Shown: positions 1-64,000 of the stretch, piece by piece
Position numbering within the stretch: position 1 is the first letter of the stretch
How the letters are laid out: each line of letters starts with the position of its first letter
From: an uncultured Actinomycetota bacterium
GTDB lineage: Bacteria > Actinomycetota > Actinomycetes > Actinomycetales > Microbacteriaceae
Direction: 5' to 3'
NCBI GenBank assembly: GCA_963716965.1
Contig: CAVQUZ010000001.1
Span: forward strand, 524,061 to 588,060
DNA: 64,000 nt
The notes under the pieces: model-generated
Told to the model about the DNA's origin: nothing
Seen by the model: only the letters and a program-made list of their open reading frames with translations
Databases searched by the model: none
Program-made: the position numbers and the translations under genes

Positions 1-1
1 A

Positions 2-310
2 CGACAGGTCTACGTCTCGCCCGCGGTCGAGACCTACATCCTCTCCATCATCACCGGCACACGCAGTCATCCCGACATCCGGCTGGGCGCCAGCCCCAGG
101 GCGAGCCTGCATCTGGCGCGGGTGGCCATGGCGACGGCGCTGCTCGAAGGCCGTGATTTCGTGCTCCCCGACGACGTCGCCGCGCTCGCCGAACCCGTGC
201 TCGCGCACCGGCTCGTCCTGCGGCGACGATCCGGTGACCGTGACGTGACCGAGACCGCGCTTCGGCTCGTCCGCGAAGTGGTCGCCGCGACCGACGTGCC
301 GATCCGCTGA
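2..310 (+). CDS. MoxR-family AAA+ ATPase, C-terminal part (5' end outside window)
   Basis: Frame 2 is open from the window edge. The C-terminal helical lid motif ...ASLHLARVAMATALLEGRDFVLPDDVAALAEPVLAHRL... is typical of MoxR. Its TGA sits just before the GTG of the following DUF58 gene. Confidence 0.75.
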   Translation, partial: RQVYVSPAVETYILSIITGTRSHPDIRLGASPRASLHLARVAMATALLEGRDFVLPDDVAALAEPVLAHRLVLRRRSGDRDVTETALRLVREVVAATDVPIR

Positions 311-312
311 CC

Positions 313-1419
313 GTGGCAGCCGCGCCCGACGGATCACCGATCCGGCTCACCCCGCGTGGCTGGGTCGTGGCAGGCGGCGGTGTCGTGACCTTCCTCGCCG
401 CCTATGCCGTCGGCTGGCGCGAGCTCCTCGTGGTCGCCGTCTTCGCGTTCGGTGTGCTGGCCGTCTCGCTGGCAACGGTGCTCGTCACCCGCGCGACCGT
501 CACAGCGGAGCGCAGGGTGGAGCCGGTCGTCGTCTCCCCAGGGGAGACGGCCGTCGTCGCCCTGATGCTCGAGGGACCCGGCACCGTCCGCTGGCGCGAT
601 CCGCTGCCGCCTGGACTCGTCTCCGACACCGGTTCGGGGACGGTCGACCTCGACGGCCGGCGCGTGCCGGTGGATTACCGGCTCACGGCCAGGAGCCGGG
701 GCTTGCACGAGATCGGGCCGCTGCGGATCGACCTCGTCGACGCCCTCGGCCTGATCTCACTCCGCCGTCCGGCGACCGGCACGACTCCGCTCACGGTGCT
801 GCCGCGGGTGCATCAGCTCAGCGATCTCGGCGACGGGTCCTTCGGGTCCGGCATGCTCGACCACCCCGCCGCCGGCATCGGGGCGGACCAGCGGGACCTC
901 ATCCCGCGCGACTACCGCGACGGCGACAGCCTGCGGACGATCGACTGGCGGGCGACCGCGCATCGCGGCGGCCTCATGGTGCGGTCGGAGTCCCGCGCCG
1001 AATCGGCGTCGACCGTGCTCGTGCTCGATCAGCGGATCACGACGTGGGTGGGGGAGCACGACTTCGAGGTCGGCATCGAGTACGTCGCCTCCCTCGCGGC
1101 CGCGAGCGGGCCGAGTGCCCGCCTGGTCGTCGGGGACGGCATGGTCGAAGCCGCGCCTGCGGTGCTGCGGACCCTCGCCGGCGTCGAGCGCTCGGTGAAC
1201 GCCGCGCGCCTGCCTGCGATGGTCGATGCGGCATCGGGGCCGATCGGCGCGGTGTTCATCGTGACCGGCGCGGGCGCCGCCGGTCATCTCGCCGGCCTGC
1301 CGGAGCCGCCGTCAGGCGCGACCGGGACGATCGTCTTCGTCGGGGGCGGCGCACGCGTCAGCGCCCCGCTGGGATGGCGCGTGCAGATCGTCGATCCCGA
1401 TCGGGCCGGCCGTGGCTGA
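313..1419 (+). CDS. DUF58 (VWA-like) protein, the usual partner of MoxR
   Basis: 368-aa ORF with a GTG start just after the MoxR stop. It has an N-terminal TM pair and the DWRATAHRGGLMVRSE motif characteristic of DUF58. Confidence 0.8.
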   Translation: MAAAPDGSPIRLTPRGWVVAGGGVVTFLAAYAVGWRELLVVAVFAFGVLAVSLATVLVTRATVTAERRVEPVVVSPGETAVVALMLEGPGTVRWRDPLPPGLVSDTGSGTVDLDGRRVPVDYRLTARSRGLHEIGPLRIDLVDALGLISLRRPATGTTPLTVLPRVHQLSDLGDGSFGSGMLDHPAAGIGADQRDLIPRDYRDGDSLRTIDWRATAHRGGLMVRSESRAESASTVLVLDQRITTWVGEHDFEVGIEYVASLAAASGPSARLVVGDGMVEAAPAVLRTLAGVERSVNAARLPAMVDAASGPIGAVFIVTGAGAAGHLAGLPEPPSGATGTIVFVGGGARVSAPLGWRVQIVDPDRAGRG

Positions 1420-3730
1420 CGCGGCACACCGTCCGCGGGTCCGGCTGGGGGAGACCGCGGTCCGCGTCGCGTCGTTGCTCACCGTGCTGTGCGCCGCGAG
1501 TGCGATCGCGCCGCTCGTCACCGGGCTCGCATGGACGCTCGTCCCGGTGCTGGCCGCGGCCTTCGCCGTGACGGTCGTCGCGATCGCGTCACGGCTCGGC
1601 ATGCCGCCGATCCCCGCTGGCATCGCCGCGCTCGCCGCGCTCCCGCTGTTCGCGGTCGCGGACGCAGGCGGCGGCAAGGGCCTGCTCTGGGTGCTGCCGT
1701 CGGATGCGGCGGCACGGGCCGTCGACGCGGCGCTCGCCGCGGGCGGGAACCAGATCGCGACCGATGCGGTGCCGACCATCCCGTCGACCGGACTGGTGCT
1801 GATCATCGCGCTCGGTGTCGCGGCCGCCGCGGTCGTCGCCGACGTCGTCGCCGTCGGGTACCGCCTGCCGCTAGGCGTCGTGCCGGTCGCCGGCGCGATC
1901 GTGATCGCGCCGGGTCGGATCCTGCCGGTCGGCATCGCGTGGCCGGCGCTCGTGGCCACGGGGATCGCGCTGCTGCTGCTGCTCGCCGCCGACCGCCGCC
2001 GGGCAGGTCACCGCCCGCATCCGGCAGCGCTCGCCGCCCTCGTCGCCGGCTCGCTCGTCGTCGCCGCGCTCGGCACGACCGTCCTGCCGGTGCCCTCGGC
2101 CGCCGTGTCGTCGGGCAACGGTGGCCTCATCGGGCCGGGAGCGGACCCGCTCCTGAAGCTCGGCAGCGATCTCAGGCAGGGCGCGGCCACGGATCTGCTT
2201 CGGATCACGACGACGTCCACCGCACCGGCCTACCTGCGCCTGGCGGTCCTCGAGCAGTTCAGCGGGCAGACGTGGCAGCCGAACGACGCGGGGTTCACCC
2301 AGCTCACCGACGGCGCCACGGCACCGCACGCCTCAGGTACCGACACCGCCGGCTCCCGCGGCGTCAGCACCACCGTGGACGTCATCAACGCAGCGGCCGT
2401 CGGCCGATGGCTGCCCCTGCCGTATCCGACGACGACGGTCAGGGGACTCAGTCAGGTCGCGGGCTTCTTCTGGGAGAACCGCGGCCTGACGGTCGAGCGC
2501 GGCGCGACGAGCACGCCGGTCACCGGCTACACCGCATACAGCCTCGAACTGAAGCAGACCGCCGACCAGCTCAAAGCGGTCACGGGCACGCCGGCTCCCG
2601 CCTTCGACGACGCATCCCTCAGCCTGCCGGCCAAGGTGCCGTCCGTCATCACGCGGACGGCCCGTTCGTGGACCAAGGGCGCGACGGGACCGTACGCCGA
2701 GGCCCTGGCGATCCAGAACCACCTGGCCGGCGGTGACTTCACCTACGACGTCAACGCGCCCGTGACTCAGCACTTCGACGGTGACGGCCTCGCGGTCATC
2801 GCGAAGTTCCTCTCCGTCAAGGCCGGCTACTGCGTGCATTTCGCCTCGACCATGGCGGTCATGGCTCGCATCCTGGGCATCCCCTCCCGTGTCGTGGTCG
2901 GCTACCAGCCCGGCACGAGCACATCCGTCGCCGGGCGGGTGGAGCAGGTGGTCTCGTCCAACGACCTGCACGCCTGGCCCGAGCTGTACTTCGGCGGAGT
3001 CGGCTGGGTCCGGTTCGAGCCGACGCCCGGACGCGGTGTCACGCCGAGCTACGCCCCGCTGCCGGTGTCGGCCGGCGGACTCGTCACCGGCCAGACGTCG
3101 GGCGCGACGCCGGGCGCGTCGGCAGCACCCAGCGCCAGGTCCAACGTCGAGACCCCGCAGACCGCGGCCGAGGCGGCGAAGCAGCAGCACGCCGCAGCGG
3201 GGGCGGGGCTCACCGCGGCCGCCGTGCTGCTCGGCGTGCTGCTGATCGGCGCGGTGCCGTTCGTCATCCGGCGCCTGCGCCGCCGCCGCCGCCTCGCCGC
3301 CGTGCGCACGAGCGGATCCGCCGCCTCCGGCTGGAACGAGGTCATCGACACGGCGACCGATCTCGGACTCCATCCGCCCGGCCGGGCGTCGCCCCGAGCC
3401 GTCGAAGCGGCCCTGGCCGCCGAGGTCGGAGCGGACCCCGCACTCACCCGACTGCGGACGGCGTACGAGGCGAGCGCCTACGGCGCCGAGACGTGGCGCA
3501 TGCAGTCGGGCGATGTCGCCGCGGTGCTCACCCGGATGCGCGGTGCGGCACCGGCCGGCCGGCGCGTCGCGGCGGCTGTCGCACCCCGCTCCCTCCTTGG
3601 TACGATCGGCGGGTCGCGACTGGCGTTCAGGTGGTCACCACCGGGGAGCGACGAGACCACGAGAGCCGCACGCCTGGGCCGCACGACCGCACCCCGTCGC
3701 CCGTCACCCAGGAACAGGAGTCGGCAATGA
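1412..3730 (+). CDS. Transglutaminase-like domain membrane protein (DUF3488/TGase family)
   Basis: 772-aa ORF overlapping the DUF58 stop. It has a multi-TM N-terminus and a TGase core Cys/His region ([29 protein letters not shown] ... [21 protein letters not shown]). A late TM segment is followed by an RRLRRRRR stop-transfer stretch. Confidence 0.8.
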
Positions 3731-5034
3731 CCGATCTTCGTGCCAGCACCAGCCCGTCGACAGCGGCCGCCTTCTCGGCGCCGCTCTCGGAGGTCGACCC
3801 CGAGATCGCCGAGGTGCTCGCCCTCGAGCTCGGCCGTCAGCGCAACACGCTCGAGATGATCGCGAGTGAGAACTTCGTGCCGCGCGCGGTGCTGCAGGCG
3901 ACGGGCAGCGTCCTCACGAACAAGTACGCCGAGGGCTACCCCGGCCGCCGGTACTACGGCGGATGCGAGTTCGTCGATGTCGCGGAGGAATTGGCGATCG
4001 CCCGCGCGAAGTCGCTGTTCGGTGCCGAGTTCGCGAACGTGCAGCCGCACTCCGGCGCGACCGCGAACGCGGCGGTCCTCGCGGCGCTCGCCGAGCCGGG
4101 CGACACCATCCTCGGACTGGAGCTCGCGCACGGGGGGCATCTCACCCACGGCATGCGGCTGAACTTCTCCGGCAAGCTGTACACCGCGACTGCGTACGGG
4201 GTCGACCCGAACACCTTCCGCATCGACATGGACACGGTCCGTGACGCCGCGCGCGAGCACAAGCCCTCGGTGATCATCGCGGGCTGGTCGGCCTACCCAC
4301 GGCAGCTCGACTTCGCGGCGTTCCGCGAGATCGCCGACGAGGTCGGCGCGAAGCTGTGGGTCGACATGGCGCACTTCGCGGGACTCGTCGCCGCCGGACT
4401 GCATCCGTCCCCGGTCCCGTACGCGGACGTCGTCTCGACGACCGTCCACAAGACGCTGGGCGGCCCGCGCTCCGGTCTCATCGTCGCGCGCAGCACCGAG
4501 TACGCCAAGAAGCTCAACTCGGCCGTGTTCCCCGGTCAGCAGGGCGGCCCGCTGATGCACGTGATCGCCGCCAAAGCGACCGCACTGAAGCTCGCCGCGA
4601 CGCCCGAGTTCGCCGAGCGACAGCTGCGGACACTGAGCGGCGCCCGCCTGCTCGGGGAGCGGCTCACGGCGCCGGACAGCCGGGCGGCAGGGGTCGACGT
4701 GCTCACGGGAGGCACCGACGTGCATCTCGTCCTCGCCGACCTCCGCGACTCGGCCATCGACGGCAGGCAGGCCGAGGACCGGCTGCACGAGGTCGGCATC
4801 ACCGTCAACCGCAACTCGGTCCCGTTCGATCCGCGTCCGCCGATGACGACCTCCGGTGTGCGCATCGGCACGGCGGCGCTCGCCACCCGCGGCTTCGGCG
4901 ACGCGGAGTTCACGGCGGTCGCCGACATCATCGCCCGCACGCTGCGGACCGACGCGGACCTCACCGCGCTGCGCGGCGAGGTCGAGGACATCGCGGCCCG
5001 CTTCCCGCTCTACGCAGGGCTCGAGGACTGGTGA
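3727..5034 (+). CDS. glyA: Serine hydroxymethyltransferase
   Basis: ATG at 3727 after a GGAG-like RBS. The protein matches SHMT throughout ([37 protein letters not shown], the PLP-lysine region [15 protein letters not shown]). Its stop overlaps the folD start. Confidence 0.95.
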
Positions 5035-5930
5035 CGGCCGTCGTCCTCGACGGCACCGCCACCGCGGCGGCCGTCAAGGCCGAGCTCGCCGAGCGGGTCG
5101 CCGCGTTGCGGGCCGCCGGTCACATGCCGGGTCTCGGCACCCTGCTGGTGGGAGACGATCCCGGGTCACGCGCCTACGTCGCCGGCAAGCACCGCGACTG
5201 CGCGGACATCGGCATCGAATCGATCCGGATCGACCTGCCGGGCGACGCCTCCACCAAGGACGTCCTGGACGCGATCGGCCGCCTGAACGCCGACACCGCG
5301 GTCACGGGCTTCATCGTGCAGCTGCCGTTGCCCGCCGGCATCGACGAGCAGGCGATGCTCGAGGCCATCGACCCGCTGAAGGACGCCGACGGGCTGCATC
5401 CGCTCAACCTCGGCCGGCTCGTGCTCGGCGTCGACTCGCCGATCGACGGTCCGTTGCCCTGCACACCGCTCGGCATCCTGCAGCTGCTGCACCGCGCCGG
5501 GGTGCCGATCGCCGGCAAGCACGTCGTGGTCATCGGCCGCGGGCTGACGGTCGGCCGGCCGCTCGGGCTGCTCCTGTCCCGGAAGGGCGTCGACGCCACC
5601 GTGACGCTCGCGCACTCGCGCACGACCGACCTGCCCGGACTCGTCGCGCAGGCGGACATCGTCGTCGCCGCGGTCGGCGTGCCCGGTCTCGTGAAGCCCG
5701 ACTGGGTGAAGCGGGGGGCCGCGGTCCTCGACGTCGGCGTGACGCGGGTCGTCGACCCCGCGACGGGCAGGGCGAAGCTGCGCGGCGACGTCGATCAGGG
5801 GGTCGCCGAGATCGCGGGCCACCTGTCACCGAACCCGGGCGGCGTCGGCCCGATGACCAGGGCGATGCTGCTCGCCAACGTCGTCGACGCCGCCGAGCGC
5901 CTGCTGGTCTCGACCGGGACCTCGGCATGA
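5031..5930 (+). CDS. folD: Bifunctional methylenetetrahydrofolate dehydrogenase/cyclohydrolase
   Basis: GTG at 5031 in a GTGA overlap with the glyA stop. 300-aa protein with FolD motifs ([63 protein letters not shown]). Confidence 0.95.
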
Positions 5931-6847
5931 CGCTGCCGACCGGCGAACAATACGTTCTCAGCCGCGAGGGGCCGCTCGGCGAGGTCACGGCGGTCGTCAC
6001 CGAGCTCGCGGCCGGCGTGCGGCGCCTGTCGGTCGGCGGCGTGGAGCTGGTGCAGGACTACCCCGCGGGCAGCCTGCCGAGCTCGGCCAGCGGCATCGTG
6101 CTCATGCCGTGGCCGAACCGTGTCGCGGGTGGCAAGTGGACGCTCGACGGCGCCGTCCAGCAGCTCGACATCACGGAACCCAAGTACGGCAACGCCTCGC
6201 ACGGGCTGCTGCGCAACACCGGCTATCAGGTGACCGATCAGAGCGCATCCGCCATCACGCTGTCCGCGACCGTGTTCCCGCAGCACGGCTACCCGTTCCA
6301 CCTCGACACGTCGGTCCGCTACCAGCTGACCGAGGACGGGGTCACCGTGATGCACGGCGTGCACAACGCGGGGGAGGCGCCAGCGCCGTTCGGCGTCGGC
6401 ACGCATCCGTTCCTGCGTGTCGGGGACACGCCGGCCAGGCAGTTGACCGTGACCGTGCTCGCCGACCGGTACTACGAGGTCGACGAGCGCAAGATCCCGG
6501 TCCGCGCGCTGCCGGTCGACGGCACCCCCTTCGATCTGCGCGGGGGCCGGTCGCTCGCCGACGCGGACCTCGACACGGCGTTCACCGGACTGCGCACGAT
6601 CGAGGGCCGCTTCCGCCATCGGCTCACCGCCCCGGACGGCCGAGGTGTCGAGCTCTGGGCGAGCCGCGACTTCGGGACGACCCAGGTGTTCGTGACCGAC
6701 GTGTACGCGACCGACGACGGCCTCATCGACGCGGTCGCGATCGAGCCCATGACGTGCGCGCCGAACGCCCTCAACTCCGGCGACGGCCTCATCTGGCTCG
6801 ACCCGGACGACCAGTGGATCGGCGACTGGGGCATCCGCCTGATCTGA
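5927..6847 (+). CDS. Aldose 1-epimerase (galactose mutarotase) family protein
   Basis: ATG in an ATGA overlap with the folD stop. 306 aa with typical mutarotase segments ([38 protein letters not shown]). Confidence 0.85.
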
Positions 6848-6851
6848 CCGA

Positions 6852-6945
6852 GCCGCACACCGAATCACGTCAGATCTGGTCCTGCCGCGCCGGATCACGC
6901 GGATCGGAGGGCCGTCGACGCCCGATCTGACGTGATTCGGTGTGG
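6852..6945. terminator. Long inverted repeat (stem about 19 bp, loop about 50 bp) between convergent genes; putative bidirectional terminator
   Basis: caccgaatcacgtcagatc ... gatctgacgtgattcggtg is a perfect inverted repeat. It lies directly after the epimerase stop and before the 3' end of the minus-strand small membrane protein gene. Confidence 0.5.
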
Positions 6946-6946
6946 G

Positions 6947-7165
6947 TCAGTCGTCGTCGGTGTGCGGGTGCAGGCGGCGGTAGACCCGTGCGGCCAGCAC
7001 CACGCCGACGACGCCGATCGCGAAGCCGAGCACCGAGATCGACGCCCACACCGCCTCGACGAGGTTGTCGAGGGTCGCCAGTTGGGCGATCGTGCCGATG
7101 CCGACGACGAGCACCCCGGCGATCACGAGCGCGACGGCCGGCCGGTAGGCGGGATGCAGGCGCAT
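6947..7165 (-). CDS. Small two-TM membrane protein (hypothetical)
   Basis: 72-aa ORF with two hydrophobic helices and a charged tail. It lies downstream of and co-oriented with the DUF3054 gene. Coding is uncertain. Confidence 0.4.
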   Translation of the reverse strand: MRLHPAYRPAVALVIAGVLVVGIGTIAQLATLDNLVEAVWASISVLGFAIGVVGVVLAARVYRRLHPHTDDD

Positions 7166-7189
7166 GCCGCCAGGGTAGGCGAGCGGCGC

Positions 7190-7576
7190 TCAGCCGATCG
7201 CGCGTGCGCGGCGGCGGGACGTCGCGATCGCGGTCGACGTGCCGCGCCAGCCGAGCAGCAGGATCGAGAGTGCGATCGTGGCGACGATCACGAAACTGAG
7301 TTGCACGCCCTGCTTCGACGCGAGCCGAAGCAGCATCCCGACGGCGACCGTGGCGACCACGACGACGACTCCGACCGGCCAGACGGCGGTCGGCCGGCGC
7401 ATCCGCAGCGTCGCGAGCCAACCGATCAGCAGCCCCGATGCGAACGGCCAGAGGGTGCGCAGGATGCCGGTGACCGCGTCGTCCTCCGCGTGCGACCGCC
7501 GACCGATCAGTACGAACACGAGGACGCCGGCGAGATCGGCGAGGAAGGCGAGTATCGGACGGCGCACGTCGTCCAT
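7190..7576 (-). CDS. DUF3054-family membrane protein
   Basis: 128-aa ORF MDDVRRPILAFLADLAGVLVFVLIGRRSHAED... with four predicted TMs, the characteristic DUF3054 architecture. It is the only sensible part of the long 7190..9142 minus ORF. Confidence 0.7.
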   Translation of the reverse strand: MDDVRRPILAFLADLAGVLVFVLIGRRSHAEDDAVTGILRTLWPFASGLLIGWLATLRMRRPTAVWPVGVVVVVATVAVGMLLRLASKQGVQLSFVIVATIALSILLLGWRGTSTAIATSRRRARAIG

Positions 7577-7644
7577 TCTCGCGGTGTGACGAACACGAAA
7601 CGCGCCGGGCGTAGCCTCACGCCGATCAGCACGAAGGAGACCGA

Positions 7645-8686
7645 CATGGCGTTCGAGGTACCCGCGATCGACATCGCCCCGTACGTCGCGCAGGGGACCG
7701 TCGCGGACCGCGCCGCGGTGGCCGCAGCGGTCGACGAGGCATGCCGGACGGTCGGCTTCATGCAGATCCACGGCCACGGCATCCCCGCGGCTGCCACCGA
7801 AGGCCTGGCGGACGCCATGGACGAGTTCTTCGGCCTCGACCTCGAGACGAAGAAGGCGTACCGGCTGCCACCGAGCCTGAACCGCGGCTATTCGCCGCCG
7901 AAGTCCGAGTCGCTCAGTCTCTCCCTCGGCGTCGAGAGCGCGACGCGGATGAACGACTTCTTCGAGGCCTTCAACATCGGTGCGACGGCCGACGACTTCC
8001 CCGGCCTCGACCTGCCGGGCGACGACTACGCGGCCAACCTCTGGCCGCCCGACGCCCCCGGATTCCGGTCGCCCGTCGAGGCGTACTTCCGGGAGGCGCA
8101 GCGGGTCGCCGTGACGATGACACGCATCTTCGAGGACGCGCTCGGGCTCGACCGCGGGTTCTACGACCGGTTCGCCGACCATTCGCTCGACGTGCTGCGC
8201 ATGAACAACTACGCGCTGCCGCCCGGGCGTATCGAACTCGACGGCGACCTGACCGGCATGGGAGAGCACACCGACTTCGGCATCGTGACCGTGCTGTGGG
8301 CCGACCGCGTGCGCGGCCTGCAGGTGCTCGGGCGTGACGGGTCGTGGAACGACGTCAGTCCCGACCCGGGTGCCCTGCTCATCAATCTCGGTGATCTCAC
8401 CGCCCGCTGGACGAACGAGCGCTGGCAGTCGACGCTGCACCGAGTGAAACCCCCCATCGTGCACGGCACGATCGAACGGCGGCGTTCGGCGGCGTTCTTC
8501 CACGACGGCAACATCGACGCGGTGATCTGCACCATGCCGCAGTGCGTCGACGACGGGCACCCCGACCTCTACGAGCCGATCACGGTCGGCGAGCACATCC
8601 GGGCGAAGCTGGCCGGTTCCCGGGCGGGAAGGTCGAACGAGGCGGCCGTGCGCGAACGCCGACGGGTGCTCCAGAGCGACCGCTGA
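7645..8686 (+). CDS. 2OG-Fe(II) oxygenase (isopenicillin N synthase-like family)
   Basis: ATG preceded by a GAAGGAGA RBS. It has an N-terminal non-haem dioxygenase region, a HxD...H iron-binding pattern (GEHTDFGIVTVLW ... STLHRV) and a C-terminal RRSAAFF motif. Confidence 0.85.
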
Positions 8687-8765
8687 CCAGCATTTCGTGC
8701 ACGTCGGCGAGGTGCGGGCGTGTTGCTGCCGTGTCCGATCGGTCAGACGGGTTTCACTGGATGTC

Positions 8766-9611
8766 ATGGGGGCACTCGGACTGAGCATCGGCTCGGCGCT
8801 GTCGTACGGCGCGTCGAGCTTCTTCGACGTCATCGGCGGCAGCAAGCGGCCCGCGCTGCAGATGACGATGCTCACGTTCGCCGCCGCGCTCATCGTGGCC
8901 GTGCCGTCCGCGGTCGTGGGCATGCCGGAGTTCTCGGCGGCGGCGATCTGGTCGGGCGTCGTGGCCGGGGTGCTCGGAACGATCTCGACCTGCCTGATGT
9001 ATGCCGCGTTCGCGCTCGCGCCCGTCGGATTCGTCGCACCTGTCGCGAGCTTCGTGACCGTCGCGGTGCCGCTGTGCTGGACGCTCGCGATGGGGCAGCG
9101 GGTGAGTCCGACGCTGTTCGCCGCGGTCGGCATCGCCATCATCGCCTCGGCCGCGCTCGGCGTCGATCAGCAGGGCTCGACGCGGCCGACGGTGAAGGGC
9201 ATCGTGGTCACGATCCTGGCGGGGCTCGGGGACGCGGCGTGGCTGATCACGCTGTCCCTGTCGCCGGCGAAGTCGGGTGGGATCCCGGCGGCCGCCGATG
9301 CGATCACGGGCTTCGTGGTCATCGTCGCCGTCGCAGCCGCCTTCGGCCGTGCACGCGGGTCGGGCCGGCGGATCGGCGACGGCGGCATCGTGCTCGCGAG
9401 CGGCCTGACGCAGGGTGCGGGGACCGTGCTGCTGGTGTTCGCGCTGCACAGTCACGAGCTCGCGACGGTGGCAGGGCTGTTCAGCCTCTACCCGGCCGTG
9501 ACGCTGCTGCTCTCGGTCCTGCTGCGACGGGAGCGATTCACCGCCGAAGGCGGTTTCGGGGTGTCGCTGGCCGCCGCCGCGCTCGGGCTGTTCGCGGTCG
9601 TCAACGCCTGA
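8766..9611 (+). CDS. Polytopic membrane protein (DMT/EamA-like superfamily)
   Basis: 281 aa with about 10 hydrophobic helices and a two-fold internal repeat, the EamA-like architecture. The start was chosen at the first ATG in frame. Confidence 0.55.
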   Translation: MGALGLSIGSALSYGASSFFDVIGGSKRPALQMTMLTFAAALIVAVPSAVVGMPEFSAAAIWSGVVAGVLGTISTCLMYAAFALAPVGFVAPVASFVTVAVPLCWTLAMGQRVSPTLFAAVGIAIIASAALGVDQQGSTRPTVKGIVVTILAGLGDAAWLITLSLSPAKSGGIPAAADAITGFVVIVAVAAAFGRARGSGRRIGDGGIVLASGLTQGAGTVLLVFALHSHELATVAGLFSLYPAVTLLLSVLLRRERFTAEGGFGVSLAAAALGLFAVVNA

Positions 9612-9619
9612 CCGCGGTC

Positions 9620-10216
9620 TCAGCGCATCGTCGGCGGCAGGTTCCAGTGCAGGATCGCACGGTGACTGTGCTCGAAGCCGAGTTCGCACCGCGCGGCCGT
9701 GCCGAGTGCCAGGCGTGAGCCGAAGTCCATCGACTGCCGCAACCAGGCCACGGCGAAGACGCGTGACACATGGCCGTGCGCGACGAGCAGCACGTCCTGG
9801 CCCGCGTTCACGACCGGTGCGACCCGATCGATGACCCGGGTGACGCGCGCACGGATCTCCTCGGGGGACTCGCCACCCGGTCCGCCGTCCTCCCACAGGT
9901 CCCAGTCCGGGCGCTCCGCGAGTATCTCGTCGGTCGTGCGGCCCTCGTCGGTGCCGTAGTCCCATTCGGCGAGGTCGGGGGTGATCGCCGCGTCGTCGCC
10001 GAACCCGGCGAGCGCGACGGTCGTCCGCGCACGCACCCTCGGGCTCACGAGCACGAGGCCGAACGTCCGACGGGCGAGCGCGTGACCGGCCGCCCTCGCC
10101 TCGGCCTCGCCCTCCTCGGTGAGCGGCAGATCGGTGACACCGGTGTGCCTGCCGCTCTTCGACCACTCGGTCTCGCCGTGTCGGAGCAGGACGATTCGGC
10201 CTCGGTCGACGTGCAT
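9620..10216 (-). CDS. Histidine phosphatase family protein (phosphoglycerate mutase-like)
   Basis: RIVLLRHGETEWSKSGRHTG is the catalytic RHG motif region, and the second His is in LLVAHGHVSR. About 198 aa. Confidence 0.8.
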   Translation of the reverse strand: MHVDRGRIVLLRHGETEWSKSGRHTGVTDLPLTEEGEAEARAAGHALARRTFGLVLVSPRVRARTTVALAGFGDDAAITPDLAEWDYGTDEGRTTDEILAERPDWDLWEDGGPGGESPEEIRARVTRVIDRVAPVVNAGQDVLLVAHGHVSRVFAVAWLRQSMDFGSRLALGTAARCELGFEHSHRAILHWNLPPTMR

Positions 10217-10278
10217 CCGATTAGCCTCGCAGACAGGCGGGTCGCGCCGATGCGGCCTGTGCACCGAAGGGAGCCATC

Positions 10279-10743
10279 ATGGCCGTCATCGTCGCGGGCG
10301 TCACCGGTCCGCACGCGAGTGCAGTGGTCGGCGTCGCCGCCGAACTCGCTGCGGCGCTCGATGCGTCTCTGGCGTGCGTCTGGGTGGACGTCACCAGGAT
10401 TCCGATGTCGGGCGTCGCGTGGTCGATCCCGATCGACCCGGAATCGGACGACGCGGGCGAGCCGCAGTTCCCGGCCGATCTGACCGAGCAGATCGAGGGG
10501 GCGCTGCACGGGCTGCCGATCCGGTGGACCGCGCATGCCGTCACCGGCGACACGGCGCTGTCGATCATGCGCATCGCCGACGACGTCGACGCCGCCCTGA
10601 TCGTCGTCGGGGCCCGTGACAAGGGTGCGCGCGCGGCGTTCCGCGAGTTCGTCGAAGGGTCGGTCGCGGTGTCGCTCGCCCACCGGCAGTTCCGACCCGT
10701 GGTCGTCGTGCCGACGAACCCCGAACGCGCGGGCCACGCGTGA
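10279..10743 (+). CDS. Universal stress protein (UspA family)
   Basis: 154 aa with a C-terminal UspA ATP-binding-like signature (ALIVVGARDKGARAAFREFVEGSVAVSLAHRQFRPVVVVP). Its TGA overlaps the GTG of the next gene. Confidence 0.8.
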   Translation: MAVIVAGVTGPHASAVVGVAAELAAALDASLACVWVDVTRIPMSGVAWSIPIDPESDDAGEPQFPADLTEQIEGALHGLPIRWTAHAVTGDTALSIMRIADDVDAALIVVGARDKGARAAFREFVEGSVAVSLAHRQFRPVVVVPTNPERAGHA

Positions 10744-11160
10744 GCGACGCGCCGCCCCACGCCCGGCCGGCACTCATCGCACTCGTCGTGCTGGGCGGTG
10801 CCGCCGGCACCACGGTCCGCGCCGCCCTGCAGGCGGCGTTCCCCGCGACGGGTGGCGTCTCGATCGCGACGATCGCCATCAACGTCTCCGGCGCGTTCGC
10901 GCTCGGCTGGTTGCTCGAGGGCCTCGGCCGCCGTGGACCGGACAGCGGCCGGTCGCGTCTCGCGCGGCTCGGCATCGGCACCGGCGTGCTCGGCGGCTAC
11001 ACGACCTACAGCACCCTCGCGGTCGACACGTCGACGCTGGCTGCTGCGTGGACACGCGCAGCTCGCGGCACTCGTCGGTCTCGGCACCGTTCTCGGCGGC
11101 CTCGTCGCCGCGGTTGCGGGCATCGCACTCGCGGCGCGCACGGCGCCCACCGCGACGTGA
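10740..11160 (+). pseudogene. crcB: Fluoride channel CrcB/Fluc, copy 1, with an apparent frameshift near 11035-11060
   Basis: The N-terminal 100 aa matches CrcB (LIALVVLGGAAGTTVRAAL...TIAINVSGAFALGWL...GGYTTYSTLAVDT) in frame 0. The expected last TM (GHAQLAALVGLGTVLGGLVAAVAGIALAAR) is in frame +1 and ends at 11160. Frame 0 instead reads an Arg-rich nonsense stretch. Confidence 0.6.
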
Positions 11161-11525
11161 GCCTGCTGCTGGTCGCCCTGGCGGGCGGTGTGGGGGCCGC
11201 GCTGCGGTTCGTGCTCGACGGCGTGGTGCGCACGCACGTGCGGACGCCCTATCCGCTGGCGACGATGCTCATCAATGTCAGCGGCTCGCTGGTGCTCGGC
11301 GTCGTGGTCGGCGCGACCGCGCAGGCTGCGCTGACGCGCAGTTGGCACGACGTGCTCGGCACGGGGCTGCTGGGTGGCTACACGACCTTCAGCACCGCCT
11401 CGGTGGAGTCGGTGCGGCTGGCGCGCGGCGGACGGCCGGTCGCCGCGGTGCTGCACGGCGCGGGCATGCTGGTCGCCTCGCTCGTCGCCGCGCTGCTCGG
11501 CCTCGCACTGGGCGGACTGCTCTGA
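11157..11525 (+). CDS. crcB: Fluoride channel CrcB/Fluc, copy 2
   Basis: GTG at 11157 in a GTGA overlap with the copy-1 stop. 122 aa with a full CrcB signature (RTPYPLATMLINVSGSLVLG ... GGYTTFSTASVE). Tandem crcB pairs form heterodimeric Fluc channels. Confidence 0.85.
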   Translation: MSLLLVALAGGVGAALRFVLDGVVRTHVRTPYPLATMLINVSGSLVLGVVVGATAQAALTRSWHDVLGTGLLGGYTTFSTASVESVRLARGGRPVAAVLHGAGMLVASLVAALLGLALGGLL

Positions 11526-11628
11526 GCGACGCCGCCCGCCCCGAGCGGTCACGGGGCGTCACACTGGCGTGTCGACGCCGCCCGCCGCAGCATCCTGGAA
11601 CAACCTCGGTCGACGAAAGGCGGTATCG

Positions 11629-12963
11629 ATGGGCGAGCAGGGCTTCGCGACACGGCAGGTGCATGCCGGGCGCCGGCAGCACGGGCATGCGGCACGGACC
11701 CCGCCGATCCACTTGACCGCGGGGTTCGAGTTCGCCGACTTCGACGAGGCCCACGCCCGGTTCGCCGGCGACGACGACGGCTTCAGCTACACCCGGGTCG
11801 GCAACCCGAGCGTCTCCGGCGTCGAATCGAGGGTCGCGGCGCTCGAGGGAGGCGCCGACGCCTTGCTGGTCGCGAGCGGCCAGGCCGCGCTCACCGTCGC
11901 GCTGTTCGGGCTCGTCCGTGCGGGCGACCATCTCGTGTCCGCGGACAGCATCTACGAGGGGACGCGCGGCCTGCTCGTCGCCAACCTCGGCCCGCTCGGC
12001 ATCGGTTCGACGTTCGTGTCCGACGTACACGACCTCGGCCAGTGGCGTCGCGCGATCAGGCCGAACACCAAGGCACTCATCGTCGAGTCCATCTCGAACG
12101 CCCGCAACGACGTGCCGGACATCGCCGCCCTCGCCGCGCTGGCGCACGCCGAGGGCATCCCGCTCATCGTCGACAGCACACTCGCCACGCCCTACCTGCT
12201 GCGCCCGATCGAGCACGGCGCCGACATCGTGATCCACTCGGCCAGCAAGTTCCTGTCCGGGCACGGTTCGGTCCTCGGCGGCTTCGTCGTCGACGGCGGT
12301 GGCTTCGACTGGGCGGCGCAGCCGGATCGGTTCCCGCAGTTCTCGGAGCCCGTCGTGACCGAGGGCGGCCTCAGCTTCACCGACCGCTACGGCAGGGCCG
12401 CCTTCGCCCGCTTCATCCGCGGCACCGTCGCGCCGAGGCTCGGCCCGACGCCGTCGCCGTTGAATGCGTTCCTGATCCAGCAGGGCATCGAGACCCTGTC
12501 GCTCCGCGTCGACCGCCAGTCGGCGAGCGCGCTCGCGGTCGCCGGGTGGCTCGAGCGTCAGGCGGGCGTCGCGCGCGTCGATCACGTCGGCCTGGCGAGC
12601 CATCCGCATCACGCGGTCGGTGCCCGCTACCTGCCGGACGGTACGGGCTCGGTGTTCCAATTCAGCCTGTCCGGAGGCCTGCCGGCCGCGCGCGCCTTCG
12701 TCGACGCGGTCGGACTCGTGACGCACATGACCCACATCGGCGACGTGCGCTCGCTCGTCCTGCACCCCGGTACGACCTCGCACGTGCATCGGACGGCCGA
12801 GCAGGCGGCCGCCGTCGGGGTACTGCCAGGCACGCTCCGGCTGTCGATCGGGGTCGAAGACCCCGCCGACCTCGTCGACGACCTCGCCCAGGCGCTCGCC
12901 GCCGCGCGGGCCGCGGCGGAGTCGGACGACAGGGAGCTCGTCGCGGGACAGGGTGTCGCGTGA
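11629..12963 (+). CDS. metY: O-acetylhomoserine sulfhydrylase / aminocarboxypropyltransferase (Cys/Met-metabolism PLP enzyme)
   Basis: ATG after a GAAAGG RBS. 444 aa with the PLP-lysine region ([19 protein letters not shown]) and the MetY-type N-terminus ([27 protein letters not shown]). Confidence 0.9.
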
Positions 12964-14276
12964 GCGGGCTGCAGCACTTCGGCTGGTTCCTCTCCCGCGG
13001 ATTCGGCCCGCACGGCTGGGGTCACCCGTACCTCGACTGGGACTACGACTGGACCAGCCCCGTGCTGTACCAGCAGTCGATCCGCGAGCTCGAGCAGGCG
13101 GGCTTCGACCTGGTGATCGTCGAGGACGCGCTGTCGCTCGGCAACCCGGACACGCTGGACCTGCGCATCCGGCAGGCGTACGGCGGCCCGAAGCACGACC
13201 CGCTCCTGCTCGCGCCGTACCTCTTCGACGCGACCGAGCGGATCGGGGTCGCGGTCACGATGAACCCGCTCGCGTACGCGCCGTACACGGCGGCACGCCA
13301 GTCCGCGACGCTGCAGCACCTGTCCGGCGGCCGCTTCGGCCTGAACGTCGTGACCGACGTCGGCAGCAGCCGGCATTTCGGGCAGGAACCCGTGGGACAC
13401 GACGCCGCGTACGACCGGGCGGGTGAGTGGCTCACGGGCGTCCGCGACCTCTGGCACAGCTGGGGTGACGGGGCGCTCGTCGCCGATCGGACGACCGGCC
13501 GCTTCGCCGACGCATCGAAGCTCGATCGGGTGCAGCGCGACGGCGCCTATTTCCGCTTCGAGGGGCCGCTCAACGCCCTTCCCTTCGCCGACGGCGATCC
13601 CGTGGTGGTGTCGCCGGGCGGATCGGGCCGCGGCCTCGACTTCGCCGGTACCTTCTCCGACGTGCAGCTCGCGCTGGCCCCGCTCGACGTGTCCAACGTG
13701 GCCGCCTACCGAGCACGGGTGCACGAGGCGGCCGCCGCGCACGGCCGTGCGCCCGCCGACATCGCGATCCTCTTCGTACTGAAGCCCGTCGTGACGTCGA
13801 GCGACGCCGAGACCGAGAGCATCGTCGAGGCGTCCGCGCGCCCGTCCGATGCCGACCTGCTCGTCATCGCGTCGCACTGGTCCAGCGACCTCGAGACCGA
13901 CCTGACGACGCAGGACCTCGACCGGCCGCTCGATCAGGCGATATTCGGCGACCACGTCTCGCGCGGCACGATCAAGGGACTCATCGGCACGGCCGACCCC
14001 GATCGGGCGACGCTGCGCGAACTGCTCGCCGCCAAGGCGAAACTCGGCCGGCTCGCCGACCGGACCGGCCTCGTCGGGACGGCGGAGGACCTCGCCGACT
14101 TCATCGAGGAGTTCGGTGAGGCCGCCGACAACGACGGCTTCATCCTGTCGGGCGACCTGCATCCGGTGACCGTGCACCGCATGCTCGATCGGCTCGTCCC
14201 GATCCTGCGCAGGCGCGGCGTGCTGCGCCGCGAGTTCGGCGGCCAGGGGCTGCGGGCCAACCTGACGGACTTCTGA
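12960..14276 (+). CDS. LLM-class (luciferase-like) flavin-dependent monooxygenase
   Basis: GTG in a GTGA overlap with the metY stop. 438 aa with a TIM-barrel LLM N-terminus (FGWFLSRGFGPHGWGHPYLDWDYDW ... RIGVAVTMNPLAYAPYTAARQSATLQHLSGGRFGLNVVT), in the SsuD/NtaA/DszA-like family. Confidence 0.85.
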   Translation: MSGLQHFGWFLSRGFGPHGWGHPYLDWDYDWTSPVLYQQSIRELEQAGFDLVIVEDALSLGNPDTLDLRIRQAYGGPKHDPLLLAPYLFDATERIGVAVTMNPLAYAPYTAARQSATLQHLSGGRFGLNVVTDVGSSRHFGQEPVGHDAAYDRAGEWLTGVRDLWHSWGDGALVADRTTGRFADASKLDRVQRDGAYFRFEGPLNALPFADGDPVVVSPGGSGRGLDFAGTFSDVQLALAPLDVSNVAAYRARVHEAAAAHGRAPADIAILFVLKPVVTSSDAETESIVEASARPSDADLLVIASHWSSDLETDLTTQDLDRPLDQAIFGDHVSRGTIKGLIGTADPDRATLRELLAAKAKLGRLADRTGLVGTAEDLADFIEEFGEAADNDGFILSGDLHPVTVHRMLDRLVPILRRRGVLRREFGGQGLRANLTDF

Positions 14277-14281
14277 GCCGA

Positions 14282-14851
14282 TCAGGCGCGTTCGGCGACC
14301 TCGGCCGCTCGCCGGAGCTGGCGGTGCGCGGCCTCGAAGGCCGTCATGTCCCGCTCGGCGCGGGCCATGACGACCGCGCCCTCGGCCGCCGCGACCGCGG
14401 TGACGGCGAGATCGGATGCGGCACCCGAGGAGAGCCCGCCGCGTTCCAACAGCTCCGCCAGGCGGGCGCGCCATGACCGGAAGACCCGGCCGGCGGCGTC
14501 GACGTGGTCCTCCGACTCGGCGGACACGGTGACCGCCAGCACCGAGCAGCCGGCGGTGAGCGCGGAGCGCGTCAGGACCGACCGCCACATCGCCATGAAG
14601 CCGTCGATCACGGTGGTGGGCGCCTCACCGTCGAGCGTGTCGAGCACGGCGACCGCGTTCGCACCGGCGGCCTCGACCGCCGCGGCGATGAGCTCGTCCT
14701 TGCCGCCTGGGAAGTGGTGGTACACCGACCCCCTCGGCGCATCCGTGTAGGCGAGGACGGCGCTGAACGAGGTCGCCTGCACGCCGTGCTTGGCGAGCAG
14801 GATCGCCGCTCCCTGGACCATCCGGTCCCGCACGTCCGACGCCATCCGCAT
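14282..14851 (-). CDS. TetR/AcrR family transcriptional regulator
   Basis: 189 aa with an N-terminal HTH (GVQATSFSAVLAYTDAPRGSVYHHFPGGKDELI). Confidence 0.85.
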   Translation of the reverse strand: MRMASDVRDRMVQGAAILLAKHGVQATSFSAVLAYTDAPRGSVYHHFPGGKDELIAAAVEAAGANAVAVLDTLDGEAPTTVIDGFMAMWRSVLTRSALTAGCSVLAVTVSAESEDHVDAAGRVFRSWRARLAELLERGGLSSGAASDLAVTAVAAAEGAVVMARAERDMTAFEAAHRQLRRAAEVAERA

Positions 14852-14882
14852 CCTCTCCGGCCGCTCAGCCTAGAACGGCCGC

Positions 14883-15995
14883 TCAGGGGCGCGGGTCGAT
14901 GATCTCCGCCTCCGCGAGCAGGGCCAGATCGCGCAGCAGGGTCACGTCGACGTCGCTCGCGTTCCTCGGGTACTGGTCCCAGACGCAGAGGGTGCCGATT
15001 CGATAGCCGTCGAGCGACTCGATCGGGTGACCGGCGTAGAACCGGACCCCGCCCGGTCCCTGCATCATCGAGTTGCCGGCGAATCGAGGGTCGAGTGCGG
15101 TGTCGAGCACGACGAAGGGCTCGGGAGAGCGAACCGTCAGGTTGCAGATGCTCTTCTCCCGCGGCACGTCGTCATGGCTGCCGGTCGACGCGATGCGCAC
15201 GATCCGGTCGCGATCGATCAGGTTCACCTCGGCGTTCGAGGCCCCGAAGGCGTCCCTGGCGATGGTCGCGACCTGCTCGAGTCGGCCTGCACCGAGCCGC
15301 GCGCCCGCCGCGTTCTCGTCGACGGCGTGCTGGCGGTCGGGCTCGGGCACGGCGAAGTCCCGGTCGTCGCGGGTCGCGACCTGCGGGCGCCACTCGGCGC
15401 CCCTCGTCAGCTCGTCGACGATGAGATCCGCGCACCCGACCGTGTCGAATTCGGCACCGGACGTCGTCGGATGCAGCGGTGCGGTCAGCCAGACCAGGCG
15501 CCGGTCGACGACCGGCAGTTCATCGGTGACGAGCCGCTCCAGCCCCGGTCCGGTCGACGCGTGCCGGCCGGCGAGCCGCGGCGCCGGCGGCACGAGCACG
15601 GACACGACCGGGCAGTTCTCGGACACCTGGCCGAGCACCTCGGCGATCAGCCGCACGAACTGGCGTCGCAGCAGACGGGCCGCCGGCCCCGGCGGCGTGT
15701 CGTTGAGCACCGCCACAACCACCTCGTAGCGCCACAGCCGCCAGGAGTCGAAGGCGCCCCGCACCGCCTCCAGCACGGGCTTGAGGTCCCAGAGCACGTC
15801 GAGGTCCACGCCTCTGCCGGTCGCGATCGCGACCCGATCGGCCACCAGATCGGGTAGCCAGCGGCCCGCGCCGAAGCGCGACGGATCGAGCACGGCGGCA
15901 TCGGCGATCATGAGCACACGCGCTGCGTGGACCCCGGTCCGGTGCAGGCGGCCGATGTGCAGCCGCCCGATCCTGCCGAGTTCGTCGCCCTGCAT
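14883..15995 (-). CDS. GAF domain-containing protein with an uncharacterised N-terminal region of about 230 aa
   Basis: The C-terminal 150 aa carries a GAF signature (ASNAEVNLIDRDRIVRIASTGS ... SICNLTV ... FVVLDTALDPRFAGN ... VRFYAGHPI ... IGTLCVWD). The N-terminal two thirds have no recognisable motif. The start is uncertain (ATG 15995 or 16031). Confidence 0.65.
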   Translation of the reverse strand: MQGDELGRIGRLHIGRLHRTGVHAARVLMIADAAVLDPSRFGAGRWLPDLVADRVAIATGRGVDLDVLWDLKPVLEAVRGAFDSWRLWRYEVVVAVLNDTPPGPAARLLRRQFVRLIAEVLGQVSENCPVVSVLVPPAPRLAGRHASTGPGLERLVTDELPVVDRRLVWLTAPLHPTTSGAEFDTVGCADLIVDELTRGAEWRPQVATRDDRDFAVPEPDRQHAVDENAAGARLGAGRLEQVATIARDAFGASNAEVNLIDRDRIVRIASTGSHDDVPREKSICNLTVRSPEPFVVLDTALDPRFAGNSMMQGPGGVRFYAGHPIESLDGYRIGTLCVWDQYPRNASDVDVTLLRDLALLAEAEIIDPRP

Positions 15996-16087
15996 CACGC
16001 CCCCTCGAGCCCGCTGCGCGCGCCGGCGCACCGGCGCTCAGCAGCACTGTACGCCGCAGGGGCCACGCGGCGACGACCCGCTGCCGG

Positions 16088-17821
16088 TCACCCGAACGTG
16101 AAGGAGTAGGCGCCGACGCCGTGCCCGACGGTCACGTCGATGGTGCCCGAGTGCGGTCCGTGCAGGGTGTCGAGCAGGTAGGACCTCGGCGTGCCGGAGA
16201 CCGTGATCGTCTTCGCGGGACCGCCGTCGACCCGCACGCGGATCGTGCCGGAGCCGCCGAGCACCATCCGCACCTGGCTCGTCGCCGTGTACTTCAGGCG
16301 GATGTCGCCGTCGGCGCCGGACGGGGTCGCGTTCTGGAATCCGACCGTCCACGAGCCGTCGAGCGCGAACGTGTTCGCGGCCTGCGCGGCGGGCAGCGCG
16401 AACGTCTTGGTGGCGGCCGTGTACGGTCCGTCGCCGCCGTAGTTCTGCACCTTGCCGGCGCTCAGGTACGTCTCCGGCGTGGTCGCGCCGGCCTTCGGGG
16501 TGTCATCGGCGACCTCGGTCGCAGGCGGCAGATGCACGCCGGGGTTCGCCGCCGTGAGCAGCTGGCGGATGAGCTGCTCGGTGTTCGCGTAGTCGCCCTC
16601 GCCGAACTGGATGTTGCGGACCGTGCCCGTCGAGTCGATCAAGTAGTGCGCCGGCCAGTAGCGGTTGCGGTAGTTCGTCCACGTCGCCAGGTCGTTGTCG
16701 AGCGCGACCGGGTAGGTGATGCCGAGTGCTTTCGCGCCGGACTCGACATTGCTCTGCACCTTCTCGAACGCGTACTCGGGGGAGTGGATGCCGATGATCT
16801 GCAGGCCGTCCTTCGCGTACGCCTTGTTCCAGGCGACCACGTGCGGGACGGAGCGCTGGCAGTTGATGCACGAGTACGCCCAGAAGTCGACGAGCACGAC
16901 CTTGCCCCGCTCCTGCTTCAGCGTCACGGGGGCGTCGCCCGGCGTGTTGAACCACGCGCTGATGCCCGTGATGTCCGGCGCCGTCCCGCACGACTCGAGC
17001 TTCGTCGCGTCGTTCGTGCATTTCGAGAGGTCCTTGTTCTGCGCGTTCACGAGGCCGCCGAGATCGAGCGCTTCGTCGACCTGCTGCGAGCCGCTGAATC
17101 GGTCCTGGAGCGCGCTCGTGTAATCGGGGATCGCGGTCTGCAGCAACTGCGGCAGATTGAAGACCAGCCCGACGGCGAGCGCGAGCATGGCGACGCCGCC
17201 CGCGATGCGCACACCGTGCTGATGCTTGCGGAACGACTTGACACGCTCGGCGACCCTGCGGCCCGCGAGCGCGAACACGAGCAGCGGGATCGCCGCGCCG
17301 ATCGCGAAGCTCGCGGTGAGCACGACCGTGTCCCAGCCGATGTGCCCGGTCGAGCCCGCGACGGTGATCGCCGCGAGCACCGGACCGGCGCAGGGCACGT
17401 AGACCGCTCCGAGCGCGAGTCCGAGCACGAAGCCGTTCCGCCCGGTGCCCACGCTCTTCATGGGGATGCGGGAGAACGGCGCCTCGAGCAGTTGCTCGAT
17501 CCGCGGCACGATGAGCCCGACGCCGATGAGGGTCAGTACGACGATCCCCGCCCAGCGCAGCACGTCCTGGGGGAGGTGCAGCAGCGCGAGCAGCGACGAG
17601 CCGATCAGCGCGACCGAGCTGAAGCTGATGACCAGGCCGGCGATCACGAGGAACGGCCGCCAGCGCGACACCGGCTTCACCGCCGGGTCGCCCGTCCGTG
17701 CGCTGTTCGCGCCGCCCGAAAGGAAGATGACCGGGAGCACCGGGAGGATGCACGGCGAGATCCCCGTGATGAGTCCGCCGAGGGACCCGATGAGCAGCAG
17801 CGAGATGAGCATGTCTCTCAT
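16088..17821 (-). CDS. dipZ: DipZ-like cytochrome c-type biogenesis protein: CcdA/DsbD membrane domain fused to a thioredoxin-like domain and a C-terminal beta domain
   Basis: The N-terminal CcdA domain has its two Cys (GISPCILPVLPV ... YVPCAGPVLAA). A redoxin domain follows with WAYSCINCQRS, then a C-terminal extension. The long ORF beyond 17821 is antisense read-through of the fasciclin gene. Confidence 0.85.
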   Translation of the reverse strand: MRDMLISLLLIGSLGGLITGISPCILPVLPVIFLSGGANSARTGDPAVKPVSRWRPFLVIAGLVISFSSVALIGSSLLALLHLPQDVLRWAGIVVLTLIGVGLIVPRIEQLLEAPFSRIPMKSVGTGRNGFVLGLALGAVYVPCAGPVLAAITVAGSTGHIGWDTVVLTASFAIGAAIPLLVFALAGRRVAERVKSFRKHQHGVRIAGGVAMLALAVGLVFNLPQLLQTAIPDYTSALQDRFSGSQQVDEALDLGGLVNAQNKDLSKCTNDATKLESCGTAPDITGISAWFNTPGDAPVTLKQERGKVVLVDFWAYSCINCQRSVPHVVAWNKAYAKDGLQIIGIHSPEYAFEKVQSNVESGAKALGITYPVALDNDLATWTNYRNRYWPAHYLIDSTGTVRNIQFGEGDYANTEQLIRQLLTAANPGVHLPPATEVADDTPKAGATTPETYLSAGKVQNYGGDGPYTAATKTFALPAAQAANTFALDGSWTVGFQNATPSGADGDIRLKYTATSQVRMVLGGSGTIRVRVDGGPAKTITVSGTPRSYLLDTLHGPHSGTIDVTVGHGVGAYSFTFG

Positions 17822-17984
17822 TCGGAGCGGGGGTCCGCGAGGACGGGGTGCCGGCGCGGAACCTGTGCATCGTCCGCGCGCCGCGCATCCGCACCAATCC
17901 GGTTGCGGCCTCGCCGACGAACACACCGCAATCGAGCCGATCGCACCAGGCGGAAGGCATTCGTTCCCAGTAGGAGAAGTTCTG

Positions 17985-18647
17985 ATGCGATTCACACGCA
18001 CATCCATCGCGGCGGTGTCGCTCGCTGCGGCGGTCGGGCTCGGCCTCGCCGGCTGCTCGACCCCGTCGACGCCGGCCAGCACCGCCACCCCGAAGGCGAT
18101 GACGACCACCGCGCCGTCGACGCCGTCGATGCAGAGCGCCGAGTTCAAGGACCTCGTCGGTCCGGGCTGCGCCGCGTATGCCAAGACGGTGCCGACCGGC
18201 GCCGGTTCCATCACCGGCATGTCGCAGGACCCGGTCGCGGTCGCCGCGAGCAGCAACCCGCTGCTCACCACGCTCGTGAAGGCCGTCTCGGGCAAGTTGA
18301 ACCCGAAGGTGAACCTCGTGAGCACGCTCGACGGGAGCGACTTCACCGTGTTCGCCCCGGTCGACAGTGCGTTCGCGAAGCTGCCGGCATCGACCGTCGC
18401 CGCGCTCGCCAAGCCGGCGAACGCCGCCATGCTGACGAAGATCCTCACGTACCACGTGGTGCCGGGCCAGATCCTTCCTGACGCGATCGACGGCATGCAC
18501 ACGACCGTCGAGGGCGGCTCGGTGAACGTCACCGGTTCGGGTGACTCGATCAAGGTCGACGGCGCGAACGTGGTCTGCGGTGGCGTCCACACGGCGAACG
18601 CCACCGTGTACCTGATCGACTCCGTCCTGACGCCCCCGGCGAAGTGA
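17985..18647 (+). CDS. Fasciclin (FAS1) domain lipoprotein, MPT70/MPT83-like
   Basis: ATG after an AGGAGAAG RBS. It has a signal peptide with an LAGC lipobox and a Thr/Pro-rich linker. A FAS1 domain follows (TVFAPVDSAFAKLP ... LTYHVVPGQI ... TVYLIDSVLTP). Confidence 0.85.
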   Translation: MRFTRTSIAAVSLAAAVGLGLAGCSTPSTPASTATPKAMTTTAPSTPSMQSAEFKDLVGPGCAAYAKTVPTGAGSITGMSQDPVAVAASSNPLLTTLVKAVSGKLNPKVNLVSTLDGSDFTVFAPVDSAFAKLPASTVAALAKPANAAMLTKILTYHVVPGQILPDAIDGMHTTVEGGSVNVTGSGDSIKVDGANVVCGGVHTANATVYLIDSVLTPPAK

Positions 18648-18702
18648 CCCGAGGACCGGGGCCGAGGCGGTAGGTTCAGCACCTGCCCCTGGCCCCGGTC
18701 CC

Positions 18703-19365
18703 GTGGTATTCGACCAATCCGATGCACCGAACGTCTCCGAACAGGAGACATCGGACGGAAAGAAACCGGGGGACGAGGTGGATGCGGTCGTGGTGGACAC
18801 CGACGAGGAGCAGGACGCGGCGCAGCCGCTGGACCTGTTGCTCGCTCGCTGCGCCGACCGCGACCGGACCGCGTTCGCCGCGTTGTACGACCGCACAGCG
18901 GCGCGGGTGTTCGCACTCGTGCTGCGCGTGCTCCGTGATCACGCACAGGCCGAGGAGGTGACGCAAGAGGTGTATCTCGAGATCTGGCAGAGCGCTTCGC
19001 GCTACGAGCCCAACCGTGGAGCGGCCCTGCCGTGGATGATCACCATGGCACATCGTCGTGCCATCGACCGCGTCCGCGCCTCACAGGCCGGCCGCGACCG
19101 CGACATGCGCATCGGCGTCCGTGACTGGTCGCCCGACGTCGACGTCGTCGCCGAGCACGTCGAGATCGCCATCGAGAGCGAGCGCGTCGCCGCGGCGCTG
19201 CAGCGGCTCACCCGTCTGCAGCGCGAGGCGATCACGCTCGCGTACTTCGGTGGATATTCCCAGAGCGAGGTCGCCGGTCATCTCCAGGTGCCGATCGGTA
19301 CCGTGAAGACCCGTCTACGAGACGGCCTCATCCGGCTCCGCGACGAATTGGGGGTGACGCAATGA
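18703..19365 (+). CDS. sigK: ECF sigma factor, SigK-like
   Basis: 220 aa with sigma-70 region 2 (AFAALYDRTAARVFALVLRVLRDHAQAEEVTQEVYLEIWQ) and region 4 (LTRLQREAITLAYFGGYSQSEVAGHLQVPIGTVKTRL). Its 3' end overlaps the anti-sigma gene. Confidence 0.85.
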   Translation: MVFDQSDAPNVSEQETSDGKKPGDEVDAVVVDTDEEQDAAQPLDLLLARCADRDRTAFAALYDRTAARVFALVLRVLRDHAQAEEVTQEVYLEIWQSASRYEPNRGAALPWMITMAHRRAIDRVRASQAGRDRDMRIGVRDWSPDVDVVAEHVEIAIESERVAAALQRLTRLQREAITLAYFGGYSQSEVAGHLQVPIGTVKTRLRDGLIRLRDELGVTQ

Positions 19366-20138
19366 CCGACGACGAGCAGGCCGCCGCCGCCGCCGGGAGC
19401 GGCGCCTACGCGCTGAACGCGATGTCCGCGACCGAGCGCACCGCGTACGAGCGGCTCATCGCGGAGTCCGAGGACCTGCGCGCCGAGACCACCGGGCTCA
19501 CCGACACCGCTGCCGAACTGGGGCTCGCCCTGACGCCGGTCGCGCCGCCCGCATCGCTGCGCGGACGGCTCCTCGACCTCATCGACGGGCAGGACTCCGA
19601 CGAGAGGACACCCGAGGCGCAGCCCGCACCCCGGATCGCGACCCGGTCGCTCGCGATGCCGGCGGGCGAGCACCTGGTCCCGCGCCGACGTGCCCGCCGG
19701 CCACGGCGTGGCGTCATCGCGCTGCTGGTCGCAGCGGTGGTGGCGATCGGCGTGATCGGCGTCGGCGTGCCCATCGCGCAGCAGGCCGCGCAGGTCGCGG
19801 TGCAGGCGTCCGCCGTCGCGCGCATCCGTGCCGCGGCCGACGCGCAGCAGTCCACCGCGCACCTCACGAACGGCGGTGCCATGACGGTCGTCTGGTCGCG
19901 TTCACTCGGTGAAGCCGCCGTGGACCTCACGCGCGCTCCGTCGCCTGCGGCCGGCCGCACCTACGAGCTCTGGTACATCGGCCCGTCGGGGATCCGCGCG
20001 GCCGGCACCACCGATGGTGCCGCCGTCGCCCTCACCGGCCGGCTGAGCCGGGGCGACCGGATCGGCATCACGGTCGAACCCGACGGGGGCGTCGTGCGAC
20101 CGACCTCGGCGCCCATCGGGCTCGTCGACCCGGTCTGA
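19362..20138 (+). CDS. rskA: Anti-sigma-K factor RskA (single-TM anti-sigma)
   Basis: ATGA overlap with sigK. It has an N-terminal anti-sigma domain (YALNAMSATERTAYERLIAESEDLRAE), a central TM (VIALLVAAVVAIGVIGV) and a C-terminal RskA periplasmic domain (TYELWYIGPSG). Confidence 0.8.
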   Translation: MTDDEQAAAAAGSGAYALNAMSATERTAYERLIAESEDLRAETTGLTDTAAELGLALTPVAPPASLRGRLLDLIDGQDSDERTPEAQPAPRIATRSLAMPAGEHLVPRRRARRPRRGVIALLVAAVVAIGVIGVGVPIAQQAAQVAVQASAVARIRAAADAQQSTAHLTNGGAMTVVWSRSLGEAAVDLTRAPSPAAGRTYELWYIGPSGIRAAGTTDGAAVALTGRLSRGDRIGITVEPDGGVVRPTSAPIGLVDPV

Positions 20139-20143
20139 GCGGC

Positions 20144-21091
20144 CTACCAGTCCTCGTCCTCGCCGATCGCGTCGATCTCGTCGAGGATCCGCGCGAGGGT
20201 GAGCGCGTGGGCGGTGAGCCGCTCCTGCGCGGGCGTGGAGGGCACGAGTTCCGGGATCCGGGTGGCCGGATCGACCGGGACGAGCGAGATGAGACCCCGG
20301 ATCGCCGGCATCGGCGCTCCGGCGTCGTTCGTCCGCACCTCGACCGCCACGTGGACCGTGCCGCTCCCGGTCGCCGCCACCCGTGACTCGACGTCCACCG
20401 GGGCCTGCGGCCGGAACTCGCGGGCGAGTTGGGTGCCGATCGCCTGCGTGGCCCGCATCGGCGCGCCCGTGAGCACCGAGCCCGCCGCGAGCGCGCCGTC
20501 GTGGATCCACCGCAGCAGCCGCCCGCCGGCGACCGCGCGGTCCGAGGTCAGGTCCTCCGAGGTCACGAGATGCGCGTGCACGCCCCCTGCGGCGTCGACG
20601 GGCAGCGGATCGGCGTTCCGGAGTGCCGCCCGGACCGCCGAGCGCGCCTCCGCCCTGCGACCGGCGCGGTCACCGAGTTCGAGGTTGGCGATGCTGCTCG
20701 GCTCCCAGGCCGGGACCTCGGCCGGATCGCCGGCCGCATCGGTCGCGACGTAGATCAGGAAACACGTCGCGATGGCGGGCGCAAGGCCGTCGGCCGCCCC
20801 ACTCGCGATGCGGATCAGCACCTGCACGGTGGTCCGGCCGGTCTGGACCACTCGCGCTTCGGCGTCGACCCATTCGCCCTCGACGGGTCGGAGGAACCGG
20901 ATCTCGCCGACGTGCACGAGCAGGCACGGCAGCCCGGCCCACGCGGTCGCGCAGGCGCGGCCGATGCGGTCGGCCCACTCGAGCACGGTGCCCGGCTCGA
21001 CCGGTGAGCCCGACGCGTCGCTCGCCCGGAAACGACGGGTGACACGATCGCGGGCGGCGTGGGGCTCGGCGTCGAACGAGGTGATGGGCAT
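20144..21091 (-). CDS. Acyl-CoA thioesterase with tandem hotdog domains
   Basis: 315 aa with two repeated 4HBT-like halves (RFLRPVEGEWVDAEARVVQTGRTTVQVLIRI and HAHLVTSEDLTSDRAVAGGRLLRWIHDGA). Confidence 0.7.
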   Translation of the reverse strand: MPITSFDAEPHAARDRVTRRFRASDASGSPVEPGTVLEWADRIGRACATAWAGLPCLLVHVGEIRFLRPVEGEWVDAEARVVQTGRTTVQVLIRIASGAADGLAPAIATCFLIYVATDAAGDPAEVPAWEPSSIANLELGDRAGRRAEARSAVRAALRNADPLPVDAAGGVHAHLVTSEDLTSDRAVAGGRLLRWIHDGALAAGSVLTGAPMRATQAIGTQLAREFRPQAPVDVESRVAATGSGTVHVAVEVRTNDAGAPMPAIRGLISLVPVDPATRIPELVPSTPAQERLTAHALTLARILDEIDAIGEDEDW

Positions 21092-21151
21092 CGACTCCAG
21101 CTTGCCAGGCTCCGGGTCAAGCTGGATGACACCTGAGCAATCAGTGACGGA

Positions 21152-21586
21152 TCATGAACCGGCGCTCAGTCTGCCGATCTCGGCGCGGGCCGCCTGCACG
21201 AGTTCGTCGTTCGTGTGCGCGTGGCCCCAAAGACCCCAGCCGCCCGGCGTCGCCTCGGTGAGCAGCACCCAGGTGCGCTCCGTGAGCGTCGGGTCGCCTG
21301 CGGCATCGGCGACGATCGTGGTGAGCCGCTCGACGAGCGTGACCTGCTTGTCCCGGTCGAGGGCACCGGCGTTGGTCAAAACCTGCACTCGGACGTGCCC
21401 GCCGGCCCCGTTCACGTCCGCGACGGCACCGGCGGGCAGCTCGTGCACGAAGCCGGCGGTGTTGGACCGGAACATCGGGATGTCGGGGACCTGCTCGACG
21501 GCCATGACGGCGGCCGCGACCTCCTGCGCGAGCGCGTGCGGGTCGGGGAATGTGCCGGCGGTCGCGTAGACGTCGATCATGGGCAT
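21152..21586 (-). CDS. Tautomerase-family protein (Pro1 enzyme, Tautomerase_2-like)
   Basis: The N-terminal MPMIDVYATAG has the catalytic Pro1 after Met removal, in a 144-aa protein of typical size for this family. Confidence 0.7.
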   Translation of the reverse strand: MPMIDVYATAGTFPDPHALAQEVAAAVMAVEQVPDIPMFRSNTAGFVHELPAGAVADVNGAGGHVRVQVLTNAGALDRDKQVTLVERLTTIVADAAGDPTLTERTWVLLTEATPGGWGLWGHAHTNDELVQAARAEIGRLSAGS

Positions 21587-21706
21587 GGCGGTGCTCCCTC
21601 GGATTCGGGCGTGACTATGACGATCAGCATAGTCACGAGATCCGCCCCGAGGCGCGACTCCTGAGCGAGCCGGCCGATTGTCGCCGAGCGCGGCCGATTG
21701 GCCTGG

Positions 21707-23149
21707 TCAGAGCATCGGGGTGAACGCCTGCTCGCGGGTGAGCGCCGTGGTGCGGATGCGGAGCCACGCCCGTTCGAGCAGGTCGATCGCCGCGAGTGCG
21801 CTCGGCGCTTCGGCGGTGATGGGGATCCGAAGGAAGCGCTCGAACGAGCCGTCGACGCCGAATCGCGGCCCCGCCGTGACCAGCAACTGCTCGCCGCGCG
21901 CTGCGACCGCGAGCGCGGAACTCACCGGCGCGCCCAGCTGCACCCACAGGCAGAGCCCGCCGGCGGGCCGCGGTACCTGCCACTCGGGCATGGACGTGTG
22001 CAGCCGGTCGATGACCGCGTCCCTCGTGCGCCCGAGCATCCGTCCGCGGAAGGCGAGCAGTTCGGCCATGTCGGGCAGCACCTCGGCGACGACCAATTGC
22101 TCGACGACCGGGGTGCCGAGATCGCTCGCCGGCCGGCGAGCGGCGATGTCCTCGATGATCGCACTGCTCGCCCGGATCCAGCCGATGCGCAGCCCGTGCC
22201 AGATCGTCTTGCTGGCCGAGCCGATCGTCACGACAGTCGCGTCGGTGTGCGCGGCGAGCGCGGCCATCGGGGTCCGCGGCTCCCCGTCGATCAGCATCTC
22301 GGCGGTCGTCTCATCGACGATGAGCACGGTCCCGCTCCGCGCCGCAGCAGCGATGATGCGGCGCCGGTCGGCGTCGGGCATCGACGAGCCGGTGGGGTTG
22401 TGGAAGTCGGGCACGAGCATGGCCAGCGCGGGGCGGGCGGTCAGCAGCACGCGCTCCCAGGCGTCGATGTCGACACGCAGGTCGGGCATCGCGATCGGGA
22501 TGACCCGCGCACCCGCGTCCCGGAAGGCGTCGAGCGCATGCGGATAGCTCGGCACGTCGACCGCGACGCGGTCGCCACGGTGCAGGAGGGTTCGCAGGAT
22601 GAGGCCGATCGCGTGCTGCGCGCCGACCGTGACGAGCAGTTGCTCCGGCGTCGTCGGCAGCCCGCGCGCGGTGTACCGGTCGGCGAGGCGCGCACGCAGC
22701 AGCGGCAGGCCGGTGAAGTCGATGCCGTGCGTCGCGAGGAGCTGCGGCACGCGCTCGATCGCAGCCGCGAAGTAGCCGGGGAGCGCCTCCCAGCCCCCGG
22801 GGGTGGCCTTCGAGAGGTCCGCGACCGCGACCGCGGGCCGCTCCATCGCGGCGCCGGGCGCGGTCGCCGTGACGACGCTGCCCGAACCGCGCAGGCTGCG
22901 GACCACGCCGCGATCGCGCAGGGCGGCGTACGCCGCCGTCACCGTGGCGCGGCTGTGGCCGAGTGTCGCGGCGAGTTCCCGCTCCGCGGGGAGTCGGGTC
23001 CCTGTCACCATTCGGCCGTCCTGCACCAGCAGCTGGATCCGGTCCGCGAGCGACTGGTAGGTGGGCGCGGTGCCGCGCCAGTCCCCGAGCATCCGCTGCA
23101 ACGCGGATGGGGCGACGGGCTGTCCGGTGGTGGGGTGCATGCGGTCCAC
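21707..23149 (-). CDS. MocR/GabR-type regulator (GntR HTH fused to an aminotransferase-like PLP domain)
   Basis: The N-terminal wHTH (YQSLADRIQLLVQDGRMVTGTRLPAERELAATLGHSRATVTAAYAALRDRGVV) is followed by a fold-type I aminotransferase domain with its PLP Lys (TIGSASKTIWHGLRIGW). Confidence 0.85.
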   Translation of the reverse strand: MDRMHPTTGQPVAPSALQRMLGDWRGTAPTYQSLADRIQLLVQDGRMVTGTRLPAERELAATLGHSRATVTAAYAALRDRGVVRSLRGSGSVVTATAPGAAMERPAVAVADLSKATPGGWEALPGYFAAAIERVPQLLATHGIDFTGLPLLRARLADRYTARGLPTTPEQLLVTVGAQHAIGLILRTLLHRGDRVAVDVPSYPHALDAFRDAGARVIPIAMPDLRVDIDAWERVLLTARPALAMLVPDFHNPTGSSMPDADRRRIIAAAARSGTVLIVDETTAEMLIDGEPRTPMAALAAHTDATVVTIGSASKTIWHGLRIGWIRASSAIIEDIAARRPASDLGTPVVEQLVVAEVLPDMAELLAFRGRMLGRTRDAVIDRLHTSMPEWQVPRPAGGLCLWVQLGAPVSSALAVAARGEQLLVTAGPRFGVDGSFERFLRIPITAEAPSALAAIDLLERAWLRIRTTALTREQAFTPML

Positions 23150-23202
23150 TCTTCACGTATTGGACCGTGAAAGCTACCCGGCTTTTCGATTGGCTTGCTT
23201 AT

Positions 23203-23388
23203 ATGCAGACCGATCTTCTCCTCACCACACCACTTCCCGTACTGCTCGGGCTCGCCGTGCTGGCCGTCGCCGGTGTCGTCGCGACGGTGCGCGCCATCGC
23301 TCGCGACGGGTACGGACGCACGCGACCGCCGCGCTCGCACGAGGCCGACGAATTCGCCGGCGGAATCGGGGCCGCCCGCGGCGAATAG
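23203..23388 (+). CDS. Small hypothetical TM peptide (61 aa), possible leader/upstream ORF of argG
   Basis: The ATG lies in the AT-richer divergent promoter region. It has a single hydrophobic helix (LPVLLGLAVLAVAGVVATV). Coding status is doubtful. Confidence 0.25.
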   Translation: MQTDLLLTTPLPVLLGLAVLAVAGVVATVRAIARDGYGRTRPPRSHEADEFAGGIGAARGE

Positions 23389-24819
<1,431 letters not shown>

Positions 24820-24830
24820 GCGCTACCACC

Positions 24831-24893
24831 CCTCGGCGGTCAGGGTTCGTGCTGCTGCGAGGTCCGCGTCAGCAGCACGAACCCTGACCGAGG
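24831..24893. terminator. Long GC-rich hairpin (stem about 23 bp) immediately 3' of argG
   Basis: cctcggcggtcagggttcgtgctgctg ... cagcagcacgaaccctgaccgagg is a near-perfect inverted repeat starting 12 nt after the argG stop. Confidence 0.6.
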
Positions 24894-24920
24894 GGACCCG
24901 GGAGGCTGTCCCCCTCCGTC

Positions 24921-24976
24921 GCGCGCTCAGTTCGCGCCGTCGGGGCGGGGTCTCCGACGGCACGAACTGAGCGCGC
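24921..24976. terminator. Second long hairpin (stem about 23 bp, one mismatch) 3' of the convergent pckG
   Basis: gcgcgctcagttcgcgccgtcgg ... ccgacggcacgaactgagcgcgc ends 11 nt before the pckG stop codon on the minus strand. Confidence 0.5.
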
Positions 24977-24986
24977 GGGGCCTCGG

Positions 24987-26840
24987 TCACTGCTCGAGCG
25001 CCAGCTCGACGCGGAGCCGCGCGAGCCGCGCGCGCATCGCGGCGGGCAGCCGGTCGCCGAACCGGGCGAACAGCTCCTCGATCTGGTCCGATTCCGCGAG
25101 CCACGCCGCCGGATCGACCGCGAGCAGCGCGTCGAGCGCGGCAGGGGACAGATCGAGTCCCGTGACGTCCAGGTCAGCGGGGACGGGCACCTGCCCGATC
25201 GGTGTCCGCACTGCCGCCGCACGGCCTTCGAGACGCTCGACGATCCACTCGAGCACCCGCACGTTGTCGCCGAAACCGGGCCACAGGTAGGTGCCGTCGG
25301 CGTCCTTGCGGAACCAGTTCACGCGGAAGACGTGCGGCGCGTTCGCGCCGAGCTGCTCGCCCATGCGCAGCCAGTGGCTCCAGTGGTCGGCCATGTTGTA
25401 GCCGCAGAACGGCAGCATCGCGAACGGGTCGAACCGCAGTTCGCCGACCGGACCTTCTGCCGCGGCCGTCTGCTCGCTGGCGATCGTCGCCCCCATGAAC
25501 ACGCCGTCGGTCCAGTCCTCGGCCTCGGCGACGAGCGGCACGTTCGTGGCCCTGCGGCCGCCGAAGATGATCGCGTCGACGGGGACGCCGTCGGGGCTCT
25601 CCCAGTCGCCCGCGATCGACGGGCACTGGGCGGCGGGTACCGTGAACCGCGAATTCGGATGCGCCGCCGGCCGGCCGCTGCCGCGGACCCAGGGGTCTCC
25701 ACGCCAGTCAGTGAGCCGTTCGGGTACCTGGTCGGTCATGCCCTCCCACCAGACGTCGCCGTCTTCGCGGAGCGCGACGTTCGTGAAGATCGTGTTGCCC
25801 CAGACGGTCTGCATGGCCGAGGGGTTGGTGCTCTCGCCCGTGCCGGGCGCGACGCCGAAGAAGCCGGCTTCGGGGTTGATGGCCCAGAGCCGGCCGTCGC
25901 GGCCCTGGCGCAGCCAGGCGATGTCGTCGCCCAGGGTCTCGACCGTCCAGCCGGGCAGCGTCGGCGTCAGCATGGCGAAGTTCGTCTTGCCGCACGCGGA
26001 GGGGAATGCGGCGGCCACGTGGTAGACGCGACCCTCGGGAGAGGTGACCTTGATGAGGAGCATGTGCTCCGCGAGCCAGCCCTCGTCGCGCGCCATCACC
26101 GACGCGATGCGCAGGGCGAAGCACTTCTTCGCCAGCAGTGCGTTGCCGCCGTACCCGGACCCGAACGACCAGATCTCGCGTGTCTCGGGGAAGTGGGCGA
26201 TGATCTTGGTCTCGTTGGACGGCCACGGCACATCCGCGCTCCGCACGCCGAACTCGTCGACGAGCGGGACGCCCACCGAATGCAGCGCGGGCACCCATTC
26301 GGTGTCCGTGCCGATCTGCGCGAGCGCCGCGGCCCCCATCCGCGTCATGATCGCCATCGACACGACGGCGTACGGGGAGTCGGTCAGCTGCACCCCGAGC
26401 TGGCTGATCGCACCGCCGACCGGACCCATCGAGAACGGCGCCACGTACATCGTTCGGCCGCGCATCACGCCGTCGAAGCGCTCCAGCAACTCCGTCCGCA
26501 TCGCGACGGGGGAGCGCCAGTTGTTCGTCGGTCCCGCATCGGCCTCCGTCTCGGAGCAGATGAAGGTGCGGTCCTCGACGCGAGCGACGTCCTCCGGGTC
26601 GCTGCGCGCCAGGAAGCTGTTCGGCCGCCATTCGTCGTTCAGGCGGATGAGCGACCCGTCGCGCTGCATCTGCCTCGTGAGTGCGTGCCATTCCGCGTCG
26701 CTGCCGTCGCACCAGACGACGGCGTCGGGCTTCGTGAGCATCGTGACCGAGTCGACCCAGGCGTCGAGTGCTTCACGGCCGATCGGGTTGATGATCGGGG
26801 ATCGTCCGGAGAGCGTGCGGGACGGGTGCAGCAACGACAT
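24987..26840 (-). CDS. pckG: Phosphoenolpyruvate carboxykinase (GTP)
   Basis: 617 aa with the GTP-PEPCK signature ([17 protein letters not shown] kinase-1a P-loop, GDDIAWL, FGGRRA) and the [18 protein letters not shown]-terminus. A GAGGAG RBS precedes the ATG. Confidence 0.95.
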
Positions 26841-26853
26841 CGAGACTCCTCGT

Positions 26854-26928
26854 AGAAAGTTCTGGCGTGTGCTCCACTCTGCGGCAAGAACTGCATCCGG
26901 AGTCGGGATGAGGACTGGAAAGTTTCGC
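26854..26928. promoter_or_regulatory. Three AAAGTT/AGAACT-containing motifs in the pckG / RamB-like divergent intergenic region; candidate RamB-type operator sites
   Basis: agaaagttct (26854-63), caagaactgca (26885-95) and ggaaagtttcg (26918-28) resemble the AAACTTTGCAAA-type sites bound by RamB homologues. The region is AT-richer than its flanks. Confidence 0.3.
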
Positions 26929-26951
26929 CGATCTTTCAGATAATCGAAGAT

Positions 26952-28367
26952 GTGGACTCACTTCTCATCGGCAGGCAACTCCGGCACCGCCGCAAGGCCG
27001 CCGGACTGACGCTCGACGAGGTGAGTGAGCGCAGCGGCCTGGCGCCGAGCCAGCTGTCGCAGTTCGAGAACGGCCGTCGCGAACCTCGCCTCTCGCAGCT
27101 GACGACCCTGGCGCAGGTGCTCGACGTGCCGCTGGTCGACCTGCTCGAAGCCGAACCCCCGGACGAGCGGAGTGCCCTGGAGATCGAGCTCGAGCGCGCG
27201 CAGGGGTCGCCGGCCTACCGTGCGCTCGCGCTGCCGCACGTGCCGCCGAGTCGTTCGCTGCCGATCGAGACCCTGCGCGCGCTCGTCGGTCTGCACCGGG
27301 AGTTGCATCGTCGCGCGAGCGAGGCGATCGCGACGCCGGAGGAGGCGCGGCGGGCGAACACCGAGCAGCGGCATGTGATGCGGGAGCGGGACAACCACCT
27401 TCCCGACCTCGAGGCGGCGGCCGCGGGTCTGCTCGCCGTGGTCGACCACCGCGGGGGTGCGCTCACGCACCACAACGTCGGGCTGATGGCCAGGCATCTG
27501 GGGTTCGAGATCATCCACGTCGGGGATCTGCCGCATTCGACGAGGTCGGTGACGGATCTCGAGCACGGCCGCATCTACCTGCCACCCGCATCCATCCCCG
27601 GCGGTCACGGACTGCGCGCGCTGGCGCTGCAGGCGATGGCGCACCGGGTCCTCGGGCACCGTGAGCCGTCGTCGTACGCCGAGTTCCTGAAGCAGCGCCT
27701 CGAGATCAACTACTTCGCGGCCGCCTGCCTGATGCCGGAGCAGGCATCGGTCGACTACCTCCTGGCCGCCAAGCAGCGCACGGACCTCGCGGTCGAGGAC
27801 TTCCGCGACGCCTTCGGCGTGACCCACGAAGCGGCCGCCCTGCGGCTGACCAACCTCGCCACCCGGCACCTCGGGCTGCACGTCCACTTCCTGCGCGTCG
27901 GCGGGGACGGTGCCATCTACAAGGCCTACGAGAACGACGGGCTGCCGCTGCCGACCGACGTGTCGGGCTCGGTCGAAGGCCAGCCCGTGCATCGGGCCTG
28001 GGCCGCCAGGGCCGCGTTCGAGCGCACGAACCGGACCACGGAGTACTACCAGATCACCGATACCCCGGCCGGGACGTTCTGGTGCTCGACCCAGACCGGC
28101 ACGTCGGCGACCGACGAATTCTCGATCACGGTCGGCGTGCGGTTCGCGGATTCGAAGTGGTTCCGCGGCCGCGAGACGACCGTCAGGCGCGATGCGGCGA
28201 CCCCGTCCCGACCCCCTGCGGACGCCTCACTGGCGGCGCACTGGCGGGGCAAGGCGTGGCCGTCGGCGAAGCTGCACGCGCACATCCTGTCGCCGCTGCC
28301 CACGGGCACCTTCCCCGGCGTGGACGACGCTGAGCTGTACCGATTCCTCGACACCCACGCCGACTGA
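26952..28367 (+). CDS. XRE-family HTH regulator with DUF2083/ImmA-like C-terminal domain (RamB/ScfR-like)
   Basis: The N-terminal Cro/C1 HTH ([56 protein letters not shown]) is followed by a metallopeptidase-like HExxH-containing region (AMAHRVLGH). 471 aa, matching the RamB (Rv0465c-type) architecture. Confidence 0.85.
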
Positions 28368-28492
28368 TCACACCCCGCCCGACAGCATCACACCCCGCCG
28401 AGCAGGCGAGCACCTCAGCAGGACGCACGCGCGTGAGCAGGACGATGGCGCACATGCGTCCTGCTGAAGCGCGTGGGTCCTGCTGACGCGAG

Positions 28493-29074
28493 CTAGGCTC
28501 CGGCGCGCGGCTCGCCGTCGGTCACGAGCGCGCACATCGCGAGCACGCCGCGCCACAGCCGCTCGGCGAGGTCGTCGTCCTCGACCGGCCTGTCCTCCTC
28601 GATCAACTCCGCCAGCGCGGTGATCACCAGCGCCACCGCGCCGTAGGCGCGAGGCTTCGGCAGGCGGGCGGTCGCGATCTGACCGAGTTGCGCCCGGAAC
28701 TCGGACAGCCACCGGAACAGTTCGGGCTTGATCTCGGGGCGAACGATCACGAGTTCGTGGATGGCGATGCGCGCATCCGTGTAGCCGCTCGTCGTGCCGA
28801 TCACCTCGGCGACGAGTCGGCACAGCCGACGGACGACGTTCTCGTCGGACGGCGCGAGGAACGCAGCCCGATGCTCGTCGGTGATGGTGAGCTCGGGCAG
28901 ACCGAGCGCCGCCATGGCCTTGGACGGGAAGTAGTTGAAGAACGTCCGCGGCGAGACGACCGCCTGCGTGCAGATGTCCTCCACCGTGACCGCCTGCAGC
29001 CCCGACGCGAGCACGAGCCGTCTCGCGGCGAGATGGAGCGCCGATCTGGTCTGTTGCTTCTTGCGTCGCGCCAC
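28493..29074 (-). CDS. TetR/AcrR family transcriptional regulator
   Basis: 193 aa with an N-terminal HTH (GLQAVTVEDICTQAVVSPRTFFNYFPSKAMA). Confidence 0.85.
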   Translation of the reverse strand: MARRKKQQTRSALHLAARRLVLASGLQAVTVEDICTQAVVSPRTFFNYFPSKAMAALGLPELTITDEHRAAFLAPSDENVVRRLCRLVAEVIGTTSGYTDARIAIHELVIVRPEIKPELFRWLSEFRAQLGQIATARLPKPRAYGAVALVITALAELIEEDRPVEDDDLAERLWRGVLAMCALVTDGEPRAGA

Positions 29075-29173
29075 CCGATCGTGCGGGTGTCGAACGCCGG
29101 TTCGTGCAGTGTCTCGGTCATCAGCTGATCCGCCCTCGCGGTGCGGGGACGGATCCCCGCACCGCGTCGCCGG

Positions 29174-31399
29174 TTAGGACCTGGGGTCCGCCAGCCGCAC
29201 GGGCGCGGATCCGGCGGCCGGGGCCGCTGCGTTGGCCGAGACGCCCGCGCCGACGGGTACCTCGGGCTGTGCGTCCTCGGTCGCGGCGAGATGGGCCGCG
29301 GCCGCCTTGTCCGCCTGCTCCTGCAGGGCCGACACCCGCCGCAGCGGCGGCACCTTGAAGAACCAGGTGATGACGAAGGCGACGAGCACCACGAGCAGCG
29401 CGATCCAGTAGATCTGCACCGCCGAGGCGTTGAAGCCGGTGAGGAACGGCCTGGAGAGCCGCTTGTCGGCGCCGTTCAGGAACGAGGTGTCACTCGTCGC
29501 GCTGTTGGAGGACGCGGACGCCTTGGTGTTCGTGCCCTTCTTCAGCTGGGAGATGAGCGTCGGCGTGATCTGGTTCACGCAGTACGTGCGCTGGCCCGCG
29601 TTCGACCAATCGACCGCGAGTTCACCGTTCACCACGCTGGCGTGGGCCTTGGCCGCCGCCGACTTCAGCGCCGCCGCGGTCGCCTTCGTGGTCGCCGCGG
29701 GGATCTGCGACTGCGCTGCTGCCTCGGCCGCCGGAAGGGCCGCCGCGACCTGCTGTGCGATGACCGCGGAGGCCCCCGACGACGGCAGGACGCCGGCGGC
29801 GACCTGCGCGTCGACGGCGGCGGTCACCTTGGCGGTGACCGTCTTCGTGACGGCGGCGTTCACCTGGGTGGGCACGGCCTTCGCGACGGCGGTCTTCACC
29901 TGCGTGGTCGCCGTGTCGAGCTTCGCGGCGATGGTCGACTTGATCGGCGTCACGATCGGGGTCCACAGCTGCTTCATGATCGCCGCATTGTTCGAGGCGG
30001 CGGCGACCGACGGCGTGAGCGCGGCATCGAGGCCCGAGGTCAGCGTCGCCTTGTTCTCCGTGGCCGTCAGGATGTTGCCTGGCAGGGCCGCGAAGAGGAC
30101 CGACAGCAGGATGGCCGTGCCGAGCGTGCCGCCGATCTGGCGGAAGAAGGTCGACGCGCTGGTGGCGACGCCCATGTCCCGCGGCCCGACGGAGTTCTGG
30201 CTGGCGAGCGTCAGCGTCTGCATCAGCTGGCCGAGGCCGAGGCCGACCAGGAACATCCCGATCATCATGTACCAGAGCGGTTTGTCGATCGTGATCGTCG
30301 TCAGGAAGAAGAAGCCGATGGAGAGGATCGCCGTACCGGTCACCGGGAAGATGCGGTAGTGCCCGGTGCGGGAGACGATCTGGCCCGAGCCGATCGCCGC
30401 GATCATCAGACCGAGCATCATCGGCAGGGTGGCGAACCCGGATTCGGTCGCGGACAGTCCGAGCACGATCTGCAGGTAGAGCGGCAGGGTCAGCAGCGCG
30501 CCGAACATGCCGAAGCCGACGAGCACGCCGAGGATCGTCGCCGTCGAGAAGACCCGCGAGCGGAAGAGCTTCAGCGGGATGATCGCGTCGTCCTTCATGA
30601 TCGTCTCGGCGATGAAGAAGCCGATCAGACCGAGTCCGGAGATCACGTAGCAGGTGATGGACCCGGCCGATCCCCAGCCCCAGGTGCGGCCCTGCTCGGC
30701 GACCAGCAGCGCGGGCACGAGGGTCGCGATGACCGCGGCCGCGCCGAACCAGTCGATGCGCACGGACCGCGCGCCGAACCGCGGCAGGTGCAGGAACGCG
30801 AGCACCATCAGCAGTGCGACCGCACCGATCGGCACGTTGATCAGGAAGACCCAGCGCCATCCCGGGATGAACAGGATCTGGCTCGCGCCGGCGAAGAGAC
30901 CGCCGATGAGCGGGCCGATGACCGAGGAGATGCCGAAGACGGCCAGGAAGTAGCCCTGGTACTTGGCGCGCTCGCGGGGTGCGAGCATGTCGCCCATGAT
31001 CGCGAGCGGCAGCGACATGAGGCCGCCGGCGCCGATGCCCTGGATGGCGCGGAATCCGGCGAGCATCAGCATCGACGTCGAGAACGACGAGGCCAGCGAG
31101 CCGGCCACGAAGATCGTGATCGCGAAGATGTACAGCGGCCGACGGCCGAAGATGTCGGAGAGCTTGCCGTAGATCGGCGTCGCGATCGTCGAGGTGATGA
31201 GGTAGGCGGTGGTCACCCAGGCCTGCTGATCGAGGCCGTGCAGGTCGTCGCCGATGGTGCGGATCGCGGTGCCGACGATCGTCTGGTCGAGCGCGGAGAG
31301 GAACATGCCGGCCATCAGGCCGTAGATCACCAGCAATATCTGCCGGTGGGACATGACGGCCGAGTGGGGCTGCCCGGTCGTTGCTGTTGCGGTGGTCAC
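29174..31399 (-). CDS. MFS transporter, DHA2 (EmrB/QacA) 14-TM drug:H+ antiporter family, with a large repetitive insert before the last TM
   Basis: GTG at 31399 with a GAAGGA RBS. It has MFS motif A (GKLSDIFGRRPLY), 13 TMs, then a roughly 200-aa Ala/Thr/Val/Lys-rich repetitive region, a final TM (IYWIALLVVLVAFVITWFF) and an Ala-rich tail. Confidence 0.85.
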   Translation of the reverse strand: MTTATATTGQPHSAVMSHRQILLVIYGLMAGMFLSALDQTIVGTAIRTIGDDLHGLDQQAWVTTAYLITSTIATPIYGKLSDIFGRRPLYIFAITIFVAGSLASSFSTSMLMLAGFRAIQGIGAGGLMSLPLAIMGDMLAPRERAKYQGYFLAVFGISSVIGPLIGGLFAGASQILFIPGWRWVFLINVPIGAVALLMVLAFLHLPRFGARSVRIDWFGAAAVIATLVPALLVAEQGRTWGWGSAGSITCYVISGLGLIGFFIAETIMKDDAIIPLKLFRSRVFSTATILGVLVGFGMFGALLTLPLYLQIVLGLSATESGFATLPMMLGLMIAAIGSGQIVSRTGHYRIFPVTGTAILSIGFFFLTTITIDKPLWYMMIGMFLVGLGLGQLMQTLTLASQNSVGPRDMGVATSASTFFRQIGGTLGTAILLSVLFAALPGNILTATENKATLTSGLDAALTPSVAAASNNAAIMKQLWTPIVTPIKSTIAAKLDTATTQVKTAVAKAVPTQVNAAVTKTVTAKVTAAVDAQVAAGVLPSSGASAVIAQQVAAALPAAEAAAQSQIPAATTKATAAALKSAAAKAHASVVNGELAVDWSNAGQRTYCVNQITPTLISQLKKGTNTKASASSNSATSDTSFLNGADKRLSRPFLTGFNASAVQIYWIALLVVLVAFVITWFFKVPPLRRVSALQEQADKAAAAHLAATEDAQPEVPVGAGVSANAAAPAAGSAPVRLADPRS

Positions 31400-31465
31400 G
31401 TAGGGTCCTTCGAGAGTGGGCGCCGGCGCACGGAGGCGCCGACGCGCTCCCTGCGCGCCAATGCA

Positions 31466-31514
31466 TTGCAGTGACTGCAAATTTACGTCACGTGCAACCT
31501 TGCATCAACTGCAA
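31466..31514. promoter_or_regulatory. Two 15-bp palindromic sites, TTGCAGTGACTGCAA (perfect) and TTGCATCAACTGCAA (one mismatch), centres 34 bp apart; candidate repressor operator upstream of the MFS gene
   Basis: They sit 67-115 bp upstream of the MFS start in an AT-richer stretch (caaatttacgtcacgtgcaa), and additional TGCAA half-sites lie between them. Confidence 0.5.
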
Positions 31515-31573
31515 ATCGCGGCGTGTCGCTGGGACTTCCCTGTGTCGCGCCCTGGCCATGCGGGCGTCGAGCC

Positions 31574-32428
31574 CTAGGCCGCCGGCGACAGCGGAGCGGC
31601 ACCGTTGCGCGTCGCTGCTCCCTCCAGGTGCAGCAGCGCGTCGAGTGAGGCGGTCGATGCCGTCTCCTTGGCCAGGAAGGCGCCGAGTTCGCTGATCGTG
31701 CTCATCAGCGGTGCGGGGAACACCACCGTGGTGTTCTTGTCGACACCCAGTTCGACGAGCGTCTGCAGGTTGCGCAGTTGCAGCGCGAGCGGATGCGCCA
31801 TCATCGTGTCGCTCGCTGCCCCGAGCGCGGCGGCCGCGAGGGATTCGCCCTCGGCGGCGATGATCTTCGCGCGCTTCTCCCGCTCGGCCTCCGCCTGCCT
31901 GGCCATCGCGCGCTTCATGCTGTCGGGCAGCTGGATGTCCTTCAGTTCGACGAGGGTGACCTCGACACCCCAGGCGATCGTCGTCACGTCGAGGATCTCG
32001 CGGATTCCCGCGTTGATCACGTCGGTCTCCGAGAGGGTCTCGTCGAGCGTGTGCTGCCCGACCACCTTCCGCAGCGTGGTCTGGGCGATCTGATCGATGG
32101 CCGCGGTGACGTTCTCGATCGCGACGACCGACTTCACCGCATCCACCACGCGGAAGTACGCGACGGCCGATATGTCGACGCTCACGTTGTCCTTCGTGAT
32201 GATGCCCTGCGACTGGATCGGCATCGTGACGATGCGCATCGCCACCTTCGTGAGCCGGTCGATGACGGGGATGATGACCGCCAGTCCGGGCGCTTTGGTT
32301 CCCACCACCCGCCCCAAGCGGAAGAGCACTCCCGTCTCATACTGCGTGACCACGTGCAGCGACATGCCGGCGACGACGACCACCACGAGGACCAGCGCGG
32401 CGATCCCCAATACGAGACCGATCGTCAT
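31574..32428 (-). CDS. SPFH/band-7 (stomatin-like) membrane protein
   Basis: An N-terminal TM is followed by an SPFH domain (YETGVLFRLGRVVGTKAPGLAVIIPVIDRL ... ITKDNVSVDISAVAYFRVVD) and a coiled-coil Ala/Glu-rich segment (ARQAEAEREKRAKIIAAEGE). Confidence 0.85.
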   Translation of the reverse strand: MTIGLVLGIAALVLVVVVVAGMSLHVVTQYETGVLFRLGRVVGTKAPGLAVIIPVIDRLTKVAMRIVTMPIQSQGIITKDNVSVDISAVAYFRVVDAVKSVVAIENVTAAIDQIAQTTLRKVVGQHTLDETLSETDVINAGIREILDVTTIAWGVEVTLVELKDIQLPDSMKRAMARQAEAEREKRAKIIAAEGESLAAAALGAASDTMMAHPLALQLRNLQTLVELGVDKNTTVVFPAPLMSTISELGAFLAKETASTASLDALLHLEGAATRNGAAPLSPAA

Positions 32429-32686
32429 CGGCGTGCAGGGCCGAGCAGCGGACCGATGTCGAGCGGGTGCGCCGGCGTCGTGCCGATCCGGCTCGCCGGG
32501 TCGACGTCGATCGGAGCGCCAGGCAGATATCCGGTCCGGTCGATCGCCGGGTGGTGACCATGTCTGTCGTCCTGCATCGCCATGAGCGGAGCGTCCTGAT
32601 CTCGAGAGGCTCGAGCCGGCCGGTCGCCGTCATCATCACCACCCACCAGTACACCCGCGCGGCGCGGGCACGGCCAGGGCCGAAGG

Positions 32687-33562
32687 TCATGCAGCGATGT
32701 CGCCGTGCACGATCGCGGTCGGTGTCTGGATGTTCATCAGGGCGTCGTGGCACACCGCGCCGAGCGCACTCGGCGACCCCGCAGGACGCCGGGCCGCGCC
32801 AAGCACCAGCAGCTGGCCGCCGAGCGCGGTCGTGACGAGCGACCGTGCGATCGATCCGCGAACGGCGCGCACCTCGACCCGGGTCCCCGGGCTCGCGTCG
32901 AGCGCCGAAGCGCGGAACCGGCCGAGCAGGCGCTCCGCGCCCAGGAGACCGGACTCGCTCCGCGTCGCCTCCTCGGTCTCCGTCGCGGGGAGCGCCCAGA
33001 CGCGCACGATCAGCAGCGTCGTCCCCATGGACGCCGCCTCGCCGATCGCGAAGGCGAGCGCGGCCCGACCGGTCTCCGACTCGTCGGCCCCGAGCACGAC
33101 GGCCCCCTGCGCGGCCACCGGCAGCGCGGGGACGACGACGACCGGGCATCGGGCCGTCGCGGCGAGCTGCAGGCTGGTCGACCCGTAGACGGTGCCCTGG
33201 ATGAATCCGGACTTGTGCGTGCCGACGACGACCATCGCGGCGCGCGGCGTGGCTGCTCCCAGCGCCCACATCACACTGCCGTGCGTACGCCCCGTGCGAA
33301 CACGGATGGCCGAGTCGACCGAATGGACGAACAGGAGCTCGCGGGCGAGCAGCTCCCGCGCGCCGCGCGCCGGCCCGGGCAGTGTCCGGGTCCGCACGTG
33401 CAGCAGTGCGATCGGGGCGCCGGTGGCCGAAGCGTGGCGGGCGGCCCACCACACGGCGGCATGGGCGGATCCGGTGTCGGCGACACCGACGACGATCTCG
33501 GCGTCGTGGGAAGGCGCCGAAGCACGACCGAGCACGCGGTTCGGGTACGCGCGGGCGGTCAT
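32687..33562 (-). CDS. Tandem universal stress protein (two UspA domains)
   Basis: Two repeated Usp halves (IVVGVADTGSAHAAVWWAARHA ... VVVGTHKSGFIQGTVYGSTSLQLAATARCPVVVVP, and AVVLGADESETGRAALAFAIGEA ... LVLGAARRPAGSPSALGAVCHDALMNIQTPTAIV). The start could be 33604. Confidence 0.8.
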   Translation of the reverse strand: MTARAYPNRVLGRASAPSHDAEIVVGVADTGSAHAAVWWAARHASATGAPIALLHVRTRTLPGPARGARELLARELLFVHSVDSAIRVRTGRTHGSVMWALGAATPRAAMVVVGTHKSGFIQGTVYGSTSLQLAATARCPVVVVPALPVAAQGAVVLGADESETGRAALAFAIGEAASMGTTLLIVRVWALPATETEEATRSESGLLGAERLLGRFRASALDASPGTRVEVRAVRGSIARSLVTTALGGQLLVLGAARRPAGSPSALGAVCHDALMNIQTPTAIVHGDIAA

Positions 33563-33696
33563 CCGCCCAAGCTCGTCGCGCCCACGCCCTCCGGCTAGTG
33601 CCAAACGACCCGTCTCGCCTCTGCCATGCGCTCTACACTCGAAGAGCAGCCCTGACGACTTTTCCGCGGGACGGCTCCCGATGCGGAGGTGGTCCA

Positions 33697-35258
33697 GTGG
33701 ACGGCGTCGGTGGCGGGCCGCCCGGCGACGCGGTCTCGGCCGTCGCGGAGTCCGAGATCGACGCCGCGCTCGAAGGCGTCCTCGTCGCCGCCGATCGCCT
33801 GCTCGGTGCCGGATACAGCGCGGTCGCGGACATCACCGCTCCCGGTGGCGCCATGCGCGCGGCGCACCGGCACCTCGGCGCGGAGCACATCGCACTGCTC
33901 GAATCCGGCTTCCGACTCACGGGACTCATGGATCGGCTGCTCGACGCGACCGACCTCGAGGACCGAGCCGACCCGGGTGCCGCAGGCGACGACCCGCCGC
34001 TGCGGGTGATGGCGGTTCCGGTCAGGTGGGCGGGTGCGGCTCGGGGCGCTCTCGTCGTGGCTGCAGTCAGGTCGACCCCGTTCACGGAGGACGACGCGGC
34101 CGTGCTCGGCTCTCTGGCGGCGACCGCGGCGGTCGCGTTGGGCTACGCCGAACTGCGCGCCGCCGCACGCCATCGACAGGCGTGGGCCGATGCATCGGCC
34201 GAGACGTCGGCTGCGCTGCTCACCGGCGAGCTCGAGGACCCGGCGGGATTCCTCGTGGCACGCCTCCGCGCCGTCGCCGACGACGCGTACGCGTCCGTCA
34301 TGCGTGTCAGCGACGGCCGGCTCGGCGTCGCGGGCGTCATAGGGCTGGACGGTCTCGGCGTAGGCGACGAGGTGGCCCTCAGGGATTCCGTGGCGGGCAT
34401 CGTCCTCGAGTCGCGACAGCCCAGACGCACCGATGCCGGGTCCCTCACGTCGACGGCCACCGAAGGTGCCGGGGGCCCCCTGATGGTCGCGCCGATGCGC
34501 TCCTCGGAGGGGGTGATCGGTGTGGTGGGGCTGGGACGGCTCGCCGGCGCCCCGCGCTACTCGACCGTCGAGCTCGGGCACTTCGCCGACTTCGTGGACC
34601 ATGCCACCGTCGCGCTGCTCCTGGCGGAGGCGAGGGCGGACCGGGACCGTGGCCTGCTGCTCGAGGATCGCGCCCGCATCGCCCGCGATCTGCACGACAC
34701 CGTCATCCAGCAGTTGTTCGCCGCCGGTCTCGAATTGCGGGCGACCGCCGCGGACGTGGCGGATGCACGGGTGCAGGCCGGCGTCCGGCACACGGTGACG
34801 CTCATCGACGCGTCCATCAGCCGGATCCGGACGGCGGTGCTCGCGATCTCGGCGGATCCAGCACACGGGTCCCTCCGGCACCGGATCCTGGACATCGTGA
34901 GCGACCTGCGGCGCGAGTTCGCCGAGCCCCCCGAGCTCCGGTTCGAGGGACCGATCGAACTCGTCTCGGACGGCGGCCTGGACGACGACCTCGTCGCGGT
35001 GGTGCGGGAGGCGTTGACCAACGTCGCACGGCACGCCGCTGCCGCGCGCACCGGTGTCCGCATCGCGGTCGTCGGGGAGCGGATCCGCGTGGAGGTGTGG
35101 GACGACGGGCGGGGTATGCCGTCACGACCGGAGCGGCGTGGGCTCGCGAACCTCGCCGAACGCGCGGCGCACCGCGGCGGCACATTCACCGTCGACAGCG
35201 CGTCGGGCACGACCCGTGCGGGTGGACCGTGCCGCACGGCACTGCGAGTGCGGCGTGA
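33697..35258 (+). CDS. Sensor histidine kinase with N-terminal GAF domain(s), HisKA_3 dimerisation and HATPase_c (DevS/DosS / NarX-like); 3' end ambiguous
   Basis: GTG after a GGAGG box. A GAF region is followed by HisKA_3 (RARIARDLHDTVIQQLFAAGLEL with the phospho-His) and HATPase (LVAVVREALTNVARHA ... VWDDGRGMP ... GLANLAERAAHRGGTFTVDSASG). The reading frame has no stop until 36351. A TGA in frame 0 overlaps the RR start as GTGA, implying a local frame problem. Confidence 0.7.
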
Positions 35259-35907
35259 GCGCGCCGATCCGCGTCTTCCTCGTCGACGACCACGAGCTCG
35301 TCCGCCGGGGCATCGCGTCGTTCCTCAGATCGGCTCCCGACATCGTCATCGTCGGCGAGGCGTCGACCGGAGCCCAGGCCACGAGCCGGATCGGCGTCAT
35401 GCTGCCCGACGTCGTCCTGCTCGACGTTCGGCTTCCCGATCGCAGCGGTATCGACGTGTGCCGAGAGCTCAAAGTGCGTTCGCCGCAGGTCGCCTGCATC
35501 ATCGTCACGGCATACGACGACGACGCCGCGATCCTCGCCGCGGTCGTGGCAGGCGCCGCGGGTTACGTGCGGAAGGACGTGGCCGGCAGTGCCCTCGTGG
35601 ACGGTATCCGCGCAGCGGCCGCCGGGCGCTCGCTGCTGGACGCGGCCCTCGTCGAACGCGTCAATCGACAGCTGCGGGACGCACGCCTCGGCCACGCGCG
35701 TCTCGCGGACCTCAGCCGACGAGAGGCCGAGGTGCTCGGGCTGATCGCGGACGGGCTGACGAATCGCGAGATCGCCCGCACGATGTCCCTCGCCGAGAAG
35801 ACGGTGAAGAACTACGTGTCCAGCCTGCTCTCGAAGCTCGGCCTGCGGACCCGGACCCAGGCGGCCGTGCTGCGCACGACGGCGTCGGCGACCGACAGCC
35901 CGCCGGA

Positions 35908-35914
<7 letters not shown>
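35255..35914 (+). CDS. LuxR/NarL-family response regulator (REC + HTH)
   Basis: The REC domain (IRVFLVDDHELVRRGIASFLRS ... VVLLDVRLPDRSG) is followed by a LuxR HTH (LSRREAEVLGLIADGLTNREIARTMSLAEKTVKNYVSSLLSKLG). Confidence 0.9.
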
Positions 35915-37005
<1,091 letters not shown>

Positions 37006-37043
37006 CGGGGCTCCTCCTGTCGGCCGTACAGACGGCCGTCTCC

Positions 37044-37484
37044 TCAGATCGGTTCGGGCACGAAGCTGATGCGGGCGGCGCGTTCGACGAGCGAATTGGA
37101 CCTCGCCAGTTCGCGCTCGCCGGCGAGCCGGAGCTGTTCGCGGCGCTCGGCGTCCTCGGTCGACACGGCGATGGACGCATTGCGGAGCATGGTGGCGATC
37201 ACCCTCGCGAGTCCCGCGCCGAGTTCCTCGAGGCTGGTGCCGCCGATCTCGAGCCTTCGGTCGACGACCTTCAGAGTCGCTGACGGGTAGCCGGCCACCA
37301 CCAGTTCGTCGTGCGCCGCGCGCCCCTCGATCCGCTCGATCTCGTGTGCGAGCGGGCGCCTCGTGAACACCGCAGGCACCGTGTACCGCGACGGTGACGA
37401 GTCGGTACCGACCTCGAGCGGCAGGGCGTGGGCGAGCACGCCGCTCAGGCCCAAGAGGTCGGGCTCCCGCACATCGGTGCTCAT
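37044..37484 (-). CDS. Hypothetical protein (146 aa), no recognisable domain; upstream of and co-oriented with the MsiK-like gene
   Basis: ATG after a GAGGAG RBS, with only 38 nt to the downstream ATPase gene. The protein is soluble and Arg/Glu-rich with helical propensity (EDAERREQLRLAGERELARSNSLVERAARIS). Confidence 0.5.
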   Translation of the reverse strand: MSTDVREPDLLGLSGVLAHALPLEVGTDSSPSRYTVPAVFTRRPLAHEIERIEGRAAHDELVVAGYPSATLKVVDRRLEIGGTSLEELGAGLARVIATMLRNASIAVSTEDAERREQLRLAGERELARSNSLVERAARISFVPEPI

Positions 37485-37693
37485 CGGCGCTCCTCGGATC
37501 CCGCCGCACCGGCGCCGGACCCCTCCGTGCCTGCTTCGACTCTGTCGTCGAGCCAACCCCCCGGCGCGCTCGGCCGGTAGGGCCGAACGGCCTGGATCCG
37601 GCTCGGGACTTTCGGCCCGATACGCCGGTACGGGGTCGAAGACGGCACCGGGGAGTGACGCGGCCGGCCCGTGCCACGCGTACGGTCCGCACC

Positions 37694-38800
37694 ATGACTG
37701 ATCTCGCGGACCGGCCCGTCCGGCGTACGGTGCCGCGCACCGCCGTGGCGGGGGCGTCGGTGCCGGCGTTCGCGAGCTCGTACACGGCGCTCGCGAAGCG
37801 CGTCAAGGCGGAACACCTCCTCGACCGCCGCGGTGGCTCCTACATCCTCAGGGGCGCCGTCCTCGTCGCGCTCTTCGCGGTCGCGTTCACCCTGCTCGCC
37901 GTCCTGGGCCGCACCTGGTGGCAGCTGCTCGTCGCGGTCGGGTTCGCGGTGCTCTTCACGCAGGCCGCATTCCTCGCGCACGACGCCGCGCACAAGCAGA
38001 TCTTCGCCTCCGGCCCGCGCGGCGAGGCGTTCTCCCGCGTGCTCGGCAACCTGGTGGTCGGACTGAGCTACGGCTGGTGGATGACGAAGCACACGCGTCA
38101 CCACGCCAACCCGAACACGATCGGGCGCGACAACGACATCGAGCCCGGCGCGATCGTGTTCGTCTCCGACGACGTGCTCGCGCGCACCGGCCTCGCCCGC
38201 TGGCTGGCGGCCAGACAGGCCCTCTTCTTCATCCCGATCCTGCTCTTCGCCGGTATGGACCTGCATCGCAACGCGGTCAAGGCGGTCCTCGGTGGGGAGC
38301 CGGTGGCGCACCGGGTGCAGGAGGGCGTGCTCATCGCCGTCCGCCTCGTCGGGTTCACCGCGCTCGTGTTCATGCTGCTCGGGCCCGCGCTCGGCGTGGT
38401 CTTCATGCTGGTCCAGCTCATGGCGTTCGGCGTCTACATGGGCGGCACCTTCGCCCTGAACCACATCGGCATGCCGCTGATCGGCCACGATCAGAAGGTG
38501 GACTTCTTGCGTCGTCAGGTCCTGACCTCGAGGAACATCGCCGGCGGATGGCCGATGGCGAAGCTCATGGGCGGCCTGAACTACCAGATCGAGCACCACC
38601 TGTTCCCGAGCATGCCGAGCGCGAATCTCGCGCGGACCCGCGTCCTCGTGCGCGCCTACTGCGCCGAACTCGGTGTGCCGTACACCGAGAACTCGTTCGC
38701 CGGGGCATGGCGGATCGTGCTCCGGTATCTGCACCGCGTCGGCATCGGCAGCATGGACCCGTTCGACTGCCCGGCAGCGGCGGCGTTCCGCACCGCCTGA
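37694..38800 (+). CDS. Membrane fatty-acid desaturase (DesA3-like acyl-lipid/acyl-CoA desaturase)
   Basis: It carries the three His boxes (HDAAHKQ, HTRHHANPN, HHLFPSMP) with intervening TM helices. 368 aa. Confidence 0.85.
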   Translation: MTDLADRPVRRTVPRTAVAGASVPAFASSYTALAKRVKAEHLLDRRGGSYILRGAVLVALFAVAFTLLAVLGRTWWQLLVAVGFAVLFTQAAFLAHDAAHKQIFASGPRGEAFSRVLGNLVVGLSYGWWMTKHTRHHANPNTIGRDNDIEPGAIVFVSDDVLARTGLARWLAARQALFFIPILLFAGMDLHRNAVKAVLGGEPVAHRVQEGVLIAVRLVGFTALVFMLLGPALGVVFMLVQLMAFGVYMGGTFALNHIGMPLIGHDQKVDFLRRQVLTSRNIAGGWPMAKLMGGLNYQIEHHLFPSMPSANLARTRVLVRAYCAELGVPYTENSFAGAWRIVLRYLHRVGIGSMDPFDCPAAAAFRTA

Positions 38801-38812
38801 CTCTCGAAAACG

Positions 38813-39199
38813 TCAGGCGGACTGCACCAGCTGCAGGAGATTGCCACAGGTGTCGTCGAGCACCGCGATGGTGACCGGTCCCGCCGGGGTCGGCGGCCGC
38901 GTGAAGGTGACGCCCGACGATCGGAGGCGCTCGTACTCCGCGTGCAGGTCGTCGACGCCGAGTTGCAGGAACGGGATGCCGTCGGCGACGAGCGCGGTGG
39001 TGAACGGACCGACCGCGGGATGCGCCTTCGGTTCGAGCAGCAGGCGCGTGCCGTCCGGTGCATCGGGCGAGACGACGGTCAGCCACCGATACTCGCCGAC
39101 CGGGACGTCAGCGGCGACCGTGAACCCGAGCACGGTCGTGTAGAACTCGAGGGCGCGCTGCTGGTCGTCGACGAACACGCTGACCGTTTGGATCCTCAT
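38813..39199 (-). CDS. VOC (glyoxalase/bleomycin-resistance/dioxygenase) family protein
   Basis: 128 aa. MRIQTVSVFVDDQQRALEFYTTVLGF is the typical VOC beta-alpha-beta-beta-beta opening. Confidence 0.75.
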   Translation of the reverse strand: MRIQTVSVFVDDQQRALEFYTTVLGFTVAADVPVGEYRWLTVVSPDAPDGTRLLLEPKAHPAVGPFTTALVADGIPFLQLGVDDLHAEYERLRSSGVTFTRPPTPAGPVTIAVLDDTCGNLLQLVQSA

Positions 39200-39220
39200 G
39201 TTCGACAGGCTGCCACGCCG

Positions 39221-41772
39221 CTACGACCGTGCGCTCACGAGCTCGTCGGCGTGCGTGCCGGGGAGCGGATGCGTCCGCTCGAGCTGACGCGCCCTCGACG
39301 TCGACGTCCGGGCAGGATCCGGTCGAGCCACTTCGGGAACCACCAGGCCGAGCGGCCGAGCAGGTGCATCGCCGCCGGGATCAGCAGCATCCGCACGATG
39401 AACGCGTCGGCCAGTACGCCGAACGCGAGTCCGAAGCCGATCGGCCGGATGGTCGGCGGAGTCGGAGAAGATGAAGCCCGAGAAGACCGAGATCATGATG
39501 ATCGCTGCCGCGGTCGACGACCGGTCGTCCCGCGTGCAGGCCCCGCTGCACGGCGAGCTTCGCGCCGGCGCCGTGCACGTACGACTCGCGCATGCCCGAC
39601 ACCAGGAACAGCTGGTAGTCCATGGCGAGGCCGAACAGGATGCCGATCTCGATGATGGGCAGGAAGCTCAGGATCGGTGCCGGGATCGTGCACCCCGAAG
39701 ATCTGGTGCAGCCAGCCGAACTGGTAGATCGCGGTCAAACCCCCGAACGTCGCGAAGAGCGACAGCACGAAACCCGCGGTCGCGGTGATCGGCACGAGGA
39801 GGGACCGGAACACGATGATCAGGATGATGAGCGAAAGGCCGACGACCACGACGAGGTAGAGCGGCAGGACGCCGGCCGAGGCTCTCGGAGATGTCGATGT
39901 TCGCGCTCGCGTTGCCGGCCACGCCCAGGGTCACGGCTTCCGGCGACTAGTCGTGACGGGGGAGAGGTCGCGCAGGTCGTGGACGAGGGTCTCGGTCGCT
40001 TCGGACGACGGGCCGCGTCGTCGGCAGGACCTGGAACGCGATGACCGTCCTGTCGGTGGACTGGCCGATCGGCAGCGACCGCGGCGACGTGGGACTGCGC
40101 GCGGATCTTCTCGCCGATCGTCGACCTCCAGCTGGAGAAGCGGTGTGCCCGTCGTCGCCTTCGGCAGGTCCGCGACGACGAGCAACGGACTGTTCTGGCC
40201 CGGCCCGAACGAGGCGGCCGTCACCTGGTACGCCTTGTACTGCGCTGGAGATCGACGGCTTCCGAAGAGCCCATCGGCAGGCCGAGCCGGATGTGCATTG
40301 CGGGCAGCTGCGATGACGCCGAGCACCGCCACGCCGGCGACGAGCGTCGCGATCGCCCGCCACGTCGCCATCGGCTTGGTCGGCACGCGAGTCGCATGCG
40401 GGTGGCCGATCGTCGGCGCGCTCCTTCTTGCGCAGCATGCGCATCCCCACGAGCGACAGCAGCGCCGGCGTGAAGGTGATGGCGATGAGCACGGCGACCG
40501 CGACGGCCAGCGCGCCGACCGTGCCCATGAGTCCGAGGAACGGGATGCCGGTGATGTTGAGGGCGAGCAGTGCGACGATCGACGGTCGAGCCCGCGAACA
40601 CGACCGCGTTGCCCGAGGTGCCATTGGCGAGTCCGATCGACTCGTGCACGGACATGCCCTGTTTCAGCTGTGTCCGGTGCCGGTTCAGGATGAAGAGCGA
40701 GTAATCGATGCCGACCGCGATCCCGAGCATCAGCGCGAGCACGGGCGTGACGGAGACGAACTGCGACGATGCTCGAGAACGAGAGCGCGGCGAGGAGTGC
40801 GACTCCGACCCCGAACAGTGCGCTGATGAGCGGAAGCACCGCGCCGATGACGGTCGAGAGGATGACGAGCAGCACGATCGCGGCGACCAGTAAGCCGACG
40901 ACCTCGCCGGGGCCGATCACCGATGGCACACCCTCCGCGATGTCGTTCGAGACGTAGACGTGCACGCCGCCGATGGCGGCATCGGCAGCCCTGGCCTCGA
41001 TGGCGGTTTTCGTCGCCTGCGGCACCTCGGTCGTCGCTTTCGTGAACCGGACGGTCGCGATGGCCGCAGTGCCGTCGGTGGAGACCAGCCGGACGTTCGT
41101 CGAGAGCGCCAGCAGCCGGGTGCCGAGCGCCAGCTTGGTCTCGTTCGTCGCGAGCCTCGTCCGGTTCGAGTCGATCGTCTTCTGACCGGCGTCGAGGGCC
41201 TTCTGCTGCGCATCGATCTGCGCCTGGCCCGCATCGATCCGGGCCTGCACGAAGGCGAGCTGACCGGCTGCCTCGGCCTGCGCCCTCTGTGCGTCGAGCT
41301 GCTGCTGCGCCGCGTCCAACCGCTTCCGGCCGGCGTCGAGCTTCGCCTGCGCGGCGTCCAGCTGCTTCTTGCCGTCGGCGATCTGTTTCGTACCGTCCGC
41401 GGTCTGCTTCCGCTGATCGTCGAGTTTCCGCTGTGACGAGAAGGGGTTCACGGTCGCCCGGACACCCGGCAGGTCGCCGATTTCGGAGAGGAGCGACTCC
41501 ACGCCGGCCTTCTGCGCGCTCGTGAAGGCGTTCCCGGTCGACGTCTCGAACACGATGCCGCCCGAGCCGCCGCTCGCGGACGGGAACTTCTTCGCGAGCT
41601 CGTCGGTGACCTTGCTCGTCGCTGTGCCTGGGATCGAGATCGACGACGAGATCGAGCCGCCGAACAGCGCGTAGCCGACGCCCGCGAGCGCGAGTATCAG
41701 CAGCCACGAGACGATGACGGTCCAGCGACGTCGGGCCGCGAATCGCCCGAGTCGGTAGAGGAGGCCTGCCAT
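39221..41772 (-). pseudogene. MMPL-family (RND-type) transporter, disrupted by at least seven frameshifts
   Basis: The N-terminal 338 aa is intact (coiled-coil periplasmic domain, LPLISALFGVGVALLAALSFSSIVAV). Conserved MMPL segments then appear in alternating frames (MLALMLGIAVGIDYSLFIL, ALLALNITGIPFLGLMGTVGALAVAVAVLIAITFTPALLSL, LVVGLSLIILIIVFRSLLVPITATAGF, MDYQLFLVSGMRESYVHG, MISVFSGFIFSDS), separated by Arg-rich nonsense. Confidence 0.75.
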
Positions 41773-41791
41773 GGCGGGGCCCTTCCTTCGT

Positions 41792-42430
41792 TCAGTCGGG
41801 GGCGTATCCGGAGCGGATGCGCACGAGCAGGCGGTCGAGCAGTGCGGACCATTCGGCCAGTGACGCCGGGTCGAGGCGTCCGCCGGTCGTCCGGATCCAG
41901 TGCTCGGCGAGCACGGCGATGCCGTGGATCAGCGAGCTCACGAGCAGTTCGGCGTCGAGCGGGTCGACGCCCGGGTTCCGGCGCTCGACCTCGGCGAGCA
42001 GTCGGTCGCCGACTCGGGCGAACGCCGCCTCCGACAGGTCGAAGGCCCGTGCGGTCGAGGTGTCGGGGCCCCCGAGGATGCGCAGGAGTGCGACGATCGC
42101 GTCGGGCAGATGCGAGGCACGGATCGCGGTCTCGAGTTCGTCGAACATCGAGGACGGGGTGCCGTCGCCGACCGGGATCTCGGACACCGTCGTCAGGAAG
42201 TCGTCGACGATGATCGCGAGCACATCGGCGCACACCGTCAGCAGCACGTCGTCCATGCCGGCGAAATGGTTGAAGACCGTCCGTCGGGCGACGTCCGCCT
42301 TCGCAGCGAGATCGTCCACGCTGAATGACGGACCACCGCGCTCGTCGATGAGTGCGCGGGCGGCGTCCAGGATCGCGTCCCGATGCCGCAGCTTGAGCGC
42401 CAGACGGCGATCGGGCACGGCGAGGGTCAC
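41792..42430 (-). CDS. TetR/AcrR family regulator, first gene of the tetR-mmpL operon
   Basis: 212 aa with an N-terminal HTH (FSVDDLAAKADVARRTVFNHFAGMDDVLL). It ends 20 nt upstream of the MMPL start. Confidence 0.85.
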   Translation of the reverse strand: MTLAVPDRRLALKLRHRDAILDAARALIDERGGPSFSVDDLAAKADVARRTVFNHFAGMDDVLLTVCADVLAIIVDDFLTTVSEIPVGDGTPSSMFDELETAIRASHLPDAIVALLRILGGPDTSTARAFDLSEAAFARVGDRLLAEVERRNPGVDPLDAELLVSSLIHGIAVLAEHWIRTTGGRLDPASLAEWSALLDRLLVRIRSGYAPD

Positions 42431-42491
42431 AGGATGACACTAAGTGCATCGATGCACTCAGTGCACCGATGCGCGGGTGTGTCGTCCGAGA

Positions 42492-43950
42492 TCAGGCCTC
42501 CGTCTGCTCGAGCACCGCCTCCGCTCGACCTGGACCGCCATCGGCGAGGCCGCGGTCGATCGCGCCGCGAGACGCGAGCCACATGCCGATGCCGACCAGG
42601 AACACGATGACCTCGGTGACGGTCAGCGCCCAGATGATGCCGGCCAGCCCGAACCAGAGGTTGCCGAGAATCACGATCGGGATGAACAGGATGCCCTGCG
42701 CCATCGACATGACGATCGCCGGCGTCGCCCGCCCCGTGGCCTGGAAGAGCGACGTGATCAGACCGGTGAAGCCGTTCGCGATCATCGCCACGAGCTGGGC
42801 GGTGAGGATCGTGACGCCGATCGCGAGCACCGAGGGGTCGGCCGAGAAGGCGGCGAGCACCTGGTCGCGCAGCACGAAGACGGTCACGGCGAAGATCGAG
42901 GCTGATGCCGCCGACGGTGATCGCCGATGCGCGCAGCGCCGAGGAGAGACGGTGCCGGTCGCCCTTGCCGTAGGAGTAGGCGAGCAGCGGCAGCACGCCG
43001 AGCGTGACGCCCATCACCAGGAACTCCGGCACCTGGGCGATGCGGACCGCGACGCCCATGGCGGCGAGCGGGCCGTCGCCGTAGCTGGACCGCGAGGTTG
43101 TTGAGCACGAGCGAGGTGACGATCAGGAAGGCCGACTGCAGCAGCTCGCCGACGCCGACGCCGAAGACCGGCTTGATCACCGCGGGCGAGAGGGTGAACC
43201 AGCGCGGCGCGAGGCTGACGTGCTCGCTGTGCCGCTGCAGCCAGAAGACGAAGTAGGCGACGGTGACGCAGGTTCGCGAGACCGGTCGACAGCGCGGCGC
43301 CGGCGACTCCCCAGTGCAGCACCAGGATGAACAGGACGTCGAAGACGAGGTTCGCGATCGTCGAGGCGATGAGCCCGATCATCGCCTGACGCGACGGCGC
43401 CCTCGGCCCGCACGAGCTGCTCGAGGCAGAACGCCGCGGCGAGCACGGGGACGAAGGCCAGCATGACGCGCGACGAAGGCGCTCGTCGCGGGGAACGGCG
43501 CCGGCATCGGCGCCGAGCAGCGGTCACGAGCGGGTGCAGCAGCAGCAGGCCGGCGCCGCCGAGCACGGCGCCGACGATCACCGAGCCCCACACGGCGAAC
43601 GACGAGACGTGCTTGATCTCGCCGGCCTTCGCCGGGTCGTGCTCCGAGGCGCCGAGCAGGCGGGAGATGAGCGCGCCGCCGCCGACGCCGAACACGCCGC
43701 CGATCGCCATCACGAGGCCGAGCAGCGGCGAGCCGAACGTGACCGCGGCGAGCAGGACCGTGTCGTGCAGTGAGCCGATGAAGCCGGCGTTGATGACGTT
43801 GTAGACGGCGCCGACGATCATCGCGGCCGCCATCGGCACGCAGAGGTGCACGAGGGCGCGGATGATCGGGGCCGCCGACAGGTACCAGCGGTTCGTGCCC
43901 GGCAGGTCGAGGGGTGGGGCGGAGGCGGATTCGGCGTTCGAGGCGGTCAT
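42492..43950 (-). pseudogene. MATE-family efflux transporter, disrupted by several frameshifts
   Basis: The N-terminal 140 aa is intact (PIIRALVHLCVPMAAAMIVGAVYNVINAGFIGSL). MATE segments follow in other frames (MIGLIASTIANLVFDVLFILVLHWGVAGAALSTGLAN, VFGVGVGELLQSAFLIVTSLVLNNLAV, MGVAVRIAQVPEFLVMGVTLGVLPLLAYSYGKGD, and the C-terminal FVLRDQVLAAFSADPSVLAIGVTILTAQLVAMIANGF...). Confidence 0.7.
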
Positions 43951-44051
43951 GACTGCTCCTTTCGAGCAGGGAGGTGGGCGGGCGCGCCGAAGGGCGCCGG
44001 CGCGGCGGGGGAGATGTGGAACGAGTGCGAGCGGCTGCCGCGCGGGCGGCC

Positions 44052-44501
44052 TTACCGGCTCGGGGGCGGCAGCTCCGCGGTGATCTTGTGCAACAGGGTG
44101 AGCAGGGTCTCCCGCTCGGCGGGACTGAGCGGGGCGAGGATCGTCTCGTCTGCCGCGATCATCGCGTCCTCGAAGCCGGCGATGAGTTCGGCGCCGGCCG
44201 TGGTCGCGTAGACGCGCTTGCTGCGCTCGTCGCCGTCCTCGGTGCGTCGTTCGACGAGGCCGCGCCGCTCGAGCCCCTGCAGGAGGCTCGAGACGCTCGC
44301 CGCGCTGGTGCGGCTCATCCGCGCGATGTCGCGCTGGATCGAGCCGGGGTTCTGGGCGAGATAGCCGAGCGCGAAGCCCTGCTCGAAGCTCAGTTCGCGC
44401 GCTCGGATCCAGTCCTCGGCGGCCTTCCGCTGAGCCCAGCCGATCCAGCGGAGCAGCCCGAGGCTGGTCGTGAAGTGCGGCTCCTCTGCGTCCATGGTCA
44501 C
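44052..44501 (-). CDS. MarR-family transcriptional regulator (upstream of the MATE gene)
   Basis: 149 aa with a wHTH (LSFEQGFALGYLAQNPGSIQRDIARMSRTSAASVSSLLQGLERRGLVERR). Confidence 0.85.
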   Translation of the reverse strand: MTMDAEEPHFTTSLGLLRWIGWAQRKAAEDWIRARELSFEQGFALGYLAQNPGSIQRDIARMSRTSAASVSSLLQGLERRGLVERRTEDGDERSKRVYATTAGAELIAGFEDAMIAADETILAPLSPAERETLLTLLHKITAELPPPSR

Positions 44502-44553
44502 GACTCTAATAGTTAGAGCTCATACTGTCAACGCTCGAAGCGAATTTGCGCGA

Positions 44554-45597
44554 TCAGGTCGCGTCGACCGGCAGCGAATGTCGGGGAGCGGTGGACTCGC
44601 GGGGGATGAGCTGGAAACGCGACAGATACTCGCGCGGCGGCAGCGCAGCCGCCTCCGCACCCCCGACGCGCTCCAGCAGGTAGTCGACGGCGGTCTCGGC
44701 GATCTCGGCGCGACCGGGATCGATCGTGGAGAGTTTCGGCTGCGAATAGCGCGTCTCGTCGAGGTCGTCGAACCCGATGATCGACACGTCTTCCGGCACC
44801 CTGACCCGCGCGTCCTGCAGCGCGCTCATCGCGCCGAGTGCGAGCAGGTCGTTGAACGCGACGATGGCGTCGAACTCGACGCCCGAGTGCAGGAGCTCGC
44901 GCATCGACTGCGCGCCCTGTGCCCGGAACCAGTCGCCGATCTCGACGACCAGGCGCTCGTCGTAGGGCAGCCCGGCCTCGGCGAGCGCCTCGCGGTAGCC
45001 CTGCAGGCGCAGTGCCGAGCTGCCGACGTCCTCGTCGCGGTGTGCGCCGAACGCGACGATCCGCGTGTGGCCGAGCGAGATCAGGTACGCCGTCGCGGCC
45101 CGTGTCGCTTCGGTGTTCTGCATCGTGACGTGGTCGGTCGGGCCGTTGAAGATGCGCTCGCCGAGCAGGACGAGCGGTGTGGTCACATCCGCCAGCAGGT
45201 GGGCGTCGGCGTGCCCGAGGCCGAGGACGCTGTACAGGATGCCGTCGACGAGCGGCGAGCCCGACCCGCGCAGCAGCGCCAGCTCCTTGGCGGGATCGCC
45301 GTCGGACTGCTCGATGATCACGGAGACGCCGCGCTTCTCGGCCGCCCGCATCACGACGGCGGCCAGTTCGGCGAAGTAGGAGTGGCGGATGTCCGGGATG
45401 ATCAGGCTGATCACGCCTGTCCGTCCCGATCGGAGCCCCCTGGCCGACAGGTTCGGCCGGTAGCCGAGCGCTTCGATCGCGTCGAGCACGCGCCGTTTGG
45501 TGTCAGGGCGGATGTGCGGGTGGTCGTTGATGACGTTCGACACGGTCTTGAAGGACACGCCGGCCCGCGCCGCGACGTCGTGCATGGTCACCGCCAC
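44554..45597 (-). CDS. LacI-family transcriptional regulator
   Basis: The N-terminal HTH (VTMHDVAARAGVSFKTVSNVINDHPHIRPDTKRRVLDAIEALGYRPNLSARGL) is followed by a periplasmic-binding-fold sugar domain. Confidence 0.9.
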   Translation of the reverse strand: MAVTMHDVAARAGVSFKTVSNVINDHPHIRPDTKRRVLDAIEALGYRPNLSARGLRSGRTGVISLIIPDIRHSYFAELAAVVMRAAEKRGVSVIIEQSDGDPAKELALLRGSGSPLVDGILYSVLGLGHADAHLLADVTTPLVLLGERIFNGPTDHVTMQNTEATRAATAYLISLGHTRIVAFGAHRDEDVGSSALRLQGYREALAEAGLPYDERLVVEIGDWFRAQGAQSMRELLHSGVEFDAIVAFNDLLALGAMSALQDARVRVPEDVSIIGFDDLDETRYSQPKLSTIDPGRAEIAETAVDYLLERVGGAEAAALPPREYLSRFQLIPRESTAPRHSLPVDAT

Positions 45598-45637
45598 GGC
45601 TGCATCCTCTCATCGAGGATGCAGCCGGTGGGAGTGG

Positions 45638-47155
45638 TCATCCCGTCGTGGCGGTGAGGGTGACGACCGCCCACGCGACCGGCGGCAGTGCAACGGTCAG
45701 CCGGCCGTCCTCGCAAATCTCGACGGGCAGATCCGCGATCGTGATCCGGTCCTGGTCGGCAAGCGTGTTCGCCGCCGAGAAGTCGTCATCGGCGAGCAGA
45801 TGCGCTTCGGCCACCGTGACCGCGCCGAGCGCCCGCACATCCACCTCGATCGAGGTGGTCTCGGTCTGGCTGCGATTGACCAGGAACACGCTCGTCGTCC
45901 CGTCGGCGTGTGTGGCGACCGCGTCGACGACGTCGACGGTGCCGTAGCGCGGCGTCTCGTACCGGTCGGACGTGATCCGGGTGTCGAGCACCTGGCCGGT
46001 GGCGAGGCGCGAGGTGAGGGCGAACGGGTGGAACGTGGTCTGCTTCCAGGCGTCGCCGCCCGGTTCGGTCATGATCGGCGCGATCGCATTCACCAGCTGC
46101 GCGAGGCTGGCCGATGTCACCCGGTCGGCGTGCCGCAGCAGCGAGATCAGCAGGCTGCCGAACACCACGGCGTCGGCGACGGTGTACACGTCCTCGAGCA
46201 GGCGGGGAGCGATCGGCCACGTCTCGATGTCGGTGATCTGGTCCTCGGCGTGGAATCGCGACTGGTACCAGACGTTCCACTCGTCGAACGAGATGTTGAT
46301 CGTCTTGTCGCTGCCGCGCACCGCCTTCACGTGATCGGCGGTCGCCGTCACCGAGTCGATGAAGCGGTCCATGTCCGTCGCCGAGGCGAGGAAGCTCGCG
46401 AGGTCGCCGTCCTTCTCCTCGTAGTACGCGTGGCACGAGATGTAGTCGACGTCGTCGTACGTGTGCTCGAGCACGACCCGTTCCCACGTGCCGAAGGTCG
46501 GCATCGTGCGGCTCGAGCTGCCGCACACGACGAGTTCGAGCCGCCCGTCGATCTGTCGCATCGCCTTCGCGGTCTGGCTGGCGAGCGTGCCGTAGTCCTC
46601 GGCGGTCGCGTGGCCGAGCTGCCACGGCCCGTCCATCTCGTTGCCGAGGCACCACATCCGCACGTCGAACGGGGCGACCGACCCGTTCGCTGCGCGCTGA
46701 TCCGTGAGCGTGGTGCCGGCCGGCACGTTCGCGTATTCGAGCAGCTTGATGGCGTCGCTGACGCCCCTCGTGCCGAGGTTGACGGCGAGCATCAGCTCCG
46801 AACCCGCCTTCTCGATCCACGACGCGAACTCGTGCAGGCCGACCTGGTTCGTCTCGACCGAGTGCCAGGCGAGGTCGAGCCGCGTGGGCCGCTCGTCCTT
46901 CGGGCCGATGCCGTCCTCCCATTCGTACCCCGAGACGAAGTTGCCTCCCGGGTAGCGGATCGTGGAGACGCCGAGCTCCCGCACCAGGTCGAGGACGTCC
47001 TGTCGGAAGCCTTCGGCGTCGGCGGTCGGATGTGTCGGCTCGTAGATGCCCGTGTAGACGCAGCGTCCGAGGTGCTCGACGAACGACCCGAAGAGCCGGC
47101 GGTTGACCGGGGCGATCGGGAATCGCGGATCGACGACAAGTCGGGCGTGCTTCAT
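45638..47155 (-). CDS. Alpha-L-arabinofuranosidase, GH51
   Basis: 505 aa matching AbfA throughout (IRYPGGNFVSGYEWEDGIGP ... WCLGNEMDGPWQLGH with the catalytic acid/base Glu ... ISFDEWNVWY nucleophile region). Confidence 0.9.
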   Translation of the reverse strand: MKHARLVVDPRFPIAPVNRRLFGSFVEHLGRCVYTGIYEPTHPTADAEGFRQDVLDLVRELGVSTIRYPGGNFVSGYEWEDGIGPKDERPTRLDLAWHSVETNQVGLHEFASWIEKAGSELMLAVNLGTRGVSDAIKLLEYANVPAGTTLTDQRAANGSVAPFDVRMWCLGNEMDGPWQLGHATAEDYGTLASQTAKAMRQIDGRLELVVCGSSSRTMPTFGTWERVVLEHTYDDVDYISCHAYYEEKDGDLASFLASATDMDRFIDSVTATADHVKAVRGSDKTINISFDEWNVWYQSRFHAEDQITDIETWPIAPRLLEDVYTVADAVVFGSLLISLLRHADRVTSASLAQLVNAIAPIMTEPGGDAWKQTTFHPFALTSRLATGQVLDTRITSDRYETPRYGTVDVVDAVATHADGTTSVFLVNRSQTETTSIEVDVRALGAVTVAEAHLLADDDFSAANTLADQDRITIADLPVEICEDGRLTVALPPVAWAVVTLTATTG

Positions 47156-48423
47156 GGCTGCTCTTTCGTTCGGGCGGTCGAAGTCGTGGTGGCGGCGGCG
47201 GAGTAGTGGTCGGCGAAGGGCGTGCGCACGCGGGGCAGGCTGCCGAACCCATCGGGCTCGATGCGCCAGAGCCCTGCTCCGTCATCGCCGAAATAGGACT
47301 CGAGCGGCTTCGTCTCGTGGCGGTAGCGCCAGGCGACGGAGTCGAACAACGGCCACCAGGTGTGACCGACGACGGGGACGCCGTCGGCGCGCAGCGCGTC
47401 GATCGCGGCGAGCGACGCGTCGAACCATGCGGCTTTTGCGGCGTCGTCCGCATGGACGTTCGTCTCCGTGAGCATGACCGGGCGGTCGTAGCGCTTCCAG
47501 AAGGCCCTGAGCAGTTCGGACAGGCCGTCCGTCCAGCCGTTCAGCCGTGGGCGGGGGTCCGCGAGCGTGCCGGCGTGCGTCACACCCTGTTCGAACGCCT
47601 CCGTGCTCTGGTGCGGGTAGTAGTTGACGCCCATGACGTCGGGCTGCGCGGTCGTCGCGCGATGCCACTGCAGGCTCGCCTCGGGGAACCCGGCCCGGAG
47701 CAGCCATGGCACGAGCGGATGATCGTCGCCCACTGCCCCGGTCACCAGGTCCTCGACCAGGAAGGCTCGGTGGCGCAGGTGGGCGACGAGGTCCGGTTCC
47801 GCCTCGACGTCGCCGCCGAACCGGTACGACGCCTCGACATGGACGAACGACGCGCGGGCTCCCTGCACGTCTGCGATCGCCTGCTGCGTCAGCACGATTC
47901 CTCGCGTGATCCGCTCGAGGATCCGGACGAATCCGTCGTCGCCGCGGAAGTACGGCGGCCATTCCGCGTACTCGCCGCAGTAGAGCGCGTTCAGCAGCGG
48001 TTCGTTCATCGGCGTGAAGACGTCGAGGCGGTCGCGGTACCGCTCTGCGATCGCGGCACCGTACTCGGCGACGCGCTCGGGATAGGCCGCGTTCGCGAAG
48101 CCGTTCTGGAGCCAGAGCGGGGTGCCGTAGTGCATCAGATCGACGATCGGCGTCAGGCCGAGCTCCGCGAAGCGATCCACGACCCGGTCGAGCCAGCCGA
48201 ACTCCCAGCGGCCCCGCTCCGGATTGACGCGGTACCACGGGACGCCCCAGCGGACCATCGTGGCGCCGGTCTCAGCGGCGAGCGCGAGGTCGGACCACCA
48301 CAGCCGGTCGTGCTGGGTGAGCTCGTACTCGTCGAGCTTCCGCGCACCCGGGGACTCCTCCGCGATGAATGTGTCCTCGATGCCGATCGCGAAGTGGAAC
48401 GAGTCGCCTGCGAAGCGGCTCAC
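47152..48423 (-). CDS. GH1-like glycoside hydrolase, paralog 1
   Basis: GTG in a GTGA overlap with the stop of paralog 2, and its own stop overlaps the GH51 ATG. It has a TIM-barrel glycosidase-like NEP motif (TPMNEPLLNALYCGEYAEWPPY) and a TE(T/N) region (VMLTETNVHADD). It is about 65% identical to paralog 2. Family assignment is tentative. Confidence 0.7.
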   Translation of the reverse strand: MSRFAGDSFHFAIGIEDTFIAEESPGARKLDEYELTQHDRLWWSDLALAAETGATMVRWGVPWYRVNPERGRWEFGWLDRVVDRFAELGLTPIVDLMHYGTPLWLQNGFANAAYPERVAEYGAAIAERYRDRLDVFTPMNEPLLNALYCGEYAEWPPYFRGDDGFVRILERITRGIVLTQQAIADVQGARASFVHVEASYRFGGDVEAEPDLVAHLRHRAFLVEDLVTGAVGDDHPLVPWLLRAGFPEASLQWHRATTAQPDVMGVNYYPHQSTEAFEQGVTHAGTLADPRPRLNGWTDGLSELLRAFWKRYDRPVMLTETNVHADDAAKAAWFDASLAAIDALRADGVPVVGHTWWPLFDSVAWRYRHETKPLESYFGDDGAGLWRIEPDGFGSLPRVRTPFADHYSAAATTTSTARTKEQP

Positions 48424-49679
48424 GCCGGGCGCCCGACGGGTGCCGACTCGAGCGCGTGGGCGCGGAACCGATCGACGAGCGGCGTCCGGACCCGGTGCAG
48501 CACGCCGACGGTGTCGGCTTCGAGGGTCCAGAGTCCGCCGTTGCTGAAGTAGGTCTCGACGGGCGCGGTCTCGTTGCGGTAGGACCATTCGAGCCAGTCG
48601 ATGACCGCCCACCACGTGTAGCCGACGATCGGCATGCCGCCGTCACGCAGCGCACGGACCTTCGCGATCGATGCGTCGAGCCAGTCGGCGCGGACCTCGT
48701 CGCTGCCGGTCGCGCTCGTCTCGGTCAGCATCACCGGCTTGCCGTAGCGGTCGGCGAACCGCCGGAGCAGGTCCTCCATGCCGTCCGTCCACTCGTTGAC
48801 CCGTACCCGCGGATCGCGGACGCTGCCCGACGGCGTCCCTTCGCGCTCGAAGAGCTCGGTCGAGACGAGCGGGTAGTAGTTGACGCCCATCACGTCGGGC
48901 TCGGCGAGGTGTGCACGGTGCCAGTCGAGGCTCGACTGCGGGAAGCCGTTGGCGAGCAGCCACGGCGTGAGCGGATGCGCGTCGTCGACGCGGCCGGTGA
49001 GGAGGTCCTCGATCAGGAACCCGCGCCGCCGCAGGAATTCGACGCGGTCGGTGTGCGATCCCGTCGGGTCCGTGAAGCGGTACCCGGCCTCGACGTGCAC
49101 GAACGTGGCCGCATCGCCCTGCACCTCGGTGATCGCCTGCTGCGTGAGCACGATGCCCCGCGCGATCCGTTCGAGGATCCGCACGAAGCCGTCGTCGCCC
49201 GTGAGGTACGGCGGCCATTCGGCGTCCTCGCCGCAGTACACGACGTTGAGCAACGGCTCGTTCAGCGGTGTCCAGACGTGCAGGGCGTCCCGGTAGCGCT
49301 CGGCCACCTTCGCGGCGTACTCGGCGACCCGCTCGGGGTAGTGCGCGTTCGCGAACTCGTTCTCGAGCCAGAGCGGGGTCCCGTAGTGCATCAGGTCGAC
49401 GATCGGGGTGAGCTCCAGGTCCTGGAACCGGGCGACCACGCGATCGAGCCAGGAGAAGTCCCACGTGCCTGGTGCCGGGTTCACCCGGTACCAGGGGATG
49501 CCCCAGCGCACCATCGTGGCGCCCGACTCCGCGGCGAGGCCGAGGTCGGCGTGCCAGTAGTGGGAGTGCTGCGTGATCTCGTACTCGTCGAGCTTGCGTT
49601 TCCCGAGTGCCTCCTGCGGGATGAACGTGTCCTCGATCCCGACCGCGAACCGCAGTTCCGGCGCTTCGAACCACTTCAT
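48420..49679 (-). CDS. GH1-like glycoside hydrolase, paralog 2
   Basis: MKWFEAPELRFAVGIEDTF ... TPLNEPLLNVVYCGEDAEWPPY ... VMLTETSATGSD. This is a tandem duplicate of the downstream gene. Confidence 0.7.
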   Translation of the reverse strand: MKWFEAPELRFAVGIEDTFIPQEALGKRKLDEYEITQHSHYWHADLGLAAESGATMVRWGIPWYRVNPAPGTWDFSWLDRVVARFQDLELTPIVDLMHYGTPLWLENEFANAHYPERVAEYAAKVAERYRDALHVWTPLNEPLLNVVYCGEDAEWPPYLTGDDGFVRILERIARGIVLTQQAITEVQGDAATFVHVEAGYRFTDPTGSHTDRVEFLRRRGFLIEDLLTGRVDDAHPLTPWLLANGFPQSSLDWHRAHLAEPDVMGVNYYPLVSTELFEREGTPSGSVRDPRVRVNEWTDGMEDLLRRFADRYGKPVMLTETSATGSDEVRADWLDASIAKVRALRDGGMPIVGYTWWAVIDWLEWSYRNETAPVETYFSNGGLWTLEADTVGVLHRVRTPLVDRFRAHALESAPVGRPA

Positions 49680-49695
49680 GTGCGTCGTGCTCCTT

Positions 49696-50571
49696 CTACT
49701 TCATGCCTGTGGTGGCGATGCCCTCGACGAACCGGCGCTGGACGAACAGGAACACGATCACCATCGGCAGCAGGGCCAGCAGCGAACCGGCCATGAGGAT
49801 GCCGAAGTTGGTGATGTGTTGGCCCTTGAACAGGGCGAGGCCGGCGGCCAGGGTCTCCATGTCGGTGCTGGTCGTGATGATGAGCGGCCAGATGAGGTCG
49901 TTCCAGTTCGCCAGCAGGTTGAACAGAGCGATCGTCAGGATGGCCGGCTTCGCGAGCGGCATCATCACCCGCAGCCAGATGACGAATTCGTTCGCACCGT
50001 CGATGCGGGCGGCGTCTTCGAGGTCGTTCGGCAGGCCGATGAAGAACTGCCGCATGAAGAAGATGCCGAACGCGTCAGCCGCGTGCGGCACGATCAGCCC
50101 TTGATAGGTGTTGATCCACCCGAGATCGCTCAGCTGCTGGAAGAGCGGCACCAGCGTCACCTGGAACGGCAGCATCAACGTGATCACGATGACGATGAAG
50201 ACGACGTTCTGCCCTCGGAATGTGAAGCGCGCGAGCGCATAGCCCGCCATCGAGTCGAACGTGACGGACAACGCCGTCACGACGCCCGCGTAGATGACGG
50301 TGTTCAGCAGCTGCCGGGCGAACGGGATCTGCGTCCAGATCTGTACGAAGTTGTCGAGCGTGAAGGGCACGGGCCACATCGAGAACGGGTGGCTCACGAT
50401 GTCGCCCTGTGTGCGGAACGAGGCCGTGACCAACCAGACGAACGGCAGCAACGTGACCGCTGACGCGACGACGAGGACGACGATCGCGAGGGCCGTGCCG
50501 AGCCGTCCCGGGCGGTTCAGCCGGGACACGCGGGCACGCGGGGGAGTCGACACGAGCTGGGTCGAAGCCAT
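49696..50571 (-). CDS. Carbohydrate ABC transporter permease (MalG/AraQ-like)
   Basis: 291 aa with six TMs and an EAA loop region (DLEDAARIDGANEFVIWLRVMMPLAKPA). Confidence 0.9.
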   Translation of the reverse strand: MASTQLVSTPPRARVSRLNRPGRLGTALAIVVLVVASAVTLLPFVWLVTASFRTQGDIVSHPFSMWPVPFTLDNFVQIWTQIPFARQLLNTVIYAGVVTALSVTFDSMAGYALARFTFRGQNVVFIVIVITLMLPFQVTLVPLFQQLSDLGWINTYQGLIVPHAADAFGIFFMRQFFIGLPNDLEDAARIDGANEFVIWLRVMMPLAKPAILTIALFNLLANWNDLIWPLIITTSTDMETLAAGLALFKGQHITNFGILMAGSLLALLPMVIVFLFVQRRFVEGIATTGMK

Positions 50572-51518
50572 CAGTACCGCACCGCCCGGTTCCGGAAGTA
50601 GAGCATCTGCACGAGGCTGATGACGAGAACCAGCAGGACCAGCACCCACGAGATCGCCGACGCGTACCCCATCCGGTAGTCCTGGAAGCCCATGCGGTAG
50701 ACGAGCATCACGAGCGATTCGGTCTTGAAGTAGGGACCGCCGGCCGTCAGCACATAGATGTGGTCGAACGCCTGGAAGGAGAAGATCGTCGCGATGATCA
50801 CGACGAACATCGAGGTGTTCGCGATGAGCGGGAGTGTGATCAGCCGGAACCGCTGCCAGGGACTCGCGCCGTCGATCTGCGCCGCTTCCTGGATGTCGGC
50901 GGGAACGGACTGCAATCCGGCGAGGAACATGACCATGAAGAAGCCGACGTTGCGCCAGATGCCGACGAGCATCACGGCGTAGATGGCGAGATTGGGGTCG
51001 CGGATGCCGTTGCCCGTCGGGATGCCGATCGCGTTCAGCCAGCTGATGATGATGCCGACCTGCGGATCGAGCATGAACGCCCACGCGATCGAGATGATCG
51101 CGAACGAGACGACGAACGGGAAGAAGATGATCGCCCTGAAGAAGGTGCGACCCGGCAGGCCGCGGCGATTGAGCAGGACGGCCAGCCACAGGGCGAGAAT
51201 CACCGAGACCGGCACGGTGATGAGCGCGTAGAAGAGCGTGTTGCCGATCGCGTTCAGGACAGCGGGGTCACCGATCAGCTCGACGTAGTTCGCGATGCCG
51301 ATCCAGTGGAACGAGCCGATGATGGACGAGTCGGTGAACGAGGTGTACAGCGCCCTGATCATCGGATAGATGACGAACCCGACGATGATCACGCCGCTCG
51401 GGAGCAGAAAGCCCCACGGTGCGAGACGCACGCGGCGCCTGCGCGGCCGGCTTCTGACGGGCCGAGCCGTCTCGAGACGCGGCTCGACGGGCGTCGGGGG
51501 CGATTGGATCGAGGTCAT
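50571..51518 (-). CDS. Carbohydrate ABC transporter permease (MalF/AraP-like)
   Basis: It has an EAA motif (IQEAAQIDGASPWQRFRLITLPL). The stop overlaps the next permease start. The start was chosen at MTSIQSPP. Confidence 0.85.
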   Translation of the reverse strand: MTSIQSPPTPVEPRLETARPVRSRPRRRRVRLAPWGFLLPSGVIIVGFVIYPMIRALYTSFTDSSIIGSFHWIGIANYVELIGDPAVLNAIGNTLFYALITVPVSVILALWLAVLLNRRGLPGRTFFRAIIFFPFVVSFAIISIAWAFMLDPQVGIIISWLNAIGIPTGNGIRDPNLAIYAVMLVGIWRNVGFFMVMFLAGLQSVPADIQEAAQIDGASPWQRFRLITLPLIANTSMFVVIIATIFSFQAFDHIYVLTAGGPYFKTESLVMLVYRMGFQDYRMGYASAISWVLVLLVLVISLVQMLYFRNRAVRY

Positions 51519-51629
51519 ACGTGCTTCTCCTTGCCCGGCCACACCCTGTCGCCGACGGCGGTGGTGTTCGGCGCGATCACTGAACACCACCGCCGTGGGC
51601 GGCTGCCGTTTCGACTGCTCGCGTCGGCG

Positions 51630-52889
51630 CTACTTGATGAGTGCGGCGATCTGCTTCGACGCTGCGGGGAACAGTGACGCGGCAGTGCCCTTGCCGTTCT
51701 CGATCTTCTGGATCGTCGGGAGCACGATGTTCGCGTCCATCTGCGCGAAGTTCGGCTGTGCCGGGTACGACGGGGTCGCGCCCTTGGCGTCCGCGAACGC
51801 GACCGCGGTCGGGTTCTTGGCGAGCTGCGCCGTGGTCACCGCGTTCGTGATCGGCGGCACACCGCTGCCGAGCGAGTAGATGAGCTGCGACTTGGGGCTG
51901 TCCCAGTACTGGATGAACGTCTCGGCCGCCTTCGCCTCGGCCGAGGTGGCCTTGGCGTCGATGCCGAAGTTGTCCGAGTTCAGGCTGGCTGCGTTGCCGA
52001 CGGTGCCCGCCGGCACGTTCGCGACGCCGAAGTCGACCTTCGCCTGCGTGAAGCCGGCGGACGCCCACGGTCCGTTGATGTAGAACGCCGCCTTGCCGGC
52101 GGAGAACAAGGCGTCACCCTGGACGCCGGACAGCCCGACCGGCGAGATGTGGTTCTTGATCTCGAGGCCGGCCCAGTAATCGACGGTCGAGATGCTGGCG
52201 GCCGAGTCGAGGATGGCCGTCTTGCCGTCGGACGAGATGACACCGCCACCGTTGCCCTGCATGAACGCGATCCAGGTCTCGACCGCGTTGTTGTCGGGCA
52301 GGTCGAGTCCGTAGATGCTGTTGGTGGGCTTCGCCGCGTCGTACTTCGTGATCTTCAGCGCATCGGCCGCGAGCTCGGTCTGCGTGGCGGGGGGAGTGGC
52401 GATTCCGGCCGCCGCGAGCAGCTTCTTGTTGTAGTACATCATCGACGTGCTGCCGGTCATCGGCGCCCCGTACTGCACGCCGTTGTACTTCGTGGCGTTC
52501 ACGTTCGCGGTCTTGAGGTCCGACGAGCCCGACCAGCCGCTGTAGAAGTCGCTCATGTCCTTGAGCACGCCCTTGGAGGCGTACCCGGGGAACTGCGTCA
52601 CGTCCATGCCGACGATCGTCGGGCCGCTGCCTGCTGCGTATGCGGGCAGGAGCTTCTCGTAGAGCGTGTCCCAGGGCTCGATGGTCATGTCGACCTTGAC
52701 CTTGGTCTGCGACGCGTTGAAGTTCTTGACGATCTGCTCGACGTAGGTGCGGTCGGACGCGGTGAACCCGTTCCAGAACGAGATCGTGACGGGCCCCGAC
52801 GAGCTGCCGCTGCCGCCCGAGCAGGCGGTCAAGCTGCCCGCGATCGCTGCAGCACCGATCAGCGCTGCGAAGAACTTGCGTTTCCTCAT
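51630..52889 (-). CDS. Sugar ABC transporter substrate-binding lipoprotein (family 1 SBP)
   Basis: It has a signal peptide with an LTAC lipobox and a Ser/Gly linker, then an SBP fold (VTISFWNGF ... YYNKKLLAAAG). Confidence 0.85.
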   Translation of the reverse strand: MRKRKFFAALIGAAAIAGSLTACSGGSGSSSGPVTISFWNGFTASDRTYVEQIVKNFNASQTKVKVDMTIEPWDTLYEKLLPAYAAGSGPTIVGMDVTQFPGYASKGVLKDMSDFYSGWSGSSDLKTANVNATKYNGVQYGAPMTGSTSMMYYNKKLLAAAGIATPPATQTELAADALKITKYDAAKPTNSIYGLDLPDNNAVETWIAFMQGNGGGVISSDGKTAILDSAASISTVDYWAGLEIKNHISPVGLSGVQGDALFSAGKAAFYINGPWASAGFTQAKVDFGVANVPAGTVGNAASLNSDNFGIDAKATSAEAKAAETFIQYWDSPKSQLIYSLGSGVPPITNAVTTAQLAKNPTAVAFADAKGATPSYPAQPNFAQMDANIVLPTIQKIENGKGTAASLFPAASKQIAALIK

Positions 52890-53036
52890 TGTTTGATGCC
52901 TTCCGCCATTGGAGCACTCTTGGTTGTTTCGCCGCAATCCGTCGGGGATATGCGCGCCGCGAGCCGCTGAATTCGGCTGCCGCGGCAGGTTCGCGGAGGG
53001 CCGAATCGCATCGACGCCCGCTGCTGTTCACTTCGG

Positions 53037-53048
53037 TACAACGTTGTA
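53037..53048. promoter_or_regulatory. Perfect 12-bp palindrome TACAACGTTGTA with a CG centre; candidate LacI-family operator
   Basis: It lies about 150 bp upstream of the SBP start inside a 540-bp lower-GC intergenic region. The central-CG palindrome with TnnAACGTTnnA shape fits LacI/GalR-type operators. Confidence 0.4.
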
Positions 53049-53431
53049 AATGAACGGTGCAGGGTGAAGCTACACCGCGACCTTCCTGTCGTCAAGCAGG
53101 TGCTTCTCGGGCGCGTCGCACCCGCCCCGCCCGCCGTAGGGAGTCGTTAGGGTCGACGGAATAAGGCTTTTACCAGGGAATCAACTGCTTGGTCGGATCA
53201 CGGGAACCGCATCGTGCTCGACCGCGCTGCAGTTCCGCGTCGCGATGCCGCCGTGGGCGCGCGTGCAGACTGCGCGGTGCACGGTTCTACTCGATATCCG
53301 GATCGCCCGATTAAAAGCAGAATGACCGAGAACAGGGGCGAGCAGAATATGGAGCGGAATGCCGGGCGGCGCCATCGCCGATGATGATCAGCGGTTCGCG
53401 ATGTTTTCCCGCGCCCCCCGGTCGGGGCTGG

Positions 53432-53743
53432 TCAGCCGACGTGGTGCATTCCGCTCAGGACGTGCTCGCGCACGCCGGCGAGACCGGCTCGGCGGACGAA
53501 TTCGGCCGCGTCGTCGAGGGTCTCGAACTCGTGCACCTCGAATCCGGCGTCGAATCGCATGACCTCGAAGACGCCGTCTCGCCACTCGATGTACCCGAGC
53601 ACGCGGGGATGCGCCTCTGCGCGGCCGTCGGCGATGCGCCAGCCGTGCGCGGTGACCGGGTCGAAGTCGAGGTCCTCCATCGCCGGCGGGTCGCAGGCTT
53701 CCTGTACGGGCTGCGCCACACCATGCTCTTCGATGCCGAACAT
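53432..53743 (-). CDS. Hypothetical protein (about 103 aa), no recognisable domain
   Basis: ORF MFGIEEHGVAQPVQEACDPPAMEDLDFDPVTAHGWRIADGR... Its codon usage is consistent with the genome. Coding is uncertain. Confidence 0.35.
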   Translation of the reverse strand: MFGIEEHGVAQPVQEACDPPAMEDLDFDPVTAHGWRIADGRAEAHPRVLGYIEWRDGVFEVMRFDAGFEVHEFETLDDAAEFVRRAGLAGVREHVLSGMHHVG

Positions 53744-53807
53744 GACCACTCCCTCGAACACGATCGTGCGGATGGCAGCCGGGGTCCGGGGCGACTCCCC
53801 AAGCAAA

Positions 53808-54743
53808 TCAGTCGCGTGGCGCGGGGTCCAGATCCGTCGTAGGACTTTCTACGAACTCCAAGCGATCCGGGGGTGCGAGCGCGTTCGTGCGTCTCGCGGA
53901 GAACAGGTACGAGCCGGCGAGCACGAGGGCGAATCCGGCCAGCGCCCAGGGGGTGAGCGCCTCACCGAGCAGGATCACCCCCACCAGGACGGCGACGACG
54001 GGATTGAGGTAGGTGACGGTCGTCACACGCATCGGCCCCATGGCGGCGATGAGCCGCACGAGCATGATGAACGACGCGGCGCTGCAGACGATCGCGAGCA
54101 CGGCGATGCTGCCGAGCACCGGCGCGCTCGGCCATCGCGACGGCCACGCGTGGGCGATGACGACGACCGGTGCGTACACGACGGCCGAGATCGCCAGCGA
54201 TGCGGCCGCGACGCCGACGCCCGGCGCCTCCGGCATCCAACGGGCGAGGATCGCGGGACCGACGGCGTACCCGAGTACCACGACGCCGACCTCGGCGACG
54301 GAGACGGGGTCGCTCCCGCTCACGTTCAGGCCCACGATCGCCACCACGCCGACCGTGCTGAGCGCGATACCGACCCAGTTCCTGCCCGACAGGTGCTCGC
54401 GCCGCCCGAACACCACGCCGACCGCGAGGCTCACGAGCGGGATGGCGGCGAGCATCAACCCGGCCGTCGAACTCGGCAGGTGTTGCTCGGCGGTGTTCAG
54501 GAAGAACCACGGCAGCACGATCTCGGCCGCTGAGTACGCGAGCAGCGGGCGCCAGTGGCGCAGCAGCGGCCGCAGCTCGCGCCTGCCTGCGGCGATCGGC
54601 AGCAGCACGAGCGCCGCGATCGCGGTGCGGGCCAGGACCAGCATGACGGGCTGTACCTCGCCGACGGCGATCTTGATGAGCGCGTAGGGGATGCCCCAGC
54701 TGACGCCGAGGGCGAGGAACAGGAGCACGGTACTGCGGCGCAC
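53808..54743 (-). CDS. DMT-superfamily transporter (EamA domain x2)
   Basis: 311 aa with 10 TMs and a duplicated EamA architecture (LFLALGVSWGIPYALIKIAV ... LGEALTPWALAGFALVLAGSYLF). Confidence 0.8.
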   Translation of the reverse strand: MRRSTVLLFLALGVSWGIPYALIKIAVGEVQPVMLVLARTAIAALVLLPIAAGRRELRPLLRHWRPLLAYSAAEIVLPWFFLNTAEQHLPSSTAGLMLAAIPLVSLAVGVVFGRREHLSGRNWVGIALSTVGVVAIVGLNVSGSDPVSVAEVGVVVLGYAVGPAILARWMPEAPGVGVAAASLAISAVVYAPVVVIAHAWPSRWPSAPVLGSIAVLAIVCSAASFIMLVRLIAAMGPMRVTTVTYLNPVVAVLVGVILLGEALTPWALAGFALVLAGSYLFSARRTNALAPPDRLEFVESPTTDLDPAPRD

Positions 54744-54825
54744 CGGACCATCGTGGTCGTCCGATCGCTGCCCGTCGACCGGGTGACCGAGATCGGCCGG
54801 TGATCGTCCGGAACGGGCGCGCAGG

Positions 54826-55287
54826 TCAGTGTTCGCGTTTGATGGTGAAGTACGACCCGCGGATGGTGCCGGCGAGCTTGGAGCGCTGCCTCGCGAATTT
54901 GAACTTCGTCGCGAGCTCAGCGGGCACCTCCATGCCGTCGGAGAGCTTGAACCCCACGGCGCGCTTGCCCGTGTCGTCGATCGTGTACATCACGTTGATC
55001 GACAGGCCGCTCTCGTAGAACACGTAGGCCATGCGGATGCCTTCGACCTCGAACGCGGTGGTCTCGAGCGCGGGGGAGGCGATGACGATGTCGCGCTCGG
55101 ACAGCACCTCGTTCACCCAGTCCACGGTGGCCTGCGACTCGTTGGCCGGCTCGACCGTGAAGACGTGGTCGTACTTGTTCCTGAAGTAGCGCGCCTCGTT
55201 GGCGCGGAGCCCCGCGAGTGCGTCGGCGACGGGCGACGACTCGAGGCCGACGGTCGAGACGGTGACGAAATCGACGACGTAGGACAC
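54826..55287 (-). CDS. Hypothetical protein (153 aa), lower-GC than its surroundings
   Basis: Clean ORF MSYVVDFVTVSTVGLESSPVADALAGLRANEARYFRNKYDHVFTVEP... with no motif I can place. Its GC is visibly lower than the roughly 70% background. Confidence 0.5.
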   Translation of the reverse strand: MSYVVDFVTVSTVGLESSPVADALAGLRANEARYFRNKYDHVFTVEPANESQATVDWVNEVLSERDIVIASPALETTAFEVEGIRMAYVFYESGLSINVMYTIDDTGKRAVGFKLSDGMEVPAELATKFKFARQRSKLAGTIRGSYFTIKREH

Positions 55288-55408
55288 GGGCGGGGCCTCC
55301 GGGCGGGGTGAGAGGGAGCGGTGTGCAGGCTACCCGAACGACGCGCGACCGGTCCGGAACCCCGTGGTCGTCGACGTCGCGGTACTCGAAGCTGCTGCCC
55401 GAGATGCA

Positions 55409-55684
55409 TCAGGGATGCAGCGCGGGCACGATCAGATAGACGCCGTACAGGACGACGACGCCGCTGGCGGCGAAGAGCGCGATCGCGGCGATCGTCGCGA
55501 ACGGCGAGCGCGCACCGTGTTCCACCGCATCCATCTCCTCGTCCCGGGCCTTCCCGGACGCCGCGACGTCTCGACCGGGTGTCGCGAGCAGCCGGATGCC
55601 GGCCGAGAAGCACAGCACGACGATGCACGCCGCACCGAGCGCGACCGCGAACACCGCGAGGAACGCGAGCCAGTCGATGGTCAT
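55409..55684 (-). CDS. Small two-TM membrane protein (91 aa) translationally coupled to the PiT gene
   Basis: ATG in an ATGA overlap with the pit stop. The sequence is MTIDWLAFLAVFAVALGAACIVVLCF ... AIALFAASGVVVLYGVYLIVPALHP. Confidence 0.45.
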   Translation of the reverse strand: MTIDWLAFLAVFAVALGAACIVVLCFSAGIRLLATPGRDVAASGKARDEEMDAVEHGARSPFATIAAIALFAASGVVVLYGVYLIVPALHP

Positions 55685-56925
55685 TCGCCGGCCACCCGCT
55701 TCCGCCCGCGCTGCCTGACCGCGGTGCCCGCGGCGTTGACCTCGGCCTCGAGGCTCGATGCGTCGACCCGGTCGGGCTGCGCGAGCACGAACACGACGAC
55801 CATGAAGGCGACCGCGAGGGCCGCGTCCAGCACGATGCCCACCGTGCCGACACGCGTCAACAGCGCTGCCAGCGCACCCACGATCGCCGCAGCGGGCAGC
55901 GTCAGTACCCATCCGAAGACGATGCGCCTCGCCGTGCTCCAACGCACGCTCGAGCCGCGGCGCCCCAAGCCGGCGCCGATCACCGATCCGGACGCGACAT
56001 GCGTGGTCGACAGTGCGAAGCCGACGTGGCTCGACGCGAGGATCGTCGCCGCAGTGCTCACCTCGGCGGAGAACCCCTGGGCGGGCTTCACGGCGGTGAG
56101 GCCGGTTCCCAGAGTTTTGATGATCCGCCAGCCGCCGGTGTAGGTGCCGAGTGCGATCGCGCAGGCACACGCGAGGACGACCCAGAACTCCGGGCCCGAC
56201 GCCGCGGGTTGTGCTCCGGCGGCGATCAGCGTCAGCGTGATCACCCCCATCGTCTTCTGCGCGTCGTTCGTGCCGTGCGCCAGTGCGACGAGCGAGGACG
56301 AGAACACCTGGCCGATCCGGAAGACCCGACGCCCGTCGGGGCGCCCGTCGTAGCGACGGGTCATCGCGTAGGCGATCCGGGTAGCGCAGTACGCGACCAC
56401 GCCCGCCGTGAACGGCGCGAGGACCGCGGGGATGATGATCTTGCCCAGCAGGACGCCGTAGTCGACCGCGCCGAAGCCCGCTCCGACGACCGCGGCGCCG
56501 ACGAGGCCGCCGAACAGGGCGTGGCTCGATGACGACGGCAGGCCGAAGAACCAGGTCGACAGGTTCCAGATGATGGCGCCGATCAGACCGGCGAAGACCA
56601 GCTCCGGCCCGACGTGGACGCTGGTCCCCTCCTTGAGGAGGCCGCCGGAGACGGTCTTCGCGACTTCGGTCGAGAGGAACGCCCCGACGAGGTTGAGGAC
56701 AGCGGCGACGCCGACCGCGACGCGTGGCCGCATCGCCCCGGTCGCGATCGGGGTCGCCATCGCGTTGGCGGTGTCGTGGAACCCGTTCGTGAAGTCGAAG
56801 ATCAGCGCGAGGACGACGACGGTGACGACCAGGGGAGCGACGGAGGCGATCACCGCGAGTGGTCGATCGGCGCATGCTGCGGTGGCACGGCTGCACTCTA
56901 TTGCGTCGAACGGCGCCGACCCCAT
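55681..56925 (-). CDS. pit: Inorganic phosphate transporter, PiT family
   Basis: It has the PiT signature (FDFTNGFHDTANA and the second repeat GTNDAQKTMGVITL). The exact start is uncertain, since the N-terminal 25 aa may be non-coding. Confidence 0.9.
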   Translation of the reverse strand: MGSAPFDAIECSRATAACADRPLAVIASVAPLVVTVVVLALIFDFTNGFHDTANAMATPIATGAMRPRVAVGVAAVLNLVGAFLSTEVAKTVSGGLLKEGTSVHVGPELVFAGLIGAIIWNLSTWFFGLPSSSSHALFGGLVGAAVVGAGFGAVDYGVLLGKIIIPAVLAPFTAGVVAYCATRIAYAMTRRYDGRPDGRRVFRIGQVFSSSLVALAHGTNDAQKTMGVITLTLIAAGAQPAASGPEFWVVLACACAIALGTYTGGWRIIKTLGTGLTAVKPAQGFSAEVSTAATILASSHVGFALSTTHVASGSVIGAGLGRRGSSVRWSTARRIVFGWVLTLPAAAIVGALAALLTRVGTVGIVLDAALAVAFMVVVFVLAQPDRVDASSLEAEVNAAGTAVRQRGRKRVAGE

Positions 56926-56976
56926 CCGACACCGGCGCGCAGGCGGCAGAGTGCTCGAGCGGAGTGGCGCGGGGTG

Positions 56977-57987
56977 TCAGGCCTCCCGCGTCTTCGGTGA
57001 GCTCTCGAGGGTCTTCGCCGGATCGCTGGTGACCACGCCGGCGAGCGCCGCATCGATGCGGGTCAACAGCTCGGCCGGGATCTCGACCCCGGACGCCTCG
57101 ACGTTCTCGGCGACCTGCTCGGGCCGGGACGCGCCGATGATCGCCGAAGCCACGTTGTCGTTCTGCAGCACCCATGCCACAGCGAGCTGTGCGAGCGAGA
57201 GCCCCAACTCGTCGGCGACGGGCTTCAGGTCCTGCACACTCGTGAGTACCTCGTCCCGCATCCACCGGCTGATCATGTTCGCGCCGCCCTTCGCGTCGGT
57301 GGCGCGGCTGCCTTCCGGCAGCTCGCCGCCCGGCAGGTATTTGCCGGTCAGGACGCCCTGGGCGATGGGGGACCAGACGATCTGCGAGATGCCCAGTTCC
57401 TTCGATGCGGGCACGACCTCGCCCTCGATCACGCGCCAGAGCGCGGAGTACTGCGGCTGGTTCGAGATCAGCTGGAAGCCGAGCTGCTTCGCCAGTGCGC
57501 TGCCGGCCCGCAGTTGGTCGGCGGTCCACTCGCTCACCCCGATGTAGAGGGCTTTGCCGTGTCGGACCACGTCCGCGAACGCCTGCATCGTCTCCTCCAG
57601 CGGCGTCTCGTAGTCGAAACGGTGCGCCTGGTAGAGGTCGACGTAGTCGGTCTGCAGCCGGGAGAGCGAGCCGTCGATCGACTCCATGATGTGCTTGCGG
57701 GAGAGGCCGACGTCGTTGTGGCCCTTGGGCCCGGTCGGCCCGAACACCTTCGTGAAGATCTCGATCGACTGGCGTCGCTCGCCCTTCAGGGCCTCGCCGA
57801 GCACCGTCTCCGCCGCGGTGTTCGCGTACACGTCGGCGGTGTCGAACGTGGTGATGCCTGCCTCGATCGCGGCGTGCACGCACGCGAGCGCGGCGTCGTT
57901 CTCGACCTGCGAGCCGTGCGTCAGCCAGTTGCCGTATGTGATCTCGGAGATCTTGAAGCCGGAGTCACCGAGGTAACGGAATCGCAT
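56977..57987 (-). CDS. Aldo/keto reductase (Kv-beta/Tas-like subfamily)
   Basis: MRFRYLGDSGFKISEITYGNW ... FDTADVYANTAAETVLGEAL ... IGVSEW ... IIGASRPEQVAEN. 336 aa. Confidence 0.9.
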   Translation of the reverse strand: MRFRYLGDSGFKISEITYGNWLTHGSQVENDAALACVHAAIEAGITTFDTADVYANTAAETVLGEALKGERRQSIEIFTKVFGPTGPKGHNDVGLSRKHIMESIDGSLSRLQTDYVDLYQAHRFDYETPLEETMQAFADVVRHGKALYIGVSEWTADQLRAGSALAKQLGFQLISNQPQYSALWRVIEGEVVPASKELGISQIVWSPIAQGVLTGKYLPGGELPEGSRATDAKGGANMISRWMRDEVLTSVQDLKPVADELGLSLAQLAVAWVLQNDNVASAIIGASRPEQVAENVEASGVEIPAELLTRIDAALAGVVTSDPAKTLESSPKTREA

Positions 57988-58105
57988 GCGAAGGGTCCTT
58001 TCACGGAGTCGGCGAGTACCGGCACCGATGATCGAGGCTAGCGACGACGGATGGCACGAATCTGAGCGCACGAGCGGGCGGGCGCGGTGGGGCTACCTTC
58101 TCGAC

Positions 58106-58318
58106 ATGCCTCACTACGTCACGCTTCCCGAACTCGGGCGACGCCGGATCGTGCTCGAGAACGACTCCACCGCACTCGGCGGCCGCCTCGCCGAGCAACT
58201 CCGCGACGGTGGGACGGAACCGGTGGAGTTGCGGTTCTGGGGAAACGACCTGCCCCGCTCGGTGTCGGTGCGCCCTTCGGCTCTCGCCTGGTGGGCGGTC
58301 GAGTACGAAACCGAGTAG
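58106..58318 (+). CDS. Small hypothetical protein (70 aa)
   Basis: ORF MPHYVTLPELGRRRIVLENDS... lies between the AKR gene and the tRNA. It has no RBS-like signal of note. Low confidence. Confidence 0.3.
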   Translation: MPHYVTLPELGRRRIVLENDSTALGGRLAEQLRDGGTEPVELRFWGNDLPRSVSVRPSALAWWAVEYETE

Positions 58319-58350
58319 GCGGCCGCCGCATCGGACCGGCGCTCGCTTCG

Positions 58351-58422
58351 TGGGCCCCGTCGGGCTCGAACCGACGACCCAGGGATTAAAGTCCCTTGCT
58401 CTACCAACTGAGCTAGAGGCCC
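58351..58422 (-). tRNA. tRNA-Lys(UUU)-like gene with a 6-nt anticodon loop (CTTTAA); no encoded CCA
   Basis: The minus-strand sequence GGGCCTCTAGCTCAGTTGGTAGAGCAAGGGACTTTAATCCCTGGGTCGTCGGTTCGAGCCCGACGGGGCCCA folds into a cloverleaf. It has a 7-bp acceptor stem (one G-U), D arm GCTC/GAGC, anticodon stem AGGGA/TCCCT, T arm GTCGG-TTCGAGC-CCGAC and discriminator A. Canonical Lys-UUU loops are CTTTTAA, so one T appears to be missing. Confidence 0.75.
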
Positions 58423-58544
58423 GCGAAACTACTTTATCGGTGGGTTCTTGGCCCCGAGCGGCGCTCGACACGGCACGGTTCGCGACTGCTCAGGAGATCC
58501 ACAGACGGTTCGCGTGGGTGGAAAGCCCTGCCTAGGCTGGGTCG

Positions 58545-59174
58545 GTGAGCGACTCCTTCCACCGTCCGGTGCGGGTGCCGACCGAGCACTTCGACTTCAT
58601 CGCCGGGGGTGCCGACCCGGCTTCCGTGAGCCGCTCCGCGCACGAGACAGCCGCGGCGCTCGTGCGCCGTGTCCGTGCAGACCCTGACCCCGTCGTGGTG
58701 GACCGACTGGTGGTGTTCGCCGAGCGCGAGGGGATCGACGCCGTCGCGGAACTCTGGTCGCGGGCGAGCGCGCATTCGCTGCCGGGGGCGTTGTGGCGGG
58801 TGTACCTGGCGCGGGAGATGGTGCGGGGCGATCCTGCATCGGTCGCGCTCTTCTTCGAGCGGGGGGTGGAGCGCCTGGAGTCCATCGATCCGGTCGTCGC
58901 CGGTGCGCCGCGGCCGGCCGGCCCCGACGAGATCCTGGCCGTCGCGGACGAGATCCTGCGGGGTGTGTTCGACGGTGATCTCGCGGTCGCGCTGGACCGC
59001 GCGGCGTCGTTCTGCCGGGTCACCGCCGCCGGCTGCACCGACATCGCCGATGCGTCGGACGCGACCGAGCCGCAGCGGGCATCCGAACTCACCCGACGGG
59101 CCGCCAGGCTCGCCGCGATGGCCGCTGACCTGAGCGTCTGCGCGGTGCTCTGGCGAGAGGGCGCTTTAGACTAG
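58545..59174 (+). CDS. Hypothetical protein (209 aa), no recognisable domain
   Basis: A GTG-start ORF with consistent codon bias, Asp/Ala/Arg-rich and predicted helical. It is convergent with pstB. Confidence 0.5.
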   Translation: MSDSFHRPVRVPTEHFDFIAGGADPASVSRSAHETAAALVRRVRADPDPVVVDRLVVFAEREGIDAVAELWSRASAHSLPGALWRVYLAREMVRGDPASVALFFERGVERLESIDPVVAGAPRPAGPDEILAVADEILRGVFDGDLAVALDRAASFCRVTAAGCTDIADASDATEPQRASELTRRAARLAAMAADLSVCAVLWREGALD

Positions 59175-59387
59175 ATGCCGGTCGTTCGCGGCCACGCCGG
59201 ACCGCAGTAACCCCGGGCTCCATATATAGCCGCTTCGAGCGGCCTCGCGCCGAGAGGCGTTTCTGCGGTCCGGCACTCCTCTTCCGCCACATCGGCGCCT
59301 CGCCGGACCTGGCCCGCGCTTCGGCAGGACTCACGCACGTCCTGCTGGAGTGCGCGGGGGCCGTGCTCCGGGGGTCGCCGAGCGGGA

Positions 59388-60167
59388 TCAGCCGAAGCGG
59401 CCGGAGACGTAGTCCTCGGTCGCCCGCTCGGTGGGCCGGGAGAACATGATGCGCGTGTCGTCGTACTCGATGAGCTTGCCCGGCTTGCCGGTCCCGGCGA
59501 TGTTGAAGAACGCGGTGCGGTCCGAGACACGGCTGGCCTGCTGCATGTTGTGCGTCACGATCACGATCGTGTACTCGGTCTTGAGCGTCTCGATCAGGTC
59601 CTCGATCGCGAGGGTCGAGATCGGGTCCAGCGCCGAACAGGGCTCGTCCATCAGCAGCACGTCGGGTCGCACGGCGATCGCGCGAGCGATGCAGAGTCGC
59701 TGCTGCTGACCACCCGACAGGCCGTTGCCTGGCAGGTTCAGCCGGTCCTTCACCTCGTTCCAGAGGTTCGCGCCCATCAGCGAGGACTCGACGAGGTCGT
59801 CGGACTCCGACTTGCTGATGCGCTTGTTGTTGAGCTTCACTCCGGCCAGCACGTTCTCGCGGATGGACATCGTGGGGAAGGGGTTCGGACGCTGGAACAC
59901 CATGCCGACCTGGCGGCGCACGAGCACCGGGTCGACGCCGTCCGCGTAGAGGTTGCTGCCGTCGAGCAGCACCTCACCCTCGACGCGCGCGTGCGGGATC
60001 ACCTCATGCATGCGGTTCAGGGTTCGCAGGAACGTGGACTTCCCGCAGCCGGACGGACCGATGAAAGCGGTCACGGTGCGCGGCTCGATGGTCAGTGAAA
60101 CGCCTTCGACGGCGCGGAAGGAGCCGTAATACACGTTGAGATCTTTCACGGCGATGCGCTTGGACAC
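59388..60167 (-). CDS. pstB: Phosphate ABC transporter ATP-binding protein
   Basis: It has Walker A (GPSGCGKST), a signature ([16 protein letters not shown]), Walker B ([11 protein letters not shown]) and the PstB-specific N-terminus ([13 protein letters not shown]). Confidence 0.95.
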
Positions 60168-60203
60168 GCGTTCGTCCGCCTTTCTTGTGGGTCGTCGCCG
60201 CGT

Positions 60204-61271
60204 TCAGCGGGCGATCTTGGGGGCGAACAGCCGGGCGATCAGTCGCGCGACCACGTTCAGGAGCAACACGATGAGGATCAGCACCAGCGCGCCGGTCCAG
60301 GCGCGCTCCAGGTAGGGCTGCACATCGGCGCCCGGCTGGGCGTACTGCGTGTAGACGAACACCGGCAAGGTCATCATGCGGCCGTTGAATAGGTCGTAGT
60401 TCATGCTGTCCGTGAAGCCGGCGATGAGCAGCAGGGGCGCGGTCTCGCCCATGACCCTGGCGACCGCGAGCATGATGCCGGTCACGATGCCGGCGAGTGC
60501 GGTCGGCAGCACGATCCTGACGATCGTCGCCCATTTCGGCACGCCGAGCGCGTAGGACGCCTCGCGCAGCTCGTTGGGCACGAGCTTCAGCATCTCCTCG
60601 CTCGAGCGCACGATGATCGGGATCATGAGCAGACTGAGCGCGACCGAGCCGCCGATGCCGAACCGGATGCCGGGATCGTTCGTCACGAGCGTGAAGAGCG
60701 CGAACGCGAACAGGCCCGCGACGATCGAGGGGATGCCGGTCATCACGTCGACGAGGAAGGTGATCGCGCGGGCGACCGCGCCGCTGCCGTACTCGACGAG
60801 GTAGATGGCGGTGAGCAGACCGATCGGCACCGAGATGACCGCGGCGGCGAGGGTCACCTCGAGGCTGCCGACGATCGCGTGGATCGCCCCGCCCCCCGCA
60901 CCGATGACGCCGCGCATCGAGAAGCTGAAGAAGTCGGCGTCGAACCGGCTGACACCGTCCACGATGACTGTGAAGAGCAGGCTGATGAGGGGCAGCAGGG
61001 CGATGCCGAACGCCGTGGACACGAGTGCGGTCACGAGACGGTCCTTGGCGCGTCGCGAGCCCTCGATGATGAACGAGATCACGTAGAGCGCGACGACCCA
61101 GAGCACGAGGCCGAAGAACACGGCGCCGGTGATGTTGTACGCGGCCGTCATCCGCGCGAGCAGGAAGATCAGGAACAGCCCGCCCGTGACCGCGAGGCTG
61201 ATGGCGAGCAGCCCGATCTGCGAGTGCTTCGGCAGGGTTCCCGGCCGCATGGAGCTCGAGACGACCATCGT
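60204..61271 (-). CDS. pstA: Phosphate ABC transporter permease
   Basis: It has six TMs and an EAA loop (ELREASYALGVPKWATIVRIVLPTAL). The start was set to the ATG 5 nt past the pstC stop. Confidence 0.9.
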   Translation of the reverse strand, partial: TMVVSSSMRPGTLPKHSQIGLLAISLAVTGGLFLIFLLARMTAAYNITGAVFFGLVLWVVALYVISFIIEGSRRAKDRLVTALVSTAFGIALLPLISLLFTVIVDGVSRFDADFFSFSMRGVIGAGGGAIHAIVGSLEVTLAAAVISVPIGLLTAIYLVEYGSGAVARAITFLVDVMTGIPSIVAGLFAFALFTLVTNDPGIRFGIGGSVALSLLMIPIIVRSSEEMLKLVPNELREASYALGVPKWATIVRIVLPTALAGIVTGIMLAVARVMGETAPLLLIAGFTDSMNYDLFNGRMMTLPVFVYTQYAQPGADVQPYLERAWTGALVLILIVLLLNVVARLIARLFAPKIAR

Positions 61272-61276
61272 GGCCA

Positions 61277-62224
61277 CTATGCGCCCTTTCCGCTGCCGCG
61301 TTGCCCGACGATCCATCGGGCGCCGGCATTGACGACGAAGGTGATGACGAAGAGGACGAGACCGGTCGCGATCAGGACGCTGATGTTGATGCCGAACGAC
61401 TCCGGGAACTGCAGCGCGATGTTGGAGGCGATCGTGGTCGGGTTCTGCGACTTGAGTAGGAAGAACGACACGATCAGGCTCGGGCTCAGCACCATCGCGA
61501 CGGCGAGCGTCTCACCGAGGGCCCTCCCGAGACCGAGCATCGACGCCGAGACGACGCCCGCGCGTCCGTAGGGCAGCACCGCGAGCCGGATCATCTCCCA
61601 TCGGGTCGCGCCGAGTGCGAGCGCGGCCTCCTCGTTGAGCCGCGGGGTCTGCAGGAAGATCTCGCGGGAGAGGGCCGTGATGATCGGGATGATCATGACC
61701 GCGAGCACGACGGAGACCGTCAGGATCGTGCGGCCGGTGCCGGACGACGGTCCTTGGAACAGCGGGAACCAGCCGAGTGTGGTGGAGAGGAACGAGTAGA
61801 AGGGCTGCACGAACGGTGCCAGCACGAGGGTGCCCCACAGGCCGAAGACGACGCTCGGCACGGCGGCGAGCAGATCGATGATCGTGCCGAGCGCTCTGGC
61901 GATGCGGCGCGGCGCGTAATGCGAGATGAACAGTGCGATCCCGATCGACAGGGGCAGCGCGATGACGAGTGCCAACGCCGCCGACCACACGGTGCCGAAC
62001 ACGAGCGGCCAGACATAGGCCCAGAAGTTCGGGAATCCGTTGTTGAGATCGGCCGCCTTGACGCCGAATGCGGGCAGGCTCTGCGCGATCAGGAAGATCG
62101 CGACCGCGGCGAGCGCGACGAGGATCAACAGGCCGGCGGCGAGTGCGCTCCCGGAGAAGATCCGGTCTCCGAGGTGTCGGGGGGTGCGCGGCGTGGCGCC
62201 GGCCGCCGGGATGGATGCCGTCAT
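61277..62224 (-). CDS. pstC: Phosphate ABC transporter permease
   Basis: 315 aa with six TMs and EAA (LNEEAALALGATRWEMIRLAVLP). Confidence 0.9.
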   Translation of the reverse strand: MTASIPAAGATPRTPRHLGDRIFSGSALAAGLLILVALAAVAIFLIAQSLPAFGVKAADLNNGFPNFWAYVWPLVFGTVWSAALALVIALPLSIGIALFISHYAPRRIARALGTIIDLLAAVPSVVFGLWGTLVLAPFVQPFYSFLSTTLGWFPLFQGPSSGTGRTILTVSVVLAVMIIPIITALSREIFLQTPRLNEEAALALGATRWEMIRLAVLPYGRAGVVSASMLGLGRALGETLAVAMVLSPSLIVSFFLLKSQNPTTIASNIALQFPESFGINISVLIATGLVLFVITFVVNAGARWIVGQRGSGKGA

Positions 62225-62327
62225 CGATTCCTGTCCGGTCGAGGTGTCGTGCCTGTGCTGGTGCGGACGCGCTCGTCCGCGATGCTAACCGGCCGGACGC
62301 GTTGGCGTCCGGCCGGTCGGCGGGGTG

Positions 62328-63428
62328 CTACTTGATGGAGGCTGCTGCGGCTTCCGCCTTGGTGAGCAGCGCGCCGGTCATCGGCGCGGAGCCGGCGGAC
62401 GAGGCCGCGGCCTGCTGGCCGTCGGCGCTCGTGACGTACTTCGCATAGGCGGCCACGAGGGCGCCCTTCGCGGAGTCGGTGTAGGTCTGGCAGGCGATGA
62501 AGTTGCTCACGAGCGTGATCGGGTACTCGGTGGCGTCGGTCGTCGTGCGGTTGATCTTCACGATGATGTCGTTCGCCGAGTCGCCGGCGGCGAGCGGGGA
62601 CGTTTCCGCGATCTTCGAGGCGCCTGCCGCGGTCGGAGCCACGTACGTGGTGCCGACCTTGACCTTCGCGACGTCGAGCTTGCCGGCCGAGGAGTTGTCG
62701 ACGTAGCCGATCGTGCCCTTGCCGTTCGTCACGGCGGAAACCACGCCGGAGCCCTTGAGTGCGCCGTCACCCGTGTTGTACGGGAAGACGTCGTTCTTGG
62801 CCTCGGTCCAGATGGACGGCGCGACCTGGTTCAGGTAATCGGTGAAGTTGTTCGTCGTGCCGGACTTGTCCGAGCGGTGCACCGGGTCGATCGCGAGATT
62901 CGGGAAGGTCTCGCCCGCGTTCAGCGCCTTGATGGCGGGGTCGTTCCAGTTCTTGATGGTCCCCTTGAAGATCTTCGCGATCGTGGCCGCGTCGAGGTTC
63001 AGGGTCTTCACGCCGCTGACGTTGAAGACGAGCGCGATCGGCGAGACGTAGACCGGGATGTCGATGCCCTTGGTGCCCGCCTTGCAGACCTTGAACGTGC
63101 TGGCGAGGTCGGCCGCCGCGAGCGGCGAGTCGCTGCCGGCGAAGTCGGCACCACCGGCGATGAACGCCGTTCGGCCGGCGCCGGACCCCTGCGGGTCGTA
63201 ATTGACGGTGACACCGGAGTTCGTCGTCTGGAACGCCTTCCGCCACGCGTCCTGGGCGTTCGACTGCGCAGACGAGCCGACGCCGTTCAGCTGGCCGGAA
63301 AGGGCGGCGGCCTGGGACGAACCCGAGGAACCGGTGGAGCTGGGGGTCTCGTTCGCGGCACACGATGACAGGGTCAGCGTGGCGGCGAGTGCGGCGCCGA
63401 TGGCGAGACCTACGCGCTTGGTGTTCAA
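62328..63428 (-). CDS. pstS: Phosphate-binding lipoprotein
   Basis: It has a signal peptide with an LSSC lipobox, then the PstS fold (LNGVGSSAQSNAQDAWRKAF ... DPQGSGAGRTAFIAGGADFAGSDSPL). Confidence 0.9.
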   Translation of the reverse strand: MNTKRVGLAIGAALAATLTLSSCAANETPSSTGSSGSSQAAALSGQLNGVGSSAQSNAQDAWRKAFQTTNSGVTVNYDPQGSGAGRTAFIAGGADFAGSDSPLAAADLASTFKVCKAGTKGIDIPVYVSPIALVFNVSGVKTLNLDAATIAKIFKGTIKNWNDPAIKALNAGETFPNLAIDPVHRSDKSGTTNNFTDYLNQVAPSIWTEAKNDVFPYNTGDGALKGSGVVSAVTNGKGTIGYVDNSSAGKLDVAKVKVGTTYVAPTAAGASKIAETSPLAAGDSANDIIVKINRTTTDATEYPITLVSNFIACQTYTDSAKGALVAAYAKYVTSADGQQAAASSAGSAPMTGALLTKAEAAAASIK

Positions 63429-63533
63429 GTGGTTGTCCTAACGGGTTGCGGTTGCATGGCACAACGCGGCGCAGGGCAAGGGGCGCGCCGAATCGTGCTC
63501 ACCGTAGGGAGAGTCGGTGTCCCGCCGACGGCG

Positions 63534-63555
63534 GGAACATGAACGCGAGGTGAAC
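63534..63555 (-). promoter_or_regulatory. PHO-box-like pair of 11-nt direct repeats (GTTCATGTTCC-GTTCACCTCGC on the pstS strand); candidate PhoP binding site
   Basis: Read in pstS orientation, two contiguous 11-nt units each begin with GTTCA, the actinobacterial PHO-box repeat-unit core. They lie about 105-125 bp upstream of the pstS start. Confidence 0.45.
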
Positions 63556-63578
63556 GGGCCGATCTTCAGGCCGAGTCG

Positions 63579-64000
63579 TTACCGACCCGCTGAATGCGTC
63601 TCGATCCCGAGGATCTTGTGCGGTGCCTCGCGCGCGAGGTGGACGACCGAGAACTCCGCCGTCGCCAGGATGCCCGCCCGGGAGATGCGCGCGCCGTTCG
63701 GGCTGCTCGTCGCCTCGGCGATCTGCTCGAGCAGTTCGGGCAGCACGGGAGCGTGGCTGCAGACGATCGCGGTCTGTCCGCGCTCGATGCGCTTCTCCAC
63801 GAGGCGGCGCAGGCGTCCGGGGTGGTGTCCCTCGAGCTCCCAACCGTCCTGGCTGATCGCGACGCGCTCCTTGACGGTCAGCCTGGCGGCTTTGGCGACG
63901 GGCGCCACCGTCGCGAGGCAGCGGGCGGCGGGGCTCGTCACCACGACGGTGGGGCCGAATGCGAGCAGCACGGGCACGATCGCCCTCGCCTGCTCGAGTC
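63579..64000 (-). CDS. Histidine phosphatase family protein (SixA-like), 5' end outside the window
   Basis: The ORF is open to the window edge. The C-terminal segment AIVCSHAPVLPELL carries the second catalytic His characteristic of the SixA/PGAM branch. Confidence 0.55.
   Translation of the reverse strand, partial: LEQARAIVPVLLAFGPTVVVTSPAARCLATVAPVAKAARLTVKERVAISQDGWELEGHHPGRLRRLVEKRIERGQTAIVCSHAPVLPELLEQIAEATSSPNGARISRAGILATAEFSVVHLAREAPHKILGIETHSAGR

What the first reader, a model, noticed from the sequence alone, without database searches (positions are those of the whole stretch)
16088..20138. Compact SigK / RskA / fasciclin (MPT70/83-like) / DipZ cluster
A divergent pair holds a DipZ-type CcdA-thioredoxin fusion and a FAS1 lipoprotein with an LAGC lipobox. 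An ECF sigma of SigK type and its single-pass anti-sigma RskA follow directly, with an overlapping stop/start. In Mycobacterium tuberculosis the SigK regulon (mpt70, mpt83, dipZ) is split between two chromosomal sites. Here regulator and targets are contiguous, which makes this a neat natural test case for SigK-promoter definition. The 18648-18702 and 17822-17984 intergenic regions should hold the SigK-dependent promoters.
Basis: partly seen in the sequence, partly recalled or inferred. Interest (0 to 1): 0.55.

Follow-up and report, generated by a model that had tools for sequence, protein, structure and literature searches.

The report
SigK–RskA–MPT83–DipZ gene cluster, ordinary
This is a real but ordinary copy, in a Microbacteriaceae genome, of the SigK/RskA sigma–anti-sigma pair sitting beside its known targets (an MPT83-like fasciclin lipoprotein and DipZ), an arrangement that is already described and common in actinobacteria.

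Summary
All four genes are real and correctly identified: DipZ (16088-17812, -), an MPT83/MPT70-type fasciclin lipoprotein (17985-18647, +), SigK (+) and a single-pass RskA (19362-20138, +) with an ATGA stop/start overlap.

A promoter model trained only on other genomes finds two outstanding SigK-type promoters in the 64 kb window. They read CCAATCC-N17-CGAAC and score 25-26 bits; the next best site scores 12.7. One lies upstream of the fasciclin gene (17893-17924).

dipZ has only a degenerate site: a good -10, CCGAAT, 7 nt before ATG 17812, but an eroded -35. It scores 5.9 bits against a median of 18 in 79 relatives.

The host is Microbacteriaceae, not a mycobacterium. Contiguity of regulator and targets is not special. 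Of 54 assessable DipZ-anchored metagenome loci, 40 carry sigK, and the mpt83-sigK-rskA cassette was described in 2008.

This SigK lacks the M. tuberculosis redox cysteine pair, as do all ~125 related SigKs examined.

Verdict: new member of a known kind, low interest.

The parts
16088..17812 (-). dipZ: a six-TM CcdA-like domain, an extracytoplasmic thioredoxin-like domain (CINC motif) and a C-terminal Thioredoxin_10/CBM-like domain. The likely start is ATG 17812; ATG 17821 is the alternative.
   Evidence: Pfam hits. PDB DipZ 2HYX/5CYY, E~1e-121. Six hydrophobic segments. The start is inferred from the CGAAT-N7-ATG geometry shared with relatives and mycobacteria. The two residues between the ATGs are not conserved in L082.
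17818..17848 (-). Degenerate SigK-type promoter of dipZ. The -10 is CCGAAT, 7 nt before ATG 17812, which implies a leaderless mRNA. The -35 is eroded to CCGTCC.
   Evidence: PWM total 5.9 bits (-35 = -4.2, -10 = +10.0), rank 48 of 127,930 positions. The median for 79 relatives is 18.0. The best candidate upstream of M. kansasii mpk83 has the same CCGTCC...TCCGAATG pair.
17893..17924 (+). SigK-type promoter of the fasciclin gene: -35 CCAATCC (17894-17900), -10 CGAAC (17918-17922). The predicted TSS is near 17929.
   Evidence: The exact-motif search finds only two hits in the window. PWM 25.1 bits, against 12.7 for the best hit elsewhere. The site is conserved in L082 at 27.9 bits (alignment).
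17985..18647 (+). MPT83/MPT70-type fasciclin (FAS1) lipoprotein, with lipobox LAGC and Cys24.
   Evidence: PF02469, E=3e-26. MPT70 1NYO, E=3.5e-59, 64% identity, both disulfide Cys kept. Signal-peptide hydrophobic segment at residues 6-26.
18647..18707 (+). GC-rich terminator-like hairpin directly after the fasciclin stop codon. It has no U-tract.
   Evidence: RNA fold -49.7 kcal/mol, z = -6.35, 0 of 200 shuffles as stable. L082 has a hairpin of different sequence at the same place (-47.8 kcal/mol, z = -7.0).
18713..18744 (+). Autoregulatory SigK-type promoter of sigK-rskA: -35 CCAATCC (18714-18720), -10 CCGAAC (18737-18742). The predicted TSS is near 18749.
   Evidence: PWM 26.4 bits, the best hit in the window. 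About 60 of 80 Microbacteriaceae loci have the same motif upstream of sigK. It is conserved in L082.
18778..19365 (+). sigK (ECF19-type sigma factor), 195 aa from GTG 18778, with RBS GGGGGACGAGG.
   Evidence: NF007228 at 267.6 bits against a cut-off of 226. 4NQW_A E=2.5e-49. Homologues are 198-199 aa and begin at this point. L082 has -1 and +13 nt indels within 18703-18777.
19362..20138 (+). rskA: an N-terminal cytoplasmic anti-sigma domain, one TM helix (residues 114-143) and an extracytoplasmic RskA_C domain. It is translationally coupled to sigK through an ATGA overlap.
   Evidence: PF10099, E=5e-17. NF052375 at 149 bits against a cut-off of 100. Hydropathy; overlap.

Best explanation
This is a SigK-RskA envelope-signalling module with two of its classical targets placed next to it, in a Microbacteriaceae chromosome.

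Proposed mechanism:
1. RskA is a single-pass membrane anti-sigma factor. It holds SigK through its cytoplasmic N-terminal domain (inferred from the M. tuberculosis system).
2. An unknown extracytoplasmic signal frees or activates SigK (inferred).
3. SigK-RNA polymerase then starts transcription at two strong CCAATCC-N17-CGAAC promoters.
   - One drives the MPT83-like fasciclin lipoprotein. Its transcript largely ends at a strong hairpin.
   - The other, immediately after that hairpin, drives sigK-rskA. This gives positive autoregulation, with the anti-sigma factor co-produced through translational coupling.
4. DipZ is a CcdA-thioredoxin electron transporter thought to manage disulfides of exported proteins such as the two-Cys fasciclin. 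It is transcribed divergently, probably as a leaderless mRNA from ATG 17812.
5. The dipZ promoter keeps the SigK -10 but has lost the conserved -35 A residues. Its SigK dependence here is therefore weak or lost.

Shown: gene identities, motif positions, their conservation and the hairpin. Inferred: binding, induction, transcription start sites and DipZ's substrate.
For: Gene identities.

Promoters:
- A PWM was built from 28 sigK-upstream sites of other genomes. It picks exactly two outliers in the 64 kb window, at 26.4 and 25.1 bits; the next best is 12.7.
- In a 12.5 kb M. kansasii locus, the same PWM ranks the sites upstream of dipZ (27.2) and mpk70 (25.2) first.
- In an M. tuberculosis-complex contig, its two best hits lie just upstream of dipZ (14.9) and mpt70 (13.2). 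The mpt70 promoter region is reported as SigK-dependent.
- The literature states that SigK sites are conserved across Actinobacteria (PMC7509140).
- About 60 of 80 Microbacteriaceae sigK loci have the motif upstream of sigK.
- Both window promoters, the RBS and GTG 18778 are conserved in relative L082.

Other features:
- The hairpin is present in the window and, with a different sequence, in L082.
- RskA has a single TM segment, preceded by an Arg-rich stretch.
Against: - No transcript or binding data exist for this organism.
- Both strong window promoters have a 17-nt spacer, not the commoner 16-nt one. A minority of relatives share the 17-nt spacing.
- SigK lacks the Cys133/Cys183 pair used for redox sensing in M. 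tuberculosis. Part of the mycobacterial mechanism therefore cannot apply.
- The dipZ promoter assignment is weak: 5.9 bits, a score reached by 7% of random 232-nt pieces of the window.
- The window and L082 are 84% identical across the dipZ-fas intergenic region. Conservation there has little footprinting power.
Confidence: 0.85

Rival explanations
1. One reading: dipZ, the fasciclin gene and sigK-rskA are all SigK-dependent, and dipZ is driven by the CCGTCC-N15-TCCGAAT site at 17848-17818.
For: - The -10 CCGAAT scores 10.0 bits. It sits exactly 7 nt before ATG 17812. The same leaderless geometry occurs at canonical dipZ promoters in L083, L084, L089, L090, L092, L112 and in mycobacteria.
- CCGAAT-N7-ATG is kept in L082.
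- The best candidate upstream of M. kansasii mpk83 has the same CCCGTCC / TCCGAATG pair at the same spacing. The literature reports a putative SigK site upstream of that gene.
- In M. tuberculosis, dipZ has its own SigK-dependent promoter (PMC9861118).
Against: - The -35 scores -4.2 bits.
- Among about 200 SigK-type sites in relatives, the -35 core is CAATCC, CCATCC or CAAACC in 172. None is CCGTCC.
- The total of 5.9 bits compares with a median of 18 for 79 relatives. Only 5 of 79 score below 8.
- ECF sigma factors usually depend strongly on the -35 element (general knowledge).
Confidence: 0.4
2. dipZ has been uncoupled from SigK in this lineage. It is transcribed constitutively from an unrecognised housekeeping promoter, and the CCGAAT is only a relic.
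For: - The -35 is eroded both in the window and in its closest relative L082. In L082 a CAAACC element sits 4-5 nt too far from the -10.
- The PWM score lies within the random background.
Against: - No sigma-70-type promoter was found in 16000-20300, although that scan suits high-GC actinobacteria poorly.
- The -10 and the leaderless spacing are retained.
Confidence: 0.45
3. The sigma factor is a SigK-like paralogue of another ECF group, and the neighbouring fasciclin and dipZ genes are there by coincidence.
For: - The Cys pair said to be conserved in ECF18/19 is absent.
- 79 of 80 Microbacteriaceae sigK-rskA dyads have no fas or dipZ within 6 kb.
Against: - The SigK-specific NCBIfam model passes its curated cut-off. 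Of the 25 families listed, the only other one to pass is the generic ECF superfamily model TIGR02937.
- The best PDB hit is M. tuberculosis SigK at 171 bits, against 87 bits for the next.
- An RskA_C anti-sigma factor lies directly downstream.
- The promoter motif matches the mycobacterial SigK sites.
- The fas and dipZ pair is linked to sigK in 40 of 54 assessable metagenome loci.
Confidence: 0.03

Closest known systems
Mycobacterium tuberculosis SigK-RskA regulon (Rv0445c/Rv0444c; mpt83-dipZ-mpt70, Rv2873-Rv2875)
   Same: - It has the same four protein families. SigK is 49% identical, the fasciclin is 64% identical to MPT70, and the DipZ ectodomain matches at E~1e-121.
- RskA is a single-pass protein with an RskA_C domain.
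- The promoter type is the same: C(A/C)ATCC-N16-CCGAA.
- dipZ has the same leaderless geometry.
   Different: - Here the regulator and its targets are contiguous, and dipZ is divergent from the fasciclin gene rather than downstream of it.
- There is only one fasciclin gene, of the lipoprotein (MPT83) type.
- No Rv0446c-Rv0449c-like genes are present, and no further strong SigK sites occur in the 64 kb.
- SigK lacks Cys133 and Cys183.
- The dipZ promoter -35 is eroded.
- The host is a Microbacteriaceae.
[quoted passage not shown] Rhodococcus equi and Yersinia enterocolitica
   Same: The order is fasciclin-sigK-rskA on one strand, with a SigK site upstream of the fasciclin gene.
   Different: - dipZ is attached divergently.
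- There is a separate strong sigK promoter, and a hairpin lies between the fasciclin gene and sigK.
- The cassette paper itself could not be read here. The comparison therefore rests on how later papers describe it.
fas<->dipZ-sigK-rskA clusters in uncultured actinobacteria
   Same: - The same four genes are present.
- fas and dipZ form a divergent pair.
- The promoters are SigK-type.
- SigK lacks the Cys pair and RskA is full length.
   Different: - In 32 of the 40 loci that carry sigK, sigK-rskA follows dipZ rather than the fasciclin gene. The window's order occurs in only 3 of the 40 (L087, L097, L099), plus L082.
- Those loci usually have back-to-back SigK promoters for both fas and dipZ.
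Rhodobacter sphaeroides RpoE-ChrR (ECF11)
   Same: It is the second-best structural relative of the sigma factor (2Q1Z, E=1e-23). It is also an ECF sigma factor co-transcribed with its anti-sigma factor.
   Different: - Its anti-sigma factor is a soluble zinc/cupin protein, not a membrane RskA.
- Its regulon is different (singlet-oxygen response).
- It does not match the NCBIfam SigK model.

Membership tests
SigK / ECF19 sigma factor | ECF architecture: sigma-70 regions 2 and 4 only | tested here: met
   PF04542 E=2.8e-16 and PF08281 E=2.5e-13, with no region 3.
SigK / ECF19 sigma factor | Scores above the curated cut-off of the SigK-specific model and better than other ECF families | tested here: met
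   NF007228 scores 267.6 bits against a cut-off of 226. The next family scores 138.8 bits, below its cut-off of 222. The best PDB hit is M. tuberculosis SigK 4NQW, E=2.5e-49, 49% identity and gapless.
SigK / ECF19 sigma factor | RskA-type anti-sigma gene directly downstream | tested here: met
   An RskA_C protein starts at 19362 and overlaps the sigK stop codon.
SigK / ECF19 sigma factor | Conserved cysteine pair (M. tuberculosis C133/C183) forming the redox-sensing disulfide, stated as typical of ECF18/19 (PMC7826278, PMC7509140) | tested here: not met
   The aligned residues are Ala and Glu. About 125 related SigKs from the Microbacteriaceae and metagenome loci were examined. None has Cys at either position that could be aligned; 108 of them, the window's own included, read Ala and Glu.
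SigK / ECF19 sigma factor | Recognises the SigK promoter (C(A/C)ATCC-N16-CCGAA) and autoregulates | tested here: inconclusive
   The motif is present upstream of sigK (26.4 bits) and of fas (25.1 bits). It matches sites upstream of mycobacterial SigK targets. Binding and transcription cannot be tested with these tools.
RskA anti-sigma factor | Cytoplasmic N-terminal anti-sigma domain, one TM helix and an extracytoplasmic RskA_C domain | tested here: met
   PF10099 covers residues 122-252, E=5e-17. NF052375 scores 149 bits against a cut-off of 100. A single hydrophobic segment at 114-143 follows RRRARRPRR. No PDB match was found for the N-terminal domain.
MPT83/MPT70 fasciclin antigens | Single FAS1 domain closely related to MPT70, with its two cysteines | tested here: met
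   1NYO E=3.5e-59, 64% identity over 164 aa. GPGC and VVCGG are conserved.
MPT83/MPT70 fasciclin antigens | MPT83 type: lipoprotein signal peptide with a lipobox | tested here: met
   The N-terminus reads MRFTRTSIAAVSLAAAVGLGLAGC (L-A-G-C). The hydrophobic segment is at residues 6-26. Acylation itself is not testable.
DipZ (Rv2874) | CcdA-like membrane domain with two Cys, a thioredoxin-like CxxC domain and a C-terminal CBM-like domain | tested here: met
   DsbD_TM, Redoxin/AhpC-TSA and Thioredoxin_10 hits. 2HYX/5CYY E~1e-121. SPC, VPC and CINC motifs are in the sequence. Six hydrophobic segments.
DipZ (Rv2874) | Own SigK-dependent promoter, as reported for M. tuberculosis (PMC9861118) | tested here: inconclusive
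   Only a degenerate site is present: 5.9 bits, -10 good, -35 = -4.2. Of 79 relatives, 57 score at least 15 bits.
[quoted passage not shown] | Gene order fasciclin-sigK-rskA on one strand, with a SigK site upstream of the fasciclin gene | tested here: met
   The coordinates are 17985-18647, 18778-19365 and 19362-20138, all on the + strand. The promoter is at 17893-17924.

The most novel reading that the evidence does not exclude
This lineage (the window and L082) may be a natural regulatory variant of the SigK system. Three features mark it out.
- SigK has no redox cysteine pair although RskA is full length. That runs against the published association of Cys-less SigK with truncated RskA.
- The fasciclin and sigK promoters are insulated from each other by a hairpin.
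- The dipZ promoter has lost its -35, so DipZ would be uncoupled from the regulon that it normally serves.
Probability: 0.35. Interest if true: 0.3.

Novelty: new member of a known kind. Interest (0 to 1): 0.2.

Why it matters
It matters little beyond annotation.

- **Annotation.** Their extra 5' stretch covers the gene's own promoter and the 3' half of a terminator-like hairpin. The dipZ start is probably three codons too early.
- **The SigK field.** The comparative data show three things:
  - The CCAATCC-N16/17-CCGAA promoter is conserved from Microbacteriaceae to mycobacteria.
  - Clustering of fas, dipZ, sigK and rskA is the rule, not the exception, outside the M. tuberculosis complex.
  - A whole actinobacterial branch runs SigK with a full-length RskA but without the redox-sensing cysteines. 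This qualifies published generalisations.
- **This locus.** None of this makes the locus a uniquely useful test case.

Tried and rejected
Rejected for four reasons.
   - It lies inside the 3' arm of the hairpin at 18647-18707.
   - The promoter at 18713-18744 would then be coding sequence.
   - Homologues are 198-199 aa and begin at the position of GTG 18778.
   - L082 carries -1 and +13 nt indels in this stretch.
2. **Canonical SigK promoter for dipZ.** None was found anywhere on the - strand within 17800-18000. No - strand PWM hit lies further upstream, inside fas, among the 15 best in the window.
3. **Sigma-70-type promoters and U-tract terminators in 16000-20300.** None was found. The scan suits this GC content poorly.
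4. **Published SigK consensus.** Veyrier 2008 (PMC2258859) is not held. A text search for 'CCGAAT' with 'SigK' gave only irrelevant papers. I compared directly with M. tuberculosis-complex and M. kansasii loci instead.
5. **Upstream region of M. tuberculosis mpt83, sought via P0127.** That protein turned out to be an unrelated metagenomic fasciclin with an internal duplication.
6. **Naming the source organism.** The contig could not be retrieved. Only family-level placement (Microbacteriaceae) is supported.
7. **PDB match for RskA.** None was found.
8. **17-nt spacer as a special feature.** Rejected, because a minority of relatives also use it.

Full report
**Observation**

- **dipZ-like gene (- strand).**
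  - It has a DsbD/CcdA membrane domain (PF02683, residues 10-220).
  - It has a thioredoxin-like Redoxin/AhpC-TSA domain (residues 281-410) with a CINC motif.
  - It has the DipZ-specific C-terminal domain PF17991 (E=8e-32).
  - Its ectodomain matches the two M. tuberculosis DipZ structures 2HYX and 5CYY at E~1e-121.
  - Hydropathy gives six membrane segments.
- **Fasciclin gene (divergent, + strand).**
  - It encodes a 220-aa FAS1 protein (PF02469, E=3e-26).
  - It has a lipoprotein signal peptide with lipobox L-A-G-C.
  - It is 64% identical to mature MPT70, with both cysteines kept.
- **Sigma factor.**
  - It passes the curated cut-off of NCBI's SigK model (267.6 bits against 226).
  - The next best family reaches 138.8 bits, below its own cut-off of 222.
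  - It is 49% identical, without gaps, to M. tuberculosis SigK 4NQW.
- **Anti-sigma factor.**
  - It has the RskA_C domain and matches NF052375 above cut-off.
  - It has one hydrophobic segment, at residues 114-143, preceded by an arginine-rich stretch.
  - Its ATG overlaps the sigK stop codon as ATGA.
- **Flanking genes.** These are unrelated: a thioesterase, a TetR regulator, a tautomerase-like protein and a hypothetical protein.

**Promoters**

By eye, CCAATCCG...CGAAC occurs upstream of the fasciclin gene and again near the sigK 5' end. The pattern AATCCG-N14-19-CGAAC occurs exactly twice in the 64 kb window, both on the + strand, against 0.21 expected.

To avoid circularity, I built a two-block weight matrix from 28 sites found upstream of sigK in other Microbacteriaceae genomes. 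The consensus is ACCAATCCG...CCGAAC. I scanned both strands of the window with it.

| Site | Score (bits) |
|---|---|
| 18713-18744 | 26.4 |
| 17893-17924 | 25.1 |
| Next best anywhere in the window | 12.7 |

The same matrix was then run on mycobacterial loci.

- In a 12.5 kb M. kansasii locus, the sites just upstream of dipZ (27.2) and mpk70 (25.2) rank first.
- In an M. tuberculosis-complex contig, its two best hits lie just upstream of dipZ (14.9) and mpt70 (13.2; ATCCATCC...CTCCGAAG).

These genes are reported to have SigK-dependent promoters (PMC9861118; PMC7509140). The motif is therefore the SigK promoter, and the window has two strong copies.

**Corrected gene starts and the stretch between fas and sigK**

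Four things show that the ORF was called too long.

- Immediately after the fasciclin stop codon, 18647-18707 folds into a hairpin of -49.7 kcal/mol (z = -6.35). Its 3' arm contains GTG 18703.
- Relative L082 (SigK 92% identical) has a hairpin of different sequence at the same place (-47.8 kcal/mol).
- Homologous SigK proteins are 198-199 aa long and begin where GTG 18778 lies.
- Between the window and L082, the stretch 18703-18777 carries -1 and +13 nt indels. The promoter, the RBS GGGGGACGAGG and GTG 18778 are conserved.

**dipZ**

On the - strand, the best site in the dipZ-fas spacer is 17848-17818, at 5.9 bits.

- Its -10 is good: CCGAAT, 10.0 bits.
- Its -35 is eroded: CCGTCC, -4.2 bits.
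- It ranks 48th of 127,930 positions in the window.
- Of random 232-nt pieces of the window, 7% reach this score.

In 79 related loci, the best site upstream of dipZ has a median of 18.0 bits. Of these, 57 score at least 15 and only 5 score below 8. Among about 200 SigK-type sites in relatives, the -35 core is CAATCC (113), CCATCC (36) or CAAACC (23). It is never CCGTCC.

Three points argue against dismissing the site.

- The CCGAAT lies exactly 7 nt before ATG 17812. Canonical dipZ promoters in several relatives and in mycobacteria have the same leaderless geometry.
- CCGAAT-N7-ATG is kept in L082, while the two codons between the alternative ATGs are not.
- The best candidate upstream of M. 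kansasii mpk83 has the same CCCGTCC / TCCGAATG pair at the same spacing.

I conclude that dipZ starts at ATG 17812 and retains a degenerate SigK promoter. Whether that promoter still works is open, at roughly even odds.

**Context**

The closest named SigK homologues are Microbacteriaceae such as Homoserinibacter, Pseudolysinimonas, Naasia and Diaminobutyricimonas, at 60-74% identity. This is not a mycobacterium.

Two surveys were run.

- **sigK-anchored, 80 Microbacteriaceae genomes.**
  - Only one (Antiquaquibacter soli, L025) has fas and dipZ within 6 kb. There the pair lies 2.2 kb downstream of rskA, with back-to-back SigK promoters.
  - About 60 of the 80 have a strong SigK site upstream of sigK.
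- **DipZ-anchored, 80 metagenome loci at 57-71% identity**.
  - 70 have a divergent fasciclin gene next to dipZ. Of the other 10, 8 lack enough upstream sequence to tell.
  - 54 have enough flanking sequence to judge sigK linkage, and 40 of those carry sigK.

| Arrangement among the 40 loci that carry sigK | Loci |
|---|---|
| sigK-rskA within 300 nt downstream of dipZ, same strand | 32 |
| sigK-rskA further downstream of dipZ, same strand | 3 |
| The window's order (L087, L097, L099) | 3 |
| Convergent | 2 |

L082 shares the window's order.

Clustering of regulator and targets is thus the norm outside the M. tuberculosis complex, and the window shows a minority permutation of it. The literature already describes an mpt83-sigK-rskA cassette with a conserved SigK site, in Rhodococcus and even Yersinia (Veyrier 2008, as cited in PMC7509140).

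**Mechanism**

By homology with M. tuberculosis, RskA sequesters SigK at the membrane. A still unknown signal frees or activates it. SigK then drives the fasciclin lipoprotein and, from a separate promoter behind the hairpin, its own operon. DipZ supplies reducing power to the cell surface.

One part of the mycobacterial mechanism cannot apply. The redox-sensing Cys133-Cys183 pair of SigK is Ala and Glu here. No Cys was seen at either position in about 125 related SigKs, nearly all of which have a full-length RskA. That qualifies two published statements:

- that the pair is conserved in ECF18/19 (PMC7826278);
- that Cys-less SigK goes with truncated RskA (PMC7509140).

This is a property of the whole clade, not of this locus.

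**Verdict**

  - The gene identities are correct, and a motif is shared by fas and sigK.
  - The sigK promoter location was wrong.
  - A dipZ promoter is not demonstrated.
  - The claim that this is a special 'natural test case' does not hold.
- This is a new member of a known kind, of low interest.

Noticed in passing
L005-L009, L017, L024, L025, L048, L053, L056, L062, L070 and most metagenome loci with dipZ-sigK tandem (e.g. L106 6027-6057); absent at window 18985-19014: In 56 of 126 related sigK genes, a strong SigK-promoter-like motif (15-26 bits) lies inside the sigK coding sequence, at codons W70-Q71-S/T72-A73...D/E77-P78-N79. All 56 use the rare Gln codon CAA there. Overall, 64 of 114 genes use CAA at that codon, against 15% at other Gln codons of the same genes (Fisher p~1e-20). 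This suggests selection for an internal SigK-dependent promoter that could give rskA-only transcripts. Rathayibacter loci have only this internal site and none upstream. The window uses CAG AGC and lacks the motif.
   Followed up: partly
window 18778-19365 and L001-L162: None of about 125 SigK homologues from Microbacteriaceae genomes and DipZ-linked metagenome loci has Cys at either M. tuberculosis redox position (C133, C183) that could be aligned. The commonest pair is Ala/Glu, then Ala/Ala. Nearly all have a full-length RskA. This runs against published generalisations for ECF18/19.
   Followed up: yes
L001 4648-5890: In Pseudolysinimonas, the genes upstream of sigK are other lipoproteins, not a fasciclin: a 165-aa cupredoxin-like protein and a 220-aa protein of unknown type. 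A second SigK-type site (23.9 bits) lies at their 5' end. The local SigK regulon therefore differs between Microbacteriaceae genera.
   Followed up: no
window 17925-17960 (fasciclin 5' UTR) and L082 147-182: A block, ATCGAGCCG(A/C)TCGCACCAGGCG, lies downstream of the fasciclin promoter and is conserved between the window and L082. Overall identity of the spacer is 84%, so the significance is unclear. It could be a 5'-UTR element or an operator.
   Followed up: no
window 17893-17924 and 18713-18744: Both strong window promoters have a 17-nt spacer between AATCC and CGAAC. Most relatives have 16. In L082, the sigK promoter has 16 (a 1-nt deletion) and the fasciclin promoter has 17. SigK seems to tolerate both spacings.
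   Followed up: partly
window 14883-16031 (-): A 382-aa ORF next to dipZ has no Pfam hit at E<=0.001. It was not examined further.
   Followed up: no

Follow-up and report, generated by a model that had tools for sequence, protein, structure and literature searches.

The 64-kb stretch of DNA analysed here, referred to below as the window, probably carries the operator array of an efflux pump promoter: the array lies upstream of a gene for a DHA2-type pump and would be bound by the TetR-family regulator encoded next to that gene, pump and regulator together forming a single autoregulated operon. Direct reading of the plus strand at 31460-31519 gives aatgcaTTGCAGTGACTGCAAatTTACGTCACGTGCAAccTTGCATCAACTGCAAatcgc. 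Within these 60 bp lie two 15-bp palindromes, which a sequence-only reading of the window had described correctly as a pair 34 bp apart upstream of the pump gene, the first perfect and the second off by one position. The predicted proximal operator (31466-31480, assigned to the minus strand; TTGCAGTGACTGCAA on the plus strand, TTGCAGTCACTGCAA on the pump strand) is a perfect 6-3-6 inverted repeat, TTGCAG-TGA-CTGCAA. In the predicted distal operator (31500-31514, likewise minus strand; TTGCATCAACTGCAA on the plus strand, TTGCAGTTGATGCAA on the pump strand), TTGCAT-CAA-CTGCAA, the palindrome is broken at a single position. The two are separated by 34 bp from start to start, with 19 bp between them, and the same 34-bp spacing was seen for a 17-nt direct repeat in a repeat search of the window. 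The stretch was also said to be richer in A and T than its surroundings, and its GC content is indeed 45%, whereas that of the flanks is 60-78%. Apart from the two palindromes, the window has no exact match to TTGCA-N5-TGCAA, and 100 dinucleotide-preserving shuffles of the window yielded none; chance is excluded as the origin of two exact sites in 64 kb.

The sequence-only reading of the sites had to be revised on two points. It had treated the palindromes as two isolated sites, overlooking a third, degenerate 15-mer between them (31483-31497, minus strand; TTACGTCACGTGCAA, or TTGCACGTGACGTAA on the pump strand), which surfaces when two mismatches are allowed, lies 17 bp from either neighbour and is taken as the middle predicted operator. 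The interval contains one further TGCAA half-site, at 31493-31497, within this 15-mer. The real unit is thus 17 bp and the feature consists of three 15-mers with a 17-bp period, 49 bp in all. The suggestion that the palindromes are helically phased did not hold either: 34 bp amounts to 3.2 turns of the helix, a poor phasing. Read on the pump strand, the array is TTGCAGTTGATGCAA-GG-TTGCACGTGACGTAA-AT-TTGCAGTCACTGCAA, that is, six alternating half-sites of the TTGCA/TGCAA type with a spacing of 5-2-5-2-5. Where the middle 15-mer adjoins the distal one, they create a 12-bp perfect palindrome, TGCAA-GG-TTGCA (TGCAAGGTTGCA, 31493-31504, not assigned to a strand), which occurs only once in the window.

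Counted from the GTG start codon of the pump gene (31399-31397, minus strand), the sites are located 67-115 bp upstream. This gene (29174-31399, minus strand, GTG start at 31399) is preceded by a GAAGGA ribosome-binding site at 31411-31406 and encodes a 741-aa DHA2 (EmrB/QacA-type) MFS efflux pump, with matches to Pfam MFS_1 (E = 3e-53) and to NCBIfam efflux_EmrB, OtrB and Tcr3. The product is identical to the public protein P0001 (741 aa), whose GTG start agrees. The gene for the 193-aa TetR-family regulator (28493-29074, GTG start at 29074, Pfam TetR_N E = 1.6e-8) follows 99 nt 3' of the pump stop codon. The sequence-only reading had correctly placed this gene just downstream of the pump and was mistaken in calling it convergent, since both genes lie on the minus strand and are co-directional; the pair looks like an operon. 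Directly 3' of the pump stop codon is a GC-rich hairpin with 20-nt arms and a 4-nt loop (29130-29173, minus strand), likely a partial terminator or stabiliser between the two genes. It is an XRE-HTH/M78 gene (26952-28367, plus strand) that is convergent with the TetR gene. An SPFH/Band-7 gene (31574-32428, minus strand) lies upstream of the array, as does a Usp gene, also on the minus strand. Judging from protein homologues, the source organism stands close to Amnibacterium within the Microbacteriaceae.

For a comparison of orthologous promoters, 80 loci from species-representative genomes were chosen via an alignment of pump homologues (pump identity 63-77%). The set covers Micrococcales and a few other actinobacteria, including Amnibacterium, Curtobacterium, Gryllotalpicola, Leifsonia, Frondihabitans, Humibacter, Sinomonas, Arthrobacter, Brachybacterium and Raineyella, among others. 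Nearly all Microbacteriaceae and Micrococcaceae have the pump, among them the plant-associated Curtobacterium and Leifsonia. At least one site with no more than one mismatch was found within 400 bp upstream of the pump gene in 76 of the 80 loci. The 300-bp pump-upstream stretches, which add up to 23.9 kb, contained 99 sites with at most one mismatch, 40 of them exact; the remaining 905 kb of the same loci contained two such sites and no exact one, an upstream enrichment of about 1900-fold. The sequence-only reading had asked for conservation before orthologous pumps and had named a background-frequency occurrence of the motif as an objection; the conservation is present and the objection fails. 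Dyad symmetry was perfect in 40 sites, and the 15-mer at 31466-31480 recurs identically upstream of the orthologous pumps in loci L007 and L202. In the loci compared, the sites are conserved and confined to pump or pump-TetR promoters. The assignment of the palindromes as operators of a TetR-family repressor, first made from the window alone, is strongly supported by this comparative evidence. The site is also no local curiosity, its core being conserved across two old paralogous pump loci described below.

The conserved core spans 32 bp on the pump strand, TTGCA-N5-TGTAA-N2-TTGCA-N5-TGCAA, and has an overall dyad. The promoters (n = 75 distinct) were aligned on the proximal site and their information content was calculated. 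Common to them is TTGC(A/G)-N5-TGTAA-NN-TTGCA-N5-(T/C)GCAA, with information of about 2 bits at the half-site positions and about 0 in the flanks. The information peaks over TGTAA-NN-TTGCA-N5-(T/C)GCAA, and the proximal operator is the highest-information block of the alignment. The half-site preceding the proximal palindrome is TGTAA in 62 of the 75 promoters and CGTAA in three, and is never TGCAA. In the window, the middle and proximal sites (TTGCACGTGACGTAA-AT-TTGCAGTCACTGCAA) correspond to the 32-bp core, and the distal palindrome is an extra unit. Equivalents of the distal operator are present in loci L048 (cTGCAGTTGACGCAg) and L049 (TTGCACTTGACGCAg), and extra units also occur in some other lineages, for example in Humibacter at 28 and 34 bp. 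As the unit bound by one dimer, the 15-mer TTGCA-N5-TGCAA is favoured over the 12-mer TGCAA-N2-TTGCA, because the former is a perfect palindrome in 40 promoters, although the two spacings are fixed together in the alignment, so that the comparison cannot separate the two readings.

TANNNT is a typical actinobacterial -10 pattern. A hexamer of this type, TAAATT (31480-31485, minus strand), is the predicted -10 element of the pump promoter on the basis of sequence reading and orthologue conservation, and it shares one base with the proximal operator, the T at which the hexamer ends and the operator begins. At a spacing of 17 nt, the predicted -35 hexamer TTGATG (31503-31508, minus strand), identified by sequence reading, falls inside the distal operator. 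The resulting promoter, TTGATG-17-TAAATT, agrees with the sigma-70 consensus at 8 of 12 positions, and a consensus promoter scan with a 9-of-12 threshold did not call it; its assignment rests on reading by eye together with conservation. TAAnnT, made up of TGTAA, NN and T, is kept at the -10 place in nearly all orthologues, and related promoters include TTGACG-16-TAATAT in L048 (Pseudolysinimonas) and TGGACA-16-TAATCT in L003, L008 and L201 (one Amnibacterium group). The departure of TGTAA from TGCAA symmetry supplies the TA of the TANNNT hexamer, and the middle half-site (TGTAA in orthologues) is accordingly predicted to double as the -10 element. The distal site would then lie over the -35 element, the middle site over the spacer and the -10 element, and the proximal site over roughly -6 to +9, an arrangement that appears to fit the layout of a repressor. 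A MerR-type activator site within an over-long spacer was considered and rejected, as the predicted spacers are 16-17 nt and there is no MerR gene nearby.

The predicted overlap with promoter elements raises the question of whether the conserved sequence is simply the core promoter of a housekeeping pump gene, free of any repressor and only incidentally palindromic. The TAAnnT at the TGTAA end, which fits an actinobacterial -10 in nearly all orthologues, and the -35-like TTGATG in the distal site would both be expected of a core promoter. Promoters have little sequence requirement downstream of the -10 element, however, and it is there that the best-conserved block, TTGCA-N5-TGCAA (about 2 bits over 10 positions), is found. 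Moreover, the -35 regions vary by lineage (TGGACA, TTGACG, GGAAT) while the palindrome stays constant; with the perfect dyad in 40 sites and the single long palindrome of 30-32 bp at two loci described below, this makes a repressor-free promoter very improbable.

A role at the RNA level, with the palindromes folding in the pump leader into hairpins that serve as an attenuator or stability element, is scarcely credible. Each 15-mer could fold into a 6-bp stem with a 3-nt loop, and the sites would be transcribed if transcription started upstream of them. Against this, the predicted transcription start lies inside the proximal site, an Rfam search returned no match, and the fold of the 5'-UTR is unremarkable (z = -1.9). 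The pattern of variation also differs from that of a stem: the arms are fixed, the centre is free and no compensatory variation is seen, positions 6/10 being complementary in 35 of the 75 promoters and positions 7/9 in 21. Fixed arms around five freely varying central bases point to the site of a sequence-specific dimeric DNA-binding protein rather than a hairpin.

As to the protein that binds the operator, all-against-all clustering of the flanking ORFs of the 80 loci gave the TetR gene as the one neighbour that is conserved beside the pump. By synteny, the loci fall into two clearly separate groups. In group A, which includes the window locus, the pump gene is followed by the TetR gene, directly downstream and on the same strand, in 45 of the 80 loci, with the motif present too. 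In group B (the other 35), the pump gene adjoins that of an N6/N4 DNA methyltransferase and the core motif is kept, its last half-site usually being CGCAA. A Pfam search found no regulator gene within 3.5 kb of the group B pumps; the only neighbours identified there were adenylate kinase, the DNA methyltransferase, hydrolases, glutathione peroxidase and similar proteins. At least six Curtobacterium genomes carry both groups, and among the 80 loci there are Amnibacterium and Gryllotalpicola genomes that appear in group B only. It is plausible that one TetR serves the promoters of both groups. At group B the binding protein has to work in trans, and it might in principle be some other protein.

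Loci in which the gene order is reversed were informative in this respect. A metagenome scan for the core, with TGTAANNTTGCANNNNNTGCAA as the query, gave 120 matches; these were mostly low-GC chance matches (median GC 0.40), so the scan could not define a regulon, and only L090, L104 and L159 were informative. In L090 and L104 (GC 0.64-0.65), the array lies directly before the gene of a TetR homologue that overlaps a downstream DHA2 pump gene, and the entire 30-32 bp form one long palindrome. The homologue has 43% identity over the DNA-binding domain, and that of L104 is from Corynebacterium godavarianum. Four further Corynebacterium loci (L203-L206) contain TetR-then-MFS operons next to fumarase, each preceded by half-sites of the TTGCA/TGCAA type that are spaced 5-2-5. 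The TetR-then-pump order was thus found at six loci (L090, L104 and L203-L206), four of them confirmed as Corynebacterium, and at all six the array is no more than 60 nt from the start of the TetR gene. The array heads the operon whichever gene comes first and travels with this TetR subfamily.

From this position at the head of TetR-then-pump operons and the adjacency of the two genes in 45 of 80 loci, the TetR encoded at 28493-29074, already singled out by the sequence-only reading, is very likely the cognate repressor of the array; the assignment falls short of proof because the core is also kept at the paralogous pump loci that have no regulator. The same loci form an argument for a genuine operator served by another trans-acting regulator, encoded elsewhere, with the adjacent TetR controlling something else or fine-tuning the pump. 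Group B (35 of 80) retains TGTAA-NN-TTGCA-N5-CGCAA, or TGCAA at its end, without a nearby regulator, and neither the region before the TetR gene of the window nor the pump-TetR gap contains a copy of the motif, with up to two mismatches allowed. A broad regulon is nevertheless at odds with the near-absence of the motif from the other 905 kb (two sites) and from the rest of the window. The TetR gene is the only conserved neighbour, the motif shifts to the front of TetR when the gene order is reversed, the core of the TetR recognition helix (RTFFNY) is invariant, and a TetR with the same half-site has been documented experimentally (PMC9210681). We therefore regard a distant regulator as unlikely.

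The other regulator gene near the pump was also considered. RamB and PrpR regulators recognise TTTGCAAA-type motifs, and the XRE-HTH/M78 protein (26952-28367), being weakly RamB-like, might bind sites that contain TGCAA. It has an HTH_3 domain (E = 5e-14) and its gene lies within 3 kb of the pump gene. The NCBIfam RamB match, at 30 bits, is far below the cut-off of 700, however, and a homologue occurs in none of the 80 orthologous loci, which keep the motif. This absence led us to reject the protein as the cognate regulator, and we give it almost no credence.

The preferred candidate, the adjacent TetR, was examined at the protein level. An AlphaFold model built from 38 homologues (pLDDT 93) has an all-helical, ten-helix TetR fold. 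Its closest solved structures are SCO3201 (23-26% identity), SCO0337 and MftR, and no close characterised relative was found among solved structures. The public annotation of the protein, P0121 (173 aa), starts 20 codons too late; residues 2-24 are modelled with confidence as helix α1 and include the invariant residues K5, K6, T9 and A17. All 48 TetRs compared have the same recognition-helix core, RTFFNY, in keeping with the invariant half-site; residue seven of the helix is F in 42 of them, the remaining six having Y, V or M. The protein has cysteines at positions 35 and 85 and a third near residue 180, two of which are invariant in the family.

A literature search with the motif strings gave a single relevant match, the paper on AtsR of C. 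glutamicum (NCgl0886). AtsR, a TetR of 193 aa, shares an operon with the pump gene ncgl0887, which precedes its own gene (PMC9210681). The ncgl0887-atsR operon is repressed by AtsR, which binds to a fragment of 29 bp (-116 to -88; PMC9210681). Binding, shown by gel shift, needs the palindrome TGCAAAATTGCA, with the consensus TGCAA-N2-TTGCA, and is abolished by mutation of the half-sites or lost on oxidation of Cys123 and Cys187 (PMC9210681). AtsR has been assigned one 12-bp site, bound by one dimer, and its partner pump is described as a member of the RND superfamily (PMC9210681).

Both systems have a 193-aa TetR whose gene comes straight after that of an efflux pump and on the same strand, an operator some 90-115 bp ahead of the pump start codon, and the same half-sites: the exact 12-mer form TGCAA-N2-TTGCA is found in the window at 31493-31504, and in orthologues the array is centred on a conserved TGTAA-NN-TTGCA. 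The system described here probably works like AtsR and is a candidate for the same type. The two differ in the pump, which is of the RND type there and MFS_1/DHA2 EmrB-type here, and in the operator, a single 12-bp site there and an array of four to six half-sites here, in which the 15-mer is best conserved. AtsR senses oxidants through Cys123 and Cys187, whereas the window TetR has Cys35, Cys85 and the cysteine near residue 180. The Corynebacterium operons that we recovered sit at another locus, and C. glutamicum was not found in the homologue lists.

Other characterised repressors offer more distant parallels. QacR, on IR1 (28 bp), and CgmR (32 bp) are TetR repressors that place two dimers on one long operator (PMC9210681). 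The 32-bp core resembles these in its length, its overall dyad and its predicted overlap with a multidrug pump promoter; its half-site sequences are unrelated, however, and the window has a third unit, giving 49 bp in all. Like Tn10 TetR with tetO1 and tetO2, the array has at least two palindromic operators of about 15 bp over an MFS efflux promoter, presumably one dimer per operator, and a repressor that is autoregulated (here a proposal). Tn10 tetR and tetA, in contrast, are divergent and share an intergenic region, whereas the regulator here is downstream and co-directional, and sequences and inducer are unrelated. SCO3201 of Streptomyces coelicolor (PDB 4cgr, 5efy, 7pt0) is the best sequence match to the window TetR (E = 2e-8 over the DNA-binding domain) as well as its best fold match, but at the low identity given above and with no known link to the operator or the pump.

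In the mechanism that we propose, dimers of the downstream TetR (28493-29074) would occupy the sites of the array. The bound sites would cover the predicted -35 element, spacer, -10 element and transcription start and so shut out RNA polymerase, and a ligand or stress signal would free the repressor and allow the pump gene to be transcribed. Read-through of the post-pump hairpin would then lead to transcription of the TetR gene and hence to negative autoregulation. Support for this last step comes from the pump-TetR gaps of group A, of which 37 were examined; about 20 of these contain GC-rich hairpins of -34 to -56 kcal/mol after the pump stop codon. In many cases fewer than 25 nt separate the end of the hairpin from the TetR start, with an AGGAG-like ribosome-binding site following right after the hairpin, so that a separate TetR promoter would have no space. 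Thus read-through from the operator-controlled promoter is the most likely route to transcription of the TetR gene, and the hairpin, as a partial terminator or stabiliser, could set the ratio of pump to repressor. Alternatively, the strong hairpin in the 99-nt gap could be a full terminator, with the TetR gene having its own promoter.

A wider scheme can be put forward tentatively, with more doubt than conviction. One TetR subfamily, marked by RTFFNY and two invariant cysteines, might run an ancient actinobacterial efflux regulon through the composite operator TTGCA-N5-TGTAA-N2-TTGCA-N5-TGCAA, with one half-site doubling as the -10 element and a second, paralogous pump, lacking a regulator gene of its own, controlled in trans; the 12-bp AtsR site would then be only the centre of the array, and redox sensing of the AtsR type would perhaps be general in the subfamily.

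No regulation of this pump was found described in the searchable literature, and the analysis offers, for an efflux pump of the DHA2 type, a predicted operator with clear limits and a repressor candidate. The mechanism is the standard, well-known TetR-repressed efflux switch and not new biology; its value lies in annotation and in a possible inducible promoter part. Interest is added by the half-site embedded in the predicted -10 element, by the retention of the operator at a paralogous pump without a regulator and by the likely extension of the AtsR site. The comparison also suggests that a single repressor may serve both paralogous pumps and that the 12-bp site reported for AtsR may belong to a more extended run of alternating half-sites.

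The pump encoded at window positions 29174-31399 (minus strand) has about 740 amino acids, as against about 500 for typical DHA2 pumps, because it carries an insertion of about 200 residues (approximately 455-665). This segment falls between predicted membrane helices 13 and 14 and has a high content of Ala, Thr, Val and Lys. It is conserved, with many invariant positions, among Micrococcales homologues.

Directly after the pump stop codon, on the same strand, lies a strong GC-rich hairpin without a T-tract (29130-29173). Hairpins of this type (-34 to -56 kcal/mol) occur in most pump-TetR loci; besides the window, the gaps of the orthologous loci L001, L013, L014, L018, L019, L025, L035, L043-L045, L052, L054, L056, L059, L066, L068 and L069 contain one. 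Their sequence varies from lineage to lineage, and often fewer than 25 nt separate the hairpin end from the TetR start. The element may be a partial terminator or may stabilize the mRNA, setting the ratio of pump to repressor.

For the TetR protein, the annotated start in the public entry P0121 (173 aa) lies 20 codons downstream of a GTG at 29074 (window 29012-29074, minus strand), and the shortened protein lacks the first helix (α1) of its DNA-binding domain. Both the alignment, with invariant K5, K6, T9 and A17, and an AlphaFold model support the 193-aa form. Two cysteines, C35 and C85, are invariant across 38 homologues, and C35 sits in the helix-turn-helix. Since AtsR, a TetR regulator of C. 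glutamicum whose operator has the same half-sites, is inactivated by cysteine oxidation (PMC9210681), it is conceivable by analogy that the window TetR senses redox state through its cysteines.

The first gene beyond the pump promoter on its upstream side encodes an SPFH/Band-7 protein (31574-32428, minus strand). Next come genes for a universal stress protein with tandem domains (32687-33604, minus strand) and for a histidine kinase with GAF and HisKA_3 domains (within 33382-36351, plus strand). This cluster (31574-36351) is reminiscent of dormancy loci of the DosS/DevS type. At the other end, a plus-strand gene (26952-28367) converges on the TetR gene. Its 471-aa product is an XRE-HTH protein that also contains an M78 (IrrE-like) peptidase-like region. 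It matches the RamB and ClgR models weakly and is not conserved at the orthologous pump loci.

In some lineages (L004, L006, L009, L010 and L018), the operator core upstream of the pump, TTGCA-N5-TGTAA-N2-TTGCA-N5-TGCAA, is enclosed by GGAAT-N18/19-GTTG, which resembles the promoter pattern of the ECF thiol-stress factors sigma-H/sigma-R. The pattern hints that the pump may be stress-induced in these lineages; it is absent from the window.

In Corynebacterium, the TetR-MFS operons of L203-L206 and of L104 (this last from C. godavarianum) adjoin fumarase, and their TetR and pump reading frames overlap by 7-28 nt. The half-site array runs up to the annotated start codon of TetR or extends into it, with the ATG in L203 falling inside a TGCAA half-site. 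This placement implies that either the transcripts are leaderless or the TetR starts are mis-annotated.

A second, paralogous pump locus was found in L002, L003, L007, L008, L011, L016, L017, L020, L022 and others, and in the further locus L201. It always adjoins an N6/N4 DNA methyltransferase gene, and in Amnibacterium additionally genes for adenylate kinase and acyl-CoA oxidase. The operator core is kept there, with the last half-site usually CGCAA, and no regulator gene lies near this pump, which together imply that the methyltransferase-linked paralogue is controlled in trans.

What the first reader, a model, noticed from the sequence alone, without database searches (positions are those of the whole stretch)
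39221..43950. Two consecutive efflux operons (tetR-mmpL and marR-MATE) with both transporter genes shattered by multiple frameshifts
The MMPL ORF is intact for 338 codons. After that, every conserved MMPL segment sits in a different frame, giving at least seven shifts in about 1.5 kb. The adjacent MATE gene shows the same pattern, with at least four shifts. Both cognate regulators (TetR 41792-42430, MarR 44052-44501) and the surrounding genes are intact, and long genes elsewhere in the window (pckG, argG, dipZ, the pst genes) are clean. This looks like targeted decay of two drug/lipid exporters rather than random sequencing noise. A locally poor assembly (collapsed repeat, low coverage) is the alternative.
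Basis: seen in the sequence. Interest (0 to 1): 0.7.

Follow-up and report, generated by a model that had tools for sequence, protein, structure and literature searches.

The report
Assembly-error frameshifts in two efflux genes
Two drug/lipid exporter genes look shattered by about 24 single extra bases, but the pattern of those bases points to a consensus error in two strain-variable stretches of the assembly, not to real gene decay.

Summary
On the minus strand the genes run marR, MATE, tetR, mmpL. The mmpL gene (39221-41772) carries 17 extra bases between 39284 and 40763. The MATE gene (42492-43950) carries 7 between 42897 and 43521. Both regulators are intact.

The lesions do not look like decay:
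- All 24 are +1 insertions, with no deletions.
- Only 2 of the 16 mapped to the base extend a homopolymer.
- There are no premature stops, and GC3 stays at 0.9-1.0 in each fragment.
- The repaired proteins align end to end with intact homologues.

An independent assembly of a near-identical strain (Logan contigs of run ERR11523676) has an open mmpL over the stretches its two contigs cover, all but about 120 bp of the gene. It matches the window 100% in the flanks (1.8 kb and 0.7 kb). Inside the tract it differs by 1.5%, mostly at synonymous sites. In 10 of 16 cases the extra base and its neighbour read like the two alleles of a synonymous SNP written side by side.

A DevS-like kinase (about 35.2 kb) and a tRNA-Lys (58.4 kb) also carry small indels. 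Best reading: a consensus artefact where two haplotypes were merged. Low biological interest; read-level data are needed to close it.

The parts
39221..41772 (-). mmpL (MMPL/RND-type exporter) gene. It is 843 aa once 17 extra bases are removed.
   Evidence: Frameshift-aware alignment to the intact 844-aa and 902-aa homologues of L002 and L001 is end to end, 73% identical, with 1 gap and no internal stop. The repaired protein hits PF03176 at 252 bits in two stretches. The best database homologue is 81% identical.
39284..40763 (-). Tract A: 17 single extra bases at 40763, 40579, 40412, 40307, 40250, 40246, 40124, 40076, 40015, 39948, 39939, 39871, 39681, ~39515, 39454, 39313 and 39284, plus 22 substitutions relative to the Logan allele.
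   Evidence: Base-by-base alignment with L004 and L005. The site near 39515 comes from the protein alignment only. Substitutions are 15 synonymous to 7 nonsynonymous.
41792..42430 (-). tetR regulator, intact.
   Evidence: Matches PF00440. It is 100% identical to the Logan contig L004 at both protein and DNA level.
42492..43950 (-). MATE efflux gene. It is 483 aa once 7 extra bases are removed.
   Evidence: Frameshift-aware alignment to P0001 and P0003 gives 84.8% identity and no internal stop. The repaired protein hits PF01554 at 105.6 bits in two stretches.
42897..43521 (-). Tract B: 7 single extra bases near 43521, 43493, 43468, 43395, 43268, 43087 and 42897. Positions are accurate to within a codon.
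   Evidence: No near-identical intact allele was available to place them to the base.
44052..44495 (-). marR regulator, intact (147 aa from the ATG at 44495).
   Evidence: Matches PF12802 and PF01047. The 147-aa product is on record from the source contig.
38813..39199 (-). Glyoxalase/VOC gene, the downstream flank, with no differences from the Logan strain.
   Evidence: zero differences from 39283 to 38591.
35213..35222 (+). Two extra bases (CC->CCC at 35213-35215, GG->GGG at 35220-35222) in the 3' end of a DevS/DosS-like histidine kinase. As written, the gene loses its stop codon.
   Evidence: Removing both gives ...GTTVRWTVPHGTASAA* with a stop at 35258. HATPase_c then scores 42.8 bits, against 35.5 as written. 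The repaired end aligns in register with M. tuberculosis DevS 3ZXO (...ASGTVLRWSAP).
58350..58422 (-). tRNA (Lys-like) with a 6-nt anticodon loop CUUUAA, one base short.
   Evidence: ARAGORN reports 'tRNA-??? anticodon (tt)'. The Rfam alignment shows one missing loop position.

Best explanation
The frameshifts are most likely consensus errors in the deposited assembly, not mutations in the organism.

The two tracts (39284-40763 and 42897-43521) are places where two closely related haplotypes differ by a few percent. The haplotypes could be co-occurring strains or, less likely, a collapsed paralogue. Everywhere else the two are nearly identical.

Where reads of both haplotypes were merged into one consensus, some variant sites received the allele of one haplotype. 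These appear as the 22 mostly synonymous substitutions. At other sites both alleles were written one after the other, which shows up as a single extra base that differs from its neighbour. Each such site shifts the frame by +1.

On this reading the organism's real mmpL and MATE genes are intact, at about 843 and 483 aa.

Shown directly:
- the positions and nature of the extra bases;
- the open mmpL allele in an independent assembly (about 120 bp, 39497-39616, is not covered by either Logan contig);
- the coincidence of the extra bases with raised SNP density;
- the pattern of purifying selection in the substitutions;
- other small indel errors in the same record.

Inferred: that the source reads hold two haplotypes, and that the consensus step turned mismatches into insertions.
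For: 1. All 24 lesions add bases and none removes one. Against the near-identical Logan allele the count is 16 insertions to 0 deletions.

2. The extra base equals a neighbour in only 2 of 16 cases, against 8.1 expected for random insertions (P=0.0015). Replication slippage and homopolymer miscalls both predict the opposite.

3. In 10 of 16 cases, swapping the extra base for its neighbour gives a synonymous change at codon position 3. Random insertions give 5.5 (P=0.02). The other 6 give conservative swaps (E/Q, V/I, E/D, V/L, A/S-V, G/E). Two of those match the residue found in homologues.

4. The extra bases coincide with a patch of raised divergence from the Logan strain of run ERR11523676. 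There are 0 differences over 1790 bp (42555 to 40764) and over 693 bp (39283 to 38591). Inside the 1480-bp tract A there are 22 substitutions and, counting the ~39515 site known only from the protein alignment, 17 insertions. A control region at 47054-50070 shows 5 substitutions and 0 indels in 3017 bp.

5. The substitutions are 15 synonymous to 7 conservative, and 15 of 22 fall at codon position 3. There are no premature stops, and GC3 stays at 0.9-1.0 in every fragment. The allele evolved as a working gene.

6. The density is the same in both tracts, roughly one extra base per 90-100 bp. The tract borders ignore gene borders (codon 337 of mmpL; codons 142-348 of MATE).

7. The same record has other base-level indel problems in unrelated genes: the DevS-like kinase and the tRNA anticodon loop.

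8. Intact tetR-mmpL and marR-MATE pairs are the norm in relatives. The frameshifted MATE fragments exist only in the one source contig.

9. Published precedent exists. Nearby allelic variants in collapsed long-read assemblies cause wrong read alignments and INDEL errors that truncate ORFs (PMC8445201). Long-read assemblers collapse strains of about 98.65% identity into one consensus (PMC8302730).
Against: - No reads were available, so the presence of two haplotypes in the source data is inferred, not seen.
- I do not know the sequencing platform, the assembler, or whether the record is an isolate or a metagenome bin.
- The model does not predict why no variant site became a deletion.
- It also does not predict why 7 of 16 extra bases complete a 6-10 nt palindrome (2.2 expected, P about 0.003, post hoc).
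- From 42555 to about 42680 the window diverges from the Logan contig, and from there to 42897 there is no frameshift, so divergence and insertions do not coincide perfectly at that edge.
- The second extra base in the kinase gene (GG->GGG) looks like an ordinary homopolymer error rather than a doubled SNP.
Confidence: 0.77

Rival explanations
1. Real, strain-specific inactivation of both exporters. The lineage accumulated 24 single-base insertions in mmpL and MATE while keeping the regulators.
For: The frameshifts are in the public record, not only in the window. Both affected genes are efflux pumps lying next to each other, while tetR, marR and the neighbouring genes are open. The palindrome-completing bias of the extra bases is not explained by a simple error model and could hint at a sequence-directed process.
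Against: - There are no deletions, no nonsense codons, and no loss of GC3.
- The substitutions are 15 synonymous to 7 conservative. A gene dead long enough to collect 17 indels should show many unselected substitutions. From general knowledge, bacterial point mutations outnumber indels roughly tenfold, and indels are deletion-biased and homopolymer-bound.
- The tracts begin and end in mid-gene at equal density.
- A non-exporter gene has the same lesion type.
- A strain 99.8-100% identical elsewhere has an open gene over the parts its contigs cover.
Confidence: 0.1
2. Still an artefact, but from plain read noise. The two tracts were covered thinly, or were gaps filled from noisy long reads, and random insertion errors survived the consensus step. 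Allelic variation plays no part.
For: The errors are insertions only, at a uniform 1% density, in tracts of about 0.6 and 1.5 kb with sharp edges next to error-free sequence. The record has other small indel errors. Long-read assemblies are known to leave frameshifting indels (PMC8445201, PMC9262707).
Against: - Random insertions should equal a neighbour about half the time, but only 2 of 16 do (P=0.0015).
- They should not preferentially mimic synonymous SNPs (P=0.02).
- Noise does not explain why the tract also carries about 10 times the background density of genuine, selection-filtered substitutions.
Confidence: 0.1
3. The genes are expressed despite the extra bases, through programmed +1 frameshifting, transcriptional slippage or RNA editing.
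For: All shifts go in the same direction (+1), and each fragment keeps perfect coding character.
Against: There is no shared slippery or stimulatory motif at the 16 mapped sites, and the extra bases are C, G, A and T in roughly genomic proportions. A near-identical strain and all relatives encode the same protein in one frame. No bacterial system is known that removes 17 arbitrary bases from one message (my own knowledge).
Confidence: 0.01

Closest known systems
INDEL errors at allelic variants in collapsed long-read assemblies (for example the Trypanosoma brucei Lister 427 collapsed versus phased assembly, PMC8445201; strain-oblivious metagenome consensus, PMC8302730)
   Same: The apparent frameshifts and pseudogenes sit where two haplotypes differ. 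The flanks are clean. The ORFs are restored once the alleles are separated. The lesions are indels rather than substitutions.
   Different: Here the mixture is inferred from a second assembly, not seen in reads. All errors are +1 with none -1. A palindrome-completing bias has no counterpart in those reports.
Residual homopolymer indels of nanopore or other long-read assemblies (PMC9262707, PMC8812927)
   Same: They also produce frameshifted genes in otherwise good assemblies. The tRNA loop (UUUU read as UUU) and the GG->GGG site in the kinase fit this class.
   Different: Twenty or more of the 24 transporter lesions are not in homopolymers, and they cluster in two tracts rather than scattering.
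Genuine multi-lesion pseudogenes of genome-reducing Actinobacteria (Mycobacterium leprae, Leifsonia xyli subsp. xyli), cited from my own knowledge
   Same: A transporter gene is interrupted many times while its neighbours stay intact.
   Different: Real pseudogenes mix deletions, insertions, stops and unselected substitutions, and they lose codon-position bias. None of that is seen here.
tetR-mmpL and marR-MATE regulator-exporter pairs of Microbacteriaceae (L001 Curtobacterium sp. Leaf261, L002 Amnibacterium endophyticum, L007, L008)
   Same: Same gene order within each pair, same lengths, and 73-85% protein identity after repair.
   Different: In those genomes each pair is intact, and the two pairs are not adjacent to each other.

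Membership tests
MMPL family transporter (RND superfamily, PF03176) | Two MMPL/SSD-type transmembrane domains in one polypeptide of about 840-900 aa, colinear with family members. | tested here: met
   The repaired 843-aa product hits PF03176 at 252.5 bits in 2 stretches. It aligns end to end with 844-aa and 902-aa homologues, and the top hit is 81% identical over 99% of its length. This holds only after 17 bases are removed.
MATE efflux transporter (PF01554) | Two MatE repeats in a protein of about 450-490 aa. | tested here: met
   The repaired 483-aa product hits PF01554 at 105.6 bits in 2 stretches. It is 84.8% identical to P0001 and P0003 over the full length. This holds only after 7 bases are removed.
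Genuine decaying pseudogene | Relaxed selection: unselected substitutions, nonsense codons, loss of codon-position bias. | tested here: not met
   Substitutions are 15 synonymous to 7 conservative, with 15 of 22 at codon position 3. There are no internal stops after repair. GC3 is 0.9-1.0 in each fragment.
Genuine decaying pseudogene | A natural indel spectrum: deletions at least as common as insertions, mostly in homopolymers or repeats. | tested here: not met
   There are 24 insertions and 0 deletions. Only 2 of 16 are next to an identical base, against 8 expected (P=0.0015).
Genuine decaying pseudogene | The lesions are present in the organism's DNA, supported by reads or by independent assemblies. 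| tested here: inconclusive
   The only other assembly of the locus, from a closely related strain (Logan ERR11523676: L004 and L005), has an open mmpL over the stretches it covers. The frameshifted MATE fragments occur in one contig only. Reads of the source record were not available, so support in the organism's own DNA remains untested.
Consensus artefact at merged haplotypes | The indels coincide with a local excess of true sequence variants between haplotypes, and the flanks are identical. | tested here: met
   There are 0 differences in the 1790-bp and 693-bp flanks. Inside tract A there are 22 substitutions and 17 insertions in 1480 bp. Background is 5 substitutions in 3017 bp.
Consensus artefact at merged haplotypes | The extra base and its neighbour behave as the two alleles of one variant site. 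| tested here: met
   A synonymous reading is possible for 10 of 16 (P=0.02), the rest are conservative, and the extra base almost never equals its neighbour. This is suggestive, not proof.
Consensus artefact at merged haplotypes | Two haplotypes are visible in the reads, and no read carries the doubled bases. | not testable with these tools
   No read data were accessible.
Programmed frameshift or editing site | A recurrent slippery or recognition motif at each shift. | tested here: not met
   The 16 mapped contexts share no motif, and the extra bases are of all four kinds.

The most novel reading that the evidence does not exclude
The insertions are real. On this reading two short tracts, imported by recombination from a diverged relative, were copied by an insertion-prone and partly palindrome-directed repair synthesis. 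That one event peppered them with +1 insertions and knocked out two adjacent exporters (and clipped a DevS-like kinase) while leaving the flanks untouched.
Probability: 0.06. Interest if true: 0.7.

Novelty: not a real feature. Interest (0 to 1): 0.12.

Why it matters
If taken at face value, this locus would be scored as loss of two efflux systems, and annotation pipelines would mark the genes as pseudogenes. The evidence says the genes are most likely intact. It also says the record has local consensus errors where strains or haplotypes differ.

The practical value is a read-free diagnostic. The warning signs are insertion-only lesions outside homopolymers, extra bases that mimic synonymous SNPs, a surrounding patch of selection-filtered substitutions, and preserved GC3. 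Together they flag assembly artefacts in high-GC genomes. This record should be re-polished in a haplotype-aware way before any claims about gene loss are made.

Tried and rejected
Rejected for the transporter tracts: only 2 of 16 extra bases touch an identical base.
- **A single methylation or restriction motif, or blunt-end NHEJ at repeated cuts.** The pre-insertion junctions share no motif, so this was dropped.
- **Palindrome or quasi-palindrome mechanism.** Seven of 16 extra bases complete 6-10 nt palindromes (P about 0.003, post hoc). None of the 7 MATE sites does, and the motifs all differ. Left as unexplained, not adopted.
- **A paralogous copy inside the window that could have been collapsed.** None was found. 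A copy elsewhere in the genome could not be checked.
- **Other assemblies of the locus.** The genome-contig scan gave only relatives at 59-66% identity. A 32-mer from the MATE start found nothing in JGI metagenomes.
- **Exact-protein look-ups.** They failed for MarR (149 aa and 147 aa), the response regulator, the 613-aa and 257-aa fragments and the ABC ATPase. The ABC ATPase, the 147-aa MarR and the 257-aa fragment are in the protein collection, so failures of that index carry no information.
- **An intact MATE allele from the Logan strain.** None could be retrieved, so the MATE insertion sites are placed only to within a codon.
- **Other frameshifts in the window.** The GC3 HMM flagged only the kinase at about 35.2 kb. 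The candidates at about 3.6 kb (ZTP riboswitch leader before glyA) and about 32.5 kb were explained or too short to judge.
Full report
**What is there**

The window has about 70% G+C. By its closest relatives it comes from a member of the Microbacteriaceae. On the minus strand, reading 5' to 3', lie:
- marR (44495/44501 to 44052)
- a MATE gene (43950 to 42492)
- tetR (42430 to 41792)
- an mmpL gene (41772 to 39221)
- a glyoxalase gene (39199 to 38813)

. A GC3 frame plot and a 7-state GC3 hidden Markov model both show the coding phase jumping repeatedly inside the two transporter genes.

**Counting the lesions**

I wrote a protein-to-DNA aligner that allows frameshifts.
- Against the intact 844-aa MMPL of Amnibacterium (L002) and the 902-aa one of Curtobacterium (L001), the window gene is colinear from Met1 to the stop. 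It is clean for 336 codons. It then needs 15 shift events, 13 of +1 and 2 of +2, which is 17 extra bases between 40763 and 39284.
- Against the best MATE homologues (P0001 and P0003) the MATE gene needs 7 shifts, all +1, between 43521 and 42897.
- After repair there is no internal stop. The products are 843 and 483 aa. They hit PF03176 and PF01554 with two stretches each. They are 81% and about 85% identical to their best homologues.

The frameshifted MATE fragments are on record from the 1.36-Mb NCBI/ENA source contig, so the window reproduces the public sequence.

**An independent allele**

The exact TetR and glyoxalase proteins also occur on two short Logan contigs from run ERR11523676, L004 (3049 bp) and L005 (903 bp). 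There the mmpL reading frame is open: at least 714 codons on L004, and the last 90 codons on L005. About 120 bp (39497-39616) lies between the two contigs and is not covered.

Base-by-base comparison shows:
- The window and the Logan strain are 100% identical from 42555 to 40764 (1790 bp, covering tetR and the first 336 codons of mmpL).
- They are 100% identical again from 39283 to 38591 (693 bp).
- Between those stretches the window has 16 single extra bases, no missing base, and 22 substitutions.
- A control contig from the same run (L006, window 47054-50070) differs by only 5 substitutions and no indel in 3017 bp.

The extra bases therefore sit exactly inside a patch where the two strains differ about ten times more than elsewhere.

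**Why this is not decay**

1. Direction. There are 24 insertions and no deletions.
2. Context. Only 2 of the 16 precisely mapped extra bases equal a neighbouring base. Random insertions give 8.1 (P=0.0015). Both replication slippage and homopolymer miscalling predict the opposite.
3. Selection. The 22 substitutions are 15 synonymous and 7 conservative (D/N, T/N, V/I, V/M, R/K, N/T, V/L), with 15 at codon position 3. At several sites the window residue is the family consensus. GC3 stays at 0.9-1.0 in every fragment. A gene dead long enough to gather 17 indels should show many unselected substitutions and stops. This rests on general knowledge of bacterial mutation spectra.
4. Geometry. The tracts start and end in mid-gene and have about the same density in both genes, one extra base per 90-100 bp.
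5. Not exporter-specific. A DevS/DosS-like kinase at about 33.7-35.26 kb reads through its stop as written. Removing two bases (CCC 35213-35215, GGG 35220-35222) restores ...GTTVRWTVPHGTASAA* with a stop at 35258. It also raises the HATPase_c score from 35.5 to 42.8 bits. The repaired end aligns in register with the C-terminus of M. tuberculosis DevS (3ZXO...ASGTVLRWSAP). The only tRNA in the window has a 6-nt anticodon loop, CUUUAA. The record therefore has base-level indel errors elsewhere.
6. Relatives carry intact tetR-mmpL and marR-MATE pairs.

**Most likely mechanism**

In 10 of 16 cases, replacing the neighbour by the extra base gives a synonymous third-position change. Random insertions give 5.5 (P=0.02). 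The remaining six give conservative swaps, and two of those (E/Q at 40763, V/L at 40307) match the residue in L002.

That is what one expects if the two alleles of a SNP were both written into the consensus. The picture that fits all the data is as follows:
- The source reads contained two haplotypes that are identical over most of the region but differ by a few percent in these tracts.
- At some variant sites the consensus took one allele. These are seen as substitutions.
- At other sites it kept both. These are seen as +1 insertions.

Collapsed long-read assemblies are reported to acquire ORF-truncating INDEL errors exactly where allelic variants lie close together (PMC8445201). Long-read assemblers merge strains of about 98.65% identity into one consensus (PMC8302730).

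The coincidence and the statistics are shown. The presence of two haplotypes in the source reads, and the behaviour of the consensus step, are inferred. I put about 0.77 on this explanation. A further 0.1 goes to a plainer noise or gap-fill artefact, about 0.1 to real inactivation, and about 0.01 to recoding.

**What does not fit**

- Seven of the 16 extra bases complete perfect 6-10 nt palindromes: CGATCG twice, GCAGCTGC, GTCGAC, CGACTAGTCG, GCCGGC and GCTCGAGC. Only 2.2 are expected (P about 0.003, found post hoc). None of the approximately placed MATE sites does so. I have no explanation for this and list it as open.
- The model does not say why no variant site became a deletion.
- At the 3' edge of MATE (42555 to about 42680) the window diverges from the Logan contig, and from there to 42897 there is no frameshift.

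**Comparison and novelty**

After repair the genes are ordinary members of the MMPL and MATE families, each with its usual TetR or MarR partner. The 'shattering' is best filed as an assembly artefact, not as a biological feature.

Interest is low. Its use is as a read-free signature for spotting such artefacts, and as a warning against calling efflux loss from this record.

The most novel reading not excluded is a real, insertion-only mutational event confined to recombined tracts. It would be remarkable, but I give it about 6%.

**Decisive test**

Read pile-ups over 38.5-44.6 kb would settle it. The artefact predicts two in-frame haplotypes and no read with the doubled bases. Real decay predicts one haplotype carrying all of them.

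Noticed in passing
window 35213-35222 (+), gene about 33.7-35.26 kb: A DevS/DosS-like GAF-GAF-HisKA_3-HATPase kinase has two extra bases near its 3' end and, as written, runs through its stop into the response-regulator gene. Removing them restores a DevS-like C-terminus and a stop at 35258.
   Followed up: yes
window 58350-58422 (-): The only tRNA in the window (Lys-like) has a 6-nt anticodon loop, CUUUAA, one base short of a normal loop. ARAGORN cannot name its anticodon. This is probably a dropped U in a U-run.
   Followed up: partly
window 39284-40763: Seven of 16 extra bases complete perfect 6-10 nt palindromes, against 2.2 expected. In three cases the extra base is the complement of its neighbour at the centre of an odd inverted repeat. 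This is unexplained.
   Followed up: partly
window 38591-42678 and 47054-50070 versus L004, L005, L006: Similarity to the strain in run ERR11523676 is mosaic. Stretches of 1.8 kb and 0.7 kb are 100% identical, divergence is 0.17% at 47-50 kb, and it is about 1.5% (substitutions only) inside the mmpL tract. This suggests recombination tracts or co-occurring strains.
   Followed up: partly
window 3606-3686 (+): A ZMP/ZTP riboswitch (RF01750, 51 bits) lies directly upstream of glyA (3727-5034), which is followed by a folD-like gene. This is the usual one-carbon-metabolism context. It explains a low-GC3 stretch that at first looked like a frameshift.
   Followed up: partly
window 32687-35914: A universal-stress-protein gene, the DevS-like kinase and a NarL/LuxR-type response regulator sit together. 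The arrangement resembles the mycobacterial DosR/DevR dormancy module.
   Followed up: no
L004 1-124 (= window 42555-42678, 3' end of MATE): The end of the Logan contig carries 5 substitutions and a compensating +1/-1 pair in 124 bp. Several give non-consensus residues (for example D for A in a membrane helix), whereas the window matches the family. This is either a more diverged allele or a contig-end error in the Logan assembly.
   Followed up: no
window 41100-41450 (-), MMPL residues about 110-215: The first extracytoplasmic loop of the MMPL protein holds a long Gln/Ala-rich, coiled-coil-like insert (…DAAQAKLDAGRKRLDAAQQQLDAQRAQAEAAG…). Relatives share it, and in several of them it attracts extra Pfam hits.
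   Followed up: no

Follow-up and report, generated by a model that had tools for sequence, protein, structure and literature searches.

The window, i.e. the whole analysed stretch of 64,000 nucleotides, contains a single tRNA gene (64 kb searched with ARAGORN), which is a positional orthologue of tRNA-Lys(UUU) and whose anticodon loop is one T short. Most probably this is an ordinary tRNA-Lys(UUU) whose deposited sequence lacks the T owing to an indel error. In the cell, the anticodon loop would most likely consist of the canonical seven nucleotides C32-U33-U34-U35-U36-A37-A38, and the product, probably encoded by a single copy and decoding AAA (and AAG), would be the elongator tRNA-Lys(UUU) of a bacterium of the Microbacteriaceae similar to Amnibacterium.

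The tRNA gene and its orthologues

The gene is located at 58351-58422 on the minus strand, a strand left unstated in the preliminary description, spans 72 nt and lacks an encoded CCA end. Its assignment is based on Rfam, ARAGORN and the alignment to the tRNA-Lys(UUU) of Amnibacterium and Naasia. The match to the Rfam tRNA family (RF00005; 60.0 bits, E 1.7e-10, 58351-58422, minus strand) lies above the gathering score of 29 and fully covers model positions 1-71, the sole irregularity being a consensus position absent from the anticodon loop. ARAGORN, which the preliminary description had proposed to run on the window, detects the gene as well (58350-58422, minus strand), reported as 'tRNA-??? 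anticodon (tt)'; the loop yields an anticodon of two bases only. Written as RNA, the gene has the sequence GGGCCUC UA GCUC AGUUGGUA GAGC A AGGGA CUUUAA UCCCU GGGUC GUCGG UUCGAGC CCGAC GGGGCCC A. All stems (7, 4, 5 and 5 bp) are regular, the variable loop comprises 5 nt and the discriminator is A. A single-sequence fold prediction contains the acceptor, D and anticodon stems, with a mis-paired T arm.

The anticodon stem consists of AGGGA (5' strand, 58392-58396, minus strand), identical to that of Amnibacterium sp. CER49, an ENA MAG (L006) and seven metagenome contigs, and of UCCCU (3' strand, 58381-58385, minus strand), defined by sequence and alignment. The loop in between reads CUUUAA as written, 6 nt (58386-58391, minus strand; TTAAAG on the plus strand), against CUUUUAA, 7 nt, in the orthologues. 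The site of the 1-nt deletion is the T run at 58388-58390 (AAA on the plus strand), with three T against four in orthologues according to the alignment and to a regular-expression count of run lengths. Rfam and the alignment thus agree with the preliminary description, which had reported a tRNA-Lys(UUU)-like gene with a 6-nt loop CTTTAA inside a perfect AGGGA/TCCCT stem, and the count of exactly one T fewer than in the orthologues bears out its statement that the loop is one T short of CTTTTAA. The discriminator A73 and the anticodon are identity elements for LysRS. An A is present at 58351, the final base of the Rfam match; the written loop CUUUAA does not provide the 7-nt loop of tRNA-Lys(UUU) with U33, UUU at positions 34-36 and a purine at 37.

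A divergently oriented gene of 209 aa (58545-59174, plus strand) served as the synteny anchor for orthology of the tRNA. Its product, labelled 'DNA-directed RNA polymerase subunit beta' in the NCBI records of relatives, has no match to any Pfam family. Homologues share 55-78% identity, and the closest named ones are from Amnibacterium (73-75%), followed by Naasia, Leifsonia and Labedella. The loci encoding seven homologues of this protein were compared for the position of the tRNA. In A. endophyticum, Amnibacterium sp. CER49, A. kyonggiense (three assemblies), Naasia sp. and the ENA MAG, a tRNA-Lys(UUU) stands beside the 209-aa gene in divergent orientation; ARAGORN calls it tRNA-Lys(ttt) in the loci of the relatives, and pstB is also nearby where the flank is available.

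The comparator set comprised 14 loci carrying the tRNA, from Amnibacterium, Naasia, one MAG and seven metagenome contigs. For the metagenome scan, the tRNA body of the window served as query, with three or four T permitted. The loop is CTTTTAA in all 14 loci, the 6-nt form occurs in none of them, and the 209-aa gene adjoins the tRNA divergently in 13. All seven metagenome copies possess four T and are 98.7% identical to the tRNA of the window; the gap is the sole difference, the body being identical throughout. Six of these contigs have the 209-aa gene beside the tRNA, and the seventh stops at the tRNA. The gene of the window is accordingly orthologous to these genes in position and sequence, and it is identified as tRNA-Lys(UUU) because its positional orthologues all carry CTTTTAA, some of them with an identical anticodon stem, as in Amnibacterium sp. 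CER49. With the elongator tRNA-Lys(UUU) of Amnibacterium and Naasia it shares the genomic position, the cloverleaf and the discriminator A, and it differs from them in a loop of 6 instead of 7 nt, with one T fewer.

The surroundings of the tRNA vary. The locus of A. flavum (L010, 2050-3000), the only one of those compared that lacks the tRNA at this place, possesses the 209-aa gene and pstB without a tRNA within approximately 3 kb upstream, and the tRNA-Lys(UUU) of this species must be located elsewhere in its genome. In all relatives (L004-L011, ~3800-5300), the 209-aa gene and pstB are separated by the genes of an ECF sigma factor and a RskA anti-sigma factor; the window lacks this pair and has only a spacer of 213 nt (59175-59387). 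Between the aldo/keto reductase gene and the 3' end of the tRNA, a putative gene is formed by an ORF of 110 aa without Pfam family (57986-58318, plus strand). A scan for promoters and terminators around the tRNA gave no matches. Far from the tRNA, the window contains a ZMP/ZTP riboswitch (Rfam RF01750, 51.3 bits) at 3606-3686 on the plus strand, upstream of an ORF that starts at about 3742.

Distribution of the six-nucleotide loop

For a wider search, one genome per species was scanned in 185,579 bacterial and archaeal species with a pattern of a Lys-like D arm, any anticodon stem, a CTTTAA loop, a GGGTC variable loop and a GGTTC T arm. Three matches were obtained, in a Flavobacteriaceae MAG, in Tigheibacillus jepli and in a Saprospiraceae MAG; no actinobacterial genome among the 185,579 species matched the 6-nt-loop Lys-like pattern. 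ARAGORN gives the identical "(tt)" call for all three. The names of two of the three matching contigs ("contig_21956_pilon", "tig01430158") are of the kind given by long-read assemblers and resemble output of Flye plus Pilon or of Canu. The Flavobacteriaceae MAG (L001, 7002-7151) carries two tandem copies of tRNA-Lys, 5 nt apart, of which one possesses TTTT and a D loop one base short, and the other a full D loop and a 6-nt loop with TTT. The 6-nt loop is sporadic rather than an inherited class, because the three matches are scattered in unrelated phyla.

Natural tRNAs with non-standard loops inherit their unusual loop length among relatives, which is not the case here. The 8-nt-loop tRNAs, e.g. 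the frameshift suppressors of the sufD type and the yeast mitochondrial tRNA-Thr, likewise deviate from the standard loop length, but their loops are enlarged and inherited, whereas that of the window is shortened and unconserved. Among the papers searched, nothing specific on six-membered anticodon loops was found beyond a general statement on loop size, according to which anticodon loop sizes are almost always standard (PMC5009743).

Lysine codons and single-base frame breaks

Among approximately 13,500 confidently framed codons of the window (G+C content ~70%), lysine is encoded 29 times by AAA and 176 times by AAG. AAA hence accounts for ~14% of the lysine codons and occurs in many genes, among them pstB, pstA, pitA and the gene of the aldo/keto reductase. 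AAA is read only by a tRNA-Lys with U34. The use of AAA thus calls for a functional Lys-UUU tRNA and makes a real loss of the conserved copy unlikely.

In the gene of a MalK/UgpC-like ATPase (35908-37005, minus strand), 10 of 11 lysines are encoded by AAA (Fisher p = 7e-9). This MalK/UgpC/MsiK-like ABC ATPase is a strong outlier in codon usage, with ratios of 10:1 for AAA:AAG, 8:4 for CAA:CAG and 8:9 for GAA:GAG, and with C preferred over G at four-fold sites (0.74 vs about 0.5 in all other genes). Neither of the two orthologues examined, from A. flavum (L019) and from an uncultured Amnibacterium (L020), shows the NAA bias, which is therefore specific to the copy in the window; the preference for C-ending codons is common to the A. 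flavum orthologue only. A paralogue of the ATPase (P0153) is 86% identical. The codon bias of this gene leaves the verdict on the tRNA unchanged.

Besides the lesion of the tRNA, at least nine single-base frame breaks are present in the window. According to a period-3 GC hidden Markov model of the window, all same-strand frame switches outside 39.2-43.95 kb coincide with stop codons and are therefore normal gene junctions. The breaks in crcB1 and in a histidine kinase (HK) gene correspond to short non-coding gaps in the model and were found by three-frame translation. The frame of crcB1 (10739-11130, plus strand) changes about 90 nt before its end. That of the GAF/HisKA_3 histidine kinase gene changes at 35215-35250 (plus strand), ~35 nt before the GTGA stop/start overlap, the canonical junction at which the gene of a LuxR-type response regulator (35237-35914) overlaps that of the kinase. 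Both single-nucleotide anomalies mentioned in the preliminary description (crcB1 and the HK 3' end) are consequently present in the window.

The remaining breaks are concentrated in two efflux genes, and ~59 kb are clean except for crcB1, the HK 3' end and the tRNA. The MMPL transporter gene (39238-41772, minus strand) is broken into at least five frame segments according to Pfam. Near 40763 and 40580, homologue residues continue without a gap from one frame into the next, and a +1 insertion in non-homopolymer sequence is the best explanation for each junction. For the N-terminal part of MMPL, nearly all database homologues are themselves partial (337-565 aa). The MatE efflux gene (42430-43950, minus strand) has four frame switches, near 43389, 43269, 43083 and 42896. 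A TetR gene beside MMPL (41792-42430) and a MarR gene beside MatE (44052-44501) are intact. Part of the lesions in MMPL and MatE could represent real gene decay. The assumption that all frame breaks are homopolymer errors was rejected, as the two well-resolved lesions of MMPL are +1 insertions outside homopolymers. The homopolymer-length spectrum does not differ clearly between the window and its relatives and provides no fingerprint of the sequencing platform.

Origin of the missing base

A 6-nt loop that is real and functional would make the gene a suppressor of UAA (ochre) with UUA as anticodon, or a doublet-decoding or -1 frameshifting tRNA. The loop C-U-U-U-A-A can be read with UUA at positions 34-36, the ARAGORN anticodon has two bases, and several genes of the window would need a frame correction. 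Such a function is nevertheless extremely improbable in view of the absence of the 6-nt form from the 14 relatives and its sporadic occurrence in the species scan; moreover, a six-membered anticodon loop is not known to accommodate the canonical U-turn and 3' stack. TAA is used as stop by 3 of 50 confident ORFs (38 end in TGA and 9 in TAG) and ends genes at normal lengths, e.g. MarR, without signs of avoidance or readthrough. Few genes are affected by frame breaks, these have no common slippery motif, and the two resolved ones are +1 insertions. The preliminary description had wanted the ochre-stop anticodon UUA ruled out, and this reading is unsupported and was rejected: the lesion is a deletion and not a U36A substitution, UUA would stand in a loop of 6 instead of 7 nt, and termination at TAA is normal. 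Ochre suppressors of the E. coli supG/supL type are derived from tRNA-Lys, carry the anticodon UUA by a U36A substitution and keep the 7-nt loop. The tRNA of the window resembles them in its tRNA-Lys(UUU) origin and in the letters UUA readable in its loop, but it has a base deleted where the suppressors have one substituted, and TAA is a normal stop here. That the three-T loop is real and belongs to the organism's only U34 tRNA-Lys is very improbable; a tRNA with a six-membered loop would in that case have to decode AAA, or suppress UAA or frameshifts. An origin of the lesion in imprecise site-specific recombination of an integrative element, with the anticodon loop of tRNA-Lys as att site, has next to no probability either, even though a gene for a phage-type integrase abuts or overlaps the 3' end of the orthologous tRNA in A. 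kyonggiense (L007/L008, 1458-2702), which marks the orthologous tRNA-Lys(UUU) as an integration site, and the sequence 3' of the tRNA differs in every relative. Within the window there is no second 3' half of the tRNA (searched as 37-mer or 22-mer with up to three mismatches), and the genes on its 3' side encode an aldo/keto reductase, PitA and EamA but no integrase; an integrase or att-site scar was rejected on these grounds.

A real deletion, either in a recently inactivated tRNA-Lys(UUU) pseudogene with an intact second copy elsewhere or as a population variant that entered the consensus, is unlikely. The intact remainder of the tRNA is as expected of a very recent lesion, and the multiple frame breaks of MMPL and MatE next to intact regulators form a pattern that could reflect gene decay in the lineage. 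The tRNA body, however, occupies one conserved locus in the relatives, without a second context among the 14 loci, and the Microbacteriaceae, whose tRNA genes number about 45-50, usually possess a single one for Lys-UUU. In addition, AAA is used more in the genome of the window than in relatives, and a deleterious lesion is unlikely to dominate the consensus of a population.

We infer that the deletion is an artefact and not a real mutation. One base would have been dropped from the TTTT run during sequencing, consensus calling or assembly, and the source would probably be a long-read contig of 1.36 Mb; the size of this contig and its lack of annotation suggest a long-read MAG. The single-base deletion, which the preliminary description had named as an alternative to a non-functional or unusual tRNA, is favoured because the 6-nt form is not conserved, AAA is in use and the window has many other frame breaks. 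Indel errors of long-read (nanopore or PacBio) assemblies offer a parallel in several respects: they include single-base homopolymer deletions, the window contains other frame breaks, contigs with assembler-style names are among the other 6-nt-loop Lys-like tRNAs, and the tandem tRNA-Lys copies of the Flavobacteriaceae MAG differ in length by 1 nt at separate places, the D loop in one copy and the anticodon loop in the other. The nine or more other frame breaks fit an imperfectly polished long-read consensus, albeit imperfectly. Counting against a sequence error, the indels resolved at other places in the window are +1 insertions outside homopolymers, unlike the loss of a T from a run, and four T are a short run for a classic homopolymer error. 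As the frame breaks are clustered and some possibly represent real decay, the argument from a noisy assembly is weakened.

The value of the finding lies in quality control of the window, whose deposited sequence carries single-base indels. The breaks of crcB1, the HK 3' end, MMPL and MatE are therefore unsafe as programmed frameshifts or pseudogenes without reads. The biological interest is small. Annotation pipelines, though, will drop or mislabel this tRNA, and the genome will then seem to be devoid of a Lys-UUU decoder.
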